Positions 1 to 64,000 of a DNA stretch of 64,000 nucleotides are shown one piece after another. Both the position numbers and the translations under genes were made by a program. The notes below the pieces were generated by a model. That model searched no databases and had not been told where the DNA came from. It saw only the letters and a program-made list of their open reading frames with translations. Origin of the DNA: a virus; IMG/VR virus record IMGVR_UViG_3300032006_002703, positions 32,001 to 96,000 of that record; one strand, written 5' to 3'. Positions within the stretch are counted from its first letter, which is position 1. Every line of letters starts with the position of its first letter.

Positions 1-270
1 GAGGAAAGGGCGATAACTAAAGAGTTATATCTGTCAACTTATTATGGAAAACAAGCCCGTAATGTACTTAGGGGAATTGACGGCTCCTCAAACCAATTAG
101 ACTTCCAAACCTTGCGAGAGGGCGACTCTGTGATTACTCGAACAAATAAAAATCAAGTTGCTGCAAATTACAGACTGCTTCAGGAGCAATCCGAAGAGAA
201 GCTTAAGGAGCTTGTTCACTTATACAATATGTATAAATCTTCACCCAATCAGGTTTATGGGAACGATTAA
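1..270 (+). CDS. partial hypothetical protein (3' end), possibly virion/neck-associated
   Basis: Frame +1 is open from position 1 to TAA at 268-270 (EERAITKELYLSTYYGKQARNVLRG...NQVYGND*). The function is a guess. Confidence 0.55.
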   Translation, partial: EERAITKELYLSTYYGKQARNVLRGIDGSSNQLDFQTLREGDSVITRTNKNQVAANYRLLQEQSEEKLKELVHLYNMYKSSPNQVYGND

Positions 271-279
271 TTAAAAAAA

Positions 280-284
280 GTGTA
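280..284 (+). promoter_or_regulatory. GTGTA motif (putative phage-specific promoter element)
   Basis: GTGTA-N9-ATG(294). One of about 12 instances. Confidence 0.55.
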
Positions 285-293
285 AAACTTTAT

Positions 294-818
294 ATGAAGG
301 AATCCAATAAAGCAGAGTACCAGCAAGGCAAACTTCATAGGTCTGCGTTGTATAAGGCCTGTCAAGACGCCCAGACTTTATACGATCTAATTGGAGATGA
401 CGATGTCCTCGAGGAATGGGTCGCGGAACAAATTAGGGTTTCTACTGAAACCTTGGAGACTGTTTTAAAGTATGTTGAATACGAAAAGGCTTTTCCTGCG
501 ATTCCAGATTCCAGCCCAATTGCCGACGAAGAAGAGCAAAAAAATGAAAATAATTATCTCTCTAACGAAGATAAAAGGTATCCAACTCCCATGGAAGCGG
601 AGAATGGGGACGGATTTATATCAAGGTGCATTGTCGACCCCAATATGAAAAACCGTTACCCTGAGCAGTCTGATAGATTTATGGCCTGCATGCTCATATG
701 GAAAGAGGTCGGAAAGCCTGGTAGTGGAGAAGTTGATAACCCTGGGGAAAAATTTGAAGACCCTATGGAGGCTCCTCAGGAGGAAATTAAAGATCCTACA
801 AAACCTGTTCTTCCTTAA
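294..818 (+). CDS. acidic hypothetical phage protein
   Basis: 174-aa ORF preceded by GTGTA-N9-ATG. It carries a small C-terminal FISRC...RFMAC..W motif. Confidence 0.65.
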   Translation: MKESNKAEYQQGKLHRSALYKACQDAQTLYDLIGDDDVLEEWVAEQIRVSTETLETVLKYVEYEKAFPAIPDSSPIADEEEQKNENNYLSNEDKRYPTPMEAENGDGFISRCIVDPNMKNRYPEQSDRFMACMLIWKEVGKPGSGEVDNPGEKFEDPMEAPQEEIKDPTKPVLP

Positions 819-3318
819 TGGAATAACAAATCTCACCTTTTTTGTAGCTAAAGGTGATTGAGTGATCTATATCAAGCTCCTTAGATAAAAGCAGTTCTGA
901 GAGCTTATTTTCTATTAAAGTTTGAATTGCTCTTTTAATCGGTCTCGCTCCAAGATCTTCCTGTTGGGCAACTTCAGCCAGATGACGAACAATCGAGGCA
1001 GTAAGTTTCATCTTTACCCCTTTCTTCCTTAGCTTATTTTTTAGATTTTTCATTTCAAGGTGAATGATTTTTCGAAAATCTTCATCACTAAACTTATGAA
1101 AGACGACTACCTCTGTCATTCTATTTACAAGCTCTGGCCTTAATAGTTTTTTTGCTTGATCTAGAATTTTATCTTTCATTTCTCCTTTGTTGTCATTATT
1201 TGTTGCTCCAAAGCCCATTGATAGTGATTTTTCAAAAAGATCTGAGCCAATATTTCCAGTAAGTATGATTACTGCGTTTTTGAACGAAGCTTCTCTGCCA
1301 AAATTATCAGTGAGCCTACCTTCTTCCAGAACTTGAAGCAAACTTTGCAGGACCTCTGGGTGCGCCTTGTCGATCTCATCAAATAAAACAACGCTATATG
1401 GCTGCCTGCTTATTCTTTCCGTTAGCTGTCCACCTTCTTCGTATCCCACGTATCCAGGTGCGGCGCCTATTAATTTCGAAGCAGAAACTTTATCGGAATA
1501 TTCGCTCATGTCTAGTTGGATAATTTTATGCTTCTCTCCAAAAAGAGATTTTGAGATTGATTTCGCCATATGGGTTTTGCCTGTTCCTGTCGGCCCCAAA
1601 CAAAGAAAACTTCCCATTGGTTTATTCTCTTCTCCTAGACCCGACCCAGACCTTAACATTGCTTGAACTACTGCATTTATTGCGTCGTCTTGCCCGATGA
1701 CCGTTTTTTTCAAAGATTTAGATAAGGTAAGGAGTCTTTGATTCTGCGTTTGAGATAATTGAGATACTGGTATCTTAACTTTTTGAGAAACAATTCTGTA
1801 TATATCTTCTTCCTTTACTGGACTAAATTTCTTGGAGCATCTGTGGCCCCACTTCGTCAATAGATTGGTATATTCTATTAAAACCTCTCTTTGCTGATTT
1901 TGAATATCTACTAAACTTTTTCCTATTTTACTCAGTTCTCGCTCTTCCTTTACTAGTTCCTCCAATTCCACTTCTAGCGCCTTTGCGCGTTTAGGCCTTT
2001 TGAAGCTGCGAATTTTTACTCGCGATCCTGCTTGATCAATAATATCTATAGCCTTATCTGGGAATCTTCTGTCATGAATATACTTTTTTGCTAAAGTTGT
2101 AACAAGTTCGAGTACTTCGTCTGAGTATTCTACCATATGAAATTCTTCATATTTTGCTTTAGTCCCCTTTAGTATTTCTAGGGTTTCTTCTTCGCTGGGC
2201 TCTTCAACGAAAACTGGCTGAAAGCGGCGATCAAGCGCCCCGTCCTTTGTGATGCTCTTTTTGTATTCGTCTTGTGTTGTTGCTCCAATGCAAATCAATT
2301 CGCCCCTAGATAGGGCTGGCTTAATCATATTTGCCGCATCCATGCTTCCCTCTGCACTTCCTGCGCCTATAATTGTATGAATTTCATCAACAAATAAAAT
2401 TATATGCTCTGAAGATTTTACTTCTTCAAGCGCCTGTTTTAAGCGTTCCTCAAACTGTCCACGATATTTTGTCCCTGCTATCATTGCCCCAAGGTCAAGG
2501 CTATAGATAACCTTGCCAAGAAGATGCTCTGGACAATTTCCGTCGGCTATATTTTGCGCAAGGCTTTCTATGATTGCGGTTTTGCCTACTCCTGCCTCGC
2601 CGAGAAGTATTGGATTGCTTTTATAGCGACGACATAAAATTTCACACAAATCCGCAACTTCACTGCTTCTTCCTACTATTTTATCAAATTTCCCAGCAAT
2701 CGCAAGATCATTGAAATTAGTTCCGTATTTTTCTAGGGCTCCGCTTTCTTTTTTTCTAGAGGGTCTAATTTGTGGTGGCGGCGGAGACCCAAAGATGCCA
2801 GGATCTTCATTGCCTTGCTCCTCCTCTGAGGACCAAGGGGAGTGAGGCATATTTTGGCTGAAGTCTTGAGATAATTGAAAATATTGCTGAATTTGTTCAA
2901 TGATAACATCTTGAGGGATGCCTAGCATTGCGAAATATTTATTGATTGGCGAGTCGTCATACTTTAGCATCGCGAGAAGTATGTGTTCTAATCCTACATA
3001 TTCATGATTAAACCTGTTGCTTAGGGTCATTGCTATTTGTAAAACATTTTTTATTCCTGCGCTATATTTAAACTTAGTTTTGCCGTCTATTGAATCTTTT
3101 CCTTTTTTTAGTCTTTTTTTGATTGCCCTCACAAAGGAATCAATATCAATCCCTAGGGATATAAGAAGCTCATGAGTTATCCCTGCATTTAAACTAAGTA
3201 TCCCAAGGAACAAATGCTCAAGAGTAACTGTTCTGTGGGATAGTTCTTTTGCCTGCTCCTTGGCTCGCTTAATAGCCCTTTGCGCTCGTGGTGTGAAGTT
3301 TGGCTTGCTGTCCATCAT
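796..3318 (-). CDS. clpC: Clp/Hsp100 ATPase, ClpC-type
   Basis: Two Clp-N repeats ([16 protein letters not shown]); NBD1 GEAGVGKT, pore loop [19 protein letters not shown]; NBD2 [27 protein letters not shown]; MGF ClpP-docking loop; GARP sensor. Confidence 0.93.
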
Positions 3319-3329
3319 ATCTAATTACA

Positions 3330-5891
3330 CTATTTAAGGTCTGAAAGTTTCATGTATATTGTTTCATCCATTATTCTAATATCATCGATAAATAAGGCAT
3401 CGTCTGATTTTGCTCCATAAAGAACCGCGATACTATTCTTTTTGGGCATGATTTTTCCACTATCAAAGTATTGATCATATTTATTTGATCTCCTACTGTT
3501 GCAAAGCATTCCTTTGACCTTTCCGACTTCATCTTGAAGATCCACGCTTAAGTAACGGTTTCCGTTTCTACTTAATCTTTTATAGCAATCACTAATTACC
3601 CCTATGAATCTAGCCTTATTTCCGTCATTCATAGATTCGAAGTCAGCCGTGCTGTAAAACGCCTCTCCGCTTCCTGCAAAAACATTTTTTAGGTTTGTTG
3701 TATATGAATAACCTAGGAGCTCATTCTCGAAATACCAATTTGCAAATTTTTCAAATTTACTATTCCTGTCGTATATTTTTTTATACAAGTCGTATTTTTT
3801 CTTAAAGGTTTGAAATCTACTTTCTTTCATTAGAGGCCTTCCGTCATCTCCCACTAATTTACCAGCTTTTGCGTCAGCAATGGCATTAAGGAGCCGATAT
3901 TCATATTTTTCCCCTAAAGCTATGAAGTTTCTTTTTTCTCTATCGGTTAATAAATTGAAGGCTTGGGCCTCTAGAACCAAAAGTGGGCGACTCCCTCTAT
4001 AGTTAGACAGGGCTCCCGCTTGTATGAGGGCGCAAAGGGTTCCGATGTTAAGCTTGGCCTGTTTTGCGGCGACAAAAATGTCGTATTTTGTGGGGGTTCC
4101 GCTTTCCCTAAAGTCCCTCAAGGCTTGTAGAGATTTTGCGCTAACTCCTTTGATGCTGTTTAAACCAAAGCGAATATCCTTGCCGTCTATTGCGAAATCC
4201 ATATCTGATTTTGCTAAATTTGGAGGAAGCAGTTTCATGTTAAAGTGAGGAAGTTCTCTTGTGATTTTTGCAATTTCTTCTTGTGGAGCGGGTTCATATT
4301 CCGTCATTCTTAAAAGTGATAAAGCAAAAATTTGCGGGTGGTTAAATTTCAAATAAGCTGTCCATGCCGCAAGCGTTGCATAACACAGTGAGTGGGATTT
4401 ATTGAAAGAATAATTTGCACTATCTTCTGCAAGAGACCACAAGACTTCTCCGATTTGTGGATCTAAATTATTTTCTTCTATCTTTTCTTCAATTTTAGCT
4501 TTCCAGGCTGGCATTTCTTCTACCTTTTTCTTCCCCACAATTCTACGAAGCTGTTCAGATTCATCAAGAGTAAATCCTACCTTTACGGCCATTTTCATAA
4601 GCTGCTCTTGATATAGAGGGATGCCTCCTGTCGATTCAAGAATTGAATCAAAAAACTCATGAACAGATTGGGTTTCATTGGTTTCTGCATATCTTTTATA
4701 ATTATCCAAAAAATCCAATGCTCCAGGTCGTGCGATGGCAATAACAGCACTTAATTGCTCTAAGCTACTAGGTTTAATTTTTTTACAAACATGAAAATTT
4801 GCATCTGCTTCTAGTTGAAATAATCCGTGTGGACAGCGAAGGTCCTGTAGAGGAAGGTATAATTCTTCGGAATCCAGGTCAATATTATATACATCCATAT
4901 TTAATTTTTTGCATGCATCGTATATTACGCTCAAGGTTCTGAGTCCAAGAATGTCGAATTTAACCATTAGCTCTGCAACCCAATTCATATCGTACCCTGT
5001 AACCAAATTCCCTTCGCTGGTTGTTTGAAGAGGGCAATAATCGGAAATCTCATCGTAAGAAATGGCAATACCAGATGGATGCACTCCAGTATTTTTATTA
5101 AGCCCTTCTAGCTTTCGTGCGATTTTGTAAACTTTTTTATTCTTTTGTGCCCAGAGCCTGAATTTTTCACTTTCCTCAAGAGCCTCTTCTAGGGGAGCAA
5201 CTTTACCGAAATGCTTTGGAATTGAGTCGCTTACTTCATTGACCTCTTGCTCATCATAGCCTCCTACGATTTTACCGCATTCTTTAATGCAAAGCTTTCC
5301 GCTTAAGGTATTGAGGGTTAAGATTTTTGCGGTACGAGCAGGATATTTTTCTTCAATATATTTAATTACTGTTTGTCTATGTTCGTAGGCTATGTCATTG
5401 TCCACGTCAGCTAAAAGACTTCCGTCTAGGTAAGTAATTCCTTTTTGTACGGTTTTTTTTGCCCTGCTTTTACTCACGAACCTTTCAAAGAAAAGTTCGT
5501 TTTTTACTGGGTCAACTTGGGTGACACCAATTAAATATAGAATTAAAGATCCCGCCGCTGAACCTCTACCTGGACCAACTGGGATGCTGCTTTCGTGACA
5601 AAAATTAATAACATCCCAATTAAGCAAAATATAATCAACAAAACCCAAATCAAAAAAGACATCCAGCTCCATCTTTGCTCTGTCGTAATATTCCTGCTTG
5701 TTTTCAAACTTGTCGATTCCCCGATCCTTTACACCTTGCCAGCTTAAGCTTTTAAGGAATTCGTAATTTGAAATTGAGTTTTTAACCCCCAGTTTCTCAT
5801 AATATTTATCTTCAATAATAATTTTAGGAAGCCTTACGCCTGGCGGCGCACAGTCTTCGTATTCTTTAAAATCTTCTAAAAATTTACTCAT
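3330..5891 (-). CDS. dnaE: DNA polymerase III alpha subunit, catalytic core lacking the PHP domain
   Basis: Motifs GPGRGSAAGSL, FERF, DVDND (catalytic Asp), GVHPSGI, KFDILGL, YQEQLM, YSFNKSH, RFGLNSIKGV and a C-terminal OB fold. Start placed at 5891 (ATGA overlap with the upstream stop); the ORF track extends to 5906. Confidence 0.93.
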   Translation of the reverse strand: MSKFLEDFKEYEDCAPPGVRLPKIIIEDKYYEKLGVKNSISNYEFLKSLSWQGVKDRGIDKFENKQEYYDRAKMELDVFFDLGFVDYILLNWDVINFCHESSIPVGPGRGSAAGSLILYLIGVTQVDPVKNELFFERFVSKSRAKKTVQKGITYLDGSLLADVDNDIAYEHRQTVIKYIEEKYPARTAKILTLNTLSGKLCIKECGKIVGGYDEQEVNEVSDSIPKHFGKVAPLEEALEESEKFRLWAQKNKKVYKIARKLEGLNKNTGVHPSGIAISYDEISDYCPLQTTSEGNLVTGYDMNWVAELMVKFDILGLRTLSVIYDACKKLNMDVYNIDLDSEELYLPLQDLRCPHGLFQLEADANFHVCKKIKPSSLEQLSAVIAIARPGALDFLDNYKRYAETNETQSVHEFFDSILESTGGIPLYQEQLMKMAVKVGFTLDESEQLRRIVGKKKVEEMPAWKAKIEEKIEENNLDPQIGEVLWSLAEDSANYSFNKSHSLCYATLAAWTAYLKFNHPQIFALSLLRMTEYEPAPQEEIAKITRELPHFNMKLLPPNLAKSDMDFAIDGKDIRFGLNSIKGVSAKSLQALRDFRESGTPTKYDIFVAAKQAKLNIGTLCALIQAGALSNYRGSRPLLVLEAQAFNLLTDREKRNFIALGEKYEYRLLNAIADAKAGKLVGDDGRPLMKESRFQTFKKKYDLYKKIYDRNSKFEKFANWYFENELLGYSYTTNLKNVFAGSGEAFYSTADFESMNDGNKARFIGVISDCYKRLSRNGNRYLSVDLQDEVGKVKGMLCNSRRSNKYDQYFDSGKIMPKKNSIAVLYGAKSDDALFIDDIRIMDETIYMKLSDLK

Positions 5892-6529
5892 ATTTCTATA
5901 TTCCAAATCATTTTATTAAAGACTTCTGCGTTCATTTTAATATCGTACAGGGCGTCGTGGAGTTTTTTAGGGTCAAATTTAAGATCGTAATCCTTGCAGC
6001 ATTGTGTTAGGTTTACTTTGAGTTTTCGTTCGATTAAGTTTGTTAACCTATATTGCCAAGCGAGACGATTTTCTTTTGCCGAAAGTTTTATTTCTTTTTT
6101 TATTGCCTTAGCGATACAGGCGGTATCTAGGCATCTATTTATATAGCTATAATCTGTTTTTTTATTTAAAAGTTTTCTGTGGATATTGTGAATATAGACG
6201 TCAAAGCCTAAAATATTGTGGCCTACGGGAATTACATTGTCGTCATATAGGTATGATTCAAAATGCTCCAGCGCCTCTTTTGGGTCGCTTGCCCTTTTAT
6301 CGTATTTTGTTTTTGTCCAGCCCGTGACCCTTGCAGCGCCCTCCGAGACCTTTAAGTCTTTCCACTTTAGCCAGTAGTCAGCCTTTTCTAAAACTTCGTT
6401 TCCCTGCATTAAGAGAAATGCGAGCTGCCAAGGCTTGTTTTCTTTCGAGGTCAAATTTAGGTGACAGGTCTCATAGTCAAAAAATAAGTATTTTTGATTA
6501 TTTTTAAATCTTAATAAGTCTTCTTTCAA
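5888..6529 (-). CDS. DEDDh 3'-5' exonuclease (DnaQ/epsilon-like)
   Basis: ExoI FFDYET, ExoII GHNILGFD, ExoIII HDALYD. Coupled to dnaE. Confidence 0.88.
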   Translation of the reverse strand: MKEDLLRFKNNQKYLFFDYETCHLNLTSKENKPWQLAFLLMQGNEVLEKADYWLKWKDLKVSEGAARVTGWTKTKYDKRASDPKEALEHFESYLYDDNVIPVGHNILGFDVYIHNIHRKLLNKKTDYSYINRCLDTACIAKAIKKEIKLSAKENRLAWQYRLTNLIERKLKVNLTQCCKDYDLKFDPKKLHDALYDIKMNAEVFNKMIWNIEI

Positions 6530-7029
6530 TTTATATCCTTCCTTAATTCTGTGTTTCCGTAATTTATGAAAAGCTCTTTTCCTTCTTCTATTTCTTCACT
6601 AGCTGTATACCTAAAAAGCATTGAGTCATAATCAAACTCATACATTATATTTGGATTGTCTGAATGATTGTATACCATTCCAAGCCCCAAGACAAAGGCA
6701 TGAGAAAATAAAGATTCTAAATTTTCATACCCAAGATCCTTCAGGCTTTCCAATAGCTCCTCTTTTAAGTCTTCGTCGTCAACCAATTGATGGAGAAAAA
6801 GTTTTGAAGAAAGTTTTTCGTACTCTTCTTTCGTGTTTACGCAAAGACGCCCAAACATATACCTTCTCATTTCATTATCTTCCCCTCCTTTATCTTTTTC
6901 AGGGATAATAAAATGGCATTCCTCTACAATCTCACCTTCTTCGATTTTGCTTTTTGCAAAAACTCCCCTTCCCTTTATTGAAGATTTTCCTATTATTAAT
7001 TTTTTCGGAGACACTAAGTCGTATTTCAT
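6526..7029 (-). CDS. SET-domain protein-lysine methyltransferase
   Basis: SET motifs SSIKGRGVFA, YNHSDNPN, EIEEGKELFINYG. Start at 7029 overlaps the PHP gene stop (ATGA). Confidence 0.88.
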   Translation of the reverse strand: MKYDLVSPKKLIIGKSSIKGRGVFAKSKIEEGEIVEECHFIIPEKDKGGEDNEMRRYMFGRLCVNTKEEYEKLSSKLFLHQLVDDEDLKEELLESLKDLGYENLESLFSHAFVLGLGMVYNHSDNPNIMYEFDYDSMLFRYTASEEIEEGKELFINYGNTELRKDIN

Positions 7030-7763
7030 TTTACCGCCTCCATACAAAATTCGTCACTACCAAAGTGATCTAAGTTTGGTTTTGCGAGAGATTTAGATTG
7101 GAATTGTCTTCCGCAAATGCACTTATATGTTTGAAATGCCTCTATATCTTCGCGGCTCTTATAGTATATAGACTTCGTTAATTCAGTTTGAAGATCGTGA
7201 CTCTTTGCAAATTCCTTAACTCTATCCCCTATTAATTGATCGAATGGCAGGTTATTTTTTTCAATAAAAAACGTTGGATTTGTGAATCTGAAATCTGGAA
7301 CACAATTATTGAACGTCATTGTATTATTGAATATAAAGGAATCATAAAATGGAATAGCCATCTTAAGAAGGTCTTCGTTCCATAGTTTTTGCAAGGCTTC
7401 GAAGTTCGTGAAGCCATCGTTTTCAGTAAAAGCGTGGCTGTAGATTTTATTTAAAAGTTTACAGCCTTCTCCATTTTTCGCAAAGATTATAATCTTATGT
7501 GTGCCGTTCGCTTCGCTGCTAGGACCGTTTGGACGTACGTTTAACTTAAGTCCAAAGATAATTTTTTTATTTAAATCTCTTGCGGTGTTGTGTGCCTTTA
7601 GGAATCCAGTAAGAGAGGTCTCCACCAGCACAACTTCTTGAAGATCAAACTCTTCCGCAATCGAGAAAATGCTATCTGCCCCATCTGGCTTTACCTTTGA
7701 GGGATGGTCTAGGGTTAAAATACTTTTTCCTATACTAAAATGCGATGTGAAAAGTGGAATCAT
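7026..7763 (-). CDS. stand-alone PHP domain of DNA polymerase III alpha (N-terminal part of split DnaE)
   Basis: N-terminal LFTSHFSIGKS resembles DnaE LHxHSxYS; KIIFGLKL resembles KPIxGxE; IIFAKNGEGCKLLNKIYS resembles LAKNxxGYxNLxxL. Lies upstream of a PHP-less dnaE. Confidence 0.82.
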   Translation of the reverse strand: MIPLFTSHFSIGKSILTLDHPSKVKPDGADSIFSIAEEFDLQEVVLVETSLTGFLKAHNTARDLNKKIIFGLKLNVRPNGPSSEANGTHKIIIFAKNGEGCKLLNKIYSHAFTENDGFTNFEALQKLWNEDLLKMAIPFYDSFIFNNTMTFNNCVPDFRFTNPTFFIEKNNLPFDQLIGDRVKEFAKSHDLQTELTKSIYYKSREDIEAFQTYKCICGRQFQSKSLAKPNLDHFGSDEFCMEAVK

Positions 7764-7770
7764 GGTGTAT

Positions 7771-7799
7771 AGAATACTGTATTTTTAAACAAAAGTCAA
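7771..7799 (-). promoter_or_regulatory. sigma70-type promoter TTGACT-N17-TATTCT, 7 nt before the ATG of the PHP gene
   Basis: Minus strand reads ttgacttttgtttaaaaatacagtattctatacaccATG. Confidence 0.7.
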
Positions 7800-7847
7800 C
7801 CCTAAACTTATTGTGAATAACTTTAGGCCCAAATTTATGGTTTTGGA

Positions 7848-7876
7848 TTGACAGAATACTCCTACTATGGTAGTAT
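7848..7876 (+). promoter_or_regulatory. sigma70-type promoter TTGACA-N17-TAGTAT (extended -10 TG) for nrdA
   Basis: ttgacagaatactcctactatggtagtat; ATG at 7897. Confidence 0.65.
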
Positions 7877-7896
7877 TCTTTACTGAAATTATATCT

Positions 7897-10317
7897 ATGG
7901 ACATTAAAGTAAAAAAAAGAAATGGGCGCCTCGAGGGGTTTGCTGTAGAAAAGATTAACGCAAGCGCTGCGCGAGCAGTGGGAGAAGTTTCAGATGTCGC
8001 AGCCAGTGAAGTGGTTTTAGATGCGCAATTGCAACTTTTCGATAAAATAACCACAAAAGAGATAGACAAAGCATTAATACTATCCGCGCGTGAGAAGATA
8101 GAAAAGGAGCCAAATTATAATTTTGTCGCCGCAAGACTACTTCTTAATAATCTTTATAAAGAGGTTTTTAATGAGGGGGTGGACTCTGACGTGTTTGAGC
8201 TTCAGTATCGAAAGAGCTTTATTCAGAATGTTAAACGATTAGTTTCTGACGACAGGTTAGACCGAAGGCTTCTTGATTTTGATCTTCGTAAACTTTCGGA
8301 CGCATTGGATATCAAAAGAGATCGACTCTTTAAATATTTAGGGGTGCAGACTTTGTATGATCGTTATTTTATCAGAAAGGAAGGGAAAGTTATGGAGTCT
8401 CCTCAGGCTTTTTGGATGAGGGTTGCAATGGGCCTTGCGATTAACGAAGAAGACAAAACCTCTCGGGCAATAGAATTTTACGATTTAATGAGTCAACTTA
8501 GGTATACCCCTTCTACTCCTACGTTGTTTAACAGTGGGACCACCCATTCTCAATTAAGCTCATGTTATTTGAATACATTTGATGACAGTATTGATGGCAT
8601 TTTTGACGGAGCGTGGCAAGAGGCTCGTAAATCAAAGTACGCTGGAGGCCTTGGTCTGGACGTCACCCCTTTTCGTTCATCTGGCGCCCACATAAAGGGC
8701 ACAAACGGAACCTCTAGCGGTTTGGTTCCATGGTTGAAAATTTATAACGACCTCCTTATTGCGGTAAATCAAGGGGGCAAAAGACCAGGTGCGGGATGCG
8801 CTTATCTTGAGCCTTGGCATTTAGATTATGAGGATTTTCTAAACCTAAGACGGAACACTGGAGATGATAGATTAAGGTGTCACGATATGAATACCGCATC
8901 TTGGATTCCTGACGTTTTCATGAGGACCGTAAAGGAAGAGGGAGATTGGTATATGTTTGACCCCTCTGAATGCTCAGATCTTCATGATTTGTTTGGGGAA
9001 AAGTTCGATAGCCGATATCAATTTTACATCAAAGAAGCTCAGGAAGGGCGAATTAAAAGCTTTAAAAGCATTCCCGCTAAAGAACTATGGAAAAAGATGC
9101 TAAAGGTATTATTTGAGACTTCTCACCCCTGGAATACTTTCAAGGACGCTTGCAATATCAGGTATACAAATCAACACGAAGGAACTGTTAAGAGTTCTAA
9201 TTTATGTACTGAGATTACCCTCCATACAAAAGCTTCGGAATATCACCACGGACAAAAAGTTCAACACGGAGAAACTGCGGTTTGTAATTTGGGCTCAGTA
9301 AATCTTGTAAATCATACCCATAGTCGAGGAATTGATTATAAAAAATTGCGTAAAACCATTTTTACCGCAATGAGAATGCTTGATAATGTTGTCGATCTTA
9401 ATTTTTATCCTACAGAAGAAGCCAGAAGGTCTAATTCAAAGCATAGACCTGTTGGCTTAGGGATGATGGGTTTACATGATGTGCTCCATAAATTTGATAT
9501 TAATTTTGATAGCGATGAGGCGGTATCATTTAATGATAAGCTCTTTGAGGAGTATAGCTGCGCAGCAATCCACGCAAGTAGCAAGTTAGCCAAAGAGAGA
9601 GGGTCTTATCAAACCTTTGAGGGCTCTCTTTGGAGTAAAGATATTTTTCCTGTTGATAGTTACAATAGGCTAATGGAGTATAGGGGCAAGTCAACGATGC
9701 TTGGAAAAGAATCAATCGACTGGAGTTCCTGTAGGGAGTCTGTAAAAAAACATGGAATGAGAAACTCTAATGTTATGGCTATCGCTCCAACTGCTACAAT
9801 TGGATACATTAACGGAGTCGAGCAAAGTATTGAGCCAAATTTTTCTACTATATTTGTTTATGAAAATAAGAGCGGGAATTCCTATATCGTTAATGAGCAC
9901 TTTGTAAACGATATGAAAGCTAGAGGTCTTTGGAATACAGAAAATATTAATTTAATTAAAAGTGTGGATGGAGACTTGTCTCTTGTTAACGGAAGTATCC
10001 CTGAGGATATTAAAGAGAAATATAAAACCGCATTTGATAGAGATGTGTTTAAGTTAATTGAATGTAATGCTGTTCGACAAAAATGGATTGATCAGGCAAT
10101 AAGCTTTAATCTTTACAATAAGACTACTTCCATGAAATATTTAAATGATGTTTATATGGCTTGTTGGGAGGCTGGATTAAAGACTACCTATTATCTGCGC
10201 AATCGTGCCGCATCAAAGATAGAGAAATCTACTTCTAGTGACGAAAAAACAGAAGAGCTCTCTTCTTGCAGTATTGATGCCATGATGAACGGCGGTTCCT
10301 GCGAAAGTTGTCAGTGA
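7897..10317 (+). CDS. nrdA: class I ribonucleotide reductase alpha subunit with N-terminal ATP cone
   Basis: ATP cone VKKRNG; PSTPTLFNSG, SSCY, QGGKRPGA, SSNLCTEI, VCNLGS, RPVGLG, IAPTA, DQAIS, KTTYYLR; C-terminal CESCQ. Confidence 0.95.
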   Translation: MDIKVKKRNGRLEGFAVEKINASAARAVGEVSDVAASEVVLDAQLQLFDKITTKEIDKALILSAREKIEKEPNYNFVAARLLLNNLYKEVFNEGVDSDVFELQYRKSFIQNVKRLVSDDRLDRRLLDFDLRKLSDALDIKRDRLFKYLGVQTLYDRYFIRKEGKVMESPQAFWMRVAMGLAINEEDKTSRAIEFYDLMSQLRYTPSTPTLFNSGTTHSQLSSCYLNTFDDSIDGIFDGAWQEARKSKYAGGLGLDVTPFRSSGAHIKGTNGTSSGLVPWLKIYNDLLIAVNQGGKRPGAGCAYLEPWHLDYEDFLNLRRNTGDDRLRCHDMNTASWIPDVFMRTVKEEGDWYMFDPSECSDLHDLFGEKFDSRYQFYIKEAQEGRIKSFKSIPAKELWKKMLKVLFETSHPWNTFKDACNIRYTNQHEGTVKSSNLCTEITLHTKASEYHHGQKVQHGETAVCNLGSVNLVNHTHSRGIDYKKLRKTIFTAMRMLDNVVDLNFYPTEEARRSNSKHRPVGLGMMGLHDVLHKFDINFDSDEAVSFNDKLFEEYSCAAIHASSKLAKERGSYQTFEGSLWSKDIFPVDSYNRLMEYRGKSTMLGKESIDWSSCRESVKKHGMRNSNVMAIAPTATIGYINGVEQSIEPNFSTIFVYENKSGNSYIVNEHFVNDMKARGLWNTENINLIKSVDGDLSLVNGSIPEDIKEKYKTAFDRDVFKLIECNAVRQKWIDQAISFNLYNKTTSMKYLNDVYMACWEAGLKTTYYLRNRAASKIEKSTSSDEKTEELSSCSIDAMMNGGSCESCQ

Positions 10318-10324
10318 TTCTTGC

Positions 10325-10353
10325 TTGACTTTTTGCTTTTTTTTTGCTATTAT
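10325..10353 (+). promoter_or_regulatory. sigma70-type promoter TTGACT-N17-TATTAT, 7 nt before the nrdB ATG
   Basis: ttgactttttgctttttttttgctattataataggcATG. Confidence 0.7.
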
Positions 10354-10360
10354 AATAGGC

Positions 10361-11374
10361 ATGGATAATAAATCAGGAGAATTACTGTCGGAAGACATCG
10401 CGGGCGTAAATAGAATACTTCCACACAAACATAAATTTGCGTGGGATTTATTTTTGAAAAGTTGCGCCAATAACTGGATGCCAACCGAAATATCAATGCA
10501 AGACGATATTAATCAATGGAAAAATAATGAAATCACAGATGATGAAAAACTCCTCGTCAAGAGGTGCCTCGGCTTTTTTGCAGGAAGCGAGTCTTTGGTT
10601 GGCAATAACCTTTTGCTTTCTGCTTTCAGATTTATTACGGATGCTGAATGTCGTCAGTACATTTTGCGCCAAGCTTTTGAAGAAAGCCTTCATAACCTTA
10701 CCGTTGTATATATCTGCGACAGTTTGGACTTGGATGTCGAAGAGGTGTTTAACGCCTACGAAACTATACCTAGCATCAAAGCTAAGGACGATTTCCTCAT
10801 GGAAATTACCACGGATATTAGCAGGGAAGACTTTAAGCCAACCTCAAAGGAGGGCAAACAGGAAATTCTAAGAAATCTTCTTACATACTATATTGTATGT
10901 GAAGGTACTTTTTTCTTTAGCGGTTTTGCAATGCTTCTCGCTCTGGGTAGGCAGAATAAACTGCAAGGAGTTTCCGATCAAATCAAATATACCCTTAGAG
11001 ATGAAAGTAGTCATATTGCTTTTGGCACTTATTTGATTAATACTCTTATTGAACAGAACCCATCTATTTGGACTAAGTCCATTCAGTCTGAGTTTGTTGA
11101 GCATATTAAAAAAGCGGTTGATTTAGAAATTGCGTATGCTAAGGATGTTTTACCTACTGGTATTTTGGGTCTTAATGCTGATATGTTTATTGATTATATG
11201 CATTACATTGGTAATCGTAGGCTTGAGGCTATTGGCTTAGATTATCGTTTCCCTAGCGACAAAAACCCTTTTCCTTGGCTTGGTGAAGTCGTAGACGTAC
11301 AAGCTATGGGGAACTTCTTTGAGAGGCGAGTAAGGGAATATCAGCAAGGTGGGGCTCTTGAGGAAGATTTTTAA
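10361..11374 (+). CDS. nrdB: ribonucleotide reductase beta subunit, class Ic (R2c)-like
   Basis: Ferritin-like ligands FFAGSES, EESLH, EGTFFFSGF, RDESSH; C-terminal NFFERRVREYQ. The radical Tyr position is Val and the first ligand is Glu. Confidence 0.93.
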   Translation: MDNKSGELLSEDIAGVNRILPHKHKFAWDLFLKSCANNWMPTEISMQDDINQWKNNEITDDEKLLVKRCLGFFAGSESLVGNNLLLSAFRFITDAECRQYILRQAFEESLHNLTVVYICDSLDLDVEEVFNAYETIPSIKAKDDFLMEITTDISREDFKPTSKEGKQEILRNLLTYYIVCEGTFFFSGFAMLLALGRQNKLQGVSDQIKYTLRDESSHIAFGTYLINTLIEQNPSIWTKSIQSEFVEHIKKAVDLEIAYAKDVLPTGILGLNADMFIDYMHYIGNRRLEAIGLDYRFPSDKNPFPWLGEVVDVQAMGNFFERRVREYQQGGALEEDF

Positions 11375-13329
11375 TCTATTTTATTATTGTATTTTCCATC
11401 AACAAGGCCTGCTCCATAAATGTTTAAGTTTAGGCCAACTCTTTTTGAGGCTTCAAAGATTAAATTTAAATAATACTGAGGGTCTCCCTCTGATTTTGCG
11501 TGATATTCGTCACTGAATACTATTCCATCTTTATTTTTTATATGATGTAAATTGTTGTCTCTGTAATACTTTTTAAGGTTCGCATTTTCTAGATAACCCT
11601 CTCCTCTCCAAGCGCATTCGACTAGTTCTTTGAAAGATTTTGCAAATGTTCGCCCTCTGTCCACTTGGAACATAATCCCACGGTAAAGCCCACCATAACC
11701 ATTAAGTGATCCTTTAAGCTTTCCTAGGTCAGTGCTATACGCATCTTGAGGATGCTTATTGAAGTTGGGTAAGTGATAGTCTGGTGCAGCTTCGTCTTGA
11801 AATGCTACAGCTAAAACATTATCCTTTTTCGCTGCCTCTGTAAAAAATTGAAGCGTTCTTTCTCCTGCATCATCTACTATAGTAACCCTTCTGTTGTATA
11901 AATTTTCATCATTATTGTAATATGGGAGGAGCGCCTGCTTTAAGAGAGTTTCCTTCATGATGTCCAATTGCCTTCTTGTTGCCAGGATGCTTCCGCTGCC
12001 ATCAACGTGAATCATTATATGTAAAGCTCCATCTTTAGGTAGGTGGTCATAATTATATTCTCTCCCGTGCCCATGGTGTCCATGGCAATTTGCCCCATGC
12101 TCTGCACAGCCGCCTTGCCCGATACCTAAGCCTAATTTTTCGGTAACCGTTCCTGTTACTAGCCCTGCAGCTCCACCAGCGCCAGCCCCGCTTGTTAATC
12201 CGCCCACCCCGCCAATTTGAGGAAGGTCAACATTCCCAGGATTTGAGGGGGTGCTTTCTTTATTTAGAGGATTAGAATAATTGGCGAGCTCTTCTCCATC
12301 GTTAATTCCATCCCCGTCCGTGTCTGCGCTATTTGGGTTTGTTCCTATCTGAGCCTCCGTCGAGGCTGGGAGCCCATCACCATCTCTATCGTTTTCTGGA
12401 GTAGCTTTAAGGTTTGCAGGCATAAGGGGAGAGGTTCCAACCCCTCCAAGAGTAGGAACAGCTTTTCCATTTAGTACTGCTTCTCCAACTCCCGCTCCAA
12501 TTCCCGCTCCGCCTCCAGCGCCAGCGCCAACCGCACCACTACCTATTCCTGCACCGACCCCTTGGCTTGGATAATTATAAGCGTATAAATCTCCCTTGCC
12601 AAGCCCATTTCCTTTTTTCTCTGCATCGTCATTATTTTTAAGACTTTCTAGGTCTAATTCAAAATCTGGCACATCGTCTTTTGCTAAAGTTAAATTCGTA
12701 AGAACTTCTTCATCTTCCGTATCGATCCCCACCTTGCTTTCTGCCAATCTGCGATCCAGGATCCCCTTATCAAAGTCTCTTTCTCTTATGGCTCTATCTA
12801 GAGCGCCGACATCAACAGTTCCAATGTCGTCATTATTTACTCCAATATGATTCCTAACGTCCCTATTGTAAATTCCGTCATTTCGACGACCAACAACATC
12901 GGAACCTCCTCCTATTCCACCAATACTATGACCTATCACATCTCTGTCATCAATTATTACATCATCTCTATCGCGAATGACAACATGATCCGTATTGTCG
13001 ACCACTGCAATATGCGGGTTTCTTTCTCCGTCTCTTAAAACAATTACATCTGGATCATCGTCTAAAACTATTCCGTCAAGCCTATCTGGACCCACGTCAT
13101 AGTCCCGAACGGTATTTACATTCCTATCGACATAAACAATTTCCTTTTCTGGCTTTTCCTCGTCTTTATAAACTTCGTGAAAAAGATTTTCTCCATCTTC
13201 TATTACGTCTGCCGTAACGACATGTTCTGTCGATCTGTTTAGAAAAACCAATAAAATAAACATAAGCATCATAAAATACCCAGTAAATAGATTGGCCAGT
13301 GATAGTTTTTTTAGTTTTTTATTATTCAT
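11371..13329 (-). CDS. membrane-anchored protein with Gly-rich linkers, TSP3-like Ca-binding repeats and a vWA-like C-terminal domain
   Basis: N-terminal TM helix; DRDGDGL...GTNPNSADTDGDGINDGEE; MIDAS-like HVDGSGS. Confidence 0.6.
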   Translation of the reverse strand: MNNKKLKKLSLANLFTGYFMMLMFILLVFLNRSTEHVVTADVIEDGENLFHEVYKDEEKPEKEIVYVDRNVNTVRDYDVGPDRLDGIVLDDDPDVIVLRDGERNPHIAVVDNTDHVVIRDRDDVIIDDRDVIGHSIGGIGGGSDVVGRRNDGIYNRDVRNHIGVNNDDIGTVDVGALDRAIRERDFDKGILDRRLAESKVGIDTEDEEVLTNLTLAKDDVPDFELDLESLKNNDDAEKKGNGLGKGDLYAYNYPSQGVGAGIGSGAVGAGAGGGAGIGAGVGEAVLNGKAVPTLGGVGTSPLMPANLKATPENDRDGDGLPASTEAQIGTNPNSADTDGDGINDGEELANYSNPLNKESTPSNPGNVDLPQIGGVGGLTSGAGAGGAAGLVTGTVTEKLGLGIGQGGCAEHGANCHGHHGHGREYNYDHLPKDGALHIMIHVDGSGSILATRRQLDIMKETLLKQALLPYYNNDENLYNRRVTIVDDAGERTLQFFTEAAKKDNVLAVAFQDEAAPDYHLPNFNKHPQDAYSTDLGKLKGSLNGYGGLYRGIMFQVDRGRTFAKSFKELVECAWRGEGYLENANLKKYYRDNNLHHIKNKDGIVFSDEYHAKSEGDPQYYLNLIFEASKRVGLNLNIYGAGLVDGKYNNKID

Positions 13330-13645
13330 GTCTTGTAATCTTTGAGACCTTAAAGCCTGCGTTCTCTACGGCCTTATGTATCTCTTTGTCTGTTAAGGTT
13401 TTTCCTTTAATTAAATAAATATGAGCCGTTTCTTTTTTTATATCGAACGCGACCTTGTATACTTTTTTTGTTTTATTTAAATGCTTCTTGATTCCTATTG
13501 CACAAGATGGGCATACAAGTCCCTTTATTTTTGCATCTATAATTTCAGCGGAGCTAGAATTTAAAATAAGCAGGGAGCAGGCTGCGAGCATTAGCGTTTT
13601 ATTTACGCCCCTGTATTTCCTTTGTCTAATTCCCATAGATACCAA
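13322..13645 (-). CDS. exported heavy-metal-associated (HMA) domain protein
   Basis: Signal-like N-terminus, IKGLVCPSCA metal motif, C-terminal AVENAGF. Confidence 0.82.
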   Translation of the reverse strand: MVSMGIRQRKYRGVNKTLMLAACSLLILNSSSAEIIDAKIKGLVCPSCAIGIKKHLNKTKKVYKVAFDIKKETAHIYLIKGKTLTDKEIHKAVENAGFKVSKITRHE

Positions 13646-13667
13646 TAATAATCATCCAGCGGATCCA

Positions 13668-14204
13668 TTATTCCCTTCTGTCTTTAGTTTGGACGCGGTT
13701 TCTAACCTCTCTCGCAAGCTCCTTTTTTGCCGCTTTGATTTGCTCGTGTCTTTCTTTTTGAGATTCTTTAAACGATTTAATTAAATCTGCAACCTCTTCT
13801 TTGTTTTTATTTTTTAAATTTTCTTGCAAAACTTTTCTTGCAAGATGGAGCTCATTCTGCAAAAGTTTCATTGCGTTTACTTTTATTTTAATCTCTTCAA
13901 TAGGCTCGGGGCGAGGTCGAGGTTTTCTTCCTTCTTTGTCTGCTTTTATGTTTTCTGCAATCCATTTCGCTAAAGTGCTACTGCCCATTCCAAAACCTCC
14001 TGGTAAGGGTCTGTAGTCTCTTACTTGTAATGCTGGAGGTTTTCCCCAATGTGGAGGAAATGGCTTCCGCTTATTTTCGGATAATTTGGGTTTAACTTTT
14101 TCTATTTCTTTTGTTTGGGGCGGGTTTGGTTTTGACCTTTCTTTTTCGCCGAAAGAAAATCCTGCGACCAGCAGGGTAATTATAATTAAATTTATTGTTT
14201 TCAT
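13668..14204 (-). CDS. secreted hypothetical protein with C-terminal coiled coil
   Basis: Signal peptide MKTINLIIITLLVAG; GTGTA-N10-ATG places the start at 14204. Confidence 0.6.
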   Translation of the reverse strand: MKTINLIIITLLVAGFSFGEKERSKPNPPQTKEIEKVKPKLSENKRKPFPPHWGKPPALQVRDYRPLPGGFGMGSSTLAKWIAENIKADKEGRKPRPRPEPIEEIKIKVNAMKLLQNELHLARKVLQENLKNKNKEEVADLIKSFKESQKERHEQIKAAKKELAREVRNRVQTKDRRE

Positions 14205-14235
14205 TAAATAATGATACACAAATTAACAAATAAAG

Positions 14236-15519
14236 TCAAGTGGTTAGTTCTTTTAAAACTCTGCCTTGATTTAATATTGGATGTGGCCTTCCGCTGTGAT
14301 CGTAATATTGATGTTTTGGATTAACTCCCATATGGTCATATATCGTCGTTAAAACATCTGGAGGGGTTATGCCTGTTACAGGTTCCGACCCAGTCTTATC
14401 GCTTTCTCCTGCGACCCTGCCCCCTTTTACTTTTCCGCCTGCTATTGCTGCCGCCATTGACCTGGACCAATGGTCGCGACCTCCATTGGCGTTAATTTTT
14501 GGGGTGCGGCCAAATTCTCCCCACGCCACAACCATAACATCATCCATCATTCCTCTTGAATGAAGGTCAATAATTAGTGCGCTAAATGCCTTGTCAAATT
14601 GAGGTAAATTTCTCTCTCCCATGCTTTTGTCGCTAGCCTGATGGGTGTCCCATCCAAATGGAGTTTTTACGGTCACCATTTTTACGCCACCTTCTACTAG
14701 CCTTCTGGCTAAAAGAAGATCTCTGCCAAAACCTTCTCCGTATAACTCTTTTGTGAATGTTGATTCTTTTTCAATATCGAATGCATTTGCGGCTTTGCCG
14801 CTGGTTAGCAATCCTTGAGCCTTACTGTTAAATTCATCTATCGAATCTACCATTCCAGATTTGTCTAGTATACTTCTAAAGCTATCAAATTCTTTTAATA
14901 GATTCTTTCTATTGTCAACAATGTCCACAGTTAAAGATTGATCTAAAGTAAAATTTGTATCTCTATACGGAATAGTGCTAGAGGGCCTGGTCTTTGTTTC
15001 ATAGGGTCCAAACTCATGCGGTAAATATCCAGGTCTAGTGCCGTTGTTATGATTGGGCACTACGACATATGGCGGAACTTCTGCCCCTTTTGAAGCGTGC
15101 TCTGATATTGTAGAACCTATACTTGGATAGAAATTCTGTTGTTGATTGGGGACGGGGGCCTTATATCCAGAATGCATAATCTCGTGCGCAGAACTATGAT
15201 TATTATTGTCGTGATAAAGGCCTTTTATGATTGACCATTTATCCATGCAGTCTGCGCATTTGGCTAAATGTTCGGGCAATTGAATTCCGTCTACCGTGGT
15301 GGGTATAGCCTCAAAATGCCCTTTGAACGGTTGAGGGGCGTAAGGTTTTGGATCAAAGGTTTCATGATGTGAAGGACCTCCGTTCATCCAGACTACTATA
15401 ACTGATTTATTTTTATGTAGACCCGTGCGTTTTTGAGAAGCAAGTAATTGAGGTAATGTCAAATTGTTGGCCCCGAGCATTGCCCCGCTTACTATAAAAG
15501 ATCTGCGAGATAATTTCAT
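14236..15519 (-). CDS. DUF1501 family protein (Tat-exported, sulfatase/alkaline-phosphatase-like fold)
   Basis: Twin-arginine signal SRRSFI; WMNGGPSHHETFDPKP, YPSIGS, LLARRLVEGGV, GWDTH, WGEFGRTPKIN..GRDHW. Confidence 0.88.
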   Translation of the reverse strand: MKLSRRSFIVSGAMLGANNLTLPQLLASQKRTGLHKNKSVIVVWMNGGPSHHETFDPKPYAPQPFKGHFEAIPTTVDGIQLPEHLAKCADCMDKWSIIKGLYHDNNNHSSAHEIMHSGYKAPVPNQQQNFYPSIGSTISEHASKGAEVPPYVVVPNHNNGTRPGYLPHEFGPYETKTRPSSTIPYRDTNFTLDQSLTVDIVDNRKNLLKEFDSFRSILDKSGMVDSIDEFNSKAQGLLTSGKAANAFDIEKESTFTKELYGEGFGRDLLLARRLVEGGVKMVTVKTPFGWDTHQASDKSMGERNLPQFDKAFSALIIDLHSRGMMDDVMVVAWGEFGRTPKINANGGRDHWSRSMAAAIAGGKVKGGRVAGESDKTGSEPVTGITPPDVLTTIYDHMGVNPKHQYYDHSGRPHPILNQGRVLKELTT

Positions 15520-15529
15520 GCCTTATATA

Positions 15530-15534
15530 TACAC
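15530..15534 (-). promoter_or_regulatory. GTGTA motif upstream of the DUF1501 gene
   Basis: GTGTA-N10-ATG(15519). Confidence 0.55.
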
Positions 15535-15801
15535 TTATTCTTCTTCTTTTTCTGGGAGACTCTCTTTCCATCTCGGCGGATTCAATGGGCATCTGGTTGT
15601 TCCCATTAGCAATTTTGCGCTTGAGCATCCACACGCCCTACATCTCGCAAGAGTGCTATTTCCTAACTCTTGCCACCATTTGCAATCCCTACATAATTCC
15701 AGTCGCTCGTTTAAAACTTCCTTGGTAACCACAGGGTAACCTTGTGATTTCCATTTTTTGAGCGCATTACTTAAATTTTTTGCGAGATCAATAAACTTCA
15801 T
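15535..15801 (-). CDS. small Cys-rich (zinc-binding) phage protein, DUF6171-like
   Basis: ERLELCRDC...RCRACGC...K....RCP...W pattern. Start placed at MKFIDL. Confidence 0.6.
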   Translation of the reverse strand: MKFIDLAKNLSNALKKWKSQGYPVVTKEVLNERLELCRDCKWWQELGNSTLARCRACGCSSAKLLMGTTRCPLNPPRWKESLPEKEEE

Positions 15802-15841
15802 TACATAATAATAAAAAACTTGCGAAAGATTTAAATTTTTT

Positions 15842-16438
15842 TTAAAGATCTCCTGCAGCATTCATAATTGCTCCTGCATCTATTCCTTGAAACGGACCAA
15901 GCGGCTGCTTATTTGTTTCTATTTTATCCAGCACTGGAGAGCCTGAGTGCAAAACATATACTACGGTATCATCAACCAATATTATTAGCGCAGAAAAACT
16001 CCAGCCCGTGCTATGGGTAACTTGCTTAAAAGATAACATGTCTTTCCAAAAGCTTCCAATTCTTTTTTTACTGGTTTGTGATATTACTAATTCATAAGCT
16101 TTGCATTTTTCATGCTGATTTAGTGCGTCCTCTATCCCTGGGGGTAATTTAATACTATTGAAAAGGGTACTATCCAGCTTAAATCGCTCCATCACATCTA
16201 AGTAGGTAAGTGTTTTTAGGTTTGGGGTTGACTTGAAGTCAATGCCTAATTTCCTCAGATCTTCTCTTGTAGTTTTATTTGGAATGATTTTATTTATAAC
16301 TTGCTCCATTTGGTTATAGGAGCTCCAGGGAATTGTTGTTCCCTCTTGAGCACTCGGCAAAAGAGTTTTGCAGCTAGATAGAAGTAATACCCCTAGGGCC
16401 ACCAAGATAGAGGTTAGCTTATTGCTTTGCCTTAACAT
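15842..16438 (-). CDS. putative lipoprotein
   Basis: Lipobox LLLSSC after a hydrophobic signal. Confidence 0.65.
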   Translation of the reverse strand: MLRQSNKLTSILVALGVLLLSSCKTLLPSAQEGTTIPWSSYNQMEQVINKIIPNKTTREDLRKLGIDFKSTPNLKTLTYLDVMERFKLDSTLFNSIKLPPGIEDALNQHEKCKAYELVISQTSKKRIGSFWKDMLSFKQVTHSTGWSFSALIILVDDTVVYVLHSGSPVLDKIETNKQPLGPFQGIDAGAIMNAAGDL

Positions 16439-16697
16439 TTTTAACGCCTGTATTTTTTAGCAATTGTGCGCCCATTCTTATTTTAGTTGTACTATTCAAT
16501 TCCCAAAATCCTACTTTAGGTAAATATTTATCCATGTATTCACAAAGCTCCTTTCGACTCATGTCTTGAAGCTCTTGATCTATTGGGAGTCCCAAAATAT
16601 TATCTTTTTCTTTGTTTGGATATTCTCTAAATTTTTCAACAAAAATATAGAGAGTGCCAACCGAATAGAGTAACCATTTTATTATTAATTGAAACAT
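16419..16697 (-). CDS. hypothetical protein with N-terminal TM segment
   Basis: 92-aa ORF tightly packed in the operon. Confidence 0.5.
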   Translation of the reverse strand: MFQLIIKWLLYSVGTLYIFVEKFREYPNKEKDNILGLPIDQELQDMSRKELCEYMDKYLPKVGFWELNSTTKIRMGAQLLKNTGVKNVKAKQ

Positions 16698-16698
16698 A

Positions 16699-17046
16699 TC
16701 ATCCTTTCTTTATTTTTCTTTTGGCCTTAACGTAAGGCTTCATTAGGTAATGTTTGATGAATCCTCCAATCATTTGCTTTCCTAGTCTTTTTCTTATTTT
16801 ATTTTCATACCTCGTCATTGGGCAATCAATAACCCTGGAGAATGTAATGACTCCTATAAAAGTACAAAGCGGCAAGCATACATACCACGGTGGATTTTGT
16901 GAGGGAGAAAATCCATTATATACTAAAATAAAGAACGCTCCAAAATTACCAAAAACAACTAACCAATGGAGTACTACTACAAGCATCAATTTCAGGCTGT
17001 CTGTTTCTGGCAGAAACCCAAAACGGCGGTTTTTGTTCATCAACAT
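16699..17046 (-). CDS. small membrane protein, DUF2784-like
   Basis: Two TM helices, CPMTRYENKIR and GGFIKHYL motifs; GTGTA-N9-ATG. Confidence 0.6.
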   Translation of the reverse strand: MLMNKNRRFGFLPETDSLKLMLVVVLHWLVVFGNFGAFFILVYNGFSPSQNPPWYVCLPLCTFIGVITFSRVIDCPMTRYENKIRKRLGKQMIGGFIKHYLMKPYVKAKRKIKKG

Positions 17047-17054
17047 GTATTGTA

Positions 17055-18872
17055 TTACACAATACTCTCTAAAAATTCATGTTCCCCATTTAGGATTTCT
17101 TTTGCTAGCGCATAGTTTTTCTTGTCGTTATTTTTTGATATCGCTTTAAATTTTTCCTCTATTTTTATTTTTGAATTTTTAAATACGCAATCCGCTAGCT
17201 TTCTTGCTTCTTTTGTGTTAATCGATTGAGCTCTCGACGAAGAGGCGGCGATAACAAATAATTCTGCACCGATTTCTGCCAGTCTCCCAAGAAGTAGCTG
17301 CTGTTTATCTAGTGCGGGTCCGTATCTTACCATTGAATGAAAAAGCTTTCTCGCAAGCTTTTTGCTAGTTTTTGAAACATACTTTAATTGACCTTTTAAG
17401 GCGGGATCCATACCATTTGGTATTCTATGAGAAAAAGGGAGCCACTGCTTTGGGTACCATTTTGCATAAAACCATGCCGCTTTAATTGCTGCGACCATTC
17501 TTGTTTTCATTGGCAGTCTACTGTCTAAAACTGCACCTGCTGCCTTGAGGTGGGGATCTAATGCTTCTCTTGCAAGGATGAGTCGCATTATTTCGCTTGA
17601 CCCTTCAAAAATAAGGTTAATTCTTAAATCTCTAAACATTCTCTCTACTGCAGGGTTAAGTTGCCCTCTGTTTTTTAAAGACTGCGCGGTTTCGTAGCCT
17701 CTTCCGCCTCTAATTTGCATTGTTTCGTCGATCATTTTCCAGGCGGTTTCTGTTCCCCACATTTTTGCTATAGCAGATTCAACTCTAATATCGTGATTTT
17801 TATTGTCTGCCATTTGTGCGGTTAATAGTACCATGGATTCCATAGCAAACGTATTTGCAGCAAGGTGAGCTAACTTATCTGCAATTGCGGAATGTTTTCC
17901 TATTACACAGCCCCACTGTGATCTGGTAGACGTCCACTGTCTGCAAACCTTAAGCATCCATTTTGTTGCGCCAACACATATGGCGGGGAGGGTCAATCTT
18001 CCAATATTTAAAGTTCCCAAGGCAACTTTCATCCCCCTCCCTTCTCCTAGTATAATATTTTCTTTAGGGACGTAAACTTCATCAAATTTTACAACTCCAT
18101 TGTATAACGCCTTAAGCCCCATGAACCTGCATCGATTAACTATACTTACTCCTGGCATATCCATGTCTACAATAAAAGCTGTAATTTGCTTTTTTCCATT
18201 TTTGTCTGGGGTTCTAGCCATTACTATGATGTGTTCCGCTTTTAATCCATTGGTGCACCAAAGCTTTTCTCCATTTAATACAAAATGACTTTTGTCTTCT
18301 GAGAGCTTTGCTTCTGTGATCATTTTGGAGGGGTCAGAACCTACTCCATCTTCCGTTAAAGCAAAAGCGCTTACCGCACCATTGCTGAATTTTGGTAAAT
18401 ATTTTTCTTTTTGCTCTTCTGTTCCGTACATCAAAAGGGGTTGGGGCACGCCTATTGATTGATGCGCGGACAGTAGGGCAGATATATTTCCGCACTCCGA
18501 GCCGCAGACCATTGCAGCCTTTGAGTAATTTGTTTGAGATAAACCTCTTCCTCCGTATTCTTTTGGGATCTTGATTGCAAAGGCTCCAATTTTTGCCAGC
18601 TCTTTAAATACCTCATCGGGAATTTCCCCATTTTCATCTATGGCGTCAGGGTCTACGTATTCGGTAAAAACATTTTTTAAATCCGAAGTGAAGTCTTCTC
18701 CCATTTTTGATTGGTGTTCGTTTTGCTGGGGAAATGGAAATATATCGTTAAAGTTTATATTTCCACTATATAATCCACCTGCAAACGTTTTATTTAAATC
18801 CTCTCTCCCTGCTTCCGCAGCCTCAAGTGCGGCAGCTTTATCTTTCGACATTTTTGATGTATCTATTGACAT
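17055..18872 (-). CDS. fadE: acyl-CoA dehydrogenase (long, VLCAD/ACAD9-like)
   Basis: AHQSIG, FALTEDGVGSD, NGEKLWCTNG, LNIGRL, GGRGY, RDLRINLIFEGSSEI (catalytic Glu), plus a C-terminal extension. Confidence 0.92.
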   Translation of the reverse strand: MSIDTSKMSKDKAAALEAAEAGREDLNKTFAGGLYSGNINFNDIFPFPQQNEHQSKMGEDFTSDLKNVFTEYVDPDAIDENGEIPDEVFKELAKIGAFAIKIPKEYGGRGLSQTNYSKAAMVCGSECGNISALLSAHQSIGVPQPLLMYGTEEQKEKYLPKFSNGAVSAFALTEDGVGSDPSKMITEAKLSEDKSHFVLNGEKLWCTNGLKAEHIIVMARTPDKNGKKQITAFIVDMDMPGVSIVNRCRFMGLKALYNGVVKFDEVYVPKENIILGEGRGMKVALGTLNIGRLTLPAICVGATKWMLKVCRQWTSTRSQWGCVIGKHSAIADKLAHLAANTFAMESMVLLTAQMADNKNHDIRVESAIAKMWGTETAWKMIDETMQIRGGRGYETAQSLKNRGQLNPAVERMFRDLRINLIFEGSSEIMRLILAREALDPHLKAAGAVLDSRLPMKTRMVAAIKAAWFYAKWYPKQWLPFSHRIPNGMDPALKGQLKYVSKTSKKLARKLFHSMVRYGPALDKQQLLLGRLAEIGAELFVIAASSSRAQSINTKEARKLADCVFKNSKIKIEEKFKAISKNNDKKNYALAKEILNGEHEFLESIV

Positions 18873-18873
18873 A

Positions 18874-20850
18874 TTAGTGTGGTCCTGAAAATTTACTATA
18901 CTCTATGGGGCCACCCTTAAAGGGTGCCCAACCTGTTCCCATGATCATTGCAAAATCGATATCGTCTGTAGTTTTTGCAACCTTTTCTTGTATGCATTTC
19001 TGCGCTTCTTGAGTCATTGACTCTACCATCTTGCTTTCTATGTCGCACAATATGGGGTTGTCTTTTTGCATTTTTAAAAATACTGGGTTTGGACAGACAG
19101 CTTCCCTCCCTTTATACAGGAAGAATCCTTTTCCGCTTTTTCTTCCAAATTGTTTTGTTTCTAGGATTTTATGAATTATTTGAGGGACCTTAAAATCATC
19201 TAGCCTTTTTTCTAAATCAAGCGCTACATGAGCTGCAACATCGAGACCTATTTCATCAAGCAGTCTTAGCGGACCCATAGGCATGCCAAAATCTAACATA
19301 CAGTTCTCTATGGAGGTTAGCGGGTGCCCGTCCGAAAATAATCTTAAAGCTTCAACAAGATAGGGTAATAGGATTCTGTTAACCAAAAAGCCTGGACTAT
19401 CCTTAACCACTACTGGAAGCTTTCCTATTGAGATTACAAATCTTTTTGCTCTATCTTCTGTCTCTGCGCTAGTTTTCTCTCCAACAACAATCTCAACCAA
19501 TTTCATCTTATGTACGGGATTAAAAAAATGAATTCCCACAAAGTTTTCTGGTCTTTTAAGTCCTTTTGCAAGTTCGGTTATTGACAGCGCAGAAGTGTTT
19601 GTCGCGAGAATTGCATCTTCTGCTAGCCCGCTCTCTATTTCCTGCAGGACCTTTGTTTTTAATTCGAAATTTTCTACAACAGCCTCTATCGCTAGACTTT
19701 GCTTACTAAGGGGTACAGAGTTTTTTGTGAAGTTCAGTTTTCCCAAACAATCTCTAACTGTGGGCCTATCTATTTTATGCTTAAGTACCGCAGAAACAAA
19801 AAGTTTGCCTATTTTTTTGAGACCAGATGCTATTGCGCTCTCAGAAACATCCTTTAATAAAACTCTTTTTCCTCTAGAGGATATCCATTGGGCAATCCCT
19901 GCGCCCATTGTTCCTGCGCCAATAACGACAATATCATCATCTATTTGTTTATCAAGTTTCGGGTCATACCATGGCATTCCATGGGGAAGCTTTTTCGCTC
20001 TTTCTTGCAGAAAGAATACTCTTATTAAATTTCTACAAGCCTTAGTTTTTGCGAGAGAAAGGAACCCTTTCTTTTCTAGCTTGAGTGCTGCGTACTTATT
20101 TTTAAAAAAACTTTTTGCCACAACTTCAATTATTTTATTGGGTGCAGGGTAGTTTCCTCTAGTCTTTTTATAAACACTTTTCTTTGATAGAAAAATTGAA
20201 ATCGGCAATAGTATGGCTTGTGTTAATTTATTGACTTTTCTTTTTGGTTTTTTGGAACCACACAAGCTAACGGCCTCTTTAAAAAGATTTTCCTTGTGGC
20301 ACATCTTATCCACCATTCCTAATTTAAGCGCTTGAATTGGGGCATAGATTTTACCAGAAAGCAATGCCTGTAGGGATTTTGGTAAACCAATTATTCTTGG
20401 CAACCTAGTTGTTCCTCCCCATGCGGGTAATATCCCAAGCATAACCTCTGGGAGCCCTAGTTTTGTGCATTTTTCATTGGATGCAATTCTGTATTTACAT
20501 GCAAGAGACAATTCTAATCCCCCACCGAGGCAGGCGCCATTGATTGCGGCCACGGTAGGTATACTTAACCTTTCTATTCTATTAAAACTCTCTTGTCCGT
20601 AGCGCAAAACTCCACGAAGCCACTTTTCGTTTGTTAAATTATCTTTCATGGATAGAAGATCCGCTCCTGCAAGATAAATCGAGGGTTTCTTGCTGACGAA
20701 AATAAGACCTTTAATATCTTTATTTCCTTCGACCTCCTCCAGGATTTCATTCAATCTAATAAAAAAATCCATATTTAAGATATTTGCTTTAGAGTTTGGT
20801 TGATCAAACTCTGCTACTGCAATTCCGTCTGTTATATTAAAATTAATCAT
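18874..20850 (-). CDS. fadJ: multifunctional enoyl-CoA hydratase / 3-hydroxyacyl-CoA dehydrogenase (FadB/FadJ family)
   Basis: Crotonase motifs AGADL, GACLGGGLEL, GLPEVMLGILPAWGGT; HAD motifs GAGTMGAGIA, EAVVE, ATNTS, GIHFFNPVHKMKLVE, PGFLVNR, PMGP. Confidence 0.93.
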   Translation of the reverse strand: MINFNITDGIAVAEFDQPNSKANILNMDFFIRLNEILEEVEGNKDIKGLIFVSKKPSIYLAGADLLSMKDNLTNEKWLRGVLRYGQESFNRIERLSIPTVAAINGACLGGGLELSLACKYRIASNEKCTKLGLPEVMLGILPAWGGTTRLPRIIGLPKSLQALLSGKIYAPIQALKLGMVDKMCHKENLFKEAVSLCGSKKPKRKVNKLTQAILLPISIFLSKKSVYKKTRGNYPAPNKIIEVVAKSFFKNKYAALKLEKKGFLSLAKTKACRNLIRVFFLQERAKKLPHGMPWYDPKLDKQIDDDIVVIGAGTMGAGIAQWISSRGKRVLLKDVSESAIASGLKKIGKLFVSAVLKHKIDRPTVRDCLGKLNFTKNSVPLSKQSLAIEAVVENFELKTKVLQEIESGLAEDAILATNTSALSITELAKGLKRPENFVGIHFFNPVHKMKLVEIVVGEKTSAETEDRAKRFVISIGKLPVVVKDSPGFLVNRILLPYLVEALRLFSDGHPLTSIENCMLDFGMPMGPLRLLDEIGLDVAAHVALDLEKRLDDFKVPQIIHKILETKQFGRKSGKGFFLYKGREAVCPNPVFLKMQKDNPILCDIESKMVESMTQEAQKCIQEKVAKTTDDIDFAMIMGTGWAPFKGGPIEYSKFSGPH

Positions 20851-22103
20851 TCGCACGTCTCAATTTCTATAGCGGACCCCTGGCCTCCGCCAACACAGAG
20901 CGAGGCGAGTCCTTTTTTTAGACCCCTTCTTTTTAACTCTTTAGCTAAAGTAAGAATGATTCTTGCTCCAGAAGCTCCAACAGGATGTCCTAGCGCTATC
21001 GCTCCTCCATTAACGTTAAATTTCTCATCTGGAATTTCGCCAATATCGTTTTCGATTACTTTCTTGCATGCAAGTGTCTGTGCGGCAAACGCTTCATTTA
21101 TTTCTATCAAATCCATGTCTTTAAGGTTGACTCCAAGTTTCTTGATTGCAAACACTGGGCCAAGGCCCATTCTTTTTGGGTCGCAGCCAACATGAGTGTA
21201 ATTGTTTATTTTTGCAATAGGTTTTTTTCCTGTTTTATTTAATCCTTCTTCAGTCATTAACAGCAAGGCAACTGCTCCGTCTGTTACTTGAGAAGAATTA
21301 CCTGCGGTTACCGTTCCTTCTCTTTTGTCAAAAATAGCGCGAAGCCTGTTGAGTTTTTCTGTCGTCGTATCTTCCCTGATTCCATTGTCTTTAGTGATAA
21401 CTTCGCCGCTGGGAGAGTTAATGCAATCATCGTTTGAAATGTATATTGGTGATATTTCATCCGCTTGAATAAGACTGGTTGCCATGGAGGCTTTCCCGTG
21501 AGAAAGAAAGGAAAAAATGTCCTGCTCTTTTCTGCTGATTTCATATTCTCTCGCTAAAATTTCTGCAGTCTGCCCCATATTAATTCCAGACAGGGGATCG
21601 TGCAGGCCCATGCGTAAACTAATTTTTGGAGCTAAATCACTTAATCTAAATTTTAAGATTGCTTTTAATTTCTCTTTTTTTGTTTTTGCCCCGAAGAGAG
21701 AAAATATCTTTTTAGACGTTGATCTTGAAAAAAGCAGGGGCATTTGAGACATGCTTTCCGTTCCTCCTGCAAGGAATATATGGCCTTCATTAGCCTTTGC
21801 TTTTGCCGAGGCACACGTTACTGCTTCGAATCCAGAGGCGCAATTTCTATGAACGGTTACTGCTGGTATATTTTTGGGCAAACCAAGTCTTGTTCCAATA
21901 ATCCTAGAAACATTCATTTCGTCAGCGGGCTGCCCAACGCAACCGAATATAACTTCATCTATCAAACCTAGGTCTATGTCTACTTCAGATAGGACTCCTT
22001 TACTCGCTGCAATCCCTAATGCAGACGCAGATTCCTCTGCAAGAGAGGTTCCCATCTTGCAAAACGGGGTTCTTTTTCCCTCTACAATATATAAGTCAGA
22101 CAT
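20847..22103 (-). CDS. fadI: 3-ketoacyl-CoA thiolase (FadA/FadI family)
   Basis: RTPF, RNCASG (catalytic Cys), GGTESMS, TAGNSSQVTDGA, NEAFA, GGAIALGHPVGASG, LCVGGGQG. Confidence 0.93.
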   Translation of the reverse strand: MSDLYIVEGKRTPFCKMGTSLAEESASALGIAASKGVLSEVDIDLGLIDEVIFGCVGQPADEMNVSRIIGTRLGLPKNIPAVTVHRNCASGFEAVTCASAKAKANEGHIFLAGGTESMSQMPLLFSRSTSKKIFSLFGAKTKKEKLKAILKFRLSDLAPKISLRMGLHDPLSGINMGQTAEILAREYEISRKEQDIFSFLSHGKASMATSLIQADEISPIYISNDDCINSPSGEVITKDNGIREDTTTEKLNRLRAIFDKREGTVTAGNSSQVTDGAVALLLMTEEGLNKTGKKPIAKINNYTHVGCDPKRMGLGPVFAIKKLGVNLKDMDLIEINEAFAAQTLACKKVIENDIGEIPDEKFNVNGGAIALGHPVGASGARIILTLAKELKRRGLKKGLASLCVGGGQGSAIEIETCE

Positions 22104-22137
22104 CGGCACAGTATATAGTAAATAATCTGTGAGAAAA

Positions 22138-22542
22138 TTACATTTTCCTTAGCATTAATATTGTTTTTCTTAGGTCTGGGTCTATAGGTTCTGGCAATTT
22201 ATCTATCGAAAAATAATCCCAGTCGTTATGCTCGTAGCCATCTGGAGCACAGACTAGGTTGGGCCTGATTCTTTTAGCGATAGGATAAAGATAGCAAAAG
22301 AAATGTCTATTGTTTGTTATGCGAAATTTATTAACGAAGGTTAGTGCGTATCTAGTTTTAATGAGAGTTTCTTCATACAGTTCTCTTTCTGCAGCCTTCC
22401 AGATCGGCTCTCCAGTTTCTACCATTCCGCATGGGACGCTCCAGTAGCCTTCTAGTTCTGTCCCCTTTATGCATCTTTTAAGCAATAAAACATCATTCTT
22501 GCATTTTAACAAAACTCCTGCGACCTTAAGAGAGGAAGTCAT
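22138..22542 (-). CDS. NUDIX hydrolase
   Basis: Nudix box GMVETGEPIWKAAERELYEET. Confidence 0.85.
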   Translation of the reverse strand: MTSSLKVAGVLLKCKNDVLLLKRCIKGTELEGYWSVPCGMVETGEPIWKAAERELYEETLIKTRYALTFVNKFRITNNRHFFCYLYPIAKRIRPNLVCAPDGYEHNDWDYFSIDKLPEPIDPDLRKTILMLRKM

Positions 22543-23605
22543 CTATGATCTCCTTGTTCTCCCAATGCGGACATCCGTCATATTGCATTATTTTAACTCT
22601 TTCTCCTTTTTTCTCCTTGGGACAAAGTGAGCCCCTGTCTTCGTAGAACGCAGTTTTAATTATGTTTTCATCTTTATCTAATAGGGCCACGTATTTCATA
22701 GGTTTTCTAAAAGGACATATATAATTTTTTATTTTTTTTCCTTTTGCATCAAGAAGGAACTCTCCTTTTCTTTTCTTGTATCCCTCCCTTCCGCAGGCCA
22801 GTGGTCCTCCGAAGCTTCCATCGCTTGGGTAATCTTTTTTAGCTGCATACGAGGCCGTTGCGTTTTTGTAAGAGTAATTTTCTAAATATTTTTGTACTGC
22901 TGTCAATTCATGCTCAAAGCCTTCCAGCTCTTCTTCGCTTATTGATGGCATTTGAATTATTCCTTTGCCTGTTTTTCCTAACAAATCAACTGATAGATCA
23001 AACTTAAGAAACACAAACTCACTGCTACTTTTGTATTCTGGGTATAAATGCTTAACCGCCAAAGAGTACATTAAATCCTGTAGGTTATCTGTTAGGTCTT
23101 TTCCTTTAAAGGTTTGCTTGCTTGATTTGAAATCTCTAATGTTTGCAGTGCCATCTTTGTACAAAAAAAGCTGGTCAATGAAACCTCTTATAGAATATTT
23201 TAACGAACCTTTATTTATGTCTATATTGAATTCTTTTTCTATAAATCTCTTTTTAAGATCTTTATTTTCGTCTCCATAAAAATCATAGCCCAGGCCGTTG
23301 ACAATCATTCTGTTCATGTCCTCCATGTTTTCGTCGTCAATAACGGAAAGTCTTTTTGCGTGGGATTCGATTAACTCTTTAATTTCTGGAACGCACCATA
23401 CATTTCTTTCTTTTAATATTTTATTAAATTGCCTTTTTTTTCCTTTTTGAGCCAGTGTTTCAAAAACTAAATGGCAGATCCAGCCTTTGCTTGCCCCCTC
23501 GTTTGTTGTGTCTGGAAGTTTTAAGATGTACTTGCACCAATATGTCCACGAGCATTGCTGCGCGGTTTTTATTCTGCTCGCGGACAATTTGACAGGCTTA
23601 TTCAT
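22526..23605 (-). CDS. PD-(D/E)XK RecB/Cas4-like exonuclease
   Basis: LSASRI...C; GFIDQL...RDFKS; QDLMY; C-terminal cysteines. Confidence 0.82.
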   Translation of the reverse strand: MNKPVKLSASRIKTAQQCSWTYWCKYILKLPDTTNEGASKGWICHLVFETLAQKGKKRQFNKILKERNVWCVPEIKELIESHAKRLSVIDDENMEDMNRMIVNGLGYDFYGDENKDLKKRFIEKEFNIDINKGSLKYSIRGFIDQLFLYKDGTANIRDFKSSKQTFKGKDLTDNLQDLMYSLAVKHLYPEYKSSSEFVFLKFDLSVDLLGKTGKGIIQMPSISEEELEGFEHELTAVQKYLENYSYKNATASYAAKKDYPSDGSFGGPLACGREGYKKRKGEFLLDAKGKKIKNYICPFRKPMKYVALLDKDENIIKTAFYEDRGSLCPKEKKGERVKIMQYDGCPHWENKEIIDDFLS

Positions 23606-24647
23606 TTATTAAGTCAAGAAGTATCTTTTTGTTTTTTAGCAACTGTTTTGATAACTCTTTATTCTCTTGCATTTCTTTAATTATTTCTAGAATAAATCTC
23701 CTCTGCTCTATTTCTTTAATTTCTGTTTTTTTATTTTCCCATTTAAGGAAGTCCTTCTCGTCCATATCTCCGAAGTCATTTTTTACTGGTAGACAGAGCA
23801 TTATTTTTTCTGGCGGAAAATGAGATAAGAGCTTTAAATAATTTTTAACGGAAGCTTTAAGGCCTCTATTTTCTTCCTTGCCTAAATCGTTATTGAATGC
23901 AATTATTATTTTTTTTGGACATAAGGATATTAGCGCACAAATTAATTTTGGTGAGATACTAAGACCGAAAGATACTAATGTGTTTTTATGGCCAAATTCT
24001 TGACACTTTAGTAAATCCCCTATGCTTTCCACTAGGATCACTTCATCCTTCTTTAAAATGCACTCCCTGGTCTCGCTATCTGTATACAGTGGATATATCC
24101 AGCTACTTTTTCTTCCAACATGTTTCCACTTTGGTCTCATAGAATTTTGGAGCATATCTCTTCCTGAAAACCCGTGGATTTGTTTATGTTCGTTATATAT
24201 AGGGAATACGAATCTCTGATTTAGTTGTCCCGAGGTCGCTCTCCCTCCTTTAAGATTCTTAAGTATCTTGCTTGAGATTCCTTTATCATTATAGAATTTA
24301 TAATGTGGAAGTAGTCTTTCTAGGCAGGATTCGTCATGAATTTCTTCTAGTTCGATTTTTTGTGGAGCGCATCTTTTACTATAAAGTTCGTCGATTTTAT
24401 TATTTTTAAAATATTTATTAATTTCTTTCGGGTCATTAGTTCCCAAGGTTGCTTGAATTAACCTTTTAAGCGGTGAGAATCGAGTGCCCTTAACGTAATC
24501 TTTCCACACTCCTGTATCTTTGTAGATTTGTATGGCTGTTGTATTGTCTCCATTTCTGAATATCGCATTCGTTTGCCAATAGGCGCCCCTGTCCGAGAGT
24601 TTGTATCCCAGGTCCTCTAGCACCTCCTTAATTTGTTCGCTATCCAT
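23598..24647 (-). CDS. DNA primase (divergent DnaG-like Toprim)
   Basis: RFVFPI...GFSGR, ILVESIGD, AFNND, KNDFGD. Directly downstream of dnaB. Confidence 0.82.
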   Translation of the reverse strand: MDSEQIKEVLEDLGYKLSDRGAYWQTNAIFRNGDNTTAIQIYKDTGVWKDYVKGTRFSPLKRLIQATLGTNDPKEINKYFKNNKIDELYSKRCAPQKIELEEIHDESCLERLLPHYKFYNDKGISSKILKNLKGGRATSGQLNQRFVFPIYNEHKQIHGFSGRDMLQNSMRPKWKHVGRKSSWIYPLYTDSETRECILKKDEVILVESIGDLLKCQEFGHKNTLVSFGLSISPKLICALISLCPKKIIIAFNNDLGKEENRGLKASVKNYLKLLSHFPPEKIMLCLPVKNDFGDMDEKDFLKWENKKTEIKEIEQRRFILEIIKEMQENKELSKQLLKNKKILLDLINE

Positions 24648-24650
24648 AAT

Positions 24651-26174
24651 TTAAAGAGTCGGGACTGTGTTCTCTCGGTCGCCCCCGTCATCAATTAAAG
24701 CTACATCTTCTAGGATCATATGGTCAACCATATCTCTTAGGTCGCCCTTTTCCGTTATTCCAAAGTTTTCTATCTCAAGGTTGATATAATTTTGTTTAGT
24801 GCTTCCGTCTGCTAATTCTACAGGCTGCAATGCTCTATAAACATCTGGACCTAAGTGCCTATGTTTAAAACAAATTAATTTATGGGTGCCAAAGCCTGCA
24901 GGCTCTGAATCTAGTTCGTCAAGCGTTTTCTTTCTTAGGCTAAATAGATGAGAACTAAATTGAGTAATTCTGTCAGAAAGAGAAACGATACTTTCATCGT
25001 CCACAATTGAATCTGAATTTCTATTCGTGGTTATTCCGTACCTATTACTTTGAACACTGGTAATCATTGATATCATAGGATCTCCTTCGAAACATATTTC
25101 CTTTTGAACCAGGGCCTTAAACTTGTCTACCATTTCTCCGACCACCTGCCACTCGTTCTTATTTGAGAATTTCTCTGAGGTTGTCTTGATATAATCAAAA
25201 CTAAAAATCATCTTGTTTCCTCTTCCTACTTTTGCATAATAAAACCTTTTTATAATATTTAACATTGCGTCCACCGAAAGCCCTGCTACGTTATAGTAAT
25301 AGAATTTTAGACTTTTTACCTTAGGCCAAACTGCCCTAACCTTATTGATTACCTCATCCCCAGCTTGTCTCCATTTTCCTGTTTCAAGTAAATGAAGGGG
25401 AACCCCAGAAAGCGCCGCGCACTGACGCATAGTCAGCTCTTCTTTACTCATTTCTCCGTTATCAAAGTGGAGAACTGGAAGGTTTTCTTGAGAGCCTGAA
25501 ACTTTAATCGAAAAATCCATACAAAAATTTGTTTTCCCGACTCCAGATCTTGCAACAATTACTGTTATATTTCCTGGCCTAAGGAGGGATCCGTAAAGAT
25601 CGTTAATTCTAGAGTGAGGTCCTTCTGGGCCAAAGTCTTCTATGGGATTATTTCCCCTCTCTTCGATCATTTGCTCCATCTCTTCGAATATGTTTTCTGG
25701 AGAATCGGAGCCTTCTTGGTAGGTGTTTATTTGCTCGTTGTAAATTGTATCCGCGCTATTAATTATCTCATCATAAGAGGTTGAGTCTGGTAGTGACCTC
25801 ATTTTTTTTGCGACATTAACTGATGCGTCATAAATGCCCCTTCTTACCGAAACTTTTTTTAACTCTTTAGCTGTTTTTATGACAGAGTTTTCTGATATTT
25901 TGCGCATAGACAGAGCTTTAATGTAGTCTCCTATATTTAGGTTATCCTCAAATGATATCCCCAATGAGCTAACCCTTTGGGCTAATATAACCTCATCAAG
26001 AATCTCTCCCGACTCCAAGGCCTGCTTCAGGACGCAGAATATAGTTTTATTTACTAACGAATTTTCATCGTAGAAGTCCTGCTCAGAGATGAATGGGGCA
26101 ACCTCAACATATAAATTAGGATACTTCATCAAACCTGCGAGCAAATGCTGTTCGTAATCTAGTGAATGGATCAT
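24651..26174 (-). CDS. dnaB: replicative DNA helicase (DnaB family)
   Basis: DnaB N-terminal domain (EQHLLAGL...DFY); Walker A ARSGVGKT; GEMSKEE; FDYI; VQSNR; KHRH. Start at 26174 follows a consensus promoter. Confidence 0.88.
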   Translation of the reverse strand: MIHSLDYEQHLLAGLMKYPNLYVEVAPFISEQDFYDENSLVNKTIFCVLKQALESGEILDEVILAQRVSSLGISFEDNLNIGDYIKALSMRKISENSVIKTAKELKKVSVRRGIYDASVNVAKKMRSLPDSTSYDEIINSADTIYNEQINTYQEGSDSPENIFEEMEQMIEERGNNPIEDFGPEGPHSRINDLYGSLLRPGNITVIVARSGVGKTNFCMDFSIKVSGSQENLPVLHFDNGEMSKEELTMRQCAALSGVPLHLLETGKWRQAGDEVINKVRAVWPKVKSLKFYYYNVAGLSVDAMLNIIKRFYYAKVGRGNKMIFSFDYIKTTSEKFSNKNEWQVVGEMVDKFKALVQKEICFEGDPMISMITSVQSNRYGITTNRNSDSIVDDESIVSLSDRITQFSSHLFSLRKKTLDELDSEPAGFGTHKLICFKHRHLGPDVYRALQPVELADGSTKQNYINLEIENFGITEKGDLRDMVDHMILEDVALIDDGGDRENTVPTL

Positions 26175-26182
26175 ATTGCTAT

Positions 26183-26211
26183 AGTATAGCAAACAATCCA
26201 ACGAATGTCAA
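26183..26211 (-). promoter_or_regulatory. sigma70-type promoter TTGACA-N17-TATACT, 8 nt before the dnaB ATG
   Basis: Minus strand reads ttgacattcgttggattgtttgctatactatagcaatATG. Confidence 0.72.
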
Positions 26212-26486
26212 TCGTTATCTTCGGAATTTAATCCTAAATCTACGGACGTGCCCATTTCTTCCATTTGTGCTAGATATTGCTCCATTGCCTTCCTGAGGCC
26301 CATCTCTATAATTTGAGAGCTTGACTTCGAGATGATGGCAGGGGATCCATTTTGAGCAACAAAGGCTAAAATTAGCCCTTTATTTTCTTCAGCGTCTCCA
26401 GTAAAGGAATATAATTGCTCTAATAGCCCTTCGGGGATAGTGAATTGAGGTAAAGATTCTGGATCAATTTCCATATTGTCATCCAT
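26208..26486 (-). CDS. small acidic hypothetical protein
   Basis: 92-aa ORF; GTGTA-N9-ATG. Confidence 0.6.
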   Translation of the reverse strand: MDDNMEIDPESLPQFTIPEGLLEQLYSFTGDAEENKGLILAFVAQNGSPAIISKSSSQIIEMGLRKAMEQYLAQMEEMGTSVDLGLNSEDND

Positions 26487-26507
26487 GTTATTATATACAC
26501 TACATCT

Positions 26508-26912
26508 TTATATAGCGAATTTTTTAAATAAACCAGAGTCTAAATCATCCGAATCATGAATCTCTATGAGTTTGATATTATTTAATTCACAAAATTCTTT
26601 TTTTTGCTTGTCTCTGCGTAGCTGATGAAGGAAGTTTATTTTTTGATTGTTGTGAAAATGAGGGACATATTTTGTGTGCTGTGCTCCTTGTACCTCTATT
26701 GCTATTTTTTTTGTAGCATTGTAAAAATCTATACTCATTTTTGTTCCTGCTACTGGGAGCTCCTCGAAAACTACTTGGTTTTCCCATCGCGCTTTTAAAA
26801 GCGTTTTTACCTTAAATTGCCTCTTGCTCCTACTGGGCGACTCCCAATCTATTATATACTTTCTGATCTTGCGGACCCTTTTCGTTCCGCCGCTAATGGT
26901 TTTAAAGAGCAT
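26508..26912 (-). CDS. Vsr/DUF559-like PD-(D/E)XK endonuclease
   Basis: IDFY....IAIEVQGAQH...RDKQKKEFCELNNIKLIEI. Confidence 0.75.
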   Translation of the reverse strand: MLFKTISGGTKRVRKIRKYIIDWESPSRSKRQFKVKTLLKARWENQVVFEELPVAGTKMSIDFYNATKKIAIEVQGAQHTKYVPHFHNNQKINFLHQLRRDKQKKEFCELNNIKLIEIHDSDDLDSGLFKKFAI

Positions 26913-27987
26913 TGCTTATTTTCTGAAAATCCTTATACATAAATTCTGTAATTTCAGGATTTGACTCTAGGTATTCGAGCAGCTTTGGTTCGCCTTGTAT
27001 TTTTTCTGGAACCTTTAATCCTGCGTCTTTCAATTCTTTGATAAGAGAGTCCGCAAAACTTATCCAAGCCCCCTTTTTTTGAATCATGTCAAAAAGGTAC
27101 ATCATATCTATAATTTCTCTTTCCTTCCATATTCCGCCATTTTTCCCGTATTTAATCGGGTATCTAACCTGAGATCCAGTTTTTTCATTTACGGATTTCC
27201 TGAATCGTATTTTACAATAGTGGCCTATGGGGTCTCCTTTATCTGCGAGCTTTGAGGCGGTGGGGTTTTTAAACATAATGTCATTATTATATCTTTCTTC
27301 GAACTCTAGTATGAAATTTGCGTAATGTTTTATTGCGTTTCCTCCAGCTTGCTTTACCTTGGGGCCTCCTCGTGCCGCATATGGATTGGTTGCAACCTCT
27401 ACTCTTATCTGGGATGTAAGTATCATCATGTGTCCCATTTTGGTAATTGGAAGAACCATCTTCTTTAAAAATACAGAAGTTATAAGCGCTCCTCCCGCCA
27501 CTTGTTCTGATTCATCAAATGGCTTATCTATGTCTCCTATTCGACATAATGCGTCAACGCTATCTATAAGAAATAAAAATCTTTTTTCTTCAGGATTGTC
27601 GAGGACTAGCTGTCTAATTAATTCAAAAACTTTTTCAAAGATATTGCAATCAAAAATAAATAATTTTTCTGGATCCCTATCTATTCCAAGCTTGTCTAGC
27701 ATTTCATTTTGCAGTCTTCCTTCACTCTTGACTATCACGACCATGCCATCGTCTTTAAAATGTTCTTGAAAGTTTTTCGCAACAGTTAATGCGCAACTTG
27801 TTTTACCTCCCTCGTTTATTCCTGTAAGTCTATGTGCTCCCGCGCAAAATCCCCCGTCTAGAGCAATATCCAAATTGAGGCTCCCAGAGGAAATTTTATA
27901 GTCTGCATCAGCATAGCCATTGTAGTGATATTTTTTGTTTTCCTTATTTGAGAGGAATTCGTTAATTTGATCTATTGCTCGGGTCAT
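26902..27987 (-). CDS. recA: RecA/UvsX-like recombinase
   Basis: SSGSLNLDIALDGG, Walker A GINEGGKT, Walker B LIDSV, SQIR, GGNAIKHYA, KKGAWI. Confidence 0.87.
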   Translation of the reverse strand: MTRAIDQINEFLSNKENKKYHYNGYADADYKISSGSLNLDIALDGGFCAGAHRLTGINEGGKTSCALTVAKNFQEHFKDDGMVVIVKSEGRLQNEMLDKLGIDRDPEKLFIFDCNIFEKVFELIRQLVLDNPEEKRFLFLIDSVDALCRIGDIDKPFDESEQVAGGALITSVFLKKMVLPITKMGHMMILTSQIRVEVATNPYAARGGPKVKQAGGNAIKHYANFILEFEERYNNDIMFKNPTASKLADKGDPIGHYCKIRFRKSVNEKTGSQVRYPIKYGKNGGIWKEREIIDMMYLFDMIQKKGAWISFADSLIKELKDAGLKVPEKIQGEPKLLEYLESNPEITEFMYKDFQKISNAL

Positions 27988-28310
27988 TATTTAAGAAAGT
28001 CTCTGACTGTTTTAAACCTCTTTTCAAAGGTTTTATCTTCACCAGTCTTTTCAGTTAGATTATAAGTTTTTGGCGGTGGAATTCTACGATTAAAGGCTTT
28101 GTATTTTTTGTCTAATAGTTTTTTGCCATATTTTGTTTTAAGAAAAAATAGAGTTTTTAATTTTTCTGGGAAATTGACGGTACTCCAAAAGTCTTCGTTT
28201 GGCATTTTTTTCATAAGCGCTCCCAGCATTTTATATTGTTTAATGTAGTCCGTTTTAGTTTTTAGGGACTCTTTTAAAAGGATTCTTTGCAGGACGGCTT
28301 TTTTGTTCAC
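27987..28310 (-). CDS. basic hypothetical protein
   Basis: 107-aa Lys-rich ORF with a GTG start directly after a consensus promoter. Confidence 0.6.
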   Translation of the reverse strand: MNKKAVLQRILLKESLKTKTDYIKQYKMLGALMKKMPNEDFWSTVNFPEKLKTLFFLKTKYGKKLLDKKYKAFNRRIPPPKTYNLTEKTGEDKTFEKRFKTVRDFLK

Positions 28311-28316
28311 CGTAGT

Positions 28317-28345
28317 ATTATAGCAAATTAATCTTTCAGTGTCAA
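28317..28345 (-). promoter_or_regulatory. perfect sigma70 promoter TTGACA-N17-TATAAT (extended -10), 6 nt before GTG
   Basis: Minus strand reads ttgacactgaaagattaatttgctataatactacgGTG. Confidence 0.8.
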
Positions 28346-30109
28346 GATTTGATGTGTGGGAAAATTGCTAGACACTCGTTTTTTGATAAAGTTATCAAAT
28401 TTAAGATCAATAGCTTCCTTGGTTGGCAAAGAATCCATCTCTCCGACTAAACTTTGAAATTCGGACTCTTTGAGTGTTGCATGGGTTTTTGAAATGTTAA
28501 ATTGATGTACCCTTCCAACTGGAGACTTTATGATAAGAATCTTATCCATAGACTCATCATGCTCAACGATCTTCTGTATTTCTGGCTTATCTATGAGCGC
28601 TTTTCTGTTAATCGTATTTTTAACTTGTTCGTATTTTTTGGTTATTTTTTCAGTAAGGTTAAAAAGTTCTTCGTTTCGTTTTTTGCTAAGGGCTATTTGC
28701 TTTTGAATACTGGCTAATTCTTCCGCGAGATCGCCTCTTCTTTGTTCTATATCTTGCTTGTCTCGTGTTAATTTTTTAATTTCTTTCTCAAGTTTATCTT
28801 TGCTTTTTAGCTTTTCTCTCGATACTTCGTCTAGTTCTTGCTTGTCTTTGTTTAATGCGCTAAGCTTTTCCCCTATTTCTTGACGAGCTTCGCTAAGTGC
28901 AACATCTCTTTTTTCAAGCTTACTCATCTCTTCTTCAATTTTTAATTTTCTTTCCTTAATGCAAGCGTCTTGATCGTCGAGGCTTTTACTTAAATCTTCG
29001 AGTTTTTTTTCTTTTTCGGTTAGCTTTCTCTCGTTAAAAGAAAGCTTTGGGAAATGTTTAATTAAGCTAATATTTGCCGCGATGACGAGTAATATTGCCA
29101 ATGGATCAAATACAAAAATTAATATAATTATTACTATCCTTACTGCTTGTGAGTTGTCAAAGGTTTTGCCTGTAGTATCTGTAATGAGCGCGGCAACATA
29201 TTTTATAGGCCCCACTTCCGCTTCCACTTCAAGCAGGGCGTCCTTAAGACTAAATTTCTCCTTATCTAAATCGTCTATCCTGTCCATTGCTTCGGCGATT
29301 AATTGGTTATATTTTTCAACATCTTCAACTACATTGTCTTCTGCGCTGTATTCTGATTCTTGGTAATTTTCTATTTTTTCCCTAAGTATTGCAACTTGTT
29401 TCTCTGTTGAACCCCGAGCTTCTTGGATTCTGGTGTTAATTGCTAGCATTTGTTTTGCTATAGATTCTCTTTCGGGCTTTTGCTTTTCTTTTAGCTCCTC
29501 TAGTTTTTTCTTTTTGTTCGAAAATAGCCCGCCCTTTGACTCCTCTAGGTCTGCGACCTCTTTGTTTAGTTCGTCTAGCCTTTTCTGGAGTCTCCCTAAT
29601 TCTTCTCTGTCGTATTCGATACTTCTTTCTAGGGCTTCATATAAATCTTTTATTTTTTGCCGCTCTCTTTCGATGTTGACTTCGCTTTTGTCTTCTGAGG
29701 ACTCAACTCTCTGTTCTGTTTTTTCTATTAGCTCTTTTTGGCGAGCAATATATTCTTTCTCTCTATTAATTTTATCGTCTATTTGCTTAATGGATGCTGC
29801 TGATTTATCCATAGTATGTTGGTGTTCTATATGAGCTTTAGAGAGAAATCCGAATATGCCCATGCTTGTTATCCCCATCAGGACGATTACTGCGCCAGTT
29901 AGGTAAGCTTTGATTAATCTCGGCGCCTCTTTCCAATTCCTATGGAGCCAGACCGCTGCGGCAATTTTACCTACTTCTAAAACTGCCCCCATGATTATTA
30001 CTGCAGAAGTAGAGCCAGGGAATATTGTGGCCAAGCCTATAATACTAAAATACGCTGCGATAGCAGATATACTAAGCGCGCAAAATAAAGTAAGTAATGC
30101 AAAGTACAT
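28328..30109 (-). CDS. multi-TM membrane protein with long coiled coils
   Basis: Three N-terminal hydrophobic helices, a coiled coil, VGPIKY...IFVFDPLAILL TM segment, then a second coiled coil. Confidence 0.7.
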   Translation of the reverse strand: MYFALLTLFCALSISAIAAYFSIIGLATIFPGSTSAVIIMGAVLEVGKIAAAVWLHRNWKEAPRLIKAYLTGAVIVLMGITSMGIFGFLSKAHIEHQHTMDKSAASIKQIDDKINREKEYIARQKELIEKTEQRVESSEDKSEVNIERERQKIKDLYEALERSIEYDREELGRLQKRLDELNKEVADLEESKGGLFSNKKKKLEELKEKQKPERESIAKQMLAINTRIQEARGSTEKQVAILREKIENYQESEYSAEDNVVEDVEKYNQLIAEAMDRIDDLDKEKFSLKDALLEVEAEVGPIKYVAALITDTTGKTFDNSQAVRIVIIILIFVFDPLAILLVIAANISLIKHFPKLSFNERKLTEKEKKLEDLSKSLDDQDACIKERKLKIEEEMSKLEKRDVALSEARQEIGEKLSALNKDKQELDEVSREKLKSKDKLEKEIKKLTRDKQDIEQRRGDLAEELASIQKQIALSKKRNEELFNLTEKITKKYEQVKNTINRKALIDKPEIQKIVEHDESMDKILIIKSPVGRVHQFNISKTHATLKESEFQSLVGEMDSLPTKEAIDLKFDNFIKKRVSSNFPTHQILTLKD

Positions 30110-30113
30110 TGAT

Positions 30114-31268
30114 TTATGTATTATTTAAGTTTCTACTGGAGTTTGGATATTGAAATGCTGCGTCGAATTCTGAAGATCCAGCTATTGTCGCTCTATTGCT
30201 ATTTGCGTAATGCCCTTTTTTGTCATTTCCGTAATAGCCAGTCTCGCCTTTAACTTTTGTAAGATCTGGCGTTTGGTTAGAGGTGGGAATGTGAATTGTT
30301 TCTCCAGCGGCATTAATTGCATATTTATAAGTCGCCCAAGATGCCCCGTCAATCACTAAATTTTGGTCAGTCCATATTGAGTTATCGCCGCTGGTTGTTT
30401 CTTCGAGTAAATTTAAAAACTCATACCTTTGTAATCTCGAAGTTAGCGTCCCAAGGTCGCCTGTATCATTTTCATTGCCTGTAAATCCGTCCTCTGGCAC
30501 CTGTTTCCCAAGTGGAATCCAGGAAGGAAGGATAGTGTTGTCCGCGCTACGCCTTGGAAAGGAGGGTGAGGGGTGTGTGGTTGGAGGTACTGTCCCGCTT
30601 GCTTTATAATACATTCCGTCCGAGTCCTTAATGATGGAGTTGTTTGAGTATGTGGCTAGAGGGTCTCTATTCGATGCGCCATCTATTTGCGCCTGAGTTA
30701 AGGTTGACATCGCTGCAATAACTAGCGGCTGACTTGCAGTTTCTGAATCGGATATTCTGGCGATTATGAGCGGGGCCGAGTTTGTCCCATCCGCCTTAGT
30801 ACCATGAGTTCCCCTTGACCAATGCGAAAAAGAGGTATTCCAATAAGGCTCGTTTGCTAAGGGCGCAAAGCATGCATACCTTACTTTAATTTTTTTCCAT
30901 TTATTACTTAAGCTAGGGCTTGTTGCTAAATCTCCTCCGCTAATATCACTAATCAGCTGAAAGTAGTCTTCAGAGTCAGACCCGACAATGTCCCCTATGA
31001 CATAAGGCTGTCCGTTTACCCATGGCGCTATATTGGGGTCGTCATAGTTGAGTTTAGTTGTAAATTCTGCGGTCCCCGCATTTACTGTGGATTCTGTTTT
31101 ATTATCTAGCCAATGTTGCACCCAGAATGTTTGATTATATCTGTATTCACCAGCTCCAATGCTAATGCCAGTGATTTTAAACGTTTCCTTTGGTACGGGA
31201 GATCGAAAGTCAACAATTGTGTAGGGGTGGGGGCGGGAATCGTTTGAATATCTAAAGGAGGAGTTCAT
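30114..31268 (-). CDS. hypothetical (probably virion) protein with short carbohydrate-binding-like modules
   Basis: PWVNGQPYVIGDIV...YF...P.....W resembles CBM5/12-like repeats; GTGTA-N9-ATG. Confidence 0.45.
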   Translation of the reverse strand: MNSSFRYSNDSRPHPYTIVDFRSPVPKETFKITGISIGAGEYRYNQTFWVQHWLDNKTESTVNAGTAEFTTKLNYDDPNIAPWVNGQPYVIGDIVGSDSEDYFQLISDISGGDLATSPSLSNKWKKIKVRYACFAPLANEPYWNTSFSHWSRGTHGTKADGTNSAPLIIARISDSETASQPLVIAAMSTLTQAQIDGASNRDPLATYSNNSIIKDSDGMYYKASGTVPPTTHPSPSFPRRSADNTILPSWIPLGKQVPEDGFTGNENDTGDLGTLTSRLQRYEFLNLLEETTSGDNSIWTDQNLVIDGASWATYKYAINAAGETIHIPTSNQTPDLTKVKGETGYYGNDKKGHYANSNRATIAGSSEFDAAFQYPNSSRNLNNT

Positions 31269-31276
31269 GTCTTTTA

Positions 31277-31852
31277 TTACACCTCTTTGTTTGGCTTCGG
31301 GCAGATTTTTGAAATCATTTGATTTCTATTTTTCCCCGCATAGTACCAATGCCAGGCAATATCTTCCCTCATTTTTTTAATTTCAGCCTCCTTTTTATTG
31401 AGTTGATTCTCTAGTAGATCTAAGCACCTCATGTCAAGATGTGATAGGTCAATTTCTAACTCGACTGCTATCTTTAGTAGAGAATCTACGTCCTTTTTGT
31501 TTTTTGCCTTCGTTGCTTTATTATAGAGGGCTTGTTTTTTCTCTGCTTCGCTTTTTGGTTTATTTATAAGTTTGTCTGGGTGGGTTAGGATTACAATTTT
31601 TCTATAAAGGTCTTTTATCTGTGTTGAGGAAAATATTAGATCCTCTTGTTCTGTTGCTGCTTTTTTTCCTGGAGGGTCTTGGGTTAGGGGGTTTGGTATG
31701 TCGTTTTCTTTGCAATGAGTTATTATTGCCTCTACCCATTCCTTTTTAGCTTCTAGGAAAATTTCTCTGGTTTCATTATAATCTAATTCTATATATTTAG
31801 ATTTATATTTAAGTTTTCGAAACCTGGAGGATTTTTGTTCGTCAGGATTCAT
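31277..31852 (-). CDS. J-domain (DnaJ-like) co-chaperone protein
   Basis: IKDLYRKIVILTHPDK...YNKATKAK (HPD motif). Confidence 0.72.
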   Translation of the reverse strand: MNPDEQKSSRFRKLKYKSKYIELDYNETREIFLEAKKEWVEAIITHCKENDIPNPLTQDPPGKKAATEQEDLIFSSTQIKDLYRKIVILTHPDKLINKPKSEAEKKQALYNKATKAKNKKDVDSLLKIAVELEIDLSHLDMRCLDLLENQLNKKEAEIKKMREDIAWHWYYAGKNRNQMISKICPKPNKEV

Positions 31853-31866
31853 GCAGCTAAATACAC

Positions 31867-31897
31867 AAAAAAAAGGGCGGGGAAAGCCCCCGCCCTT
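31867..31897 (-). terminator. Rho-independent terminator of the 31921-32883 gene
   Basis: Minus strand reads aaGGGCGGGGgctttCCCCGCCC followed by a T run. Confidence 0.85.
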
Positions 31898-31920
31898 AGG
31901 TTAACAGTTTATCTCAACTA

Positions 31921-32883
31921 TTACAATGAAGCAATATAGTCGAGGCTATAATCTGCGCTAGGCGTTTCATCCGAGAAGATGAAGGTAGCCCCCGAGGTGG
32001 AGACTCCACTTAGCTGTACAGCAAGAATAGGATCGCCTGCAGAATTCCTAAGCATTCCCATGATTTTGGGAGCAGAGGAAAACGTTTGAGAGAACGTAAT
32101 TGCCTTGGAGGCAAGGTTGTTCCCTATTGCGACAGAACCTACTTCGGATTCACCGTCAAGATCGCTTACGGCAGTACTTAGCGTAGCGATGTTGGTCGAA
32201 TTAGCCTTCATGCCTGTAGAAACGGTGTTCTTCGCGGCACTCAATGTGCTGATCGCCTGAGAGCGAGCTGTAGACTCACTGACTACTGCGGAAGAAACGG
32301 TGTTCTTCGAGGCACTCAATGTGCTAACGGCATTCGAACGAGCTGTAGACTCACTGACTACTGCGGAAGAAACGGTGTTCTTTGCGGCACTCAATGTGCT
32401 GATCGCCTGGGAACGAGCTGTAGACTCACTGATTACTGCGGAAGAAACGGTGTTCTTCGCGGCACTCAATGTGCTGATCGCCTGGGAACGAGCTGTAGAC
32501 TCACTGACTACTGCGGAAGAAACGGTGTTCTTCGCGGCACTCAATGTGCTAACGGCATTCGAACGAGCTGTAGACTCACTGACTACTGCGGAAGAAACGG
32601 TGTTCTTCGCGGCACTCAATGTGCTGATCGCCTGAGAGCGAGCTGTAGACTCACTGACTACTGCGGAAGAAACGGTGTTCTTCGCGGCACTCAATGTGCT
32701 AACGGCATTCGAACGAGCTGTAGACTCAGTGGTTACTGCGGAAGAAACGGTGTTAAGATCATCGTCGAGGGCGAGATCTTTTGCACCGCTACCAGAGTCA
32801 ACCGTGAGCTTGCTCGAGACTGCGTTATTAGCTAGAATGGCTCCGCCATTTAGCTTGACTTTCTCTGTGTTGAAGATAGCCAT
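31921..32883 (-). CDS. fibre-like virion protein with 25-aa coiled-coil repeats and a small C-terminal beta domain
   Basis: Seven (NTVSSAVVSESTARS[N/Q]A[V/I]STLSAAK) repeats; C-terminal ITFSQTFSSAPKI...VSTSGATF. Confidence 0.65.
   Translation of the reverse strand: MAIFNTEKVKLNGGAILANNAVSSKLTVDSGSGAKDLALDDDLNTVSSAVTTESTARSNAVSTLSAAKNTVSSAVVSESTARSQAISTLSAAKNTVSSAVVSESTARSNAVSTLSAAKNTVSSAVVSESTARSQAISTLSAAKNTVSSAVISESTARSQAISTLSAAKNTVSSAVVSESTARSNAVSTLSASKNTVSSAVVSESTARSQAISTLSAAKNTVSTGMKANSTNIATLSTAVSDLDGESEVGSVAIGNNLASKAITFSQTFSSAPKIMGMLRNSAGDPILAVQLSGVSTSGATFIFSDETPSADYSLDYIASL
32221..32754. repeat. 75-bp coding tandem repeat, about 7 copies, two alternating variants
   Basis: aacggtgtt recurs at 32221, 32296, 32371, 32446, 32521, 32596, 32671 and 32746. 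Confidence 0.95.
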
Positions 32884-32934
32884 ACTTATATGTACAAAGA
32901 AAACTAGCTTTGTGGGAACAGTCTGATATGATTT

Positions 32935-34314
32935 TTATAAAATATTTTCAGCATACATTTTCATATACAAAAATTTACTGCTTTCGGTGTAACTAGAGAA
33001 GTTCCGTAAGAAAGGATTCTTTTCGCTTTGAGGGCAATGGTCGAGGCAAAGTCTCTCGTCATCAATAATTTTAAAATTAAAGCCAGACGGGTCCGAGGCT
33101 TTTAATATTTCTTTAAAATCTGATTCCCCATTTGCTTTTTCTAATAAATTTTTGGTATACTGATGACACTTAATCATGCACGCTTCACTTTTTTCGCTTA
33201 ATATTAAATACTTAGTAGTGTTTTTGAAAAAATCTTCAATCATATTTTCTGGATTACAAATAAGCATGGAGTCTGTAATAAAGAGTATGTATTTATGTTC
33301 ATTAATATGACTTGCTATGGCTCGATACTTTTCCGTTCCTTGTTCTCTATATATATAAGCAGTATAATTATGTTTGTTTGCGTATCTTAAAACGTTATTC
33401 TCTGCCTCGATCGAATGACGCCCTTCGTTGGAGATGGTTATCACTGCAACATCCTGGCCAGTGTTGTAGGAAATGTTCCCTTCTTTTGTTGAGGCTTCTT
33501 GTACTGAGGTGGGAACGTATCTACTTGCAAATTCTGTTACATCTTGCTTCTTTTGGGTTTTTTGTGCAATTGGACTTTCGAAAGAATAGTTAAATAACTC
33601 TAGGTCTTTTTTGTATACAGACTCAACAATAGCTCTGGATTCTTCGTCGTAATACTCGCTGTAATGCTTTTTTCTTTTTTGATTTCTTATTTTGGGGAGA
33701 GTTGCATTTTTAATGTTAATTTTTTTACAGATATAGTTGAAATCTTTTTCAATATTCTCAAATTTTCCTACATATGAAACAAAAGGTTTTCCGTTATCGG
33801 AATCCGCCTCTTCGGGATCATAGAGGAATTTATATTGCGGGAGGAAGTGGACGTTATATTTTGTCACTGGGTCACAAAGATCATCTTTAGTTAGATAGCT
33901 TTTACAGAATTCTGTGAAGCTTGAAAAATTAAAGTCTGGATCTGTATTTCCCTCGTTACCCTCAAACTCTTTCCTTCTTGAAGCGTAAGTATAGGCTGAA
34001 ACTACCCTATCAAAAGGGTTTCTTACGAAGGCGCAGGAAAAATAGGATGGGTCATCGATGTAGGGCTGAACCAGGAATTTATTAATTGGGTAAAACGGAT
34101 GGGCATAATCAACTGAATTTTCAAAATATAAAGAATTCTTTTTTTCGTTAAATATAGAGACTCGAATCTTTTTAAAGCCATCCGAGGATTCTACGCCTCT
34201 TATCATGGCTTGTTGAGAGCCGTAATTCCCCTCTCCCCAGACCATATTCATGCTAGAGCCTGCTGTTTTGGGAATATGGATAAATATAAATTTATGTTCT
34301 TTTGAGATAATCAT
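32935..34314 (-). CDS. sulfotransferase family 2 (carbohydrate sulfotransferase-like) fused to a degenerate glycosyltransferase-like domain
   Basis: FIHIPKTAGSS (5'-PSB), FVRNPFDRVVSAY (3'-PB), HFLPQ, VGKFENIEKDF, YKKDLELFNY; C-terminal YANKHNY region. Confidence 0.8.
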   Translation of the reverse strand: MIISKEHKFIFIHIPKTAGSSMNMVWGEGNYGSQQAMIRGVESSDGFKKIRVSIFNEKKNSLYFENSVDYAHPFYPINKFLVQPYIDDPSYFSCAFVRNPFDRVVSAYTYASRRKEFEGNEGNTDPDFNFSSFTEFCKSYLTKDDLCDPVTKYNVHFLPQYKFLYDPEEADSDNGKPFVSYVGKFENIEKDFNYICKKINIKNATLPKIRNQKRKKHYSEYYDEESRAIVESVYKKDLELFNYSFESPIAQKTQKKQDVTEFASRYVPTSVQEASTKEGNISYNTGQDVAVITISNEGRHSIEAENNVLRYANKHNYTAYIYREQGTEKYRAIASHINEHKYILFITDSMLICNPENMIEDFFKNTTKYLILSEKSEACMIKCHQYTKNLLEKANGESDFKEILKASDPSGFNFKIIDDERLCLDHCPQSEKNPFLRNFSSYTESSKFLYMKMYAENIL

Positions 34315-34983
34315 TTAAAAATCGTATTTGAAAAAATCTATGTCTTTTTTGTATATGCTTGCCACCTCGTCTATGCATTTTTGTGATTTATAGTACTCTT
34401 GGTAGGGCCTGGGGTCGGGAGTTGAATTTACGTGAGGTAGCGTTTCTTCGGTTATGTTTAATTTTTTACACACGTAATTAAAATCATTTTGAAGATTTTC
34501 AAATCTTCCGATAAAATCTAAATTCATCTCATTTTTCTCGTTTGTGATAAAATTTAACTGTGGTCCGCTAAACATATATTTTCTGTGTGGGTTCCACCAA
34601 TGCGCATTTTGAGCTAATTTTATCATCTTCCAGAAATCAAAAACAAACTCCTCGAATCCTATGTTTGGTATTGAGGTCCCTCCAATATCCGCCCATCCTA
34701 GACTTTGGGAAGCAGGAGCTTTGGGGCACTTTAGATGTTTCCAAAGAGATACCATACGACTCCATGGGTTTCGCACAAAGGTAAAGGTGAAGTAATCGTT
34801 AAGGGGATCCGTCATTGATACGTCATATTCAATTATTGAGTCATGTTTTGTGGGCCAATTCCAATTAGGATCCTCAGATATTGTGGTGGCGTCCTTGAAT
34901 TTTTCTTTTAAAACCAACTCAATACTGCAACCTGCAGTCTTAGGTATATGAATGTAGATGAACTTGTCTATTTTTGAGATCAT
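34315..34983 (-). CDS. sulfotransferase family 2 protein
   Basis: YIHIPKTAGCS, FVRNPWSRMVS, IGRFENLQNDF, YKKDIDFFKY. Confidence 0.85.
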   Translation of the reverse strand: MISKIDKFIYIHIPKTAGCSIELVLKEKFKDATTISEDPNWNWPTKHDSIIEYDVSMTDPLNDYFTFTFVRNPWSRMVSLWKHLKCPKAPASQSLGWADIGGTSIPNIGFEEFVFDFWKMIKLAQNAHWWNPHRKYMFSGPQLNFITNEKNEMNLDFIGRFENLQNDFNYVCKKLNITEETLPHVNSTPDPRPYQEYYKSQKCIDEVASIYKKDIDFFKYDF

Positions 34984-36089
34984 AAGATTTTGACTATTGT
35001 ATCATAAGCGTTAATATTTTTTTGATTAGTTGTGCTGAATTTCGCTAGGCATTCTTTTGCTTGGCCTTTGTAATAATCTAGATTTTCATCGTGCATTGTT
35101 AGGGCATAGCGAAGCTGATTTACTGCATTTTGTATGTTTCTTACGTCATAATAGTAAGCAAACTCTTTAATTGCTTCCGAGTTATGAAGTAAGGGAAACC
35201 CTAGGTGAAGAAATTCTAAATGTCTAACTTCGAGATCTCCCTGCAAGTGGTTTGTTATTATTACTTTGCCCCACCTACTTAAGGCTTGCGGGTTTCTCCA
35301 TTTATTGTTTAAAAAGACTTTCGGTGGGGTCAACTTACAAATGGATAGGTTTGCTGACAGTTGTTTAAAGCGGGTGCTTGTTCGTATCTTTTCGCAATTT
35401 GTAATAATAACTTTATCTATTATATCTGGATGTTTATGGTTGAGCTTTTCGCATATTGCAAGCGGTAGTAGACATGTTGAGGTTATATTTTTATTTTCCT
35501 CGAATATGCAAACCGTATTCTTTTCTTCGCTTTTATAAAAAGGAGATTTTCCTTTTATTTTTAAGTCTCTTATCTCTTCTCCAAGAAACTTGGAGTCCCA
35601 AATTAGCGGTACGGTTTTCGCTGGACAGGCGTACGTTGCCTCTAAATAAGGAATCGTTCTCGCTAAATGGTCCCAGGTCCAAATTTGATCAAATTGACGA
35701 ATTAATCTTTGGGGAGGATTTGGGTGATTTGAGGTGGACATTTCACTGTCTAACATGTAGTGATCTTCAAGGCATAGATAAATGAATTTACAAGTTGGAT
35801 TTTTACGCTTTAGTTCCTTGGCTACGTCTGCTTCATATTGAAAACCAGCTTCAATGCAAACATCAAAAGGAGTTGGTGATTTTTCATGAGGATCGAATCT
35901 GGCTAAAAAATGACCCGCCCTTAATATGTCAAACCCAGAGCTTTTGTGTCGTGGATTGAATTTTTTATTTGTTACCAAAAAACATTTATGGCCAGCACGA
36001 GCTAAGGTATCCGCAATAAAAATTATTAACTGATTTATTGAGGAGTTTCTTGGGTTGATTGCTGTGTTAATTGTTATCCCTATGTTCAT
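34980..36089 (-). CDS. DUF2827-like protein (putative GT-B glycosyltransferase)
   Basis: MNIGIT start, IWT...VPLIW, IFEENKNITST, LHLGFPLLHNS...YYY. Paralog of the adjacent gene. Confidence 0.65.
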   Translation of the reverse strand: MNIGITINTAINPRNSSINQLIIFIADTLARAGHKCFLVTNKKFNPRHKSSGFDILRAGHFLARFDPHEKSPTPFDVCIEAGFQYEADVAKELKRKNPTCKFIYLCLEDHYMLDSEMSTSNHPNPPQRLIRQFDQIWTWDHLARTIPYLEATYACPAKTVPLIWDSKFLGEEIRDLKIKGKSPFYKSEEKNTVCIFEENKNITSTCLLPLAICEKLNHKHPDIIDKVIITNCEKIRTSTRFKQLSANLSICKLTPPKVFLNNKWRNPQALSRWGKVIITNHLQGDLEVRHLEFLHLGFPLLHNSEAIKEFAYYYDVRNIQNAVNQLRYALTMHDENLDYYKGQAKECLAKFSTTNQKNINAYDTIVKIL

Positions 36090-37186
36090 AGAAGATCTTT
36101 ATAAGCCTGTTGGACGGCGGGGTTGTCTGGGTTGTATCTCCAAATTATTTGTTTACCCCTTTCTTTGTAATCTTCTAGATTATCATTATGGTTTGATATT
36201 GCATTTTTTAATGCTGAAACTCCTTGTTTTAGAGCAAATCCAGGATAATAGTAGCCTGCTTCATTTTTTATAAATTCTGAATTATGAATAAGGGGTATAC
36301 CCAGATAGAGCGCTTCTAAATAGGTATAGTTTAGCGCGTTCATGTGTTGATGGGAAACAATGTAGTTGCAGTGCTCTGAAAAAATAAATGGGAATGGAAA
36401 TCTTTTTTCGAAGAACATCTTCCCGTCTTGCACTAAATCTAATTGCAGAAAATAGTTAGAAAAGTAACTTTCATCTGCAAAGTGATCACTGCCCCAAATA
36501 TGAACCGAGTTTATTGCGTCTGCATTTTCATTATAAAGCCCCTCTGATATAAGTGCGGGACATATGCAATTTTTTACAATATTATTCGGTTCCGTTATTG
36601 CAATGTTTACATTTTCTGAAGGACTGTAAAAGGCGGTTTTGTCTTTTTGGTTTAATTTCTTTTCTTCATTTTCTATAGTTTCTGAGGACCATATGTAGGG
36701 AATGAATTTTACGCTCTCTGTTTCATTTGTAATTTTATAGTAATCTATAGAATAGTCATAATGGGGGGAGGTCCATACTTCGTCTACGCTTCTCTGTCTT
36801 CCCATTCCTCCTCCATTTGATCCATTGATGCAAAATTCAAGATCTATGAAGAGTCTTGGGCCATAATTGACTTGTATGATTTTAATTGATGGATTTCGGT
36901 TTCTTAATATTTTTATCCAATCCTCTCCCCAGGTTATAGCTGCTTGTATAAATAGATCACATTTTATATCCTGATCCATGACCTCCTTCATTGAACAAAC
37001 TTCGTAGTTGTCCAATAAAACTTTTTTATTTACCGCTATGTTTTCGTCTTCTAGGGCATGTTTTTCTGCAACAAGTAAGGTTTCGTGCCCAAGAGACTGA
37101 AATATATTATATAAAGCGAAAATATTTTGATTTTGTCCGTTCGAAAATATTCCCGTGCTAAAGTCTGCTGTTATAAGAATCCTCAT
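36086..37186 (-). CDS. DUF2827-like protein (putative GT-B glycosyltransferase)
   Basis: IFSNGQNQN, VWTSPH, PYIWS, EPN.IVK...P, VSHQHMNALNYTYLEALYLGIPLIHNS. Confidence 0.72.
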   Translation of the reverse strand: MRILITADFSTGIFSNGQNQNIFALYNIFQSLGHETLLVAEKHALEDENIAVNKKVLLDNYEVCSMKEVMDQDIKCDLFIQAAITWGEDWIKILRNRNPSIKIIQVNYGPRLFIDLEFCINGSNGGGMGRQRSVDEVWTSPHYDYSIDYYKITNETESVKFIPYIWSSETIENEEKKLNQKDKTAFYSPSENVNIAITEPNNIVKNCICPALISEGLYNENADAINSVHIWGSDHFADESYFSNYFLQLDLVQDGKMFFEKRFPFPFIFSEHCNYIVSHQHMNALNYTYLEALYLGIPLIHNSEFIKNEAGYYYPGFALKQGVSALKNAISNHNDNLEDYKERGKQIIWRYNPDNPAVQQAYKDLL

Positions 37187-37291
37187 CTTGATCAGAATGT
37201 ACACTGTTATTTAAAAGGAAAGAATAAAACTCTGCCTATTAAAAAGTCTCCAAAGTAACTTTTAACTTTTCATGTAACTTTAATAAAGTTT

Positions 37292-37296
37292 GTGTA
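37292..37296 (+). promoter_or_regulatory. GTGTA motif upstream of the portal gene (divergent partner at 37200-37204)
   Basis: GTGTA-N11-ATG(37308); on the minus strand GTGTA-N13-ATG(37186). Confidence 0.55.
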
Positions 37297-37307
37297 TTAT
37301 AACTCTG

Positions 37308-39371
37308 ATGGGCAAGCGAAAATACATTAAAAAGTCTTCCTATTGGGACCAATTCTCCAGGGCAGACCAAGTAGAGATTCAGCCTTCTCCTAATCCAATT
37401 TTAACTGGAGATCCATACTTGGGAGATGGGACAGAATCTTTTGAGGTCCTTAAGGGTAGTTACTCTAGGACTGGGTCAAGAATTGTTGACGCTGCCAGAA
37501 AAAATAAAATACATAAATCAATTAAGAAGGAGAAGCATGGTAATATTGCTTCTGGCTTACTTCCTTATCAGGTTGGTGAAGATGGAGTTTCTGTACAGGA
37601 TGCTATCGAGCTCTGTCAAAAGGCTTATACAAATATAGCAGTGTTTCGCAATGCGGTTGACGTTATGTCTGAGTTCGCTAATTCTACATTATATTTAGAG
37701 GGTGGAGTTTCTAAGTCTGTCGATTTTATTTATAAATGGTTCGATAGGGTTAAAATGGGGAACCTTAAAGATCAATATTTTAGAGAATACTATAGGTCTG
37801 GCAATATATTTTTATATAGAATTGATGGTAAATTTGATCAAACAGCCTTTAAGGAAATGAGTAGGGTTTATGGCGAGGAGGGCTTAATGCAACCTGGGAC
37901 TTTGCCTGTTAAATATATAATGCTTAATCCTTTTGACATCTCTGCTAAGCGAGCTACTTCGTTTGCTGAGGGAGCATACTTCAAAGTCTTATCCGAATAC
38001 GATATCGAGGTCCTGGCGAATCCCAAGACTGATTACGATAAAGAAGTGTTAGAAGGTTTACCTCCAGAAATTAAAACAAAAATCAAAGAGGGTAATTATC
38101 AGCAAACTGGCTTGGAGTATCAGCTTGACCCTGCAAAATTGAGCTATTCTTTTTATAAGAAGCAGGATTATGAGCCGTTTGCCATTCCCTTTGGTTACCC
38201 AGTATTGGAGGATATTAATTTTAAAATCGAATTAAAGAAGATAGATCAGGCTATTTGTCGTACTATTGAAAATGTAATTCTTTTAATTACGATGGGAGCA
38301 AAACCTGATGACGGAGGTATAAATCCTAATAATATGGCAGCAATGCAGGAGCTTTTTAAAAATGAAAGCGTGGGGCGTGTGCTTGTCAGTGATTATACTA
38401 CCAATGCAGAGTTTGTTATTCCTGATTTAAATAAAGTTTTAGGATCTGAAAAATATAAAATTGTAGATCAGGATATTAAAGAGGGGCTTCAGAATATTAT
38501 CGTTGGGGATGAAAGGTATAGTAATACTCAGGTTAAGGCTCAAATATTTTTAGAAAGACTAAAGGAGGCAAGGAACGCATTTTTGACTGATTTCCTTCAG
38601 CCTCAAATCAAAATGATTTGTCAGAATCTTGGATTTAGGAAATATCCTATCGCAAAATTTGAAGAAATTGATATTAAGGATGAGGTTCAGCTTCAGAGGG
38701 TTGCGACCAGACTTTTAGAGCTGGGTATAATTACCCCCGAGCAAGGTATTAATGCAATTAAGACAGGAATCTATCCAAAGCCTGAGGAGCTCGCATCTTC
38801 CCAGGAGGAGTATTTAGTTAACCGAGAGCAGGGTTACTTTAATCCACTCGTAGGAGGAATGCCCACCGTTGAAGCTGCAGGTGCGGACGAAGAGCGAAAG
38901 CTTAAGGAAAAAATTTCAGAAAATACCCTAAATCAGCAGGCTGAAATGCGCCAACAGTCTCAAACTGGAACCCCTCCGAAGGAATCTGGTCGACCAACGG
39001 GTGCCACGGGACCGCAGGGGCAAGCTTCTAGCGTTATATCAACAGAAGATATAAAAAATATAATTTATAAGGCAGAAAATTTAAAGTCTTACGCAGTAAG
39101 TGTTATAAAAAAGGAAAAAAACAAAAAGAGAATCAGTAAGGCTCAATCAGAGATATTAGATGAGCTTTGCAAGTCGGTTATTGCGTCTAAGGTAGAGAAT
39201 GAATGGGAACAGGCTATAGAGTCATGCGTTCGGGACAATAATGAAATCGTTAAGCTTGTCCCCATGAAGGAAATCTTAGATATTTCGGAACGCGATTCAT
39301 TGGACCTGTACGCTGCGGCACTTTACTACCACAGTAGGAATCAGGAGAATGATAGCGAACGTAACAGTTAA
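37308..39371 (+). CDS. putative phage portal protein
   Basis: Portal-like organisation (AY..IAVFRNAVDVMSE; EYYRSGNIFLY; PFGYPVLEDI; QDIKEGL; acidic/Pro-rich tail). First gene of a structural block; GTGTA-N11-ATG. Confidence 0.65.
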   Translation: MGKRKYIKKSSYWDQFSRADQVEIQPSPNPILTGDPYLGDGTESFEVLKGSYSRTGSRIVDAARKNKIHKSIKKEKHGNIASGLLPYQVGEDGVSVQDAIELCQKAYTNIAVFRNAVDVMSEFANSTLYLEGGVSKSVDFIYKWFDRVKMGNLKDQYFREYYRSGNIFLYRIDGKFDQTAFKEMSRVYGEEGLMQPGTLPVKYIMLNPFDISAKRATSFAEGAYFKVLSEYDIEVLANPKTDYDKEVLEGLPPEIKTKIKEGNYQQTGLEYQLDPAKLSYSFYKKQDYEPFAIPFGYPVLEDINFKIELKKIDQAICRTIENVILLITMGAKPDDGGINPNNMAAMQELFKNESVGRVLVSDYTTNAEFVIPDLNKVLGSEKYKIVDQDIKEGLQNIIVGDERYSNTQVKAQIFLERLKEARNAFLTDFLQPQIKMICQNLGFRKYPIAKFEEIDIKDEVQLQRVATRLLELGIITPEQGINAIKTGIYPKPEELASSQEEYLVNREQGYFNPLVGGMPTVEAAGADEERKLKEKISENTLNQQAEMRQQSQTGTPPKESGRPTGATGPQGQASSVISTEDIKNIIYKAENLKSYAVSVIKKEKNKKRISKAQSEILDELCKSVIASKVENEWEQAIESCVRDNNEIVKLVPMKEILDISERDSLDLYAAALYYHSRNQENDSERNS

Positions 39372-40773
39372 TAGTAATTATACCACTCTGTTATCCGCTG
39401 GAGCGGGGGTTAGGTTGGCTAATGTTGGAATGTATTTTTGTAATCATGGAAATCAGCCTAACGTTATTAGTATTTATGCATTATCTAATAACTCTCAGCC
39501 GTCGAAATCTAATGTTTTAGCGTATAACGTGGCTGTCGCTCCTAGTGAAACCTTTTATTTTGGACAGGAGAAGTTTATATTGGATGAAGGTGAAAGGCTC
39601 GTTGCAAAGACTGGAATGAGTACAATGACATCCACCTTAACCTTCATGAGCATTGGTTCTAGCGATTATTCCAGCAATGCTAAGGGAACTGCAACGCTTG
39701 ATGGTGATGGTGTTGGCGCTGTTGTAGTTACTGCTCCAGGAGCTGGGTATACATCCCCGCCAACCATCACTTTCACTGGTTGTCAGGGTCAAAACGCGAC
39801 CGCAACGGTAACGTTAACTGATAGTGGTCAAGTTCACGAAGTTGTAATTACAAATCCAGGAACTGGCTATATTTGTCCTCCTGTAGTTGAGCTTCAGGGT
39901 GGAAATGATCCAGTGGTAGAGGGTTGTACTGATTCCGCTGCAACAAATTACAATCACTTGGCCACGGTAGATGATGGATCTTGTACTTATCCAGCTGCAG
40001 TAACCAGGCAGGCGAATATTGTTAATTGGTGGAAATTTGATGAAAGCTCTGGTTCGAATGCTGCGGACTCAGTTGGGGCAGTTACTGCGGAAATTAAAAA
40101 TCCAGGAGCAGACGACGATCAATGGGTTGCGGGAAAGAAAAATAATTCCTTACATTTAAATGGCCTCGGAGATGCAAATAACTTAGGTGTGGGTAATTAC
40201 ATGGATATAGGAGCAAGCAACAGCTCTTTTAAATTTGAGCAAAAGCCTTTCTCCATAAGTCTTTGGCTTAAGAGTGAAGCAGATTCCTCATGGAATGGTA
40301 ATTCAGCTATAATGGCTACTAAAAAATATTTTCAGCCAGACGACACTCAGGGAAATTTTATATTAGGCGCTCGGGAGGGGGCATCAAGCCCGCGAATAGG
40401 TTTCTTTATGTACAACAGCAATACCATTGGCACTCAGTATGGGGCGGATTTTGCTCATACTGATGGCGGCGGGAATCGTATTAATATTTTTGATGGAGGG
40501 TGGCATCACCTTTCTGTTACTAGTAGCGGAGGTGCGCTTCGAATATATCTTGACGGCATTCTTGGTACTGGAATAAATCATAGCGCACCTGGGGGGGAGA
40601 CTTTCTTTAATTATGATTACCCTATTAATGATGGATTTGATAGTGGAATTTATTTTGGTTTTGTTGAATGGCACTGGTATAAGTGGGATGGATTAATGGA
40701 TGATATAAGAATTTACGATATTCAACTTTCCGATTCCGAGGTTCAAAATATTTCAACGGGGGATTGGGGGTAA
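39349..40773 (+). CDS. virion protein with LamG/concanavalin-A-like domain
   Basis: GAGYTSPPTITF repeats; GCTDSAATNYNHLATVDDGSC; WWKFDE...FSISLW...WHHL...YLDG...GLMDDIRIYD. Confidence 0.75.
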   Translation: MIANVTVNSNYTTLLSAGAGVRLANVGMYFCNHGNQPNVISIYALSNNSQPSKSNVLAYNVAVAPSETFYFGQEKFILDEGERLVAKTGMSTMTSTLTFMSIGSSDYSSNAKGTATLDGDGVGAVVVTAPGAGYTSPPTITFTGCQGQNATATVTLTDSGQVHEVVITNPGTGYICPPVVELQGGNDPVVEGCTDSAATNYNHLATVDDGSCTYPAAVTRQANIVNWWKFDESSGSNAADSVGAVTAEIKNPGADDDQWVAGKKNNSLHLNGLGDANNLGVGNYMDIGASNSSFKFEQKPFSISLWLKSEADSSWNGNSAIMATKKYFQPDDTQGNFILGAREGASSPRIGFFMYNSNTIGTQYGADFAHTDGGGNRINIFDGGWHHLSVTSSGGALRIYLDGILGTGINHSAPGGETFFNYDYPINDGFDSGIYFGFVEWHWYKWDGLMDDIRIYDIQLSDSEVQNISTGDWG

Positions 40774-42935
40774 TGCCAGATTTTATTAACCAGTTTGGAG
40801 ATGTTTCTCATACCTATATTTCTGGGGATACTTTTGTTCGCACGAATAACGATCAGGTCATATTTGGAGAAAAGACTTTTATTAGTGACGTTTATATTTC
40901 TGGTGACTTGATTGTGTCTGGGGAAACTAGAACTCAAAGCATTGTTGACCTTGACGTTACGGGTGATATTAGTGGTTATATTTTTAGGGGAAGGACTGGA
41001 TATTTTGATACAATAGTAACCGAAGGTCTTCAAGGGCCTGGAGGGGGTAAGATTGCTGGAGGAGGAGGTATCGATGGAGGGCCAATTTTTATAGATAATG
41101 TGACCGCATCTGTTGGAAGTATTAATATCGAATCTCGCGATGATCAAAATTTTATTACTGATATTTCTACTGCGGAAAACAGTTTTAAGGTTGACCTTAT
41201 GGTGGAAAGAGGGGACTCTCAATTATATAGGCCAACTGGAGTTTTATATTATCAAACTGGACAAGCTGGGGAAACTCCTAATGAAGATAATCCAGTTTAC
41301 GTTGACCCTATGTCTTTACAGCAAGATTCTAACGGCTACTCGTGGAATAAGCAAGTTACTCTCTCAATTAATGATAGCTTAATTGATGCAAGCAAAAGGG
41401 TTTACTACGTCTTTAAGAATGGGGAACGCTCAACCGAATTAAGCGCAAAACTTGAAACTGCTCCAGAGGTTACTGCTGCTGAATTTATCCAGCAAGATGG
41501 TGTGTCTATATACCCCGCCTATAGTGCAAGCTTTACGGATCAAGCAGGGGTTCAGCATTCTGCTAATGCTGGGGCTGGCCAAATTACTCATCAAACCAAA
41601 GTAAGGAATGGGAATACTGTAAAGATTAAAGTTGCCGCAGATAAGGACTTTGAGCAAATTCAATTAGGAGGAGGGCTTAGTGGAATAATTAGTGTTACAA
41701 CTTTAGAGTCTGGCGGTAGTTATAGTTGCGAAGTTGACAGAACCATTTCAGTAGGTAATACCTCCGACCAAAATAAATCCTTTACCGTCAAGGTGAAAGA
41801 TGATAAGGGTAATTGGTCTGATGTTAAAGCTAGTACAGATTTTTCCCCAGGGACTTCTGGAGGGTCCGCAACTATAGTATCAAATAACTACAGCCCTACA
41901 ATGAGCATTAGCTCTCCAAATTACGACAACGGAAATCCCGCCATACAGCAGGGAGCTCAAACTGATCCGTTTACTTATAATCTTACTTATTCTGGCCCTG
42001 CAGAAGTTTATTGGAAGGTTGAATTTTTGAGTTTTGTTGGCACAGATGGAAACAGTGGAGAGGCTGTATTATGGGATTGGAATGTGCCCAGTGGAGCGAA
42101 TGATCAAAGCGGGAACACTCCAACTACTGCTCAACCTGCCTCAGGCTCTGTACAGTTCATGGATGGATCTGATATAATGTCTGAGGAGGAAGCCTCAAAG
42201 CAACCATTTAGGGTTAAACTTTTTTATAAACCCACGGGCAAAGAGAGTTCGTGGATTAATGCGCCTTCTGTTTTTCTTCAACAGTATATGAAGATTCCAA
42301 CGTTAACCGTTGGCAATAAAACTATTCGGGCTGGTGATGACAATGGAAATAATGAGAATATTAGTATAAATTCTTCTTCTCAATTAAGTGGGGGCCTAGA
42401 GGATGAAGGGGTTCCTGCGGCTGATTCAAGTGGCAATACTAGCTTTGTGTCTATGGGACCAACTTCAGTAACCATTTATAACGGCGCAAGCCCTGGAGCT
42501 TTTCAAAGTTACCCAACGTATAAAATAACGAAGGTTTCTGGGGAAGAGATGTTCGCAGTTCCGATTCAGCAGGGACAAATAACCGTAAAAGGTTTTACAA
42601 CTAAAGTAATTACGACCGATCAAAATGGGGTTGTAAATGCAGCGGGCGTACTAATTAAAGGTGATAATGACTCCTATGCTACTACTGTCGAAAACGTCAA
42701 CAAGATTAAAAGCAAAACTGGAACCTCTCAGGCTATTACTGTTAAGGTTGGGACTGGCGATGAGGGTAATATTCCATATAATTCAAACATTACCGAGGTA
42801 GGAGAGGCGGATGCCTCCAGCTCTGCTGAGTTTAATTTGAATCATGATAAAAGTCGTATATGGTTTGATAGTCAGTTTCTTGCGCAAGTGGGACAGGGTG
42901 CGACAGTAATAATTCACATACAGGAGGCGGTGTAG
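40764..42935 (+). CDS. putative tail/baseplate structural protein (Ig-like, beta-rich)
   Basis: G/S/T-rich sequence; DQVIFGEKTF fibre-like motif; paralogous to the next gene. Confidence 0.55.
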   Translation: MGVMPDFINQFGDVSHTYISGDTFVRTNNDQVIFGEKTFISDVYISGDLIVSGETRTQSIVDLDVTGDISGYIFRGRTGYFDTIVTEGLQGPGGGKIAGGGGIDGGPIFIDNVTASVGSINIESRDDQNFITDISTAENSFKVDLMVERGDSQLYRPTGVLYYQTGQAGETPNEDNPVYVDPMSLQQDSNGYSWNKQVTLSINDSLIDASKRVYYVFKNGERSTELSAKLETAPEVTAAEFIQQDGVSIYPAYSASFTDQAGVQHSANAGAGQITHQTKVRNGNTVKIKVAADKDFEQIQLGGGLSGIISVTTLESGGSYSCEVDRTISVGNTSDQNKSFTVKVKDDKGNWSDVKASTDFSPGTSGGSATIVSNNYSPTMSISSPNYDNGNPAIQQGAQTDPFTYNLTYSGPAEVYWKVEFLSFVGTDGNSGEAVLWDWNVPSGANDQSGNTPTTAQPASGSVQFMDGSDIMSEEEASKQPFRVKLFYKPTGKESSWINAPSVFLQQYMKIPTLTVGNKTIRAGDDNGNNENISINSSSQLSGGLEDEGVPAADSSGNTSFVSMGPTSVTIYNGASPGAFQSYPTYKITKVSGEEMFAVPIQQGQITVKGFTTKVITTDQNGVVNAAGVLIKGDNDSYATTVENVNKIKSKTGTSQAITVKVGTGDEGNIPYNSNITEVGEADASSSAEFNLNHDKSRIWFDSQFLAQVGQGATVIIHIQEAV

Positions 42936-42936
42936 T

Positions 42937-44997
42937 ATGAGCTTTAGTTTAAATGATGCCAAGAGCCAACTCGGGAATGTCTTAACTGTTCTTCCGTCTA
43001 AATTGTCAAGGTTTGAGGTTGCTGATGATTATGATTTTAATTCAGAAGTTCCTTTGCAAGAAAATCTTTTTGCAATTAGTTCTGCAGGCTTAAGTTATGT
43101 CTCAATTAAAGATGATGCTGATAATTTGATTTGGCAGTCTGTTGGTGGGGGTGGCGGCGGAGGCTTCTCCGAAGACTCTCCGAAGGGAGGCCCTATATTC
43201 GTTACAGGCCTTTATTCTAGCGCTGGAGCCGTAAGTATGGAGGGCGACCTGCAATACGGGGCGGTTTGGACTGGTGCATCTACGCCAGAAGATTCGGTTA
43301 CCGTTAACCTTTTGGTTGAACGTGGGGATTCTCAAAATTATAAACCTACTGGAGTTTACTATTATCAAACTGGACAAGCGAGCGAAACTCCTAACGAAGC
43401 TGCGCCAGTTTATATTTCTGCAGATAATTTAACTCTTGATCAAAATGATTACTCTTGGAAAACAGAGGTGGATATCTCAACCTTAGACTCTTTAATGTAT
43501 GACGATGGGGATAGTTTATCTACATATTATTTGTTTTTTAACGGAGAAAGGAGTACTGAAATATCTATTAAGCGCTCCGCTTTACCAGAAGTTGAGGATG
43601 CTATTTTTGAAATTCAGGATGGTAGCTATGGGGATTGTGGCAGCGGTAATGAATATCCTTTTATGGGTTCTCACTTAGGTGGATTCATTACCCCTGGGAA
43701 TACTACTGGGTTTGATATGCATACTCAAACCGCAGTGAAAAATGGAGATGAAGTCTTAATCAAGGTAACCTCTGATAAGCCTCTTTCGTCTGTGATATTT
43801 AAGAATGATGCTGGGATTATTCGTTCTTTGGAGTCTCTAGAAGCAACCTGGTATGGGCCATCTGTGGATAATGGAGGTTCATGGGATACTCATTTTTTAG
43901 TTAATATTACTAATGCGGACGCTATTGCGTCTGATCAAACGTTTCAAATTAAGATTAAAGATCTTCAGGGGAATGTTTCTGAGGATTGGTTTGAATCAAC
44001 TAATGGATTAAATACTGATAATACTTCCCCCTCTTTTTCTGTTGGAAATCCAGCGTATTCTCATGGCGGCCTTGCTATAGGACCAGGGGATGGCGTCGCG
44101 GAATATAATGTAGCTGGAAACTTTGGAGGTACAGACTATTTCCAGTTTGATTTGCAATATAGTGACATTGTTCTGGATGTGAGTCATGCTTGGGATGATA
44201 GTAACTTATTAAATGATGGGCAGAAAATAAAGGTTAAAGCTTCAAGTGGGCCAAGTTCCGCCGAGCAAACTCTTTCACCGTTCTCTTTGAAGGTTTTAAG
44301 ATCAACCAATGGAGCTTTCGTCGAATATAACTCGGTCCCTTCCCTTATAGTTCAGGATGGAAACGATCCAGTTTTAACTTTAAATGTTGATGCTGTCAGA
44401 TCTGGGCCAGGCGATGGCCATGAAGATGAAATCATTGTGACTTCAAACGTTTCTTTAAGTAGTCTTGATTTATTTGCAGATCAGGATCCGTTTGGTGACG
44501 GAACTGTAATCACATCCCCTGGGGCTAGTTCGGCGGTTCAGGTTGATGCAAAAAATTGGAAAATTAAAGTCAAATCTCTGGACTCTGCGGCAAGAGAAAC
44601 TCCTTTTGATATCATTCTTACTACCACAAAATACTCTTCACAAGGTTCTCCAATAACAGTTAGTAGTCAGGTTCGTGGGTTCGTTCAAAGGGAAATATCT
44701 AAAAATGGCGTAGAGGCTCTTTCGGAAATTCCAATTGGCACTGTTGTGGTGAACCCTGCAAAAATTAAAAGCAAGAGTGGGTTGATGGAAAATTTAACCC
44801 TTAAGGTTAATTCTGGAAACGAGGCTAATGTGCCTTTTAACTCCGAAGTGTCTTCTTCTAGTCTTGGGGGTGGAGTGGGCGCAGAGTTCGGACTCTCGGC
44901 GGATTCTTCATCTATAATTTTAGATTCAGATGCGAGGGCTCAATGGTCCCCTCAGGACTCTACCACCGTATACATAACATTGGAGGAGCTTATATAA
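42937..44997 (+). CDS. putative tail/baseplate structural protein (paralog of the upstream gene)
   Basis: Shares GGPIF, VERGDSQxYxPTGVxYYQTGQAxETPNE, NGERSTE and KIKSK with 40764-42935. Confidence 0.55.
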   Translation: MSFSLNDAKSQLGNVLTVLPSKLSRFEVADDYDFNSEVPLQENLFAISSAGLSYVSIKDDADNLIWQSVGGGGGGGFSEDSPKGGPIFVTGLYSSAGAVSMEGDLQYGAVWTGASTPEDSVTVNLLVERGDSQNYKPTGVYYYQTGQASETPNEAAPVYISADNLTLDQNDYSWKTEVDISTLDSLMYDDGDSLSTYYLFFNGERSTEISIKRSALPEVEDAIFEIQDGSYGDCGSGNEYPFMGSHLGGFITPGNTTGFDMHTQTAVKNGDEVLIKVTSDKPLSSVIFKNDAGIIRSLESLEATWYGPSVDNGGSWDTHFLVNITNADAIASDQTFQIKIKDLQGNVSEDWFESTNGLNTDNTSPSFSVGNPAYSHGGLAIGPGDGVAEYNVAGNFGGTDYFQFDLQYSDIVLDVSHAWDDSNLLNDGQKIKVKASSGPSSAEQTLSPFSLKVLRSTNGAFVEYNSVPSLIVQDGNDPVLTLNVDAVRSGPGDGHEDEIIVTSNVSLSSLDLFADQDPFGDGTVITSPGASSAVQVDAKNWKIKVKSLDSAARETPFDIILTTTKYSSQGSPITVSSQVRGFVQREISKNGVEALSEIPIGTVVVNPAKIKSKSGLMENLTLKVNSGNEANVPFNSEVSSSSLGGGVGAEFGLSADSSSIILDSDARAQWSPQDSTTVYITLEELI

Positions 44998-44998
44998 G

Positions 44999-45877
44999 AT
45001 GAGTACTGACTCTGACGCAAGGGCTCAATTAGGAAACGTATTAAGCGTTCTTCCGCAGAAGCTTCATAAGATAGAATTCGATGCATCTTATGATTTCGCC
45101 TCAGAAATTCCCGTTTCTAAAAATATGCTTTCCCTTGATTCCCTTGGGGTCGCCTGGATTTCGGAAGATAATCCTAATGCAATTAACGATGGCAACCTTT
45201 ATTTGTGGAAGAAAATTGGCGGGTCCTCTGTTGTTGGCGACGGGGGCGGAGCTGGTGGCGGAGGTGGATTAACCTTAAGCGGGGTCGGCGACGGCGTTGG
45301 TTCGGGAGTCGGGTATATTGATTCTCTATTTTTGGATATTGAAACCGATCCTAATGGACTGGAGCTTGTTAAGCCCCCAGGAAAAAATCCCACAGTTAAA
45401 CTTTCAGATCAACTCGCCCAAGCCTCAAATGAGTTGGTTATTATGTGGACTATTCCTGAAGGTTTCAGGAAAGGCTTAGTTCCATTTCCCGACACTTTTA
45501 ATGTTCCCGCGAATACGACGCCGACAGTATTTACTCAACTTATTGCAAGTGGCAATCCTACTCCCAGTTATGCAACTACAGTTTCTAATGTCACTTCTAG
45601 TGGTTTTGAGCTGGAATTGAGCGCTCAGGTTAATGAGCCTCATCAGTCGATGAATATATTAATTAAAACTAATGAGCCCGTGGAGATGGTGGGTATACCT
45701 GAGCTTCCAGTTGGTTGGGATTGGTTCGTTTTTGATACTGAGGCGGAGATTTTGGGCCTTTACCAGCTTAACCAATTAATTGTTAATAGTATTTATTACG
45801 CAAAGGACACTAATCGTATGTATATTTTATCCTCAGAAACTAATGAATTAGTGTACTATCAAGGGAGCCCTGTATAA
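44999..45877 (+). CDS. putative tail-fibre-associated protein
   Basis: N-terminus is paralogous to the 42937 gene (DAxxQLGNVLxVLPxKL); NVTSSGFEL module. Confidence 0.5.
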   Translation: MSTDSDARAQLGNVLSVLPQKLHKIEFDASYDFASEIPVSKNMLSLDSLGVAWISEDNPNAINDGNLYLWKKIGGSSVVGDGGGAGGGGGLTLSGVGDGVGSGVGYIDSLFLDIETDPNGLELVKPPGKNPTVKLSDQLAQASNELVIMWTIPEGFRKGLVPFPDTFNVPANTTPTVFTQLIASGNPTPSYATTVSNVTSSGFELELSAQVNEPHQSMNILIKTNEPVEMVGIPELPVGWDWFVFDTEAEILGLYQLNQLIVNSIYYAKDTNRMYILSSETNELVYYQGSPV

Positions 45878-45879
45878 AA

Positions 45880-48800
45880 ATGTCGTTAATTAATTTAGAT
45901 GCCCTAGAGATTGAGAACGCCGCTTCTATTGTGGGTAATGATCCGTCATCTCCCATTAATCCAGGTCAAGCAGGAAGAATTGCTTTTGCTAAGGATACTA
46001 ACGTGTTATATTTTGCAGAGGATGAAACTACATGGATAAAGTTTTTACCTCAAGAGGCGACCGTGGGTGGAGTAGGTTCTACTCCAACGGCGCCCGTCGG
46101 GAGCGATGTTGATGATGACGGGCTGGCTCAACTAGCTACTGGTACTGGGTTTTTAAATGGATATTACACTATGGATGCCGAGAGGAAGGAGATTGGTATT
46201 TATTATAGCGGCACTTTTGATAACCCTATAGATCCGAGAGTTTTTATTTTTGAGACGGAGGCATCTTATGAAAGTATTCTTCAGGAGAATATTTTAGGCC
46301 CTGCGGAAACCTTAACTTATGCTGGCCAAGTATTTAGCGCTCCAGATTATTGTTGGGACCCTGAGTGGTTTGCGACTGCAGTAGATCAAATCCAGAACAT
46401 TACCCTTGACTCAATTACTGAAGGCGACGAGGTTTCTCTTTCCGTTAATGGTCAGACTACCACCATAACTACAAGCGGAGATGATGATTCAGATTTTGCG
46501 GTGCAATTGAAGGTTATTCTTCAAAACAATCATTCGAATTTTTCTTGGAGTGTTAATGGTTCAACCGTCTCCATATCCGCTCCAATTGGGTCTGTTATTC
46601 TTACTGAAGGCTCTTCCAGTGGGACTGGTTCCGTAACTTTCACTGAAATTCAAGCTGGCCATGCCGCAGCACCTATGCTAGAAGATAATAGCATGATAAT
46701 GTTTAAGAATTTCAAGGATCGTGCTGGCAAAAATACCGTGATTGCTCCGAAGTATCCATATAGCTACTATGCGAGCCACCCCCTTTATAGGGCTGAAAAC
46801 TATGACATATATAATGATGGCTCTTTAATTGAATCTAGGATTACTGGATGGTCGGGAAGTTACGTGACTTCACGAGCTTTGGACAAGCAGAAATCATGGT
46901 TAAATCAGGGGAGAACTGGGGTGACTCCTAGAATCAAAAAAAATAAAATCACCGTAGGTGGTCAACTTTTTTATCATACTGGTATAGAGTTCGGGTGGAC
47001 TGGCATGAGTGGCGACGCATTGGGGAATCGAGAGCATTGGAACTATTCGGCGAAGCAATACGGTCAGGTCGATGGCAACTTTAGGAGTACCGATAAATAT
47101 GTACATGGGCGGCAATCGGGAATGAATATACCTAAAAAATCTAATCTTTTTTATACCACCGATAAAGGGGACGACGCTTTCGCGGCACTGGATTTTTCCA
47201 ATACTAAAGTTAACCCCATTTACTATAATCATGTAGTCTTAGGTTTTGGGGGCGCAAGTCAAAGTTCAAAGATTCATGGTAAGCCAAGGAGAAGCTATGA
47301 GAATAGGCACCACGCCATTATAGGCAATTCTCAAATGTTAGGTTTTGGCGGCAATGGCAATGATGGGCAAGGTGGGAATTCCGTGGTGGCCAGCTATGGA
47401 CCTCAGGGGATTTTGATTCATAACTATGGCTACAAGACTTCGTCTGATAAAAATTATGACTCACTTTGGCTTAGTCCAGCGGGGGGCTTTTTCTCTAATA
47501 GAGTAACTGGATATAATACATATTATGAAGCGTATGGTCATAGTCAGGACGCGCCGTGGGGAGGAGGTATGGACGATCCTTTTGATTGGATGTGGAGTGA
47601 TATGGCCTATAACTCTTATTATACTGGGCTAGGTTATAGTGGTATAGGTAGGCGACACATTTTACCGTGGACGTTCAATACTGGCGCCGTGGACTTACCT
47701 GCAACCGAGGATAGTGCGCATTGGCTTTCTAATGACTTTGCAGGCCCAACGGATTTGAGTGATCATTCACATAGAATGCAATTTAAGAATCATTATACAA
47801 CTGGCTTGCTTCCATATTCATATGGCACCACTGCTCAAAATAGATCCCCAGACTACTATGGCAAGCTGGAGGAAAATGTTGATGTAACCATGCCTACCAC
47901 AAATGAAGTGGTTACGTTTGAAAAATATCCTGTTATAAAAAATGGCTACTATTTTTGGAATGGCTCACAGGCTGGGGATTATAGGACGAACGACCCTGAT
48001 AACGATGGGGGAGATTGGGGTAATCCCAATAACGGAACCACACAGGGTGGTTATTATTACTATATAAAGCAAAGATTACCAGGGCCAGGCGCTCCATCAA
48101 CAAGTTCTCAGTATCCTTTTAATTATATAAATAAATCCAGACAGTGGCCATATAATATGTGCACCCTAAAGGATGGCGCCTTTAGTGTCCCTCCTAAAGA
48201 AACTATTCAGGGGATTAAGGATGGAAAATGGTCTTGGGGCCCTGAGGATGAAGTTACTTTTGAGTTTATTTATAAAGCTACCCCTATAAAGCCTAATTAT
48301 GGAGATAACTATTGGGAGTGGACGCAAAATAATTCTTCATATAATAGTGCAGGATTTAATAACACTTACAATTATGCCGCCGCCCAGCAAGAGGGAACGG
48401 ATCATCCCAACAGCTTTGAGAATATGGTCTTAAATGACATACATCCTGGCAACTACGCAAATGTTCAGGGTTCTTTTATAAATTTAGGCGGGCACCAATC
48501 TTACTATTGGTTAACTATTGGGGTTTGTGCTGGTAGATTAACGGTAGTAAATCAAAGGCCAGGGAAGCAGTCTAGAGCTGGTGAATATCCAGCAAGTCAC
48601 CCGTTTTTAATGGGAGAAACCTTGCTTGAGAATAATAAATGGTATCACTTTGCAGTAGTTAAGCATAAGGCTTCTGAAAAAAATAGACTAGAGCTTTACG
48701 TTAATGGAAAACTTGACGGATGCGCCTCACTGGTCGCTGACGTTTCTCAGCATGGCTCTAATTATAATGGTGGAACTTATTATACTGATACAAGTGTTGT

Positions 48801-49755
48801 CCCGAATATAGAAAATTTGCCAGTTGACAATGTGTCTGTTCCTCATTTTGTTTCTCACCCCTCTGATCTCCCTGATGGTAAAGGTCATGGTAATTATTCT
48901 TGGATGGGAGAATATTGGGGTTATCCTGTAAAGGGAAATGCGAAATATAGTCCAGATGGAGCTGGCGGAAAAAATAACACAGATCCTATTCAGCCTGATG
49001 GGGCTGGTACTGAATATTCCTATGGGTGGCTTAATGTAGATAAGGTTATAGCTGCCACCGCTGGAGAGTATCCTGTCGAAGAGGGTAGTAATATGAAGGT
49101 TTATTATCATGGAGATTTGAGAGAAAAAACATCAGGCGGCTATGGAACTCAGTCGGCATACGATATGGATAATTTTGAAGAAACGGTTGGGAATAGCGCT
49201 GAGCATACTATAATTAACTTTGGTTCCCCTTATTATCAAACGTCGAGTAATTGTAGATTTGGGCCTCTGCAGGTTGCGAATAAAGCTATTTACGATGGCG
49301 ATTTCTCTAGCAGCTTCACTATTGATGATGATCTTGGGATTATAGATGGGCCAATCGCCCCTAAAATTAATGAGAGTCTGGTTTACGTTGATTGGAGTAA
49401 CGCGCCTTCCACTTCTTGGGATTATGAGGATTTGGCTTATTTCGATTTCAAATTCAGTGTGCAGGATAATTTCCAGATGCGTGATAATATAAAAATGGAA
49501 ACCTATATTCGAATTGGAGACTTTGAATATGATTGGGTTATGCCCACTAATTGGGTTACTGCTAAAAAGATGGCAAGTTGGCATTGGGATACCTCTACAT
49601 ATGTTAGCGCTGAGAATTCTCAAATGCGCTCTGTGGACTTGTATTTAAGGATGGGATATTTTGGGGAAGAGGGTCCAAATAGAAATAAAAACCTGGATGA
49701 CAAAAGAAATAGTGTAAGAAATTATCTACTTAGTAAATATTTAAATATAACATAA
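45880..49755 (+). CDS. large putative receptor-binding/tail fibre protein with LamG-like domain
   Basis: 1291 aa, rich in G/Y/N/W; TFEFIY...NKWYHFAVV...LYVNGKLD. Confidence 0.6.
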   Translation: MSLINLDALEIENAASIVGNDPSSPINPGQAGRIAFAKDTNVLYFAEDETTWIKFLPQEATVGGVGSTPTAPVGSDVDDDGLAQLATGTGFLNGYYTMDAERKEIGIYYSGTFDNPIDPRVFIFETEASYESILQENILGPAETLTYAGQVFSAPDYCWDPEWFATAVDQIQNITLDSITEGDEVSLSVNGQTTTITTSGDDDSDFAVQLKVILQNNHSNFSWSVNGSTVSISAPIGSVILTEGSSSGTGSVTFTEIQAGHAAAPMLEDNSMIMFKNFKDRAGKNTVIAPKYPYSYYASHPLYRAENYDIYNDGSLIESRITGWSGSYVTSRALDKQKSWLNQGRTGVTPRIKKNKITVGGQLFYHTGIEFGWTGMSGDALGNREHWNYSAKQYGQVDGNFRSTDKYVHGRQSGMNIPKKSNLFYTTDKGDDAFAALDFSNTKVNPIYYNHVVLGFGGASQSSKIHGKPRRSYENRHHAIIGNSQMLGFGGNGNDGQGGNSVVASYGPQGILIHNYGYKTSSDKNYDSLWLSPAGGFFSNRVTGYNTYYEAYGHSQDAPWGGGMDDPFDWMWSDMAYNSYYTGLGYSGIGRRHILPWTFNTGAVDLPATEDSAHWLSNDFAGPTDLSDHSHRMQFKNHYTTGLLPYSYGTTAQNRSPDYYGKLEENVDVTMPTTNEVVTFEKYPVIKNGYYFWNGSQAGDYRTNDPDNDGGDWGNPNNGTTQGGYYYYIKQRLPGPGAPSTSSQYPFNYINKSRQWPYNMCTLKDGAFSVPPKETIQGIKDGKWSWGPEDEVTFEFIYKATPIKPNYGDNYWEWTQNNSSYNSAGFNNTYNYAAAQQEGTDHPNSFENMVLNDIHPGNYANVQGSFINLGGHQSYYWLTIGVCAGRLTVVNQRPGKQSRAGEYPASHPFLMGETLLENNKWYHFAVVKHKASEKNRLELYVNGKLDGCASLVADVSQHGSNYNGGTYYTDTSVVPNIENLPVDNVSVPHFVSHPSDLPDGKGHGNYSWMGEYWGYPVKGNAKYSPDGAGGKNNTDPIQPDGAGTEYSYGWLNVDKVIAATAGEYPVEEGSNMKVYYHGDLREKTSGGYGTQSAYDMDNFEETVGNSAEHTIINFGSPYYQTSSNCRFGPLQVANKAIYDGDFSSSFTIDDDLGIIDGPIAPKINESLVYVDWSNAPSTSWDYEDLAYFDFKFSVQDNFQMRDNIKMETYIRIGDFEYDWVMPTNWVTAKKMASWHWDTSTYVSAENSQMRSVDLYLRMGYFGEEGPNRNKNLDDKRNSVRNYLLSKYLNIT

Positions 49756-49756
49756 A

Positions 49757-51418
49757 ATGCCAGATTCAACACAATTAACTGCAAATGCTAATTATACAGA
49801 AGCTTATATTTTAAGCGCTAGTGCGTATCATGCACAAAATAATCCAACGGGAGTAAAGAACGGGGAAATATTTTTTGCAACGGATACTAAAAAAGTTTTC
49901 CTTGGCGTTGTAGACGCTCAAAGCAACCTCACATGGAGAGTATTAGAGTCTATTAATGCTGGTTCAACTTCAGACACAAATCCTATTAGTGCATCAGGCC
50001 CTGCTTGTTGGTATGACGCTAATAATAATTACTCTAATGATGGTGTTGCTCCTGGAATTAGGATGCGGTGCATAAGGGATATGTCTGGTAATGATTATCA
50101 TATGGTTTCAAACCATGCCTCAAGTCAATTTACTTTATCTAAGGACGGCGGGGTTTATTATTTTGGCGACGGGGGGACTGCAGACCCCGATTCCACCTTA
50201 AGGTATAAGTGTGTTGATTCGGTTTTAAATTTAAGCGGTTTGAGAATAGGGGGTAATTTAGCCTTCAGCAATGGAGGCTGTAGCGGACTTGTTGTATTTA
50301 AACTTAAGTCTCCTTATGCTATGGGAACTGGCGATGATCAAAGCGGCCTACATGACGCTTATGCGCATTCTCTGCCATATGAGGAAATTGATACGGTTTA
50401 TGCTAACGAAAGTGATCAAGAGCGCTTCTGGAGAAAAATGAATTGCAAGCCTGCTGATGTTACGAATCATTCTTTTTTCCCTTGGTATTCTGCGTATTTC
50501 TTTGGTAGAAACTATGTCCACGGTACATCAATGAAGCATGGGGGCGGCTATTACTGGTATTCGGTTAGAAACCACACAGCGGGATATGTTCATCCCAGGG
50601 CAGGTATTTTTAATAATTGTCATCTAGGTTGGAATACTTTATTTTTTAGATCTGCAGGGGATGGCAAAGCTGCAGAAATTTTATTAAACGGACGAAATTT
50701 TATAGCCTTATCGGCTCCCATGGCAGAGGGTTCGATTAAAGCGGATTATGATGGTGACTTTGGGCAGGCCCTTTGGGTCACAAACCCTCCTGGTGATAAA
50801 GATTTCCTGCGACCCATAAACACTAAATGGGAACTTCCTGACGCAGATGCGAATGGAGTGAAGACTACCCCGAAGAGTGAATATATCATGCATAATGGTT
50901 ATGCATATGGCCATGCGTACGCGAAATATTGGAGATACCCCTACGTTGAACCTGGCTATGAATGGTATGCGGGGGATAATGTGGATGGCACAAACACGGC
51001 GGATACTGCTTATAGGAAGGGTAGCATGATGAGTTACGGCTACAATAATACGACTACGAGAAATGGGCTAGGTGAGTCGTTATTGGCCCCTGCGAATAGG
51101 CCTAATAGCATATGGTATAATAGTATTATGTCGAATTACAATGGCAATATGCCTAATAAAGATACTATATCTACAAATGACGTTTCTGTTACCGTAGCTA
51201 ATAACCAGCTTGATCTGACTGGCACTCAAACATCCTTATGGTCTGAGAATATAATGTGGAATAAGAGAATTTCTGATGATGACAGAGACGCAGTCCTCAA
51301 GGAGGTTCATACAAAATATCAAGCTAATGGGAGTGCTATGCCGCAATTGCCTGGAGGTAATACAAGTCCAGTTATGATGCCATCTAAAAATAGTCTGAGG
51401 GAAGGCCCCTGGGTGTGA
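49757..51418 (+). CDS. putative tail fibre/lectin-like virion protein
   Basis: GEIFFATDTKKVF; CWYDA...DMSGNDYH LamG-like start; ENIMWNKRISD end. Confidence 0.55.
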   Translation: MPDSTQLTANANYTEAYILSASAYHAQNNPTGVKNGEIFFATDTKKVFLGVVDAQSNLTWRVLESINAGSTSDTNPISASGPACWYDANNNYSNDGVAPGIRMRCIRDMSGNDYHMVSNHASSQFTLSKDGGVYYFGDGGTADPDSTLRYKCVDSVLNLSGLRIGGNLAFSNGGCSGLVVFKLKSPYAMGTGDDQSGLHDAYAHSLPYEEIDTVYANESDQERFWRKMNCKPADVTNHSFFPWYSAYFFGRNYVHGTSMKHGGGYYWYSVRNHTAGYVHPRAGIFNNCHLGWNTLFFRSAGDGKAAEILLNGRNFIALSAPMAEGSIKADYDGDFGQALWVTNPPGDKDFLRPINTKWELPDADANGVKTTPKSEYIMHNGYAYGHAYAKYWRYPYVEPGYEWYAGDNVDGTNTADTAYRKGSMMSYGYNNTTTRNGLGESLLAPANRPNSIWYNSIMSNYNGNMPNKDTISTNDVSVTVANNQLDLTGTQTSLWSENIMWNKRISDDDRDAVLKEVHTKYQANGSAMPQLPGGNTSPVMMPSKNSLREGPWV

Positions 51419-51422
51419 TGTA

Positions 51423-51644
51423 ATGAAGGTGTTTTTATACGAAAGCCTTGAGGATGCAGATTCAGAGAATCAAATCTTCTCTTCGATATTCGGAAGTGTT
51501 TGGTCTCAACCAATGGAAATTACCACTGGTGACGCTAATGGCAAATTTTGGCTACCTTACTTAGCGGAACTTCAGCTGTATCAAGCGACTGGAGTTGTCG
51601 CAGACATTCCGAAAAACGAGATTTATTTACCCGAAGATAATTGA
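51423..51644 (+). CDS. small hypothetical protein (possible fibre chaperone)
   Basis: 73-aa acidic ORF closing the structural block. Confidence 0.45.
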   Translation: MKVFLYESLEDADSENQIFSSIFGSVWSQPMEITTGDANGKFWLPYLAELQLYQATGVVADIPKNEIYLPEDN

Positions 51645-52337
51645 GTAGGCTATCGCTTCTTGGTGAGTGACATAACCTTCGTGGTCATGATCTGGAGTAC
51701 CAACGTTAGGATCTATAGCATCTATTCTTGCGGACAATAATTGTCCAGTAGCATTAAGCTCTCCCGATAGGAGGGAAATATAATTTTGAAGGTTTTCCCC
51801 CGTTTTATTTAACTCTCCAGAGAGTAAAAGTATTCCGTTTTGAAGATTCTGACCCGTTTGGAATAGTTCTCCAGAGAGATTCTTGTGGAGGGCGTAGAGA
51901 TTCTGACCCGTTTGGAATAGTTCTCCAGAGAGATTCTTGTGGAGGGCGTAGAGATTCTGACCCGTTTGGAATAGTTCTCCAGAGAGATTCTTGTGGAGAG
52001 CGTAGAGATTCTGACCCGTTTGGAATAGTTCTCCAGAGAGATTCTTGTGGAGAGCGTAGAGATTCTGACCCGTTTGGAATAGTTCTCCAGAGAGATTCTT
52101 ATGAAGAACATAAAGGTCTTTTCCTGTAACGAATAAATTTCCGCTTGACGCGAATCCAAATTCGCTTGGGCCTCCCCATCCCCATGCTTCCGCTCCAGAT
52201 ATATATTGGGTATAAACTCCATCTACTATTACGTTGTGTCCAGAGACCCATACAAGGGGGTCTAAAACGTTTTCTCCTATTACGAATTCCTCTGGGCCTG
52301 TTCGTTTTAGGTAGTGCTTTATTTGTCTGATTTCCAT
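51627..52337 (-). CDS. coiled-coil fibre-like protein with 18-aa repeats
   Basis: Five LY(A/V)LHKNLSGELFQTGQN repeats; C-terminal AIAYSIIFG. Confidence 0.65.
   Translation of the reverse strand: MEIRQIKHYLKRTGPEEFVIGENVLDPLVWVSGHNVIVDGVYTQYISGAEAWGWGGPSEFGFASSGNLFVTGKDLYVLHKNLSGELFQTGQNLYALHKNLSGELFQTGQNLYALHKNLSGELFQTGQNLYALHKNLSGELFQTGQNLYALHKNLSGELFQTGQNLQNGILLLSGELNKTGENLQNYISLLSGELNATGQLLSARIDAIDPNVGTPDHDHEGYVTHQEAIAYSIIFG
51845..52100. repeat. 54-bp coding tandem repeat, about 5 copies
   Basis: gattctgacccgtttggaatagttctccagagagattctt recurs at 51845, 51899, 51953, 52007 and 52061. Confidence 0.95.
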
Positions 52338-52358
52338 ATTGGGAGATCGAGTTTATGG

Positions 52359-54842
52359 TTAAAGGTTGAAAGCTTCGCTCCATACGGAGATTCCGTCTTC
52401 ATTTGTAGCTTTTACTCTGCTGTAATATGTTGGGGCGGAGTCTGGCTTTTCTAATCCGAGGATAACTTTGCTAAAGCTCTCGTTGCTCTTTTCGCCAAGT
52501 GCTGCAAAGTCATCCCACTCCTCATAGTCATCCACTCCTTCTTCTGTTTCGCCCCAAACTATAATAATAGCGGCTGGTTTTGCTCCATATACTTTACCCT
52601 CCACTATATATGAGATTGCTCCATTGTCTAGTAGTCCCGCATAACCTGCTGATATTTCTCTGACTATAGGAGTTTCGCTTATTAGCCACCCCTGCACTTC
52701 TGGGCTTTCTGTGGCAACTGGCGGTTCTGGAGCTAAGGGTGCTTGAGGGGCCCATGTTGTCCATCTTGTTTCTGGGAGAGGCTCGGGAGGATCAAACGCT
52801 CCGACTACCCTCTCTAGGTTTATTTCTGCGTTAGGATCTAGATACGTAATCGTATAGTCCACGTTGAAGTCGGATATTAAATGATCTCTCTTAATCATTA
52901 TGTCGCTAGCATTGGTGTTGTCTATAGAGACGCTGTGTCCATCGTATAGGTAAAAACTCTTGTAGTTTGTTTCGCTTGAATATATTTTAATAGGATAAAT
53001 AGAATCATTTAAAATTGTTACGTTTTGTATATTATCTAGCCCGTGATCACTTAGTCTTTGTGCGCCATCTTGATTCCCTAGGAATGAGTCTAGCTTTAGT
53101 GCATATTGAGCCTCCGTGTCAAATGCATATTTTCTTTGCTTTGGGCGGTCATCTGGAGCGCTTTCGTCTAATATAAAAAACTGGCCCGCCTCTGGAGTAT
53201 TGGGATTGTCTCTACCGTTTTTATACTGAGTGTTAAATAGGTCGTCAAGGATGTCTCTATCTACTCCGTATTGAGGTGGAGGATTATTTCCGTATACATC
53301 AGAGTCTGGAGCCTCCATTAGAATATGGTCCGCTTCTATTTTTTCTGTAAACGTGTCTGTTCTTTTTGTAAATTGAAGTCTTGATAAAGCGTTGTTTACT
53401 TCTGCTAATCCAGATATATTAACTAGCGCCTGATGGGTTTTTGCGTCAGATGTTATAAGTTTTCCACTGAGAATCGGTATGATTTTATCTAGATCTTGCC
53501 TTGCTAGGAGGGCCTCTCCTGAAATTGATCGAAGTAATCCATGCGCCGTTTCATCAGAATCCACGGTAACTCCAACCTCTATGTCTGCAAGTTCTCCTGA
53601 GATGCCTTTAAGCCATCTATTCGTTTCCGTCATTTGACCAGTAAGAGTACCTGAAACGCTTTCTAGTAGTCCATGGGTTTTTACGTCTGCGTCTGTTGAG
53701 ACGTGGACCTCTATGTCCGCAAGTTCTCCTGAGATGCCTTTGAGCCATCTATTCGTTTCCGTCATTTGACCAGTGAGAGTACCTGAAACGCTTTCTAGTA
53801 GTCCATGGGTTTTTACGTCTGCGTCTGTTGAGACGTGGACCTCTATGTCCGCAAGTTCTCCAGAGATTCCAGATAATTGGATATTAGTTTGCTTTGCTTT
53901 GTTTAAAAGTTCCGTTTCAAGTTGCACGCTCCAAAGGGTTTGATCCTTGATGTCTGCAAGTTTTAAGTATTGGCTGGATGCTGTCTCTTTAAGCGTCTCT
54001 AACTTTGCACTGGTCTCACTTTGTTCAAATAGGTTTCCCGTTAGAGTTCCTGAGATATTTTCCAATAGGCCATGGCTTTTAATATCCGCATCCGTAGAGA
54101 CATGGACCTCTATATCAGAAAGTTCGCCAGATATACCAGAAAGCCACGTGTTGGATGATGTTATTTTATCGTTTATTTTTTGGGATTGATTATCTATGTC
54201 TTCCGAGACTGCAATAACGTCATCTAAACTATTGTTTATGGTAATGAGTCGAGAAATGGAATCTTTTTGTTCGAAGAGTGATCCTGTAAGTGTTCCAGAA
54301 ACGCTTTCAAGTAATTCATGTGTTTTAGTGTCCGCATCTGTAGAAACATGAACTTCTATGTCTGCCAGTTCTCCAGAGATTCCTGAAAGCCACGTGTTGG
54401 ATTTTACGTTTTCAGTTAAGGTGTTTGCCGCAATGGGAAGGCTTGTTTCCGCGAGAGATTTTATCCCTTGTAGTTCACTTAGGTTACCCGCTAGGAGTCC
54501 TACTTGCTGGTTGAGTTGAGGGCTAATAGTTTCTTCTAAGAGATTGTTGGTTTTATTCACCAACAGTAAACTTCCAGAGGTTGACCCAGATATACTGCTC
54601 AAATATGTGTGAGCAACGGTATCATGATCGAGTTTTGCTTCTACATGTATACCGCTTAATTGACCAGAGAAAACTCTTAGTATAGTATCTAACTTATCTT
54701 CATTAGTATCTGGGGTCCAGACGCCAGATTGACTATCCCATCTGTACTGTAACGAAGGCGATGCGGCATTGCCTTGAAACTTCGTGTATTCGTCGGAATA
54801 TGTGGGATTTTTTTTATAATCAGGCTGGTCTTGGTTGGTCAT
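52359..54842 (-). CDS. repeat-rich putative virion fibre protein
   Basis: Repeated GISGELADIEVHVSTDADxKTHxLLESVSGTLTG; FN3-like C-terminus (YYSRVKATNEDG..WS); GTGTA-N13-ATG. Confidence 0.6.
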   Translation of the reverse strand: MTNQDQPDYKKNPTYSDEYTKFQGNAASPSLQYRWDSQSGVWTPDTNEDKLDTILRVFSGQLSGIHVEAKLDHDTVAHTYLSSISGSTSGSLLLVNKTNNLLEETISPQLNQQVGLLAGNLSELQGIKSLAETSLPIAANTLTENVKSNTWLSGISGELADIEVHVSTDADTKTHELLESVSGTLTGSLFEQKDSISRLITINNSLDDVIAVSEDIDNQSQKINDKITSSNTWLSGISGELSDIEVHVSTDADIKSHGLLENISGTLTGNLFEQSETSAKLETLKETASSQYLKLADIKDQTLWSVQLETELLNKAKQTNIQLSGISGELADIEVHVSTDADVKTHGLLESVSGTLTGQMTETNRWLKGISGELADIEVHVSTDADVKTHGLLESVSGTLTGQMTETNRWLKGISGELADIEVGVTVDSDETAHGLLRSISGEALLARQDLDKIIPILSGKLITSDAKTHQALVNISGLAEVNNALSRLQFTKRTDTFTEKIEADHILMEAPDSDVYGNNPPPQYGVDRDILDDLFNTQYKNGRDNPNTPEAGQFFILDESAPDDRPKQRKYAFDTEAQYALKLDSFLGNQDGAQRLSDHGLDNIQNVTILNDSIYPIKIYSSETNYKSFYLYDGHSVSIDNTNASDIMIKRDHLISDFNVDYTITYLDPNAEINLERVVGAFDPPEPLPETRWTTWAPQAPLAPEPPVATESPEVQGWLISETPIVREISAGYAGLLDNGAISYIVEGKVYGAKPAAIIIVWGETEEGVDDYEEWDDFAALGEKSNESFSKVILGLEKPDSAPTYYSRVKATNEDGISVWSEAFNL
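53575..53870. repeat. 132-bp near-identical coding tandem duplication (44 aa)
   Basis: acctctatgtc recurs at 53575, 53707 and 53839. Confidence 0.85.
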
Positions 54843-54877
54843 ACCAAGATATGTTTACACCTAAATGTTAGCCGTTT

Positions 54878-55219
54878 CTACCTATCTTGCGGGTGTTTTT
54901 TCCCTCCGCGCTCTTTACTCCAGTTTTTAAACCACTTTGATTGGACTGGATCCCTTCCGTCTTTATCTTTCCTTTTTTCGGAAAGCTCTTTACTTCGATC
55001 TAGTAAATCTCCGTAAGTTTCTTTCTTGTTTGCCGTTGAAGCTAAAAAATCTTTTGAAGAGTAAGGGTCAACTAAGGTGTCAAATGAGGGGTTCGGCGCA
55101 GTAAATAACCTTACCCATTCAAGTCCGTCTTCATCTATGTATACTTTTTCGTCATTCATCCCTAATATAACCTCTTTAATCTCAAGGGTTTTGGGGTTCT
55201 GGAAATCGTACGCTGGCAT
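54878..55219 (-). CDS. FmdB-like small phage protein (Cys-less variant)
   Basis: MPAYDFQNPKT.E..EV...M N-terminus. Confidence 0.5.
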   Translation of the reverse strand: MPAYDFQNPKTLEIKEVILGMNDEKVYIDEDGLEWVRLFTAPNPSFDTLVDPYSSKDFLASTANKKETYGDLLDRSKELSEKRKDKDGRDPVQSKWFKNWSKERGGKKHPQDR

Positions 55220-55232
55220 ATATAATATTATG

Positions 55233-56318
55233 CTATGAACCTATAATTTCTAAAATTGAAGACATGGAGTTATCGTATTTAAATTCTTCCTGAAGCTCAA
55301 GACCTTTAGCGTTTTCCTTTCCGACCCTTTCTTCTGCTTCTTTCATTGCGTTAATCATATCGCTATCTTCAAAATTATATATATTCCCTACATTGAAGTC
55401 CCCTTCTTCTTGAAAAAACATTCCGTCCGCTGCAGGTTCTTTACCAACTGGATCAATCATGATTGCATTTGAGGGGTTTGCCCAATCTTTATGAGCCCCA
55501 CAATTTAACACAATGCTCCATTTCCCTAGTGCTGATGAATTGAACGCAGGTAAATTCCAGCCTTCTGCGCCACTTAGACCAGATAGATCTATGTCGATAG
55601 CATTAAGATAATCATTAACTTGCGAGTTTTTAGGGAGAAAAGGTAAGAAATTTATATTCCCTATTCTTTCTCCGTTTGTAGGTTTTAGCAAGAGCTGTTT
55701 CATTTGGTCTTCTTTTATGAAGGGATTTGATACGCAGCATGTTAGTTGGTATTTATAGTTATTTCCATAAGTCTCCGCCCATAGTTTTATTATCTTTTCT
55801 GTATGCTTTCGTTTTTCCCATTTTCCCATTAATCCAAAATGAATCTTATCTTTTAGATATTCTTTATTGGTTTTGTGAAAATCGGGGTCGAAACCTAGGG
55901 GTACAAAATGAACATTCTCGCACCCTTTCCTTTTGAATAAGTCAGCCGCGCAGCTGCTACTAAAGATTACCTTATCTTGTAGGTTGACTAGGTTAACCTC
56001 TGTCTCTGTTGGGTTGTCAAGCTCGTAAAATGTATATAAAGTTTGATTTCGAGTTATTCTATTTTCTGAGCCATTTATGTGCCACATTTGAATCGTGGGG
56101 GAGTCTGAACTAACCTTACGAAATCTAGAGTCAACCCCTTCTTGGAGCCAAGCCCTAAAATCTTGAGGCAGTAAATCAAATGCAGAAAGGTCCCCCTTTT
56201 CTCCTATGGGAAAAATAGAGACTTCCTTTTTTAAGTTCCTAAGAGATCTTAAGAAATTTAAAGAAACGTTCCCAAATGAAAGGGAATTTAGGGGACCTTT
56301 GAATACAATATTGTCCAT
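55233..56318 (-). CDS. glycosyltransferase, GT4-like (GT-B)
   Basis: VPLGFDP, GKWEKRK, SGAEGWNLPAFNSSALGK. Confidence 0.78.
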   Translation of the reverse strand: MDNIVFKGPLNSLSFGNVSLNFLRSLRNLKKEVSIFPIGEKGDLSAFDLLPQDFRAWLQEGVDSRFRKVSSDSPTIQMWHINGSENRITRNQTLYTFYELDNPTETEVNLVNLQDKVIFSSSCAADLFKRKGCENVHFVPLGFDPDFHKTNKEYLKDKIHFGLMGKWEKRKHTEKIIKLWAETYGNNYKYQLTCCVSNPFIKEDQMKQLLLKPTNGERIGNINFLPFLPKNSQVNDYLNAIDIDLSGLSGAEGWNLPAFNSSALGKWSIVLNCGAHKDWANPSNAIMIDPVGKEPAADGMFFQEEGDFNVGNIYNFEDSDMINAMKEAEERVGKENAKGLELQEEFKYDNSMSSILEIIGS

Positions 56319-56701
56319 TAAAATGGAATCTCTTCTAAAACTTCATCCTCTGTCTTTTTATTCTCTTGAGAATCTTTCGTTTGCTCCGAATCCTTTTGGT
56401 CACTGAGGAAATGAACCCTTTCTGCGGCGCAGAATAGTTTGGTTCGTTTTTCCTGTTCCTTGGTTTCCCATCTTTTAAGTTCGAGCCTACCTTCCACGAT
56501 AACCTTGCGCCCCTTTTCAAGGAATTTACTACAATTGTCCGCAAGCTTGTTCCAAGCTTCTACGTCAATATAGGTTGGTTCATTCTCCTTATATGGGTTA
56601 TTGATAGCTATGCCGAATTTACAGACGGTGTACTTTTCGTTGATGTTTGAGGATTCTGGATCCCTGGTGAGGTTTCCTTCTGCTATGAATTTATTTAACA
56701 T
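56318..56701 (-). CDS. ssb: single-stranded DNA-binding protein
   Basis: NKFIAEGNLTRDPE, AWNKLA, KGRKVIVEGRL, acidic tail ending EEIPF. Confidence 0.92.
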   Translation of the reverse strand: MLNKFIAEGNLTRDPESSNINEKYTVCKFGIAINNPYKENEPTYIDVEAWNKLADNCSKFLEKGRKVIVEGRLELKRWETKEQEKRTKLFCAAERVHFLSDQKDSEQTKDSQENKKTEDEVLEEIPF

Positions 56702-57302
56702 AATTTATAATTTCCTTGTTAAGGGTTTGTTTTACATATGAAATCGCTGCATTATGAATATTTATGCAACCTTGAATACTTAGGCCCATTTCTTTTGCCA
56801 CATCTTTCCAGGGCATAAGTTTATTTTGTTTTCCCTCTTCATATCTTAAATTAAAGATTCTTCCCACACGATTATCCTTGTGTTCTTTTACTATTTCTAG
56901 TATTTTTTCATAAGAGTCGATATCTAATGATTCTTTCGGATCTGGTGCGTGAGTCTTCATTAAAAATTCGAGGTTATTGTATTTGTGATTGAAGATTTTA
57001 GATTGCTTTTTGTGTTTATTGTAAGTATTTAAACATAACCATCTCGCTTCATTTCCTAGGAATGTAGAAAATTTTGTTTTCTTTGATGGGTTGTATTTAA
57101 GTGCTGCTTGATAAATATAGTAATCCTTTTCCTGTATTAGTTCTAAACCAAATTTCAGAAAGTTCGATCGTTCGAAATGAGATGTTACTATGGATATAAA
57201 AATTCCACTATGTCTCAGGATCAATTCTTTGATCGCAGAATCTGCGGCGTTATTGTCCTTAACGTTTTGGACTAATTGGTTATCTGTAAGTTTTTTAGGC
57301 AT
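56691..57302 (-). CDS. phage-encoded sigma70-family sigma factor (regions 2 and 4)
   Basis: AALKYNPSKKTKFSTF (region 2.3); IFNLRY...WKDVAKEMGLS (region 4 HTH). Confidence 0.8.
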   Translation of the reverse strand: MPKKLTDNQLVQNVKDNNAADSAIKELILRHSGIFISIVTSHFERSNFLKFGLELIQEKDYYIYQAALKYNPSKKTKFSTFLGNEARWLCLNTYNKHKKQSKIFNHKYNNLEFLMKTHAPDPKESLDIDSYEKILEIVKEHKDNRVGRIFNLRYEEGKQNKLMPWKDVAKEMGLSIQGCINIHNAAISYVKQTLNKEIINYVK

Positions 57303-57844
57303 TGTTTTACTATTGATCTACATTCCTCTATATCCTCGAAGGTATCCCAATTGATTAATTGATCTGCGCACTCCATTAATAGGGGATCGCTTTCCTCTTC
57401 TTCATTGTTAGATGGAGGAAGGAGGGTAGGCTGGCCATCAAGTGAGATTGTCCTTGAAATATGAATTAGTTTCCCACCGAGACTGTGAATCCAGTCTGCT
57501 TCATTTCTATATCTCACATCCGTGACTACAGGCAGTACTTCATCTTTAATATAAGATCTTGCATCTTCTTCAATCTTTTTTATCCAGCAAGATGAGTCAA
57601 GCTTCCTTCTTAAGTGAGTTCCATAGGTTACTAAAAAAGGTCTAATAACTTCCTTTTCCTTTGGGTCGTTAGTAAAAGGAGATATTCCTATATTTTTAAC
57701 TAAAAACTCTCTGCACTCATCCTTGAGTGCATCTGCAAATGCCAACCTGCGGGCACCTATTCTTGAAGAGATAAATGAATAGAAGGTGTCTTTTCCGCTT
57801 CTAGCGACTCCTGAAATTCCTAAGATTGAAGGCTTATGATTCAT
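57272..57844 (-). CDS. deoxynucleoside monophosphate kinase
   Basis: GISGVARSGKDT, AFADALK, YGTHLRR, VTDVRYRNE. Confidence 0.85.
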   Translation of the reverse strand: MNHKPSILGISGVARSGKDTFYSFISSRIGARRLAFADALKDECREFLVKNIGISPFTNDPKEKEVIRPFLVTYGTHLRRKLDSSCWIKKIEEDARSYIKDEVLPVVTDVRYRNEADWIHSLGGKLIHISRTISLDGQPTLLPPSNNEEEESDPLLMECADQLINWDTFEDIEECRSIVKQCLKNLQITN

Positions 57845-58151
57845 CTTCATTGTAAAGATCCAGCGCCTGATCAAATGATTCTGCTAGATCATCCATTCCC
57901 GCCAAGATCAGGACCGCCTTGGTCGGTATGAATGTATAGCTGGCGGAAGTTGTTATCTCTGTAAGTGTTGAGGTGATATCCATACATCCAATTGTAGGGG
58001 ACAGTTGGGTTTTTGTTCCAAATTTCTCAAAAATACTAGAAATTGCTAGTATGCAAGCATCATTTCTTGTAGGAGCCTTTATTGCCATTTCCCAGTTACC
58101 TGAAGTTATGGCATAAAGTCGGTCGGAATCGGATTCTAGTTTTAATATCAT
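57834..58151 (-). CDS. hypothetical protein
   Basis: Start at 58151 follows TTGACA-N17-TATTAT. Confidence 0.55.
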   Translation of the reverse strand: MILKLESDSDRLYAITSGNWEMAIKAPTRNDACILAISSIFEKFGTKTQLSPTIGCMDITSTLTEITTSASYTFIPTKAVLILAGMDDLAESFDQALDLYNEDES

Positions 58152-58158
58152 GGCTCCT

Positions 58159-58187
58159 ATAATACAACATATATCCAATAATGTCAA
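58159..58187 (-). promoter_or_regulatory. sigma70-type promoter TTGACA-N17-TATTAT, 7 nt before ATG
   Basis: Minus strand reads ttgacattattggatatatgttgtattataggagccATG. Confidence 0.72.
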
Positions 58188-58258
58188 GGATAAATTCTGT
58201 TTAAAGATGCTTCTTATCTAAAGGTTACTATTTAAATAATATTTATATTAATACATGA

Positions 58259-58291
58259 TTGAATTTTCACACTACGGCGTTTGAATTTTCA
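58259..58291. repeat. 11-bp direct repeat TTGAATTTTCA x2 (22-bp period) between divergent promoters; possible operator or iteron
   Basis: ttgaattttca at 58259-58269 and 58281-58291, next to an AT-rich stretch at about 58230-58256. Confidence 0.55.
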
Positions 58292-58300
58292 AACTTAGAC

Positions 58301-58329
58301 TTGACAATTTTATTTTAGAATGATAGTAT
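58301..58329 (+). promoter_or_regulatory. sigma70-type promoter TTGACA-N17-TAGTAT (extended -10), 6 nt before ATG
   Basis: ttgacaattttattttagaatgatagtatagaacaATG. Confidence 0.72.
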
Positions 58330-58335
58330 AGAACA

Positions 58336-58647
58336 ATGCAAAAGTTTATAGCTGTTCCATGGAAGATTCAAGAAGACGTGATTAAGGGGAAACTAATAGG
58401 CACCGATCTTGCGGTTTTCATGCACCTCGCCTCAAAATGTGGTCACGGAGAAAGGATATTCACATCGAGAGAGTCCATACAAAAGGCAATGGGAGGGATC
58501 TCCCTCAGTAGAGTTGCAGATAGTTTAGGAAGACTTAATAAGGCGGGTCACATTGAGAGAAAAAGATTAAATGGCACAACCTCAACGAGGTTACTCACGT
58601 TCGTGAAAGACGCAAGACACATCTACATCAAGGGGAAGATAAGTTGA
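58336..58647 (+). CDS. winged-HTH DNA-binding protein (replication-initiator-N-like)
   Basis: DLAVFMHL...FTSRESIQKAMGGISLSRVADSLGRLNKAGHIER pattern. Confidence 0.65.
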   Translation: MQKFIAVPWKIQEDVIKGKLIGTDLAVFMHLASKCGHGERIFTSRESIQKAMGGISLSRVADSLGRLNKAGHIERKRLNGTTSTRLLTFVKDARHIYIKGKIS

Positions 58648-59603
58648 AAATTTCAGTCAGAATGGAAGGCGGTCTAGGAGATCACTTTGCGGCAAACCGC
58701 TTCATACCAGCAATAAGAGAGAGGCATCCAAATTGTACGATAGATTTATTTTCAGACACCGAAGGGAATACGGCTCAGTCAGAAATACTAAATAAAATGT
58801 GGCCATCTCATTTTAATGAAACTTTTATAATCGAAGAAAAAAAATACAAAAATTTCAGAATAAAGTCTACCAACTTTCCAGAAGAGGATCATAGAGGAAA
58901 TATCAAAAATATTCCAGATGATAAATATAAGACAATGACCGAGGAGTACGACAAGTTTTATGATCTTCATATCGATTCACTAGAATGGTTGAACCACGAT
59001 TACGACTGGCTCAAACATTTTTATACTTTTCCGAAGCCAGAAACCTCAGGGAGGTTAAAGGGAGACTCCTGCTGGTTTCCAGAGAAATTCATATTAGCTC
59101 ATTTATACGCAAGAGACGATGCGGATTCAAACATGGAGAGCTGGTACATAGAAAGATTGCTTAAAAATATAACACAAGAATTTGACGTTATCGTACTCTA
59201 TGACGACAAATCAGAAGATCAATATAAGGAGCTCATGAAACAAAAAAATGAAAAGCTTCATTTTATGAGAGAGAGCCTAGTAAACATATTTGATATCGCC
59301 TCAAGATGTTCAGCGATGTTTGGAATTGATTCGGGAATCAGGTTTATACCATACCATTACGGAAAGCCAGTATTTACATTCTCAAAATACTGCAAGGAGT
59401 ACGGCGTTGTTCAGTACTCGTATTTAATTCGATGGCTCTTCAACGACAGGTATGTATTTCCGCTCCATTACGAAGTGACCAGTGCAGCCAAAATTCTAAA
59501 AAACTGCTTAAAAAATCCAGCCTACCGACTCTACCCCCACCTCCTCGACGACATCGAAAGACTTGTCGCCCAGAGAGATATAACAGAATATATAACAGAA
59601 TGA
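58644..59603 (+). CDS. GT9-like glycosyltransferase
   Basis: GGLGD N-terminal motif; FGIDSGIRF (GxDSG). Confidence 0.65.
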   Translation: MKISVRMEGGLGDHFAANRFIPAIRERHPNCTIDLFSDTEGNTAQSEILNKMWPSHFNETFIIEEKKYKNFRIKSTNFPEEDHRGNIKNIPDDKYKTMTEEYDKFYDLHIDSLEWLNHDYDWLKHFYTFPKPETSGRLKGDSCWFPEKFILAHLYARDDADSNMESWYIERLLKNITQEFDVIVLYDDKSEDQYKELMKQKNEKLHFMRESLVNIFDIASRCSAMFGIDSGIRFIPYHYGKPVFTFSKYCKEYGVVQYSYLIRWLFNDRYVFPLHYEVTSAAKILKNCLKNPAYRLYPHLLDDIERLVAQRDITEYITE

Positions 59604-60391
59604 AAGTAGCTTTATGTTTTAGTGGCAAGCTTGGAGACTGGGACCAGTGCACGGATTCCATTCTTCAAAATATAATTACCCCGCTCAAGCCAGATATCTT
59701 TCTAGTAACATGGGATGACGAAGACTATCAAAGCTTCGTGCAATTCTACAAACCAAAAAAATGGAAAACATTTAATTTTAAAGAAAAAAAAGAATCTTTA
59801 GACAATTTAACCTTCGACGTGGTACAGCAACCAAATGCAGGACTTATCCCAATGCTGTATAATCTGCACGCCTGCAGCAGCTTAAGGACGCAGTACGAGC
59901 ACGCAGCCAAAATTAAGTACGACCTAATAATAAGAATGCGCCCAGACTTAATGATCCTTGAGCAAATTAAAAAACATGAAATAGACGATTGCATAAAAAA
60001 CAACATAATCAGATTACCATATTTCGAGAGCACTAATATTTATAATCATGAAGAGGAGATGGCTAAAGAATTTAGCTTCAGCTTTGTATACGACAAAGCA
60101 TCACTACCAGAACAGATAAATGATCAAATAGCAATTGGGCCACACAAAGCTATGCTTAAATACATGACCGCATCAACTCGCGCAAGAGAAGCGATCAACT
60201 ACTTATGGAATGAAGGCTATCCAGAATACATGATCAAGGTGCCAGAATCGGTTTTCACGACTTGCTTAAAATTAAACAACTGCAAATATAAACAACTCAC
60301 AGGAACAAACTCCTTTGGAAACATACAAACCATCCTTCATAAAGATGGCAAAAAATGGCATACAGCAGGACACAACTCAATACAACAATGA
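59600..60391 (+). CDS. putative glycosyltransferase-cluster protein
   Basis: MKVALCFSG...DIFLVTW...YDLIIRMRPDL...NDQIAIG. ATGA overlap places the start at 59600. Confidence 0.6.
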   Translation: MKVALCFSGKLGDWDQCTDSILQNIITPLKPDIFLVTWDDEDYQSFVQFYKPKKWKTFNFKEKKESLDNLTFDVVQQPNAGLIPMLYNLHACSSLRTQYEHAAKIKYDLIIRMRPDLMILEQIKKHEIDDCIKNNIIRLPYFESTNIYNHEEEMAKEFSFSFVYDKASLPEQINDQIAIGPHKAMLKYMTASTRAREAINYLWNEGYPEYMIKVPESVFTTCLKLNNCKYKQLTGTNSFGNIQTILHKDGKKWHTAGHNSIQQ

Positions 60392-61230
60392 AAATATATC
60401 TTTGCGCAATAACACAAAACGAAAAAGAAAATATGGATGAGCTTACTCGAGAAATCCATAAAGATCTAGATGGACTAATTATCGTAGACGGTGGGTCTAC
60501 GGATGGAACTGTTGAGTTAATGAAAAAGCGCGAAGGTAATGGCGCGGTAGTTCATAGAAAATGGACCAACGACCATGACTTTCAAATGAATGAATTCCTA
60601 AGGCAGGGCCCAATGAAAAACGGAGACTGGTTTATCTTAAGAGATTCTACAGAAAGGTTAAATCCTGACTTCACAAAAAAATGTCACGATTTATGCGCAA
60701 GGTTCGACAGAGCAGGAATCCAAACTGTATACGATAGAAGCAAGATCCTAATGGCAAGATACTATGACGATCAATTTTTTCTAGGTTCGCCGCATTGGGG
60801 ATTACAAGGTCAAAGACAGAAGATTATTCGACTAAGTGACGTGGAAGGCTTTGAGGATTCCAACAGTTACGGCTGGACCGTTAGAATAAAGAATAGGTCC
60901 CCAGAATACAATTATCGCCATCAATTAAAATACTATTATGTTTATGGAAGGTCCAATCATATGCTTCTTGGAAATGAGGAAAACAAAGAGGAATACTTTA
61001 GGCTAGAAACGCAAAGACAGAGGTTCAGAAAAATATGCGAAGAAAAATATAAATTAAATCATACAATAAAAGACCTAGAATCTTTTTTGTCAACAAACAA
61101 ATGGCATAAAGATAATGAATTTATAGAAATAATAAACGACGAAAGAATTCTATCAAAATTTTACAGGAACGCTATATTAAATGAAAGCCCCGATAGTATT
61201 AACAGCACACAATCGCCCAGAATACCTTAA
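60388..61230 (+). CDS. glycosyltransferase family 2
   Basis: ITQNE, IVDGGSTDGT, WFILRDSTE. Confidence 0.75.
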   Translation: MKIYLCAITQNEKENMDELTREIHKDLDGLIIVDGGSTDGTVELMKKREGNGAVVHRKWTNDHDFQMNEFLRQGPMKNGDWFILRDSTERLNPDFTKKCHDLCARFDRAGIQTVYDRSKILMARYYDDQFFLGSPHWGLQGQRQKIIRLSDVEGFEDSNSYGWTVRIKNRSPEYNYRHQLKYYYVYGRSNHMLLGNEENKEEYFRLETQRQRFRKICEEKYKLNHTIKDLESFLSTNKWHKDNEFIEIINDERILSKFYRNAILNESPDSINSTQSPRIP

Positions 61231-62086
61231 GTTGGTTATTGACTCTCTAGCTGGTCAATGCGACGACAGGGATACCTTTTGTTTTATAGACGGGCCCCGC
61301 TTCAAAGAGGATGTAGATAAGGTTATTGAGTGTTACGAGATATGTAAGAATGACTTACCCAATGCTCAAACCTTTTGTGCCAACCAGAATTTAGGAGTCG
61401 CCTTCTTAATGAAAGCTGCGAGAGAAAAAGCCTTCGAAGAAAATGACTTCCTGATATTAATAGAAGACGATTCCGTACTTCAACCCCATTACATCAGACA
61501 GCTCGATATGCTTATTGATAAATTTAGAGATGACGAGCGAGTAGCTATGATAAATTGCTTCGGAGAACACCACCGCTCAAAGACATCACATAGGTATTCC
61601 TACATTAACTATACGGATGACCTTGATCTTAAAACCCCCTACAGAGAACAGGAGGAGAATAAAGACAAGTTAATCCTTATGGATCATCTCTGGGCTTACG
61701 CAATGAGAAAAAGTTCATATGAAAAAATATACGATATAATGGAGGGGTACTGGCAGTTGCTACCTCAAGAATATAGAGCCAGGCCGCATCAATTAATACA
61801 TGAGCATATGTCTAAATTTGGAATAGATCCAAATAAAATAGTTTCCAGCCAAGACTCATGTACCTCTTCGGCATTCGCCGCAAGAGGAATGATTAAGCTC
61901 TCGACGTTTACGAATAACTTTGAATATATAGGAGCTACTGGAGAGCATAGCAGGCCAGAGTTCTTCAAGAAGGCGGGTTGGGACGATCAAGATGTCTATG
62001 ACAAATATCAAGACGACTTCATTTGGAACGAAAAAGTTTATTTAGAAATAGAACAACATATAAAAAAGAAATATTTAAAATGTTAA
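61181..62086 (+). CDS. glycosyltransferase family 2-like
   Basis: HNRPEYL, FIDGPR, NLGV, ILIEDD (DxD-like). Confidence 0.75.
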   Translation: MKAPIVLTAHNRPEYLKLVIDSLAGQCDDRDTFCFIDGPRFKEDVDKVIECYEICKNDLPNAQTFCANQNLGVAFLMKAAREKAFEENDFLILIEDDSVLQPHYIRQLDMLIDKFRDDERVAMINCFGEHHRSKTSHRYSYINYTDDLDLKTPYREQEENKDKLILMDHLWAYAMRKSSYEKIYDIMEGYWQLLPQEYRARPHQLIHEHMSKFGIDPNKIVSSQDSCTSSAFAARGMIKLSTFTNNFEYIGATGEHSRPEFFKKAGWDDQDVYDKYQDDFIWNEKVYLEIEQHIKKKYLKC

Positions 62087-62733
62087 AATACGATATATGC
62101 ATGGCAACATGGAATCGGCCCAATGCATTAAAACTAACCCTAGATACCCTGCTATGCAGTGACTTATCACGATGCAACAAAATCTATATTCACGACGACC
62201 ACTCAACCAATCAGGATACACTAGATCTACTAGCTTCGCTTAGCTGCCACGAAAAAATCAAAATATTTAGACAGCCCCAAAACTTAAAGCCTAAAGAAAA
62301 TACAAGCATGTGCATGAAGGCGTCAACAACAGAAGAGTTAGTAATAATAGGATCCGACTCAAAATTCAACAAAAACTGGCTGAATAAAATGCACGAAATA
62401 AAAGAAAAAGCTTCCCGCCTAGGAAACTGGGGAGCAGTAAGCGTTACGAATTTTAAAAATCACAAAGTAATAAAAAAACTCGAAGAAGATTTTGTACTAA
62501 AAAATAGCATATCCAGTTTTGCTACAATGTACAGAAGAGAAATACTCAACATGCTCTACGAGGAGGGCGAGGCAAAGACATGGAAGAGGGGGTATGACTG
62601 GATGTACTCAGATAAGTGCGTAAGCCTAGGACTCCCAATATACTCCACCAACCACTCATATGTAAGCCACGTCCTCCATCAAGGAGAGGGCGGAATACAT
62701 GGACACGTTAAAGAATTTAGCTTCATAGAATGA
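62080..62733 (+). CDS. glycosyltransferase family 2
   Basis: ATWNRP, IHDDHST, GYDW, VSH. Confidence 0.72.
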   Translation: MLKYDICMATWNRPNALKLTLDTLLCSDLSRCNKIYIHDDHSTNQDTLDLLASLSCHEKIKIFRQPQNLKPKENTSMCMKASTTEELVIIGSDSKFNKNWLNKMHEIKEKASRLGNWGAVSVTNFKNHKVIKKLEEDFVLKNSISSFATMYRREILNMLYEEGEAKTWKRGYDWMYSDKCVSLGLPIYSTNHSYVSHVLHQGEGGIHGHVKEFSFIE

Positions 62734-63452
62734 TTCCTAAAAAAATATTTACCTCATTCAAACCTAACCTCGGCGAATGCGAGGAGTGCAGGAGAACTAT
62801 AGAGGAATGGAAAAGCCTTAATGAGAGTTTCGAGGTATTATACTTTTCAGATGAGGAAGTAGGACAATTCTTTAAAGACTACGAACCAGGTAGAATGGCT
62901 TACGATATTCTCAACAACGGAACCTCCATAGCGGATTTCTTCAGGATCTGTTACATACATGCAGAAGGCGGAATATGGGTTGATTTTGACATGGCCCCCT
63001 TCAGTTTACTAAACCATATTAAGGAATCTTACCTAGAGAATGAGAACCTCTTCTTTGATCTAGGCCACAAAAACATAAGCTACATGTTGATATCTGGAGC
63101 AGTAAAGAGTAATCTTTTTCAAAAAGCAGTTGAACAAATTGCTGAAAACATATTTTCCATAAAGGATCAGATTTACGGAAAAAACATATACCCCTCCAAG
63201 GTAGGCAGCGGCTCAGACCTAGACATAACGGGACCACATGCATTTCAAAACTTTATATCAGAAGAATTTGGTATGCGAATATTCGACGGGAACTTCCCTG
63301 GGGACAATTACAAGCGCCATTCTTCAAGCGACATGAATTTCTTCTATACCCCAGTTTATGGACTAACAAAGAAAACAGAAGCCTACAAGCAACTTCAACA
63401 AAAGCATCAACTAAAATATTGGAGAGACCACCTCAAAAGGGAATCAGCATGA
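62730..63452 (+). CDS. GT32-like (DxD) glycosyltransferase
   Basis: MIPKKI, ADFFR...EGGIWVDFD, ITGP. Confidence 0.8.
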   Translation: MIPKKIFTSFKPNLGECEECRRTIEEWKSLNESFEVLYFSDEEVGQFFKDYEPGRMAYDILNNGTSIADFFRICYIHAEGGIWVDFDMAPFSLLNHIKESYLENENLFFDLGHKNISYMLISGAVKSNLFQKAVEQIAENIFSIKDQIYGKNIYPSKVGSGSDLDITGPHAFQNFISEEFGMRIFDGNFPGDNYKRHSSSDMNFFYTPVYGLTKKTEAYKQLQQKHQLKYWRDHLKRESA

Positions 63453-64000
63453 AGACTTCTAAAAAAATAATTAAAATCTTTGGTCTTAAAAGGTCAGGAA
63501 CAAACTATCTGGAATGGATTCTAAAGAATAACTTTAAAGACCTACTCGTCTTCACTAATCAGTTTCAAGAAAAGGGCGGGGTGCCCCAAGAATTATCAAA
63601 CATCCTCGGAGACAATATAGGCAACAAGCACGAAAGTCCAACGCAGCTTATGAGTAAAATCTGCACAGGAGCCCCCCTTACGAAACATGAGAAGGACAGG
63701 CTATTCTCACACGCCTATTTCAATAAAGAAAATAGGCTAGAGGCAGAGAGTATCATCTCAGCAAGAAACGTATACTATATATTCAATACTAAAAATCCAT
63801 TTTCATGGTACGAGAGTTTTTGCAAGTTCTTTGGACACAACATGCACCCGATCCAAAAAAAATATCTAATTAAATATTCTAGCATATACGAGAGCTACTA
63901 CGATTTCCTTGACAAACATGAGGATCGATGCCTAATAGTGAGGTACGAAGATCTACTAAGCAAGACAGAGAACTCCCTTTCCTTAATTTCTAAAAAACTT
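63449..64000 (+). CDS. partial sulfotransferase-like protein (runs off the window)
   Basis: ATG at 63449; GLKRSGTNYLEW (5'-PSB loop), KNPFSWYES, VRYEDLL. Confidence 0.7.
   Translation, partial: MKTSKKIIKIFGLKRSGTNYLEWILKNNFKDLLVFTNQFQEKGGVPQELSNILGDNIGNKHESPTQLMSKICTGAPLTKHEKDRLFSHAYFNKENRLEAESIISARNVYYIFNTKNPFSWYESFCKFFGHNMHPIQKKYLIKYSSIYESYYDFLDKHEDRCLIVRYEDLLSKTENSLSLISKKL

Follow-up and report, generated by a model that had tools for sequence, protein, structure and literature searches.

Can a bacteriophage encode the core of fatty-acid β-oxidation, and, if so, where did these genes come from and what could they do during infection? This question is raised by three tightly coupled genes in a 64,000-nucleotide stretch of viral DNA (hereafter, the window; positions 32,001 to 96,000 of the 107-kb IMG/VR record IMGVR_UViG_3300032006_002703). 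A sequence-only reading had proposed that they specify a thiolase, a FadJ-type multifunctional enzyme, and an acyl-CoA dehydrogenase (ACAD), which together carry out all four β-oxidation steps. Our analysis confirms this observation. The three genes are read from the minus strand, with a stop/start overlap between the first two and a single-nucleotide gap between the last two, and they lie directly downstream of phage replication genes on the same strand (Table 1).

Table 1. Coordinates of the triad and of the neighboring features discussed in the text (window numbering).
Feature	Position	Strand	Length	Assignment
Ribonucleotide reductase (RNR)	7867..11374	+		Class I, large and small subunits
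DUF2784 protein	16699..17046	-		Small membrane protein, 8 nt downstream of the ACAD gene; Pfam DUF2784, E 2e-9
ACAD	17055..18872	-	605 aa	Long-form acyl-CoA dehydrogenase, VLCAD/ACAD9 type; first oxidation step
Gap between FadJ-like and ACAD genes	18873		1 nt
FadJ-like enzyme	18874..20856	-	660 aa from GTG; 658 aa from ATG at 20850 (likely start)	FadJ/FadB-type enoyl-CoA hydratase plus 3-hydroxyacyl-CoA dehydrogenase
Thiolase/FadJ-like overlap	20847-20850			ATGA stop/start overlap
Thiolase	20847..22109	-	420 aa from GTG at 22109; 418 aa from ATG at 22103	Acetyl-CoA C-acyltransferase; thiolytic cleavage step
Nudix	22138-22542	-		Replication-module gene
Nuclease	22526-23605	-		PD-(D/E)XK nuclease
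Primase	23598-24647	-		Primase
DnaB	24651-26201	-		DnaB helicase
Promoter	26211-26183			Near-consensus sigma-70-like; 11 of 12 matches, extended -10 TG

We first asked whether the three proteins are what they appear to be. Pfam searches assigned Acyl-CoA_dh_N, _M and _1 (E 4e-22, 4e-21 and 3e-34) and the additional C-terminal ACAD9/ACADV_C domain (PF21343; 34.6 bits, cut-off 27.8) to the ACAD; ECH_1 (3e-32), 3HCDH_N (3e-55) and 3HCDH (2.5e-24) to the FadJ-like enzyme; and Thiolase_N (2e-61) and Thiolase_C (1e-43) to the thiolase. Alignment with solved enzymes shows that the catalytic residues are intact in all three. The thiolase retains Cys90, Asn338, His375, and Cys405 (against PDB 4e1l and 4c2j). 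The FadJ-like enzyme, whose best solved relative is E. coli FadJ (PDB 8bnu/6ysv, E 7e-119), retains the hydratase glutamates Glu115 and Glu137 and, in its dehydrogenase domain, the Rossmann motif GAGTMG at 313-318, Ser422, His443, Glu455, and Asn493. The ACAD, whose best solved relatives are human ACAD9 (8phe, E 5e-85) and VLCAD (3b96, 2uxw), retains Glu423 within IFEGSSE, which aligns with the IFEG glutamate of ACAD9. None of the proteins, however, reaches an NCBIfam equivalog cut-off for FadI, FadJ, or FadE. The thiolase passes TIGR01930 (407.6 bits, cut-off 240.55) but falls below the FadI (310 against 560) and FadA cut-offs; the FadJ-like enzyme, a family-level relative rather than an equivalog, scores 542.8 against 869 for FadJ (NF008363) and 516.8 against 870 for FadB (NF008727), and is about 50 residues shorter than the E. 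coli α subunit; the ACAD scores 272 against 600 and 108 against 1300 with the FadE models. The substrate range is therefore uncertain.

Is the DNA truly that of a phage? The contig, for which CheckV estimates a completeness of 76%, carries a large terminase (phrog_2, E 7.6e-26). PHROGs and NCBIfam gave nothing for the ORFs after the terminase, but structure prediction and fold search resolved the 402-aa one as a predicted HK97-fold capsid protein (pLDDT 77.9; Foldseek probability 1.00 to many phage capsids), whereas the 538-aa ORF remains only a presumed portal. The terminase and capsid protein identify a tailed phage, whose genome is roughly 140 kb. Contigs assembled separately from public marine runs of two other studies bridge both junctions of the block (16955-18568, 16456-17207, 21816-22820 and 21664-22667), with continuous cover across them; several low-support joints in Logan contigs, with sides of 20-29 letters, were set aside as graph artefacts or other strains. 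In addition, phage-conserved ORFs lie downstream of the triad, and the GC content of the three genes (0.38-0.42) matches that of the contig (0.394).

The sequence-only reading knew of no such operon in a bacteriophage, and indeed no genuine GenBank phage was found to hold it, the hits to FadJ and the ACAD being mislabelled bacterial contigs or distant short-chain enzymes. We also found no cultured phage or paper with this operon. It is, however, not unique to this phage, as at least three other uncultured phage or phage-like groups carry the same clade of genes. In single-protein scans of IMG/VR, the thiolase found nothing and FadJ only the cut end of a related phage contig (G001), and an alignment-based scan was needed. 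G001, a close relative, shares 32 of 107 ORFs with this phage, including ACAD-DUF2784-o92-o198 in the same order, and its ACAD is 80% identical. A second group (group B; IMG/VR records 3300022920_000504, 3300046168_000085 and others) comprises T4-like marine phages with larger genomes and lower GC. The terminase of this phage has no match in these records, which are fragments of an unrelated lineage, and their viral nature was shown instead by Gp23 capsid, tail sheath, and UvsX. They share only 7-8 ORFs with this phage, and their triad (ACAD 64-65%, thiolase about 50%, FadJ about 47% identical) is accompanied by RNR, DUF2784, a trypsin-like protease, an Ldh_2 dehydrogenase, and L-serine dehydratase. 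A third group (group C), from marine metagenomes, carries the triad together with several genes shared with this phage; its members are likely phages, although no proven virion gene was found in the loci examined.

The sequence-only reading had suggested trees against PVC homologues, and the nearest cellular homologues are indeed from PVC bacteria. In separate trees for the ACAD, the thiolase, and FadJ, the phage copies form one clade (SH-aLRT about 98) nested within Verrucomicrobiota and sister to Opitutales, albeit with partial cellular sampling (the best 80 of more than 600 hits, plus 401 genomes drawn from the order Opitutales). The same order and strand of the three genes occur in dozens of MAG and isolate loci, with identities of 52-62% for the ACAD, about 50% for the thiolase, and 38-47% for FadJ. 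There, the triad is the 3′ end of a five-gene operon in which a patatin lipase and an AMP-binding acyl ligase directly precede the thiolase, as seen in four of the cellular loci (L015, L018, L031, and L045). Neither upstream gene was detected in the phage contig or in any phage locus examined (PF00501 search and tblastn). The phage genes have a GC content that tracks each phage genome (0.35-0.44), while the cellular loci have a median of 0.589. They are also under purifying selection, with dN/dS of 0.07-0.16 within group B and, for the window against G001, an ACAD pN of 0.119 and pS of 0.772.

Based on the above data, we propose, with reasonable confidence, that the block is a phage auxiliary metabolic operon. 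An ancestor in the phage gene pool captured the thiolase-FadJ-ACAD part of an Opitutales-type lipid-catabolism operon, and the three genes have since been kept, adapted in composition, and passed among unrelated marine phage lineages. In the present phage, the triad sits at the end of the DnaB-primase-nuclease-Nudix module and is probably transcribed with it; no strong minus-strand terminator was found before position 17055. The pathway cannot run without host parts: consistent with the sequence-only reading, which saw no acyl-CoA synthetase or ETF in the window, no match to PF00501 or PF01012 was found in the whole 107-kb contig, with positive controls, and no lipase or fatty-acid transporter either, although about a quarter of the genome may be missing. 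During infection, the lipase, ligase, and ETF/ETF-QO of the host, inferred to be of Opitutales type from gene phylogeny only, would provide long-chain acyl-CoA and accept electrons. The phage ACAD would make enoyl-CoA, the FadJ-like enzyme would hydrate and oxidize it, and the thiolase would release acetyl-CoA, so that membrane or storage lipid is converted into NADH, reduced flavin, and acetyl-CoA for phage replication. This role, already suggested by the sequence-only reading, remains an inference in the absence of expression, protein, or activity data. The degradative direction is favored by the ACAD itself, since VLCAD-type enzymes are catabolic and ETF-linked.

An alternative, which we consider unlikely but which survives best, is that the enzymes are functional but selected for something other than bulk energy gain, such as supplying acetyl-CoA for the many sugar-modification enzymes of the phage, clearing acyl-CoA or free fatty acids released during membrane remodelling, or degrading a specific pool such as storage-polymer-derived 3-hydroxyacyl-CoA. 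The contig does carry many glycosyltransferase, epimerase, and sulfotransferase genes, and the neighbors of the triad in group B (L-serine dehydratase, Ldh_2) and group C (aldehyde dehydrogenase, GlmS, and a GDPD phosphodiesterase) point to broader carbon rerouting. However, a long-chain VLCAD-type ACAD with a full FadJ-thiolase set is the standard energy-yielding spiral, its source operon starts with a phospholipase and a ligase, which fits bulk lipid catabolism, and nothing links the triad specifically to the sugar genes. It is very unlikely that the triad is a neutral, decaying or unexpressed passenger. The missing ligase and ETF could be read in this way, but all frames and catalytic residues are intact, purifying selection is strong while synonymous sites are saturated, and the triad is kept in at least three deeply diverged phage groups with composition fully adapted to each genome. 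Operation in the synthetic direction, to make 3-hydroxyacyl-CoA or a storage polymer precursor, is equally doubtful: the closest solved thiolases by sequence include biosynthetic acetoacetyl-CoA thiolases and the top NCBIfam hit is named acetyl-CoA C-acetyltransferase, but an ETF-linked VLCAD/ACAD9-type ACAD would not be expected to drive enoyl-CoA reduction, the source operon is headed by a lipase and a ligase, and the thiolase is translationally coupled to a FadJ-type subunit, as in degradative trifunctional complexes. Finally, a misassembled or contaminating bacterial fragment, or a cellular or prophage-flank contig, can be all but dismissed on the junction, composition, and tree evidence given above, even though the record is linear without terminal repeats, we found no direct terminal repeat, and one group B record is flagged as a provirus.

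Phage auxiliary metabolic genes are known for photosynthesis, the pentose phosphate pathway, and nucleotide, sulfur, and phosphate metabolism. For lipid catabolism, the published evidence that we could find is more limited. Energy generation by fatty-acid oxidation during marine phage infection was proposed from virome-level reports of fadB and fadL (Hurwitz et al. 2013, PMC4053976), which rest on read and protein-cluster counts, without an assembled phage genome, a full operon, or linkage to an ACAD or thiolase. Giant viruses of eukaryotes, for example Prymnesium kappa virus RF01, encode acyl-CoA dehydrogenase and related lipid enzymes, read as reprogramming of host energy metabolism, but according to a 2022 review neither enoyl-CoA hydratase nor β-ketothiolase had been found in any of them (PMC9270025), whereas this phage has both. 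Here, the whole core spiral is linked on assembled phage genomes, and, if it is active, infected marine Verrucomicrobiota would oxidize their own lipid to pay for phage replication.

It is worth noting that no CoA-type motif was seen before the Nudix box in the translation of the upstream Nudix gene, so that we make no claim for it as a CoA pyrophosphatase. More tentatively, the triad may belong to a cassette of single origin, with DUF2784 and usually RNR nearby, that circulates among unrelated marine phage lineages, namely this HK97-type phage, the T4-like large phages, and the third marine group. In such a scenario, which is possible but not favored, fatty-acid oxidation would be a general, long-maintained phage strategy against Opitutales-type Verrucomicrobiota, in which the phage copy takes over the core spiral while the lipase and ligase of the host feed it membrane lipid, and DUF2784 would be a phage-specific membrane partner of the pathway. 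RNR is one of the few gene sets shared with the group B phages, where it lies next to the triad (56-60% identity with G002-G005). The DUF2784 gene lies close to the triad in all phage groups examined but is absent from the 8-kb flanks of 80 cellular loci, and in two Opitutales genomes it sits far from the ACAD operon.

The contig, of which bases 32001-96000 are considered here, is a single sequence of 107,410 bp with a GC content of 39.4% and no terminal repeat. Its beta-oxidation genes, and the other features discussed below, are listed in the table. Pfam assigns every expected domain with strong scores, including the extra ACAD9/ACADV_C domain that marks long-chain, VLCAD-type dehydrogenases. 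Alignments to solved enzymes show that the catalytic sets are intact: Cys90, Asn338, His375 and Cys405 in the thiolase; Glu115 and Glu137 in the hydratase, and the Rossmann motif, Ser422, His443, Glu455 and Asn493 in the dehydrogenase domain, both by comparison with E. coli FadJ; and Glu423, within IFEGSSE, in the acyl-CoA dehydrogenase (ACAD), by comparison with human ACAD9. The thiolase scores above the NCBIfam TIGR01930 subfamily cut-off, but none of the three proteins reaches a FadI, FadJ, FadB or FadE equivalog cut-off; they are clear family members of uncertain fine specificity. The observation made in the sequence-only reading, namely three adjacent and tightly coupled genes with apparently intact catalytic residues, is confirmed in every detail.

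Coordinates of the features discussed in the text
Sequence	Coordinates	Strand	Feature	Details
Window	20847-22109	minus	Thiolase	420 aa from GTG, or 418 aa from the ATG at 22103
Window	18874-20856	minus	Enoyl-CoA hydratase fused to 3-hydroxyacyl-CoA dehydrogenase (FadJ-like)	Likely start is the ATG at 20850, inside an ATGA overlap with the thiolase stop
Window	17055-18872	minus	Acyl-CoA dehydrogenase	605 aa; one base after the previous stop
Window	16699-17046		DUF2784 small membrane protein	
Window	16955-18568; 16456-17207		Individual contigs bridging the ACAD/DUF2784 junction	
Window	21816-22820; 21664-22667		Individual contigs bridging the thiolase/Nudix junction	
Window	28345-28317	minus	Sigma-70-like promoter before the RecA gene run	12 of 12 matches; extended -10 TG
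Window	26211-26183	minus	Sigma-70-like promoter before the DnaB gene run	11 of 12 matches; extended -10 TG
Window	796-5906		ClpB/ClpC-like double AAA+ ATPase next to a Pol III alpha-type polymerase	840 aa and 858 aa; 51% and 69% in G001
Window	14236-15519 and 11371-13329		DUF1501 protein and protein with bacterial TSP3 repeats	DUF1501 E 1.4e-89; TSP3 protein 652 aa; G001 homologues 32% (weak) and 56%
Window	32935-37204		Sulfotransferase (PF03567) and DUF2827 protein	In a run of same-strand genes before the structural block
Whole contig (L001), outside the window	7192-7372		Two adjacent tRNA-Ser genes	Anticodons GCT and GGA
L108 (IMG/VR 3300022920_000504, group B)	13223-14575 and 6623-7753		L-serine dehydratase (PF03313/PF03315) and malate/L-lactate dehydrogenase family enzyme (Ldh_2)	
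L107 (group B)	11758-12912		DUF444 protein	
L119 and L116 (marine metagenome contigs, group C)	L119:1655-6677 and L116:6725-7420		GlmS-like, saccharopine-dehydrogenase-like, aldehyde dehydrogenase and glyoxalase genes; short match to glycerophosphodiester phosphodiesterase (GDPD)	
GenBank MT835486.1	53809-56730		FadJ-like match next to a short ACAD	Unannotated 'Bacteriophage sp.' contig from human faeces
GenBank MW495066.1	104425-105465		Annotated acdA	274-kb Microcystis phage MaAM05

The contig is an IMG/VR virus record with a CheckV completeness estimate of 76%, and outside the window it encodes a large terminase (phrog_2, E 7.6e-26). The 402-aa ORF located three genes downstream gave no family hit but has 273 representative relatives, and an AlphaFold model built on 37 of them (pLDDT 77.9) matches HK97-fold capsid proteins of many phages with a Foldseek probability of 1.00. 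The triad is flanked upstream by Nudix, PD-(D/E)XK nuclease, primase, DnaB and RecA genes and downstream by DUF2784 and small ORFs, with Pol III alpha, the ClpB-like ATPase and RNR lying further on. Most large ORFs of the structural region have no family at all.

Two lines of evidence argue against an assembly artefact. First, a second IMG/VR contig (G001, 47,968 bp) shares 32 of 107 ORFs with this one (terminase 70%, capsid 67%, Pol III 69%, RNR 76-87%); it begins inside the FadJ gene and continues with the ACAD (80% identical), DUF2784 and the next two small ORFs in the same order. Second, public marine, marine-plankton and estuary metagenome runs from six studies contain parts of the stretch. 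Four runs from two studies other than the probable source were aligned to 12-28 kb, with all 30 depth bins covered in one run and 29 of 30 in two others, and individual contigs bridge both junctions of the block.

An alignment-based scan of IMG/VR identified four contigs (group B) in which thiolase, FadJ and ACAD occur in the same order (ACAD 64-65% identical), with RNR, DUF2784 and a trypsin-like protease nearby. One of them, 57.6 kb long, encodes a Gp23-type capsid protein (E 8e-82), a tail sheath, UvsX and a 5'-3' exonuclease; it is a T4-like myovirus unrelated to the present phage, and only 7-8 ORFs are shared. In the T4-like phages, the ACAD is followed directly by an L-serine dehydratase, while Ldh_2 lies upstream and a DUF444 protein further upstream, which together looks like a larger central-carbon cassette. 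A metagenome scan revealed a third, marine set (group C) comprising thiolase, FadJ, ACAD, DUF2784 and a homologue of the 198-aa ORF downstream, plus several other genes shared with this phage and a ClpP-type protease. GlmS-like, saccharopine-dehydrogenase-like, aldehyde dehydrogenase and glyoxalase genes lie upstream of this triad; some members have insertions between FadJ and the ACAD, and in one contig the short GDPD match sits in such an insertion of 3.5 kb. The viral nature of group C is likely but not proven.

It is worth noting that DUF2784 lies close to the triad in all three phage groups but not next to the cellular operon, whereas two Opitutales genomes encode it elsewhere on the chromosome; it may be a functional partner, or only reflect shared ancestry of the block. 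GenBank phage records contain no true counterpart of the operon, the hits being mislabelled bacterial contigs, a short-chain ACAD in Microcystis phage MaAM05 (32% identity) and an unannotated gut contig; the matches in MT835486.1 and MW495066.1 are only about 32-34% identical to the window proteins. Among public proteins, two homologues of the ACAD (P0010 and P0119) are named 'DNA polymerase II', which is a misannotation, and one is binned as Candidatus Woesebacteria; the Woesebacteria contig (ACAD 73% identical) is probably a phage contig binned into a CPR genome.

In one-per-species bacterial genomes, the best matches to the ACAD are almost all Verrucomicrobiota, and in dozens of loci the thiolase, FadJ-like and ACAD genes lie in the same order on the same strand. 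The best cellular identity there is 62%, and some hits lie on megabase contigs. We built three ACAD trees, one with FastTree (211 rows) and two with IQ-TREE (86 and 98 rows). In all of them, groups A (this phage, G001 and eleven metagenome proteins at 69-89% identity), A2, B and C form one clade with no cellular row inside; SH-aLRT support is 98 in the 86-row IQ-TREE tree, and the clade is nested among Opitutales rows. Separate thiolase and FadJ trees give the same picture with support of about 98-99. The simplest reading is one capture of the block from an Opitutales-like genome, followed by long residence and exchange within the phage gene pool. Composition agrees, since the genes have the GC of their own phage genome (0.35-0.44) while the cellular loci have a median of 0.589. 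Selection agrees as well: within group B, dN/dS is 0.07-0.16 for all three genes, and between this phage and G001 the ACAD has a pN of 0.119 with synonymous sites saturated.

The cellular versions were examined at four loci next to the phage clade. A patatin-like phospholipase and an AMP-binding ligase, fused in one genome, sit directly upstream of the thiolase with overlapping stops and starts, in a five-gene operon. Neither gene has any match in this contig, estimated to be 76% complete, or in any phage locus examined, and no ETF is present. The phages therefore carry only the four-reaction core and must rely on the host for lipid release, activation and electron transfer, which is the main caveat to the description of the spiral as complete in the sequence-only reading.

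Based on the above data, we favour a role in providing extra beta-oxidation capacity, which would turn host acyl-CoA into NADH, reduced flavin and acetyl-CoA while the phage replicates. A VLCAD-type, ETF-linked dehydrogenase and a FadJ-thiolase pair are catabolic machinery, and their source operon begins with a phospholipase. The triad ends a same-strand run that starts at DnaB, a near-consensus sigma-70-like promoter sits just upstream of DnaB, and there is no convincing terminator before the ACAD stop. Expression with the replication genes by host RNA polymerase is plausible, although this is only inferred from a consensus scan. The alternatives, which we rank below this proposal, are a different metabolic purpose and, far less likely, neutral cargo, assembly error or operation in the synthetic direction.

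The nearest precedents in the literature searched are virome read counts for fadB and fadL, for which the same energy hypothesis was put forward (PMC4053976), and giant-virus lipid genes, a 2022 review stating that neither enoyl-CoA hydratase nor beta-ketothiolase had been found in any giant virus (PMC9270025); no paper describing this operon on an assembled phage genome was found there. This is a real, intact, phage-borne beta-oxidation core operon that is recurrent in marine phages and represents a new pathway within the known category of auxiliary metabolic genes, although its function in infection is still to be shown. The present case contributes an HK97-type lineage of about 140 kb, three-gene evidence for a single phage clade beside Opitutales, the identification of the five-gene source operon, and junction support from contigs of other studies.

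Other features of the genome deserve mention. The promoter preceding the DnaB run overlaps the listed TTG start of DnaB, so the true start is probably further downstream. The DUF1501 and TSP3-repeat proteins lie inside the phage genome, and the double AAA+ ATPase and its neighbouring polymerase are both conserved in G001. Lastly, the two tRNA-Ser genes are the only tRNAs on the contig.
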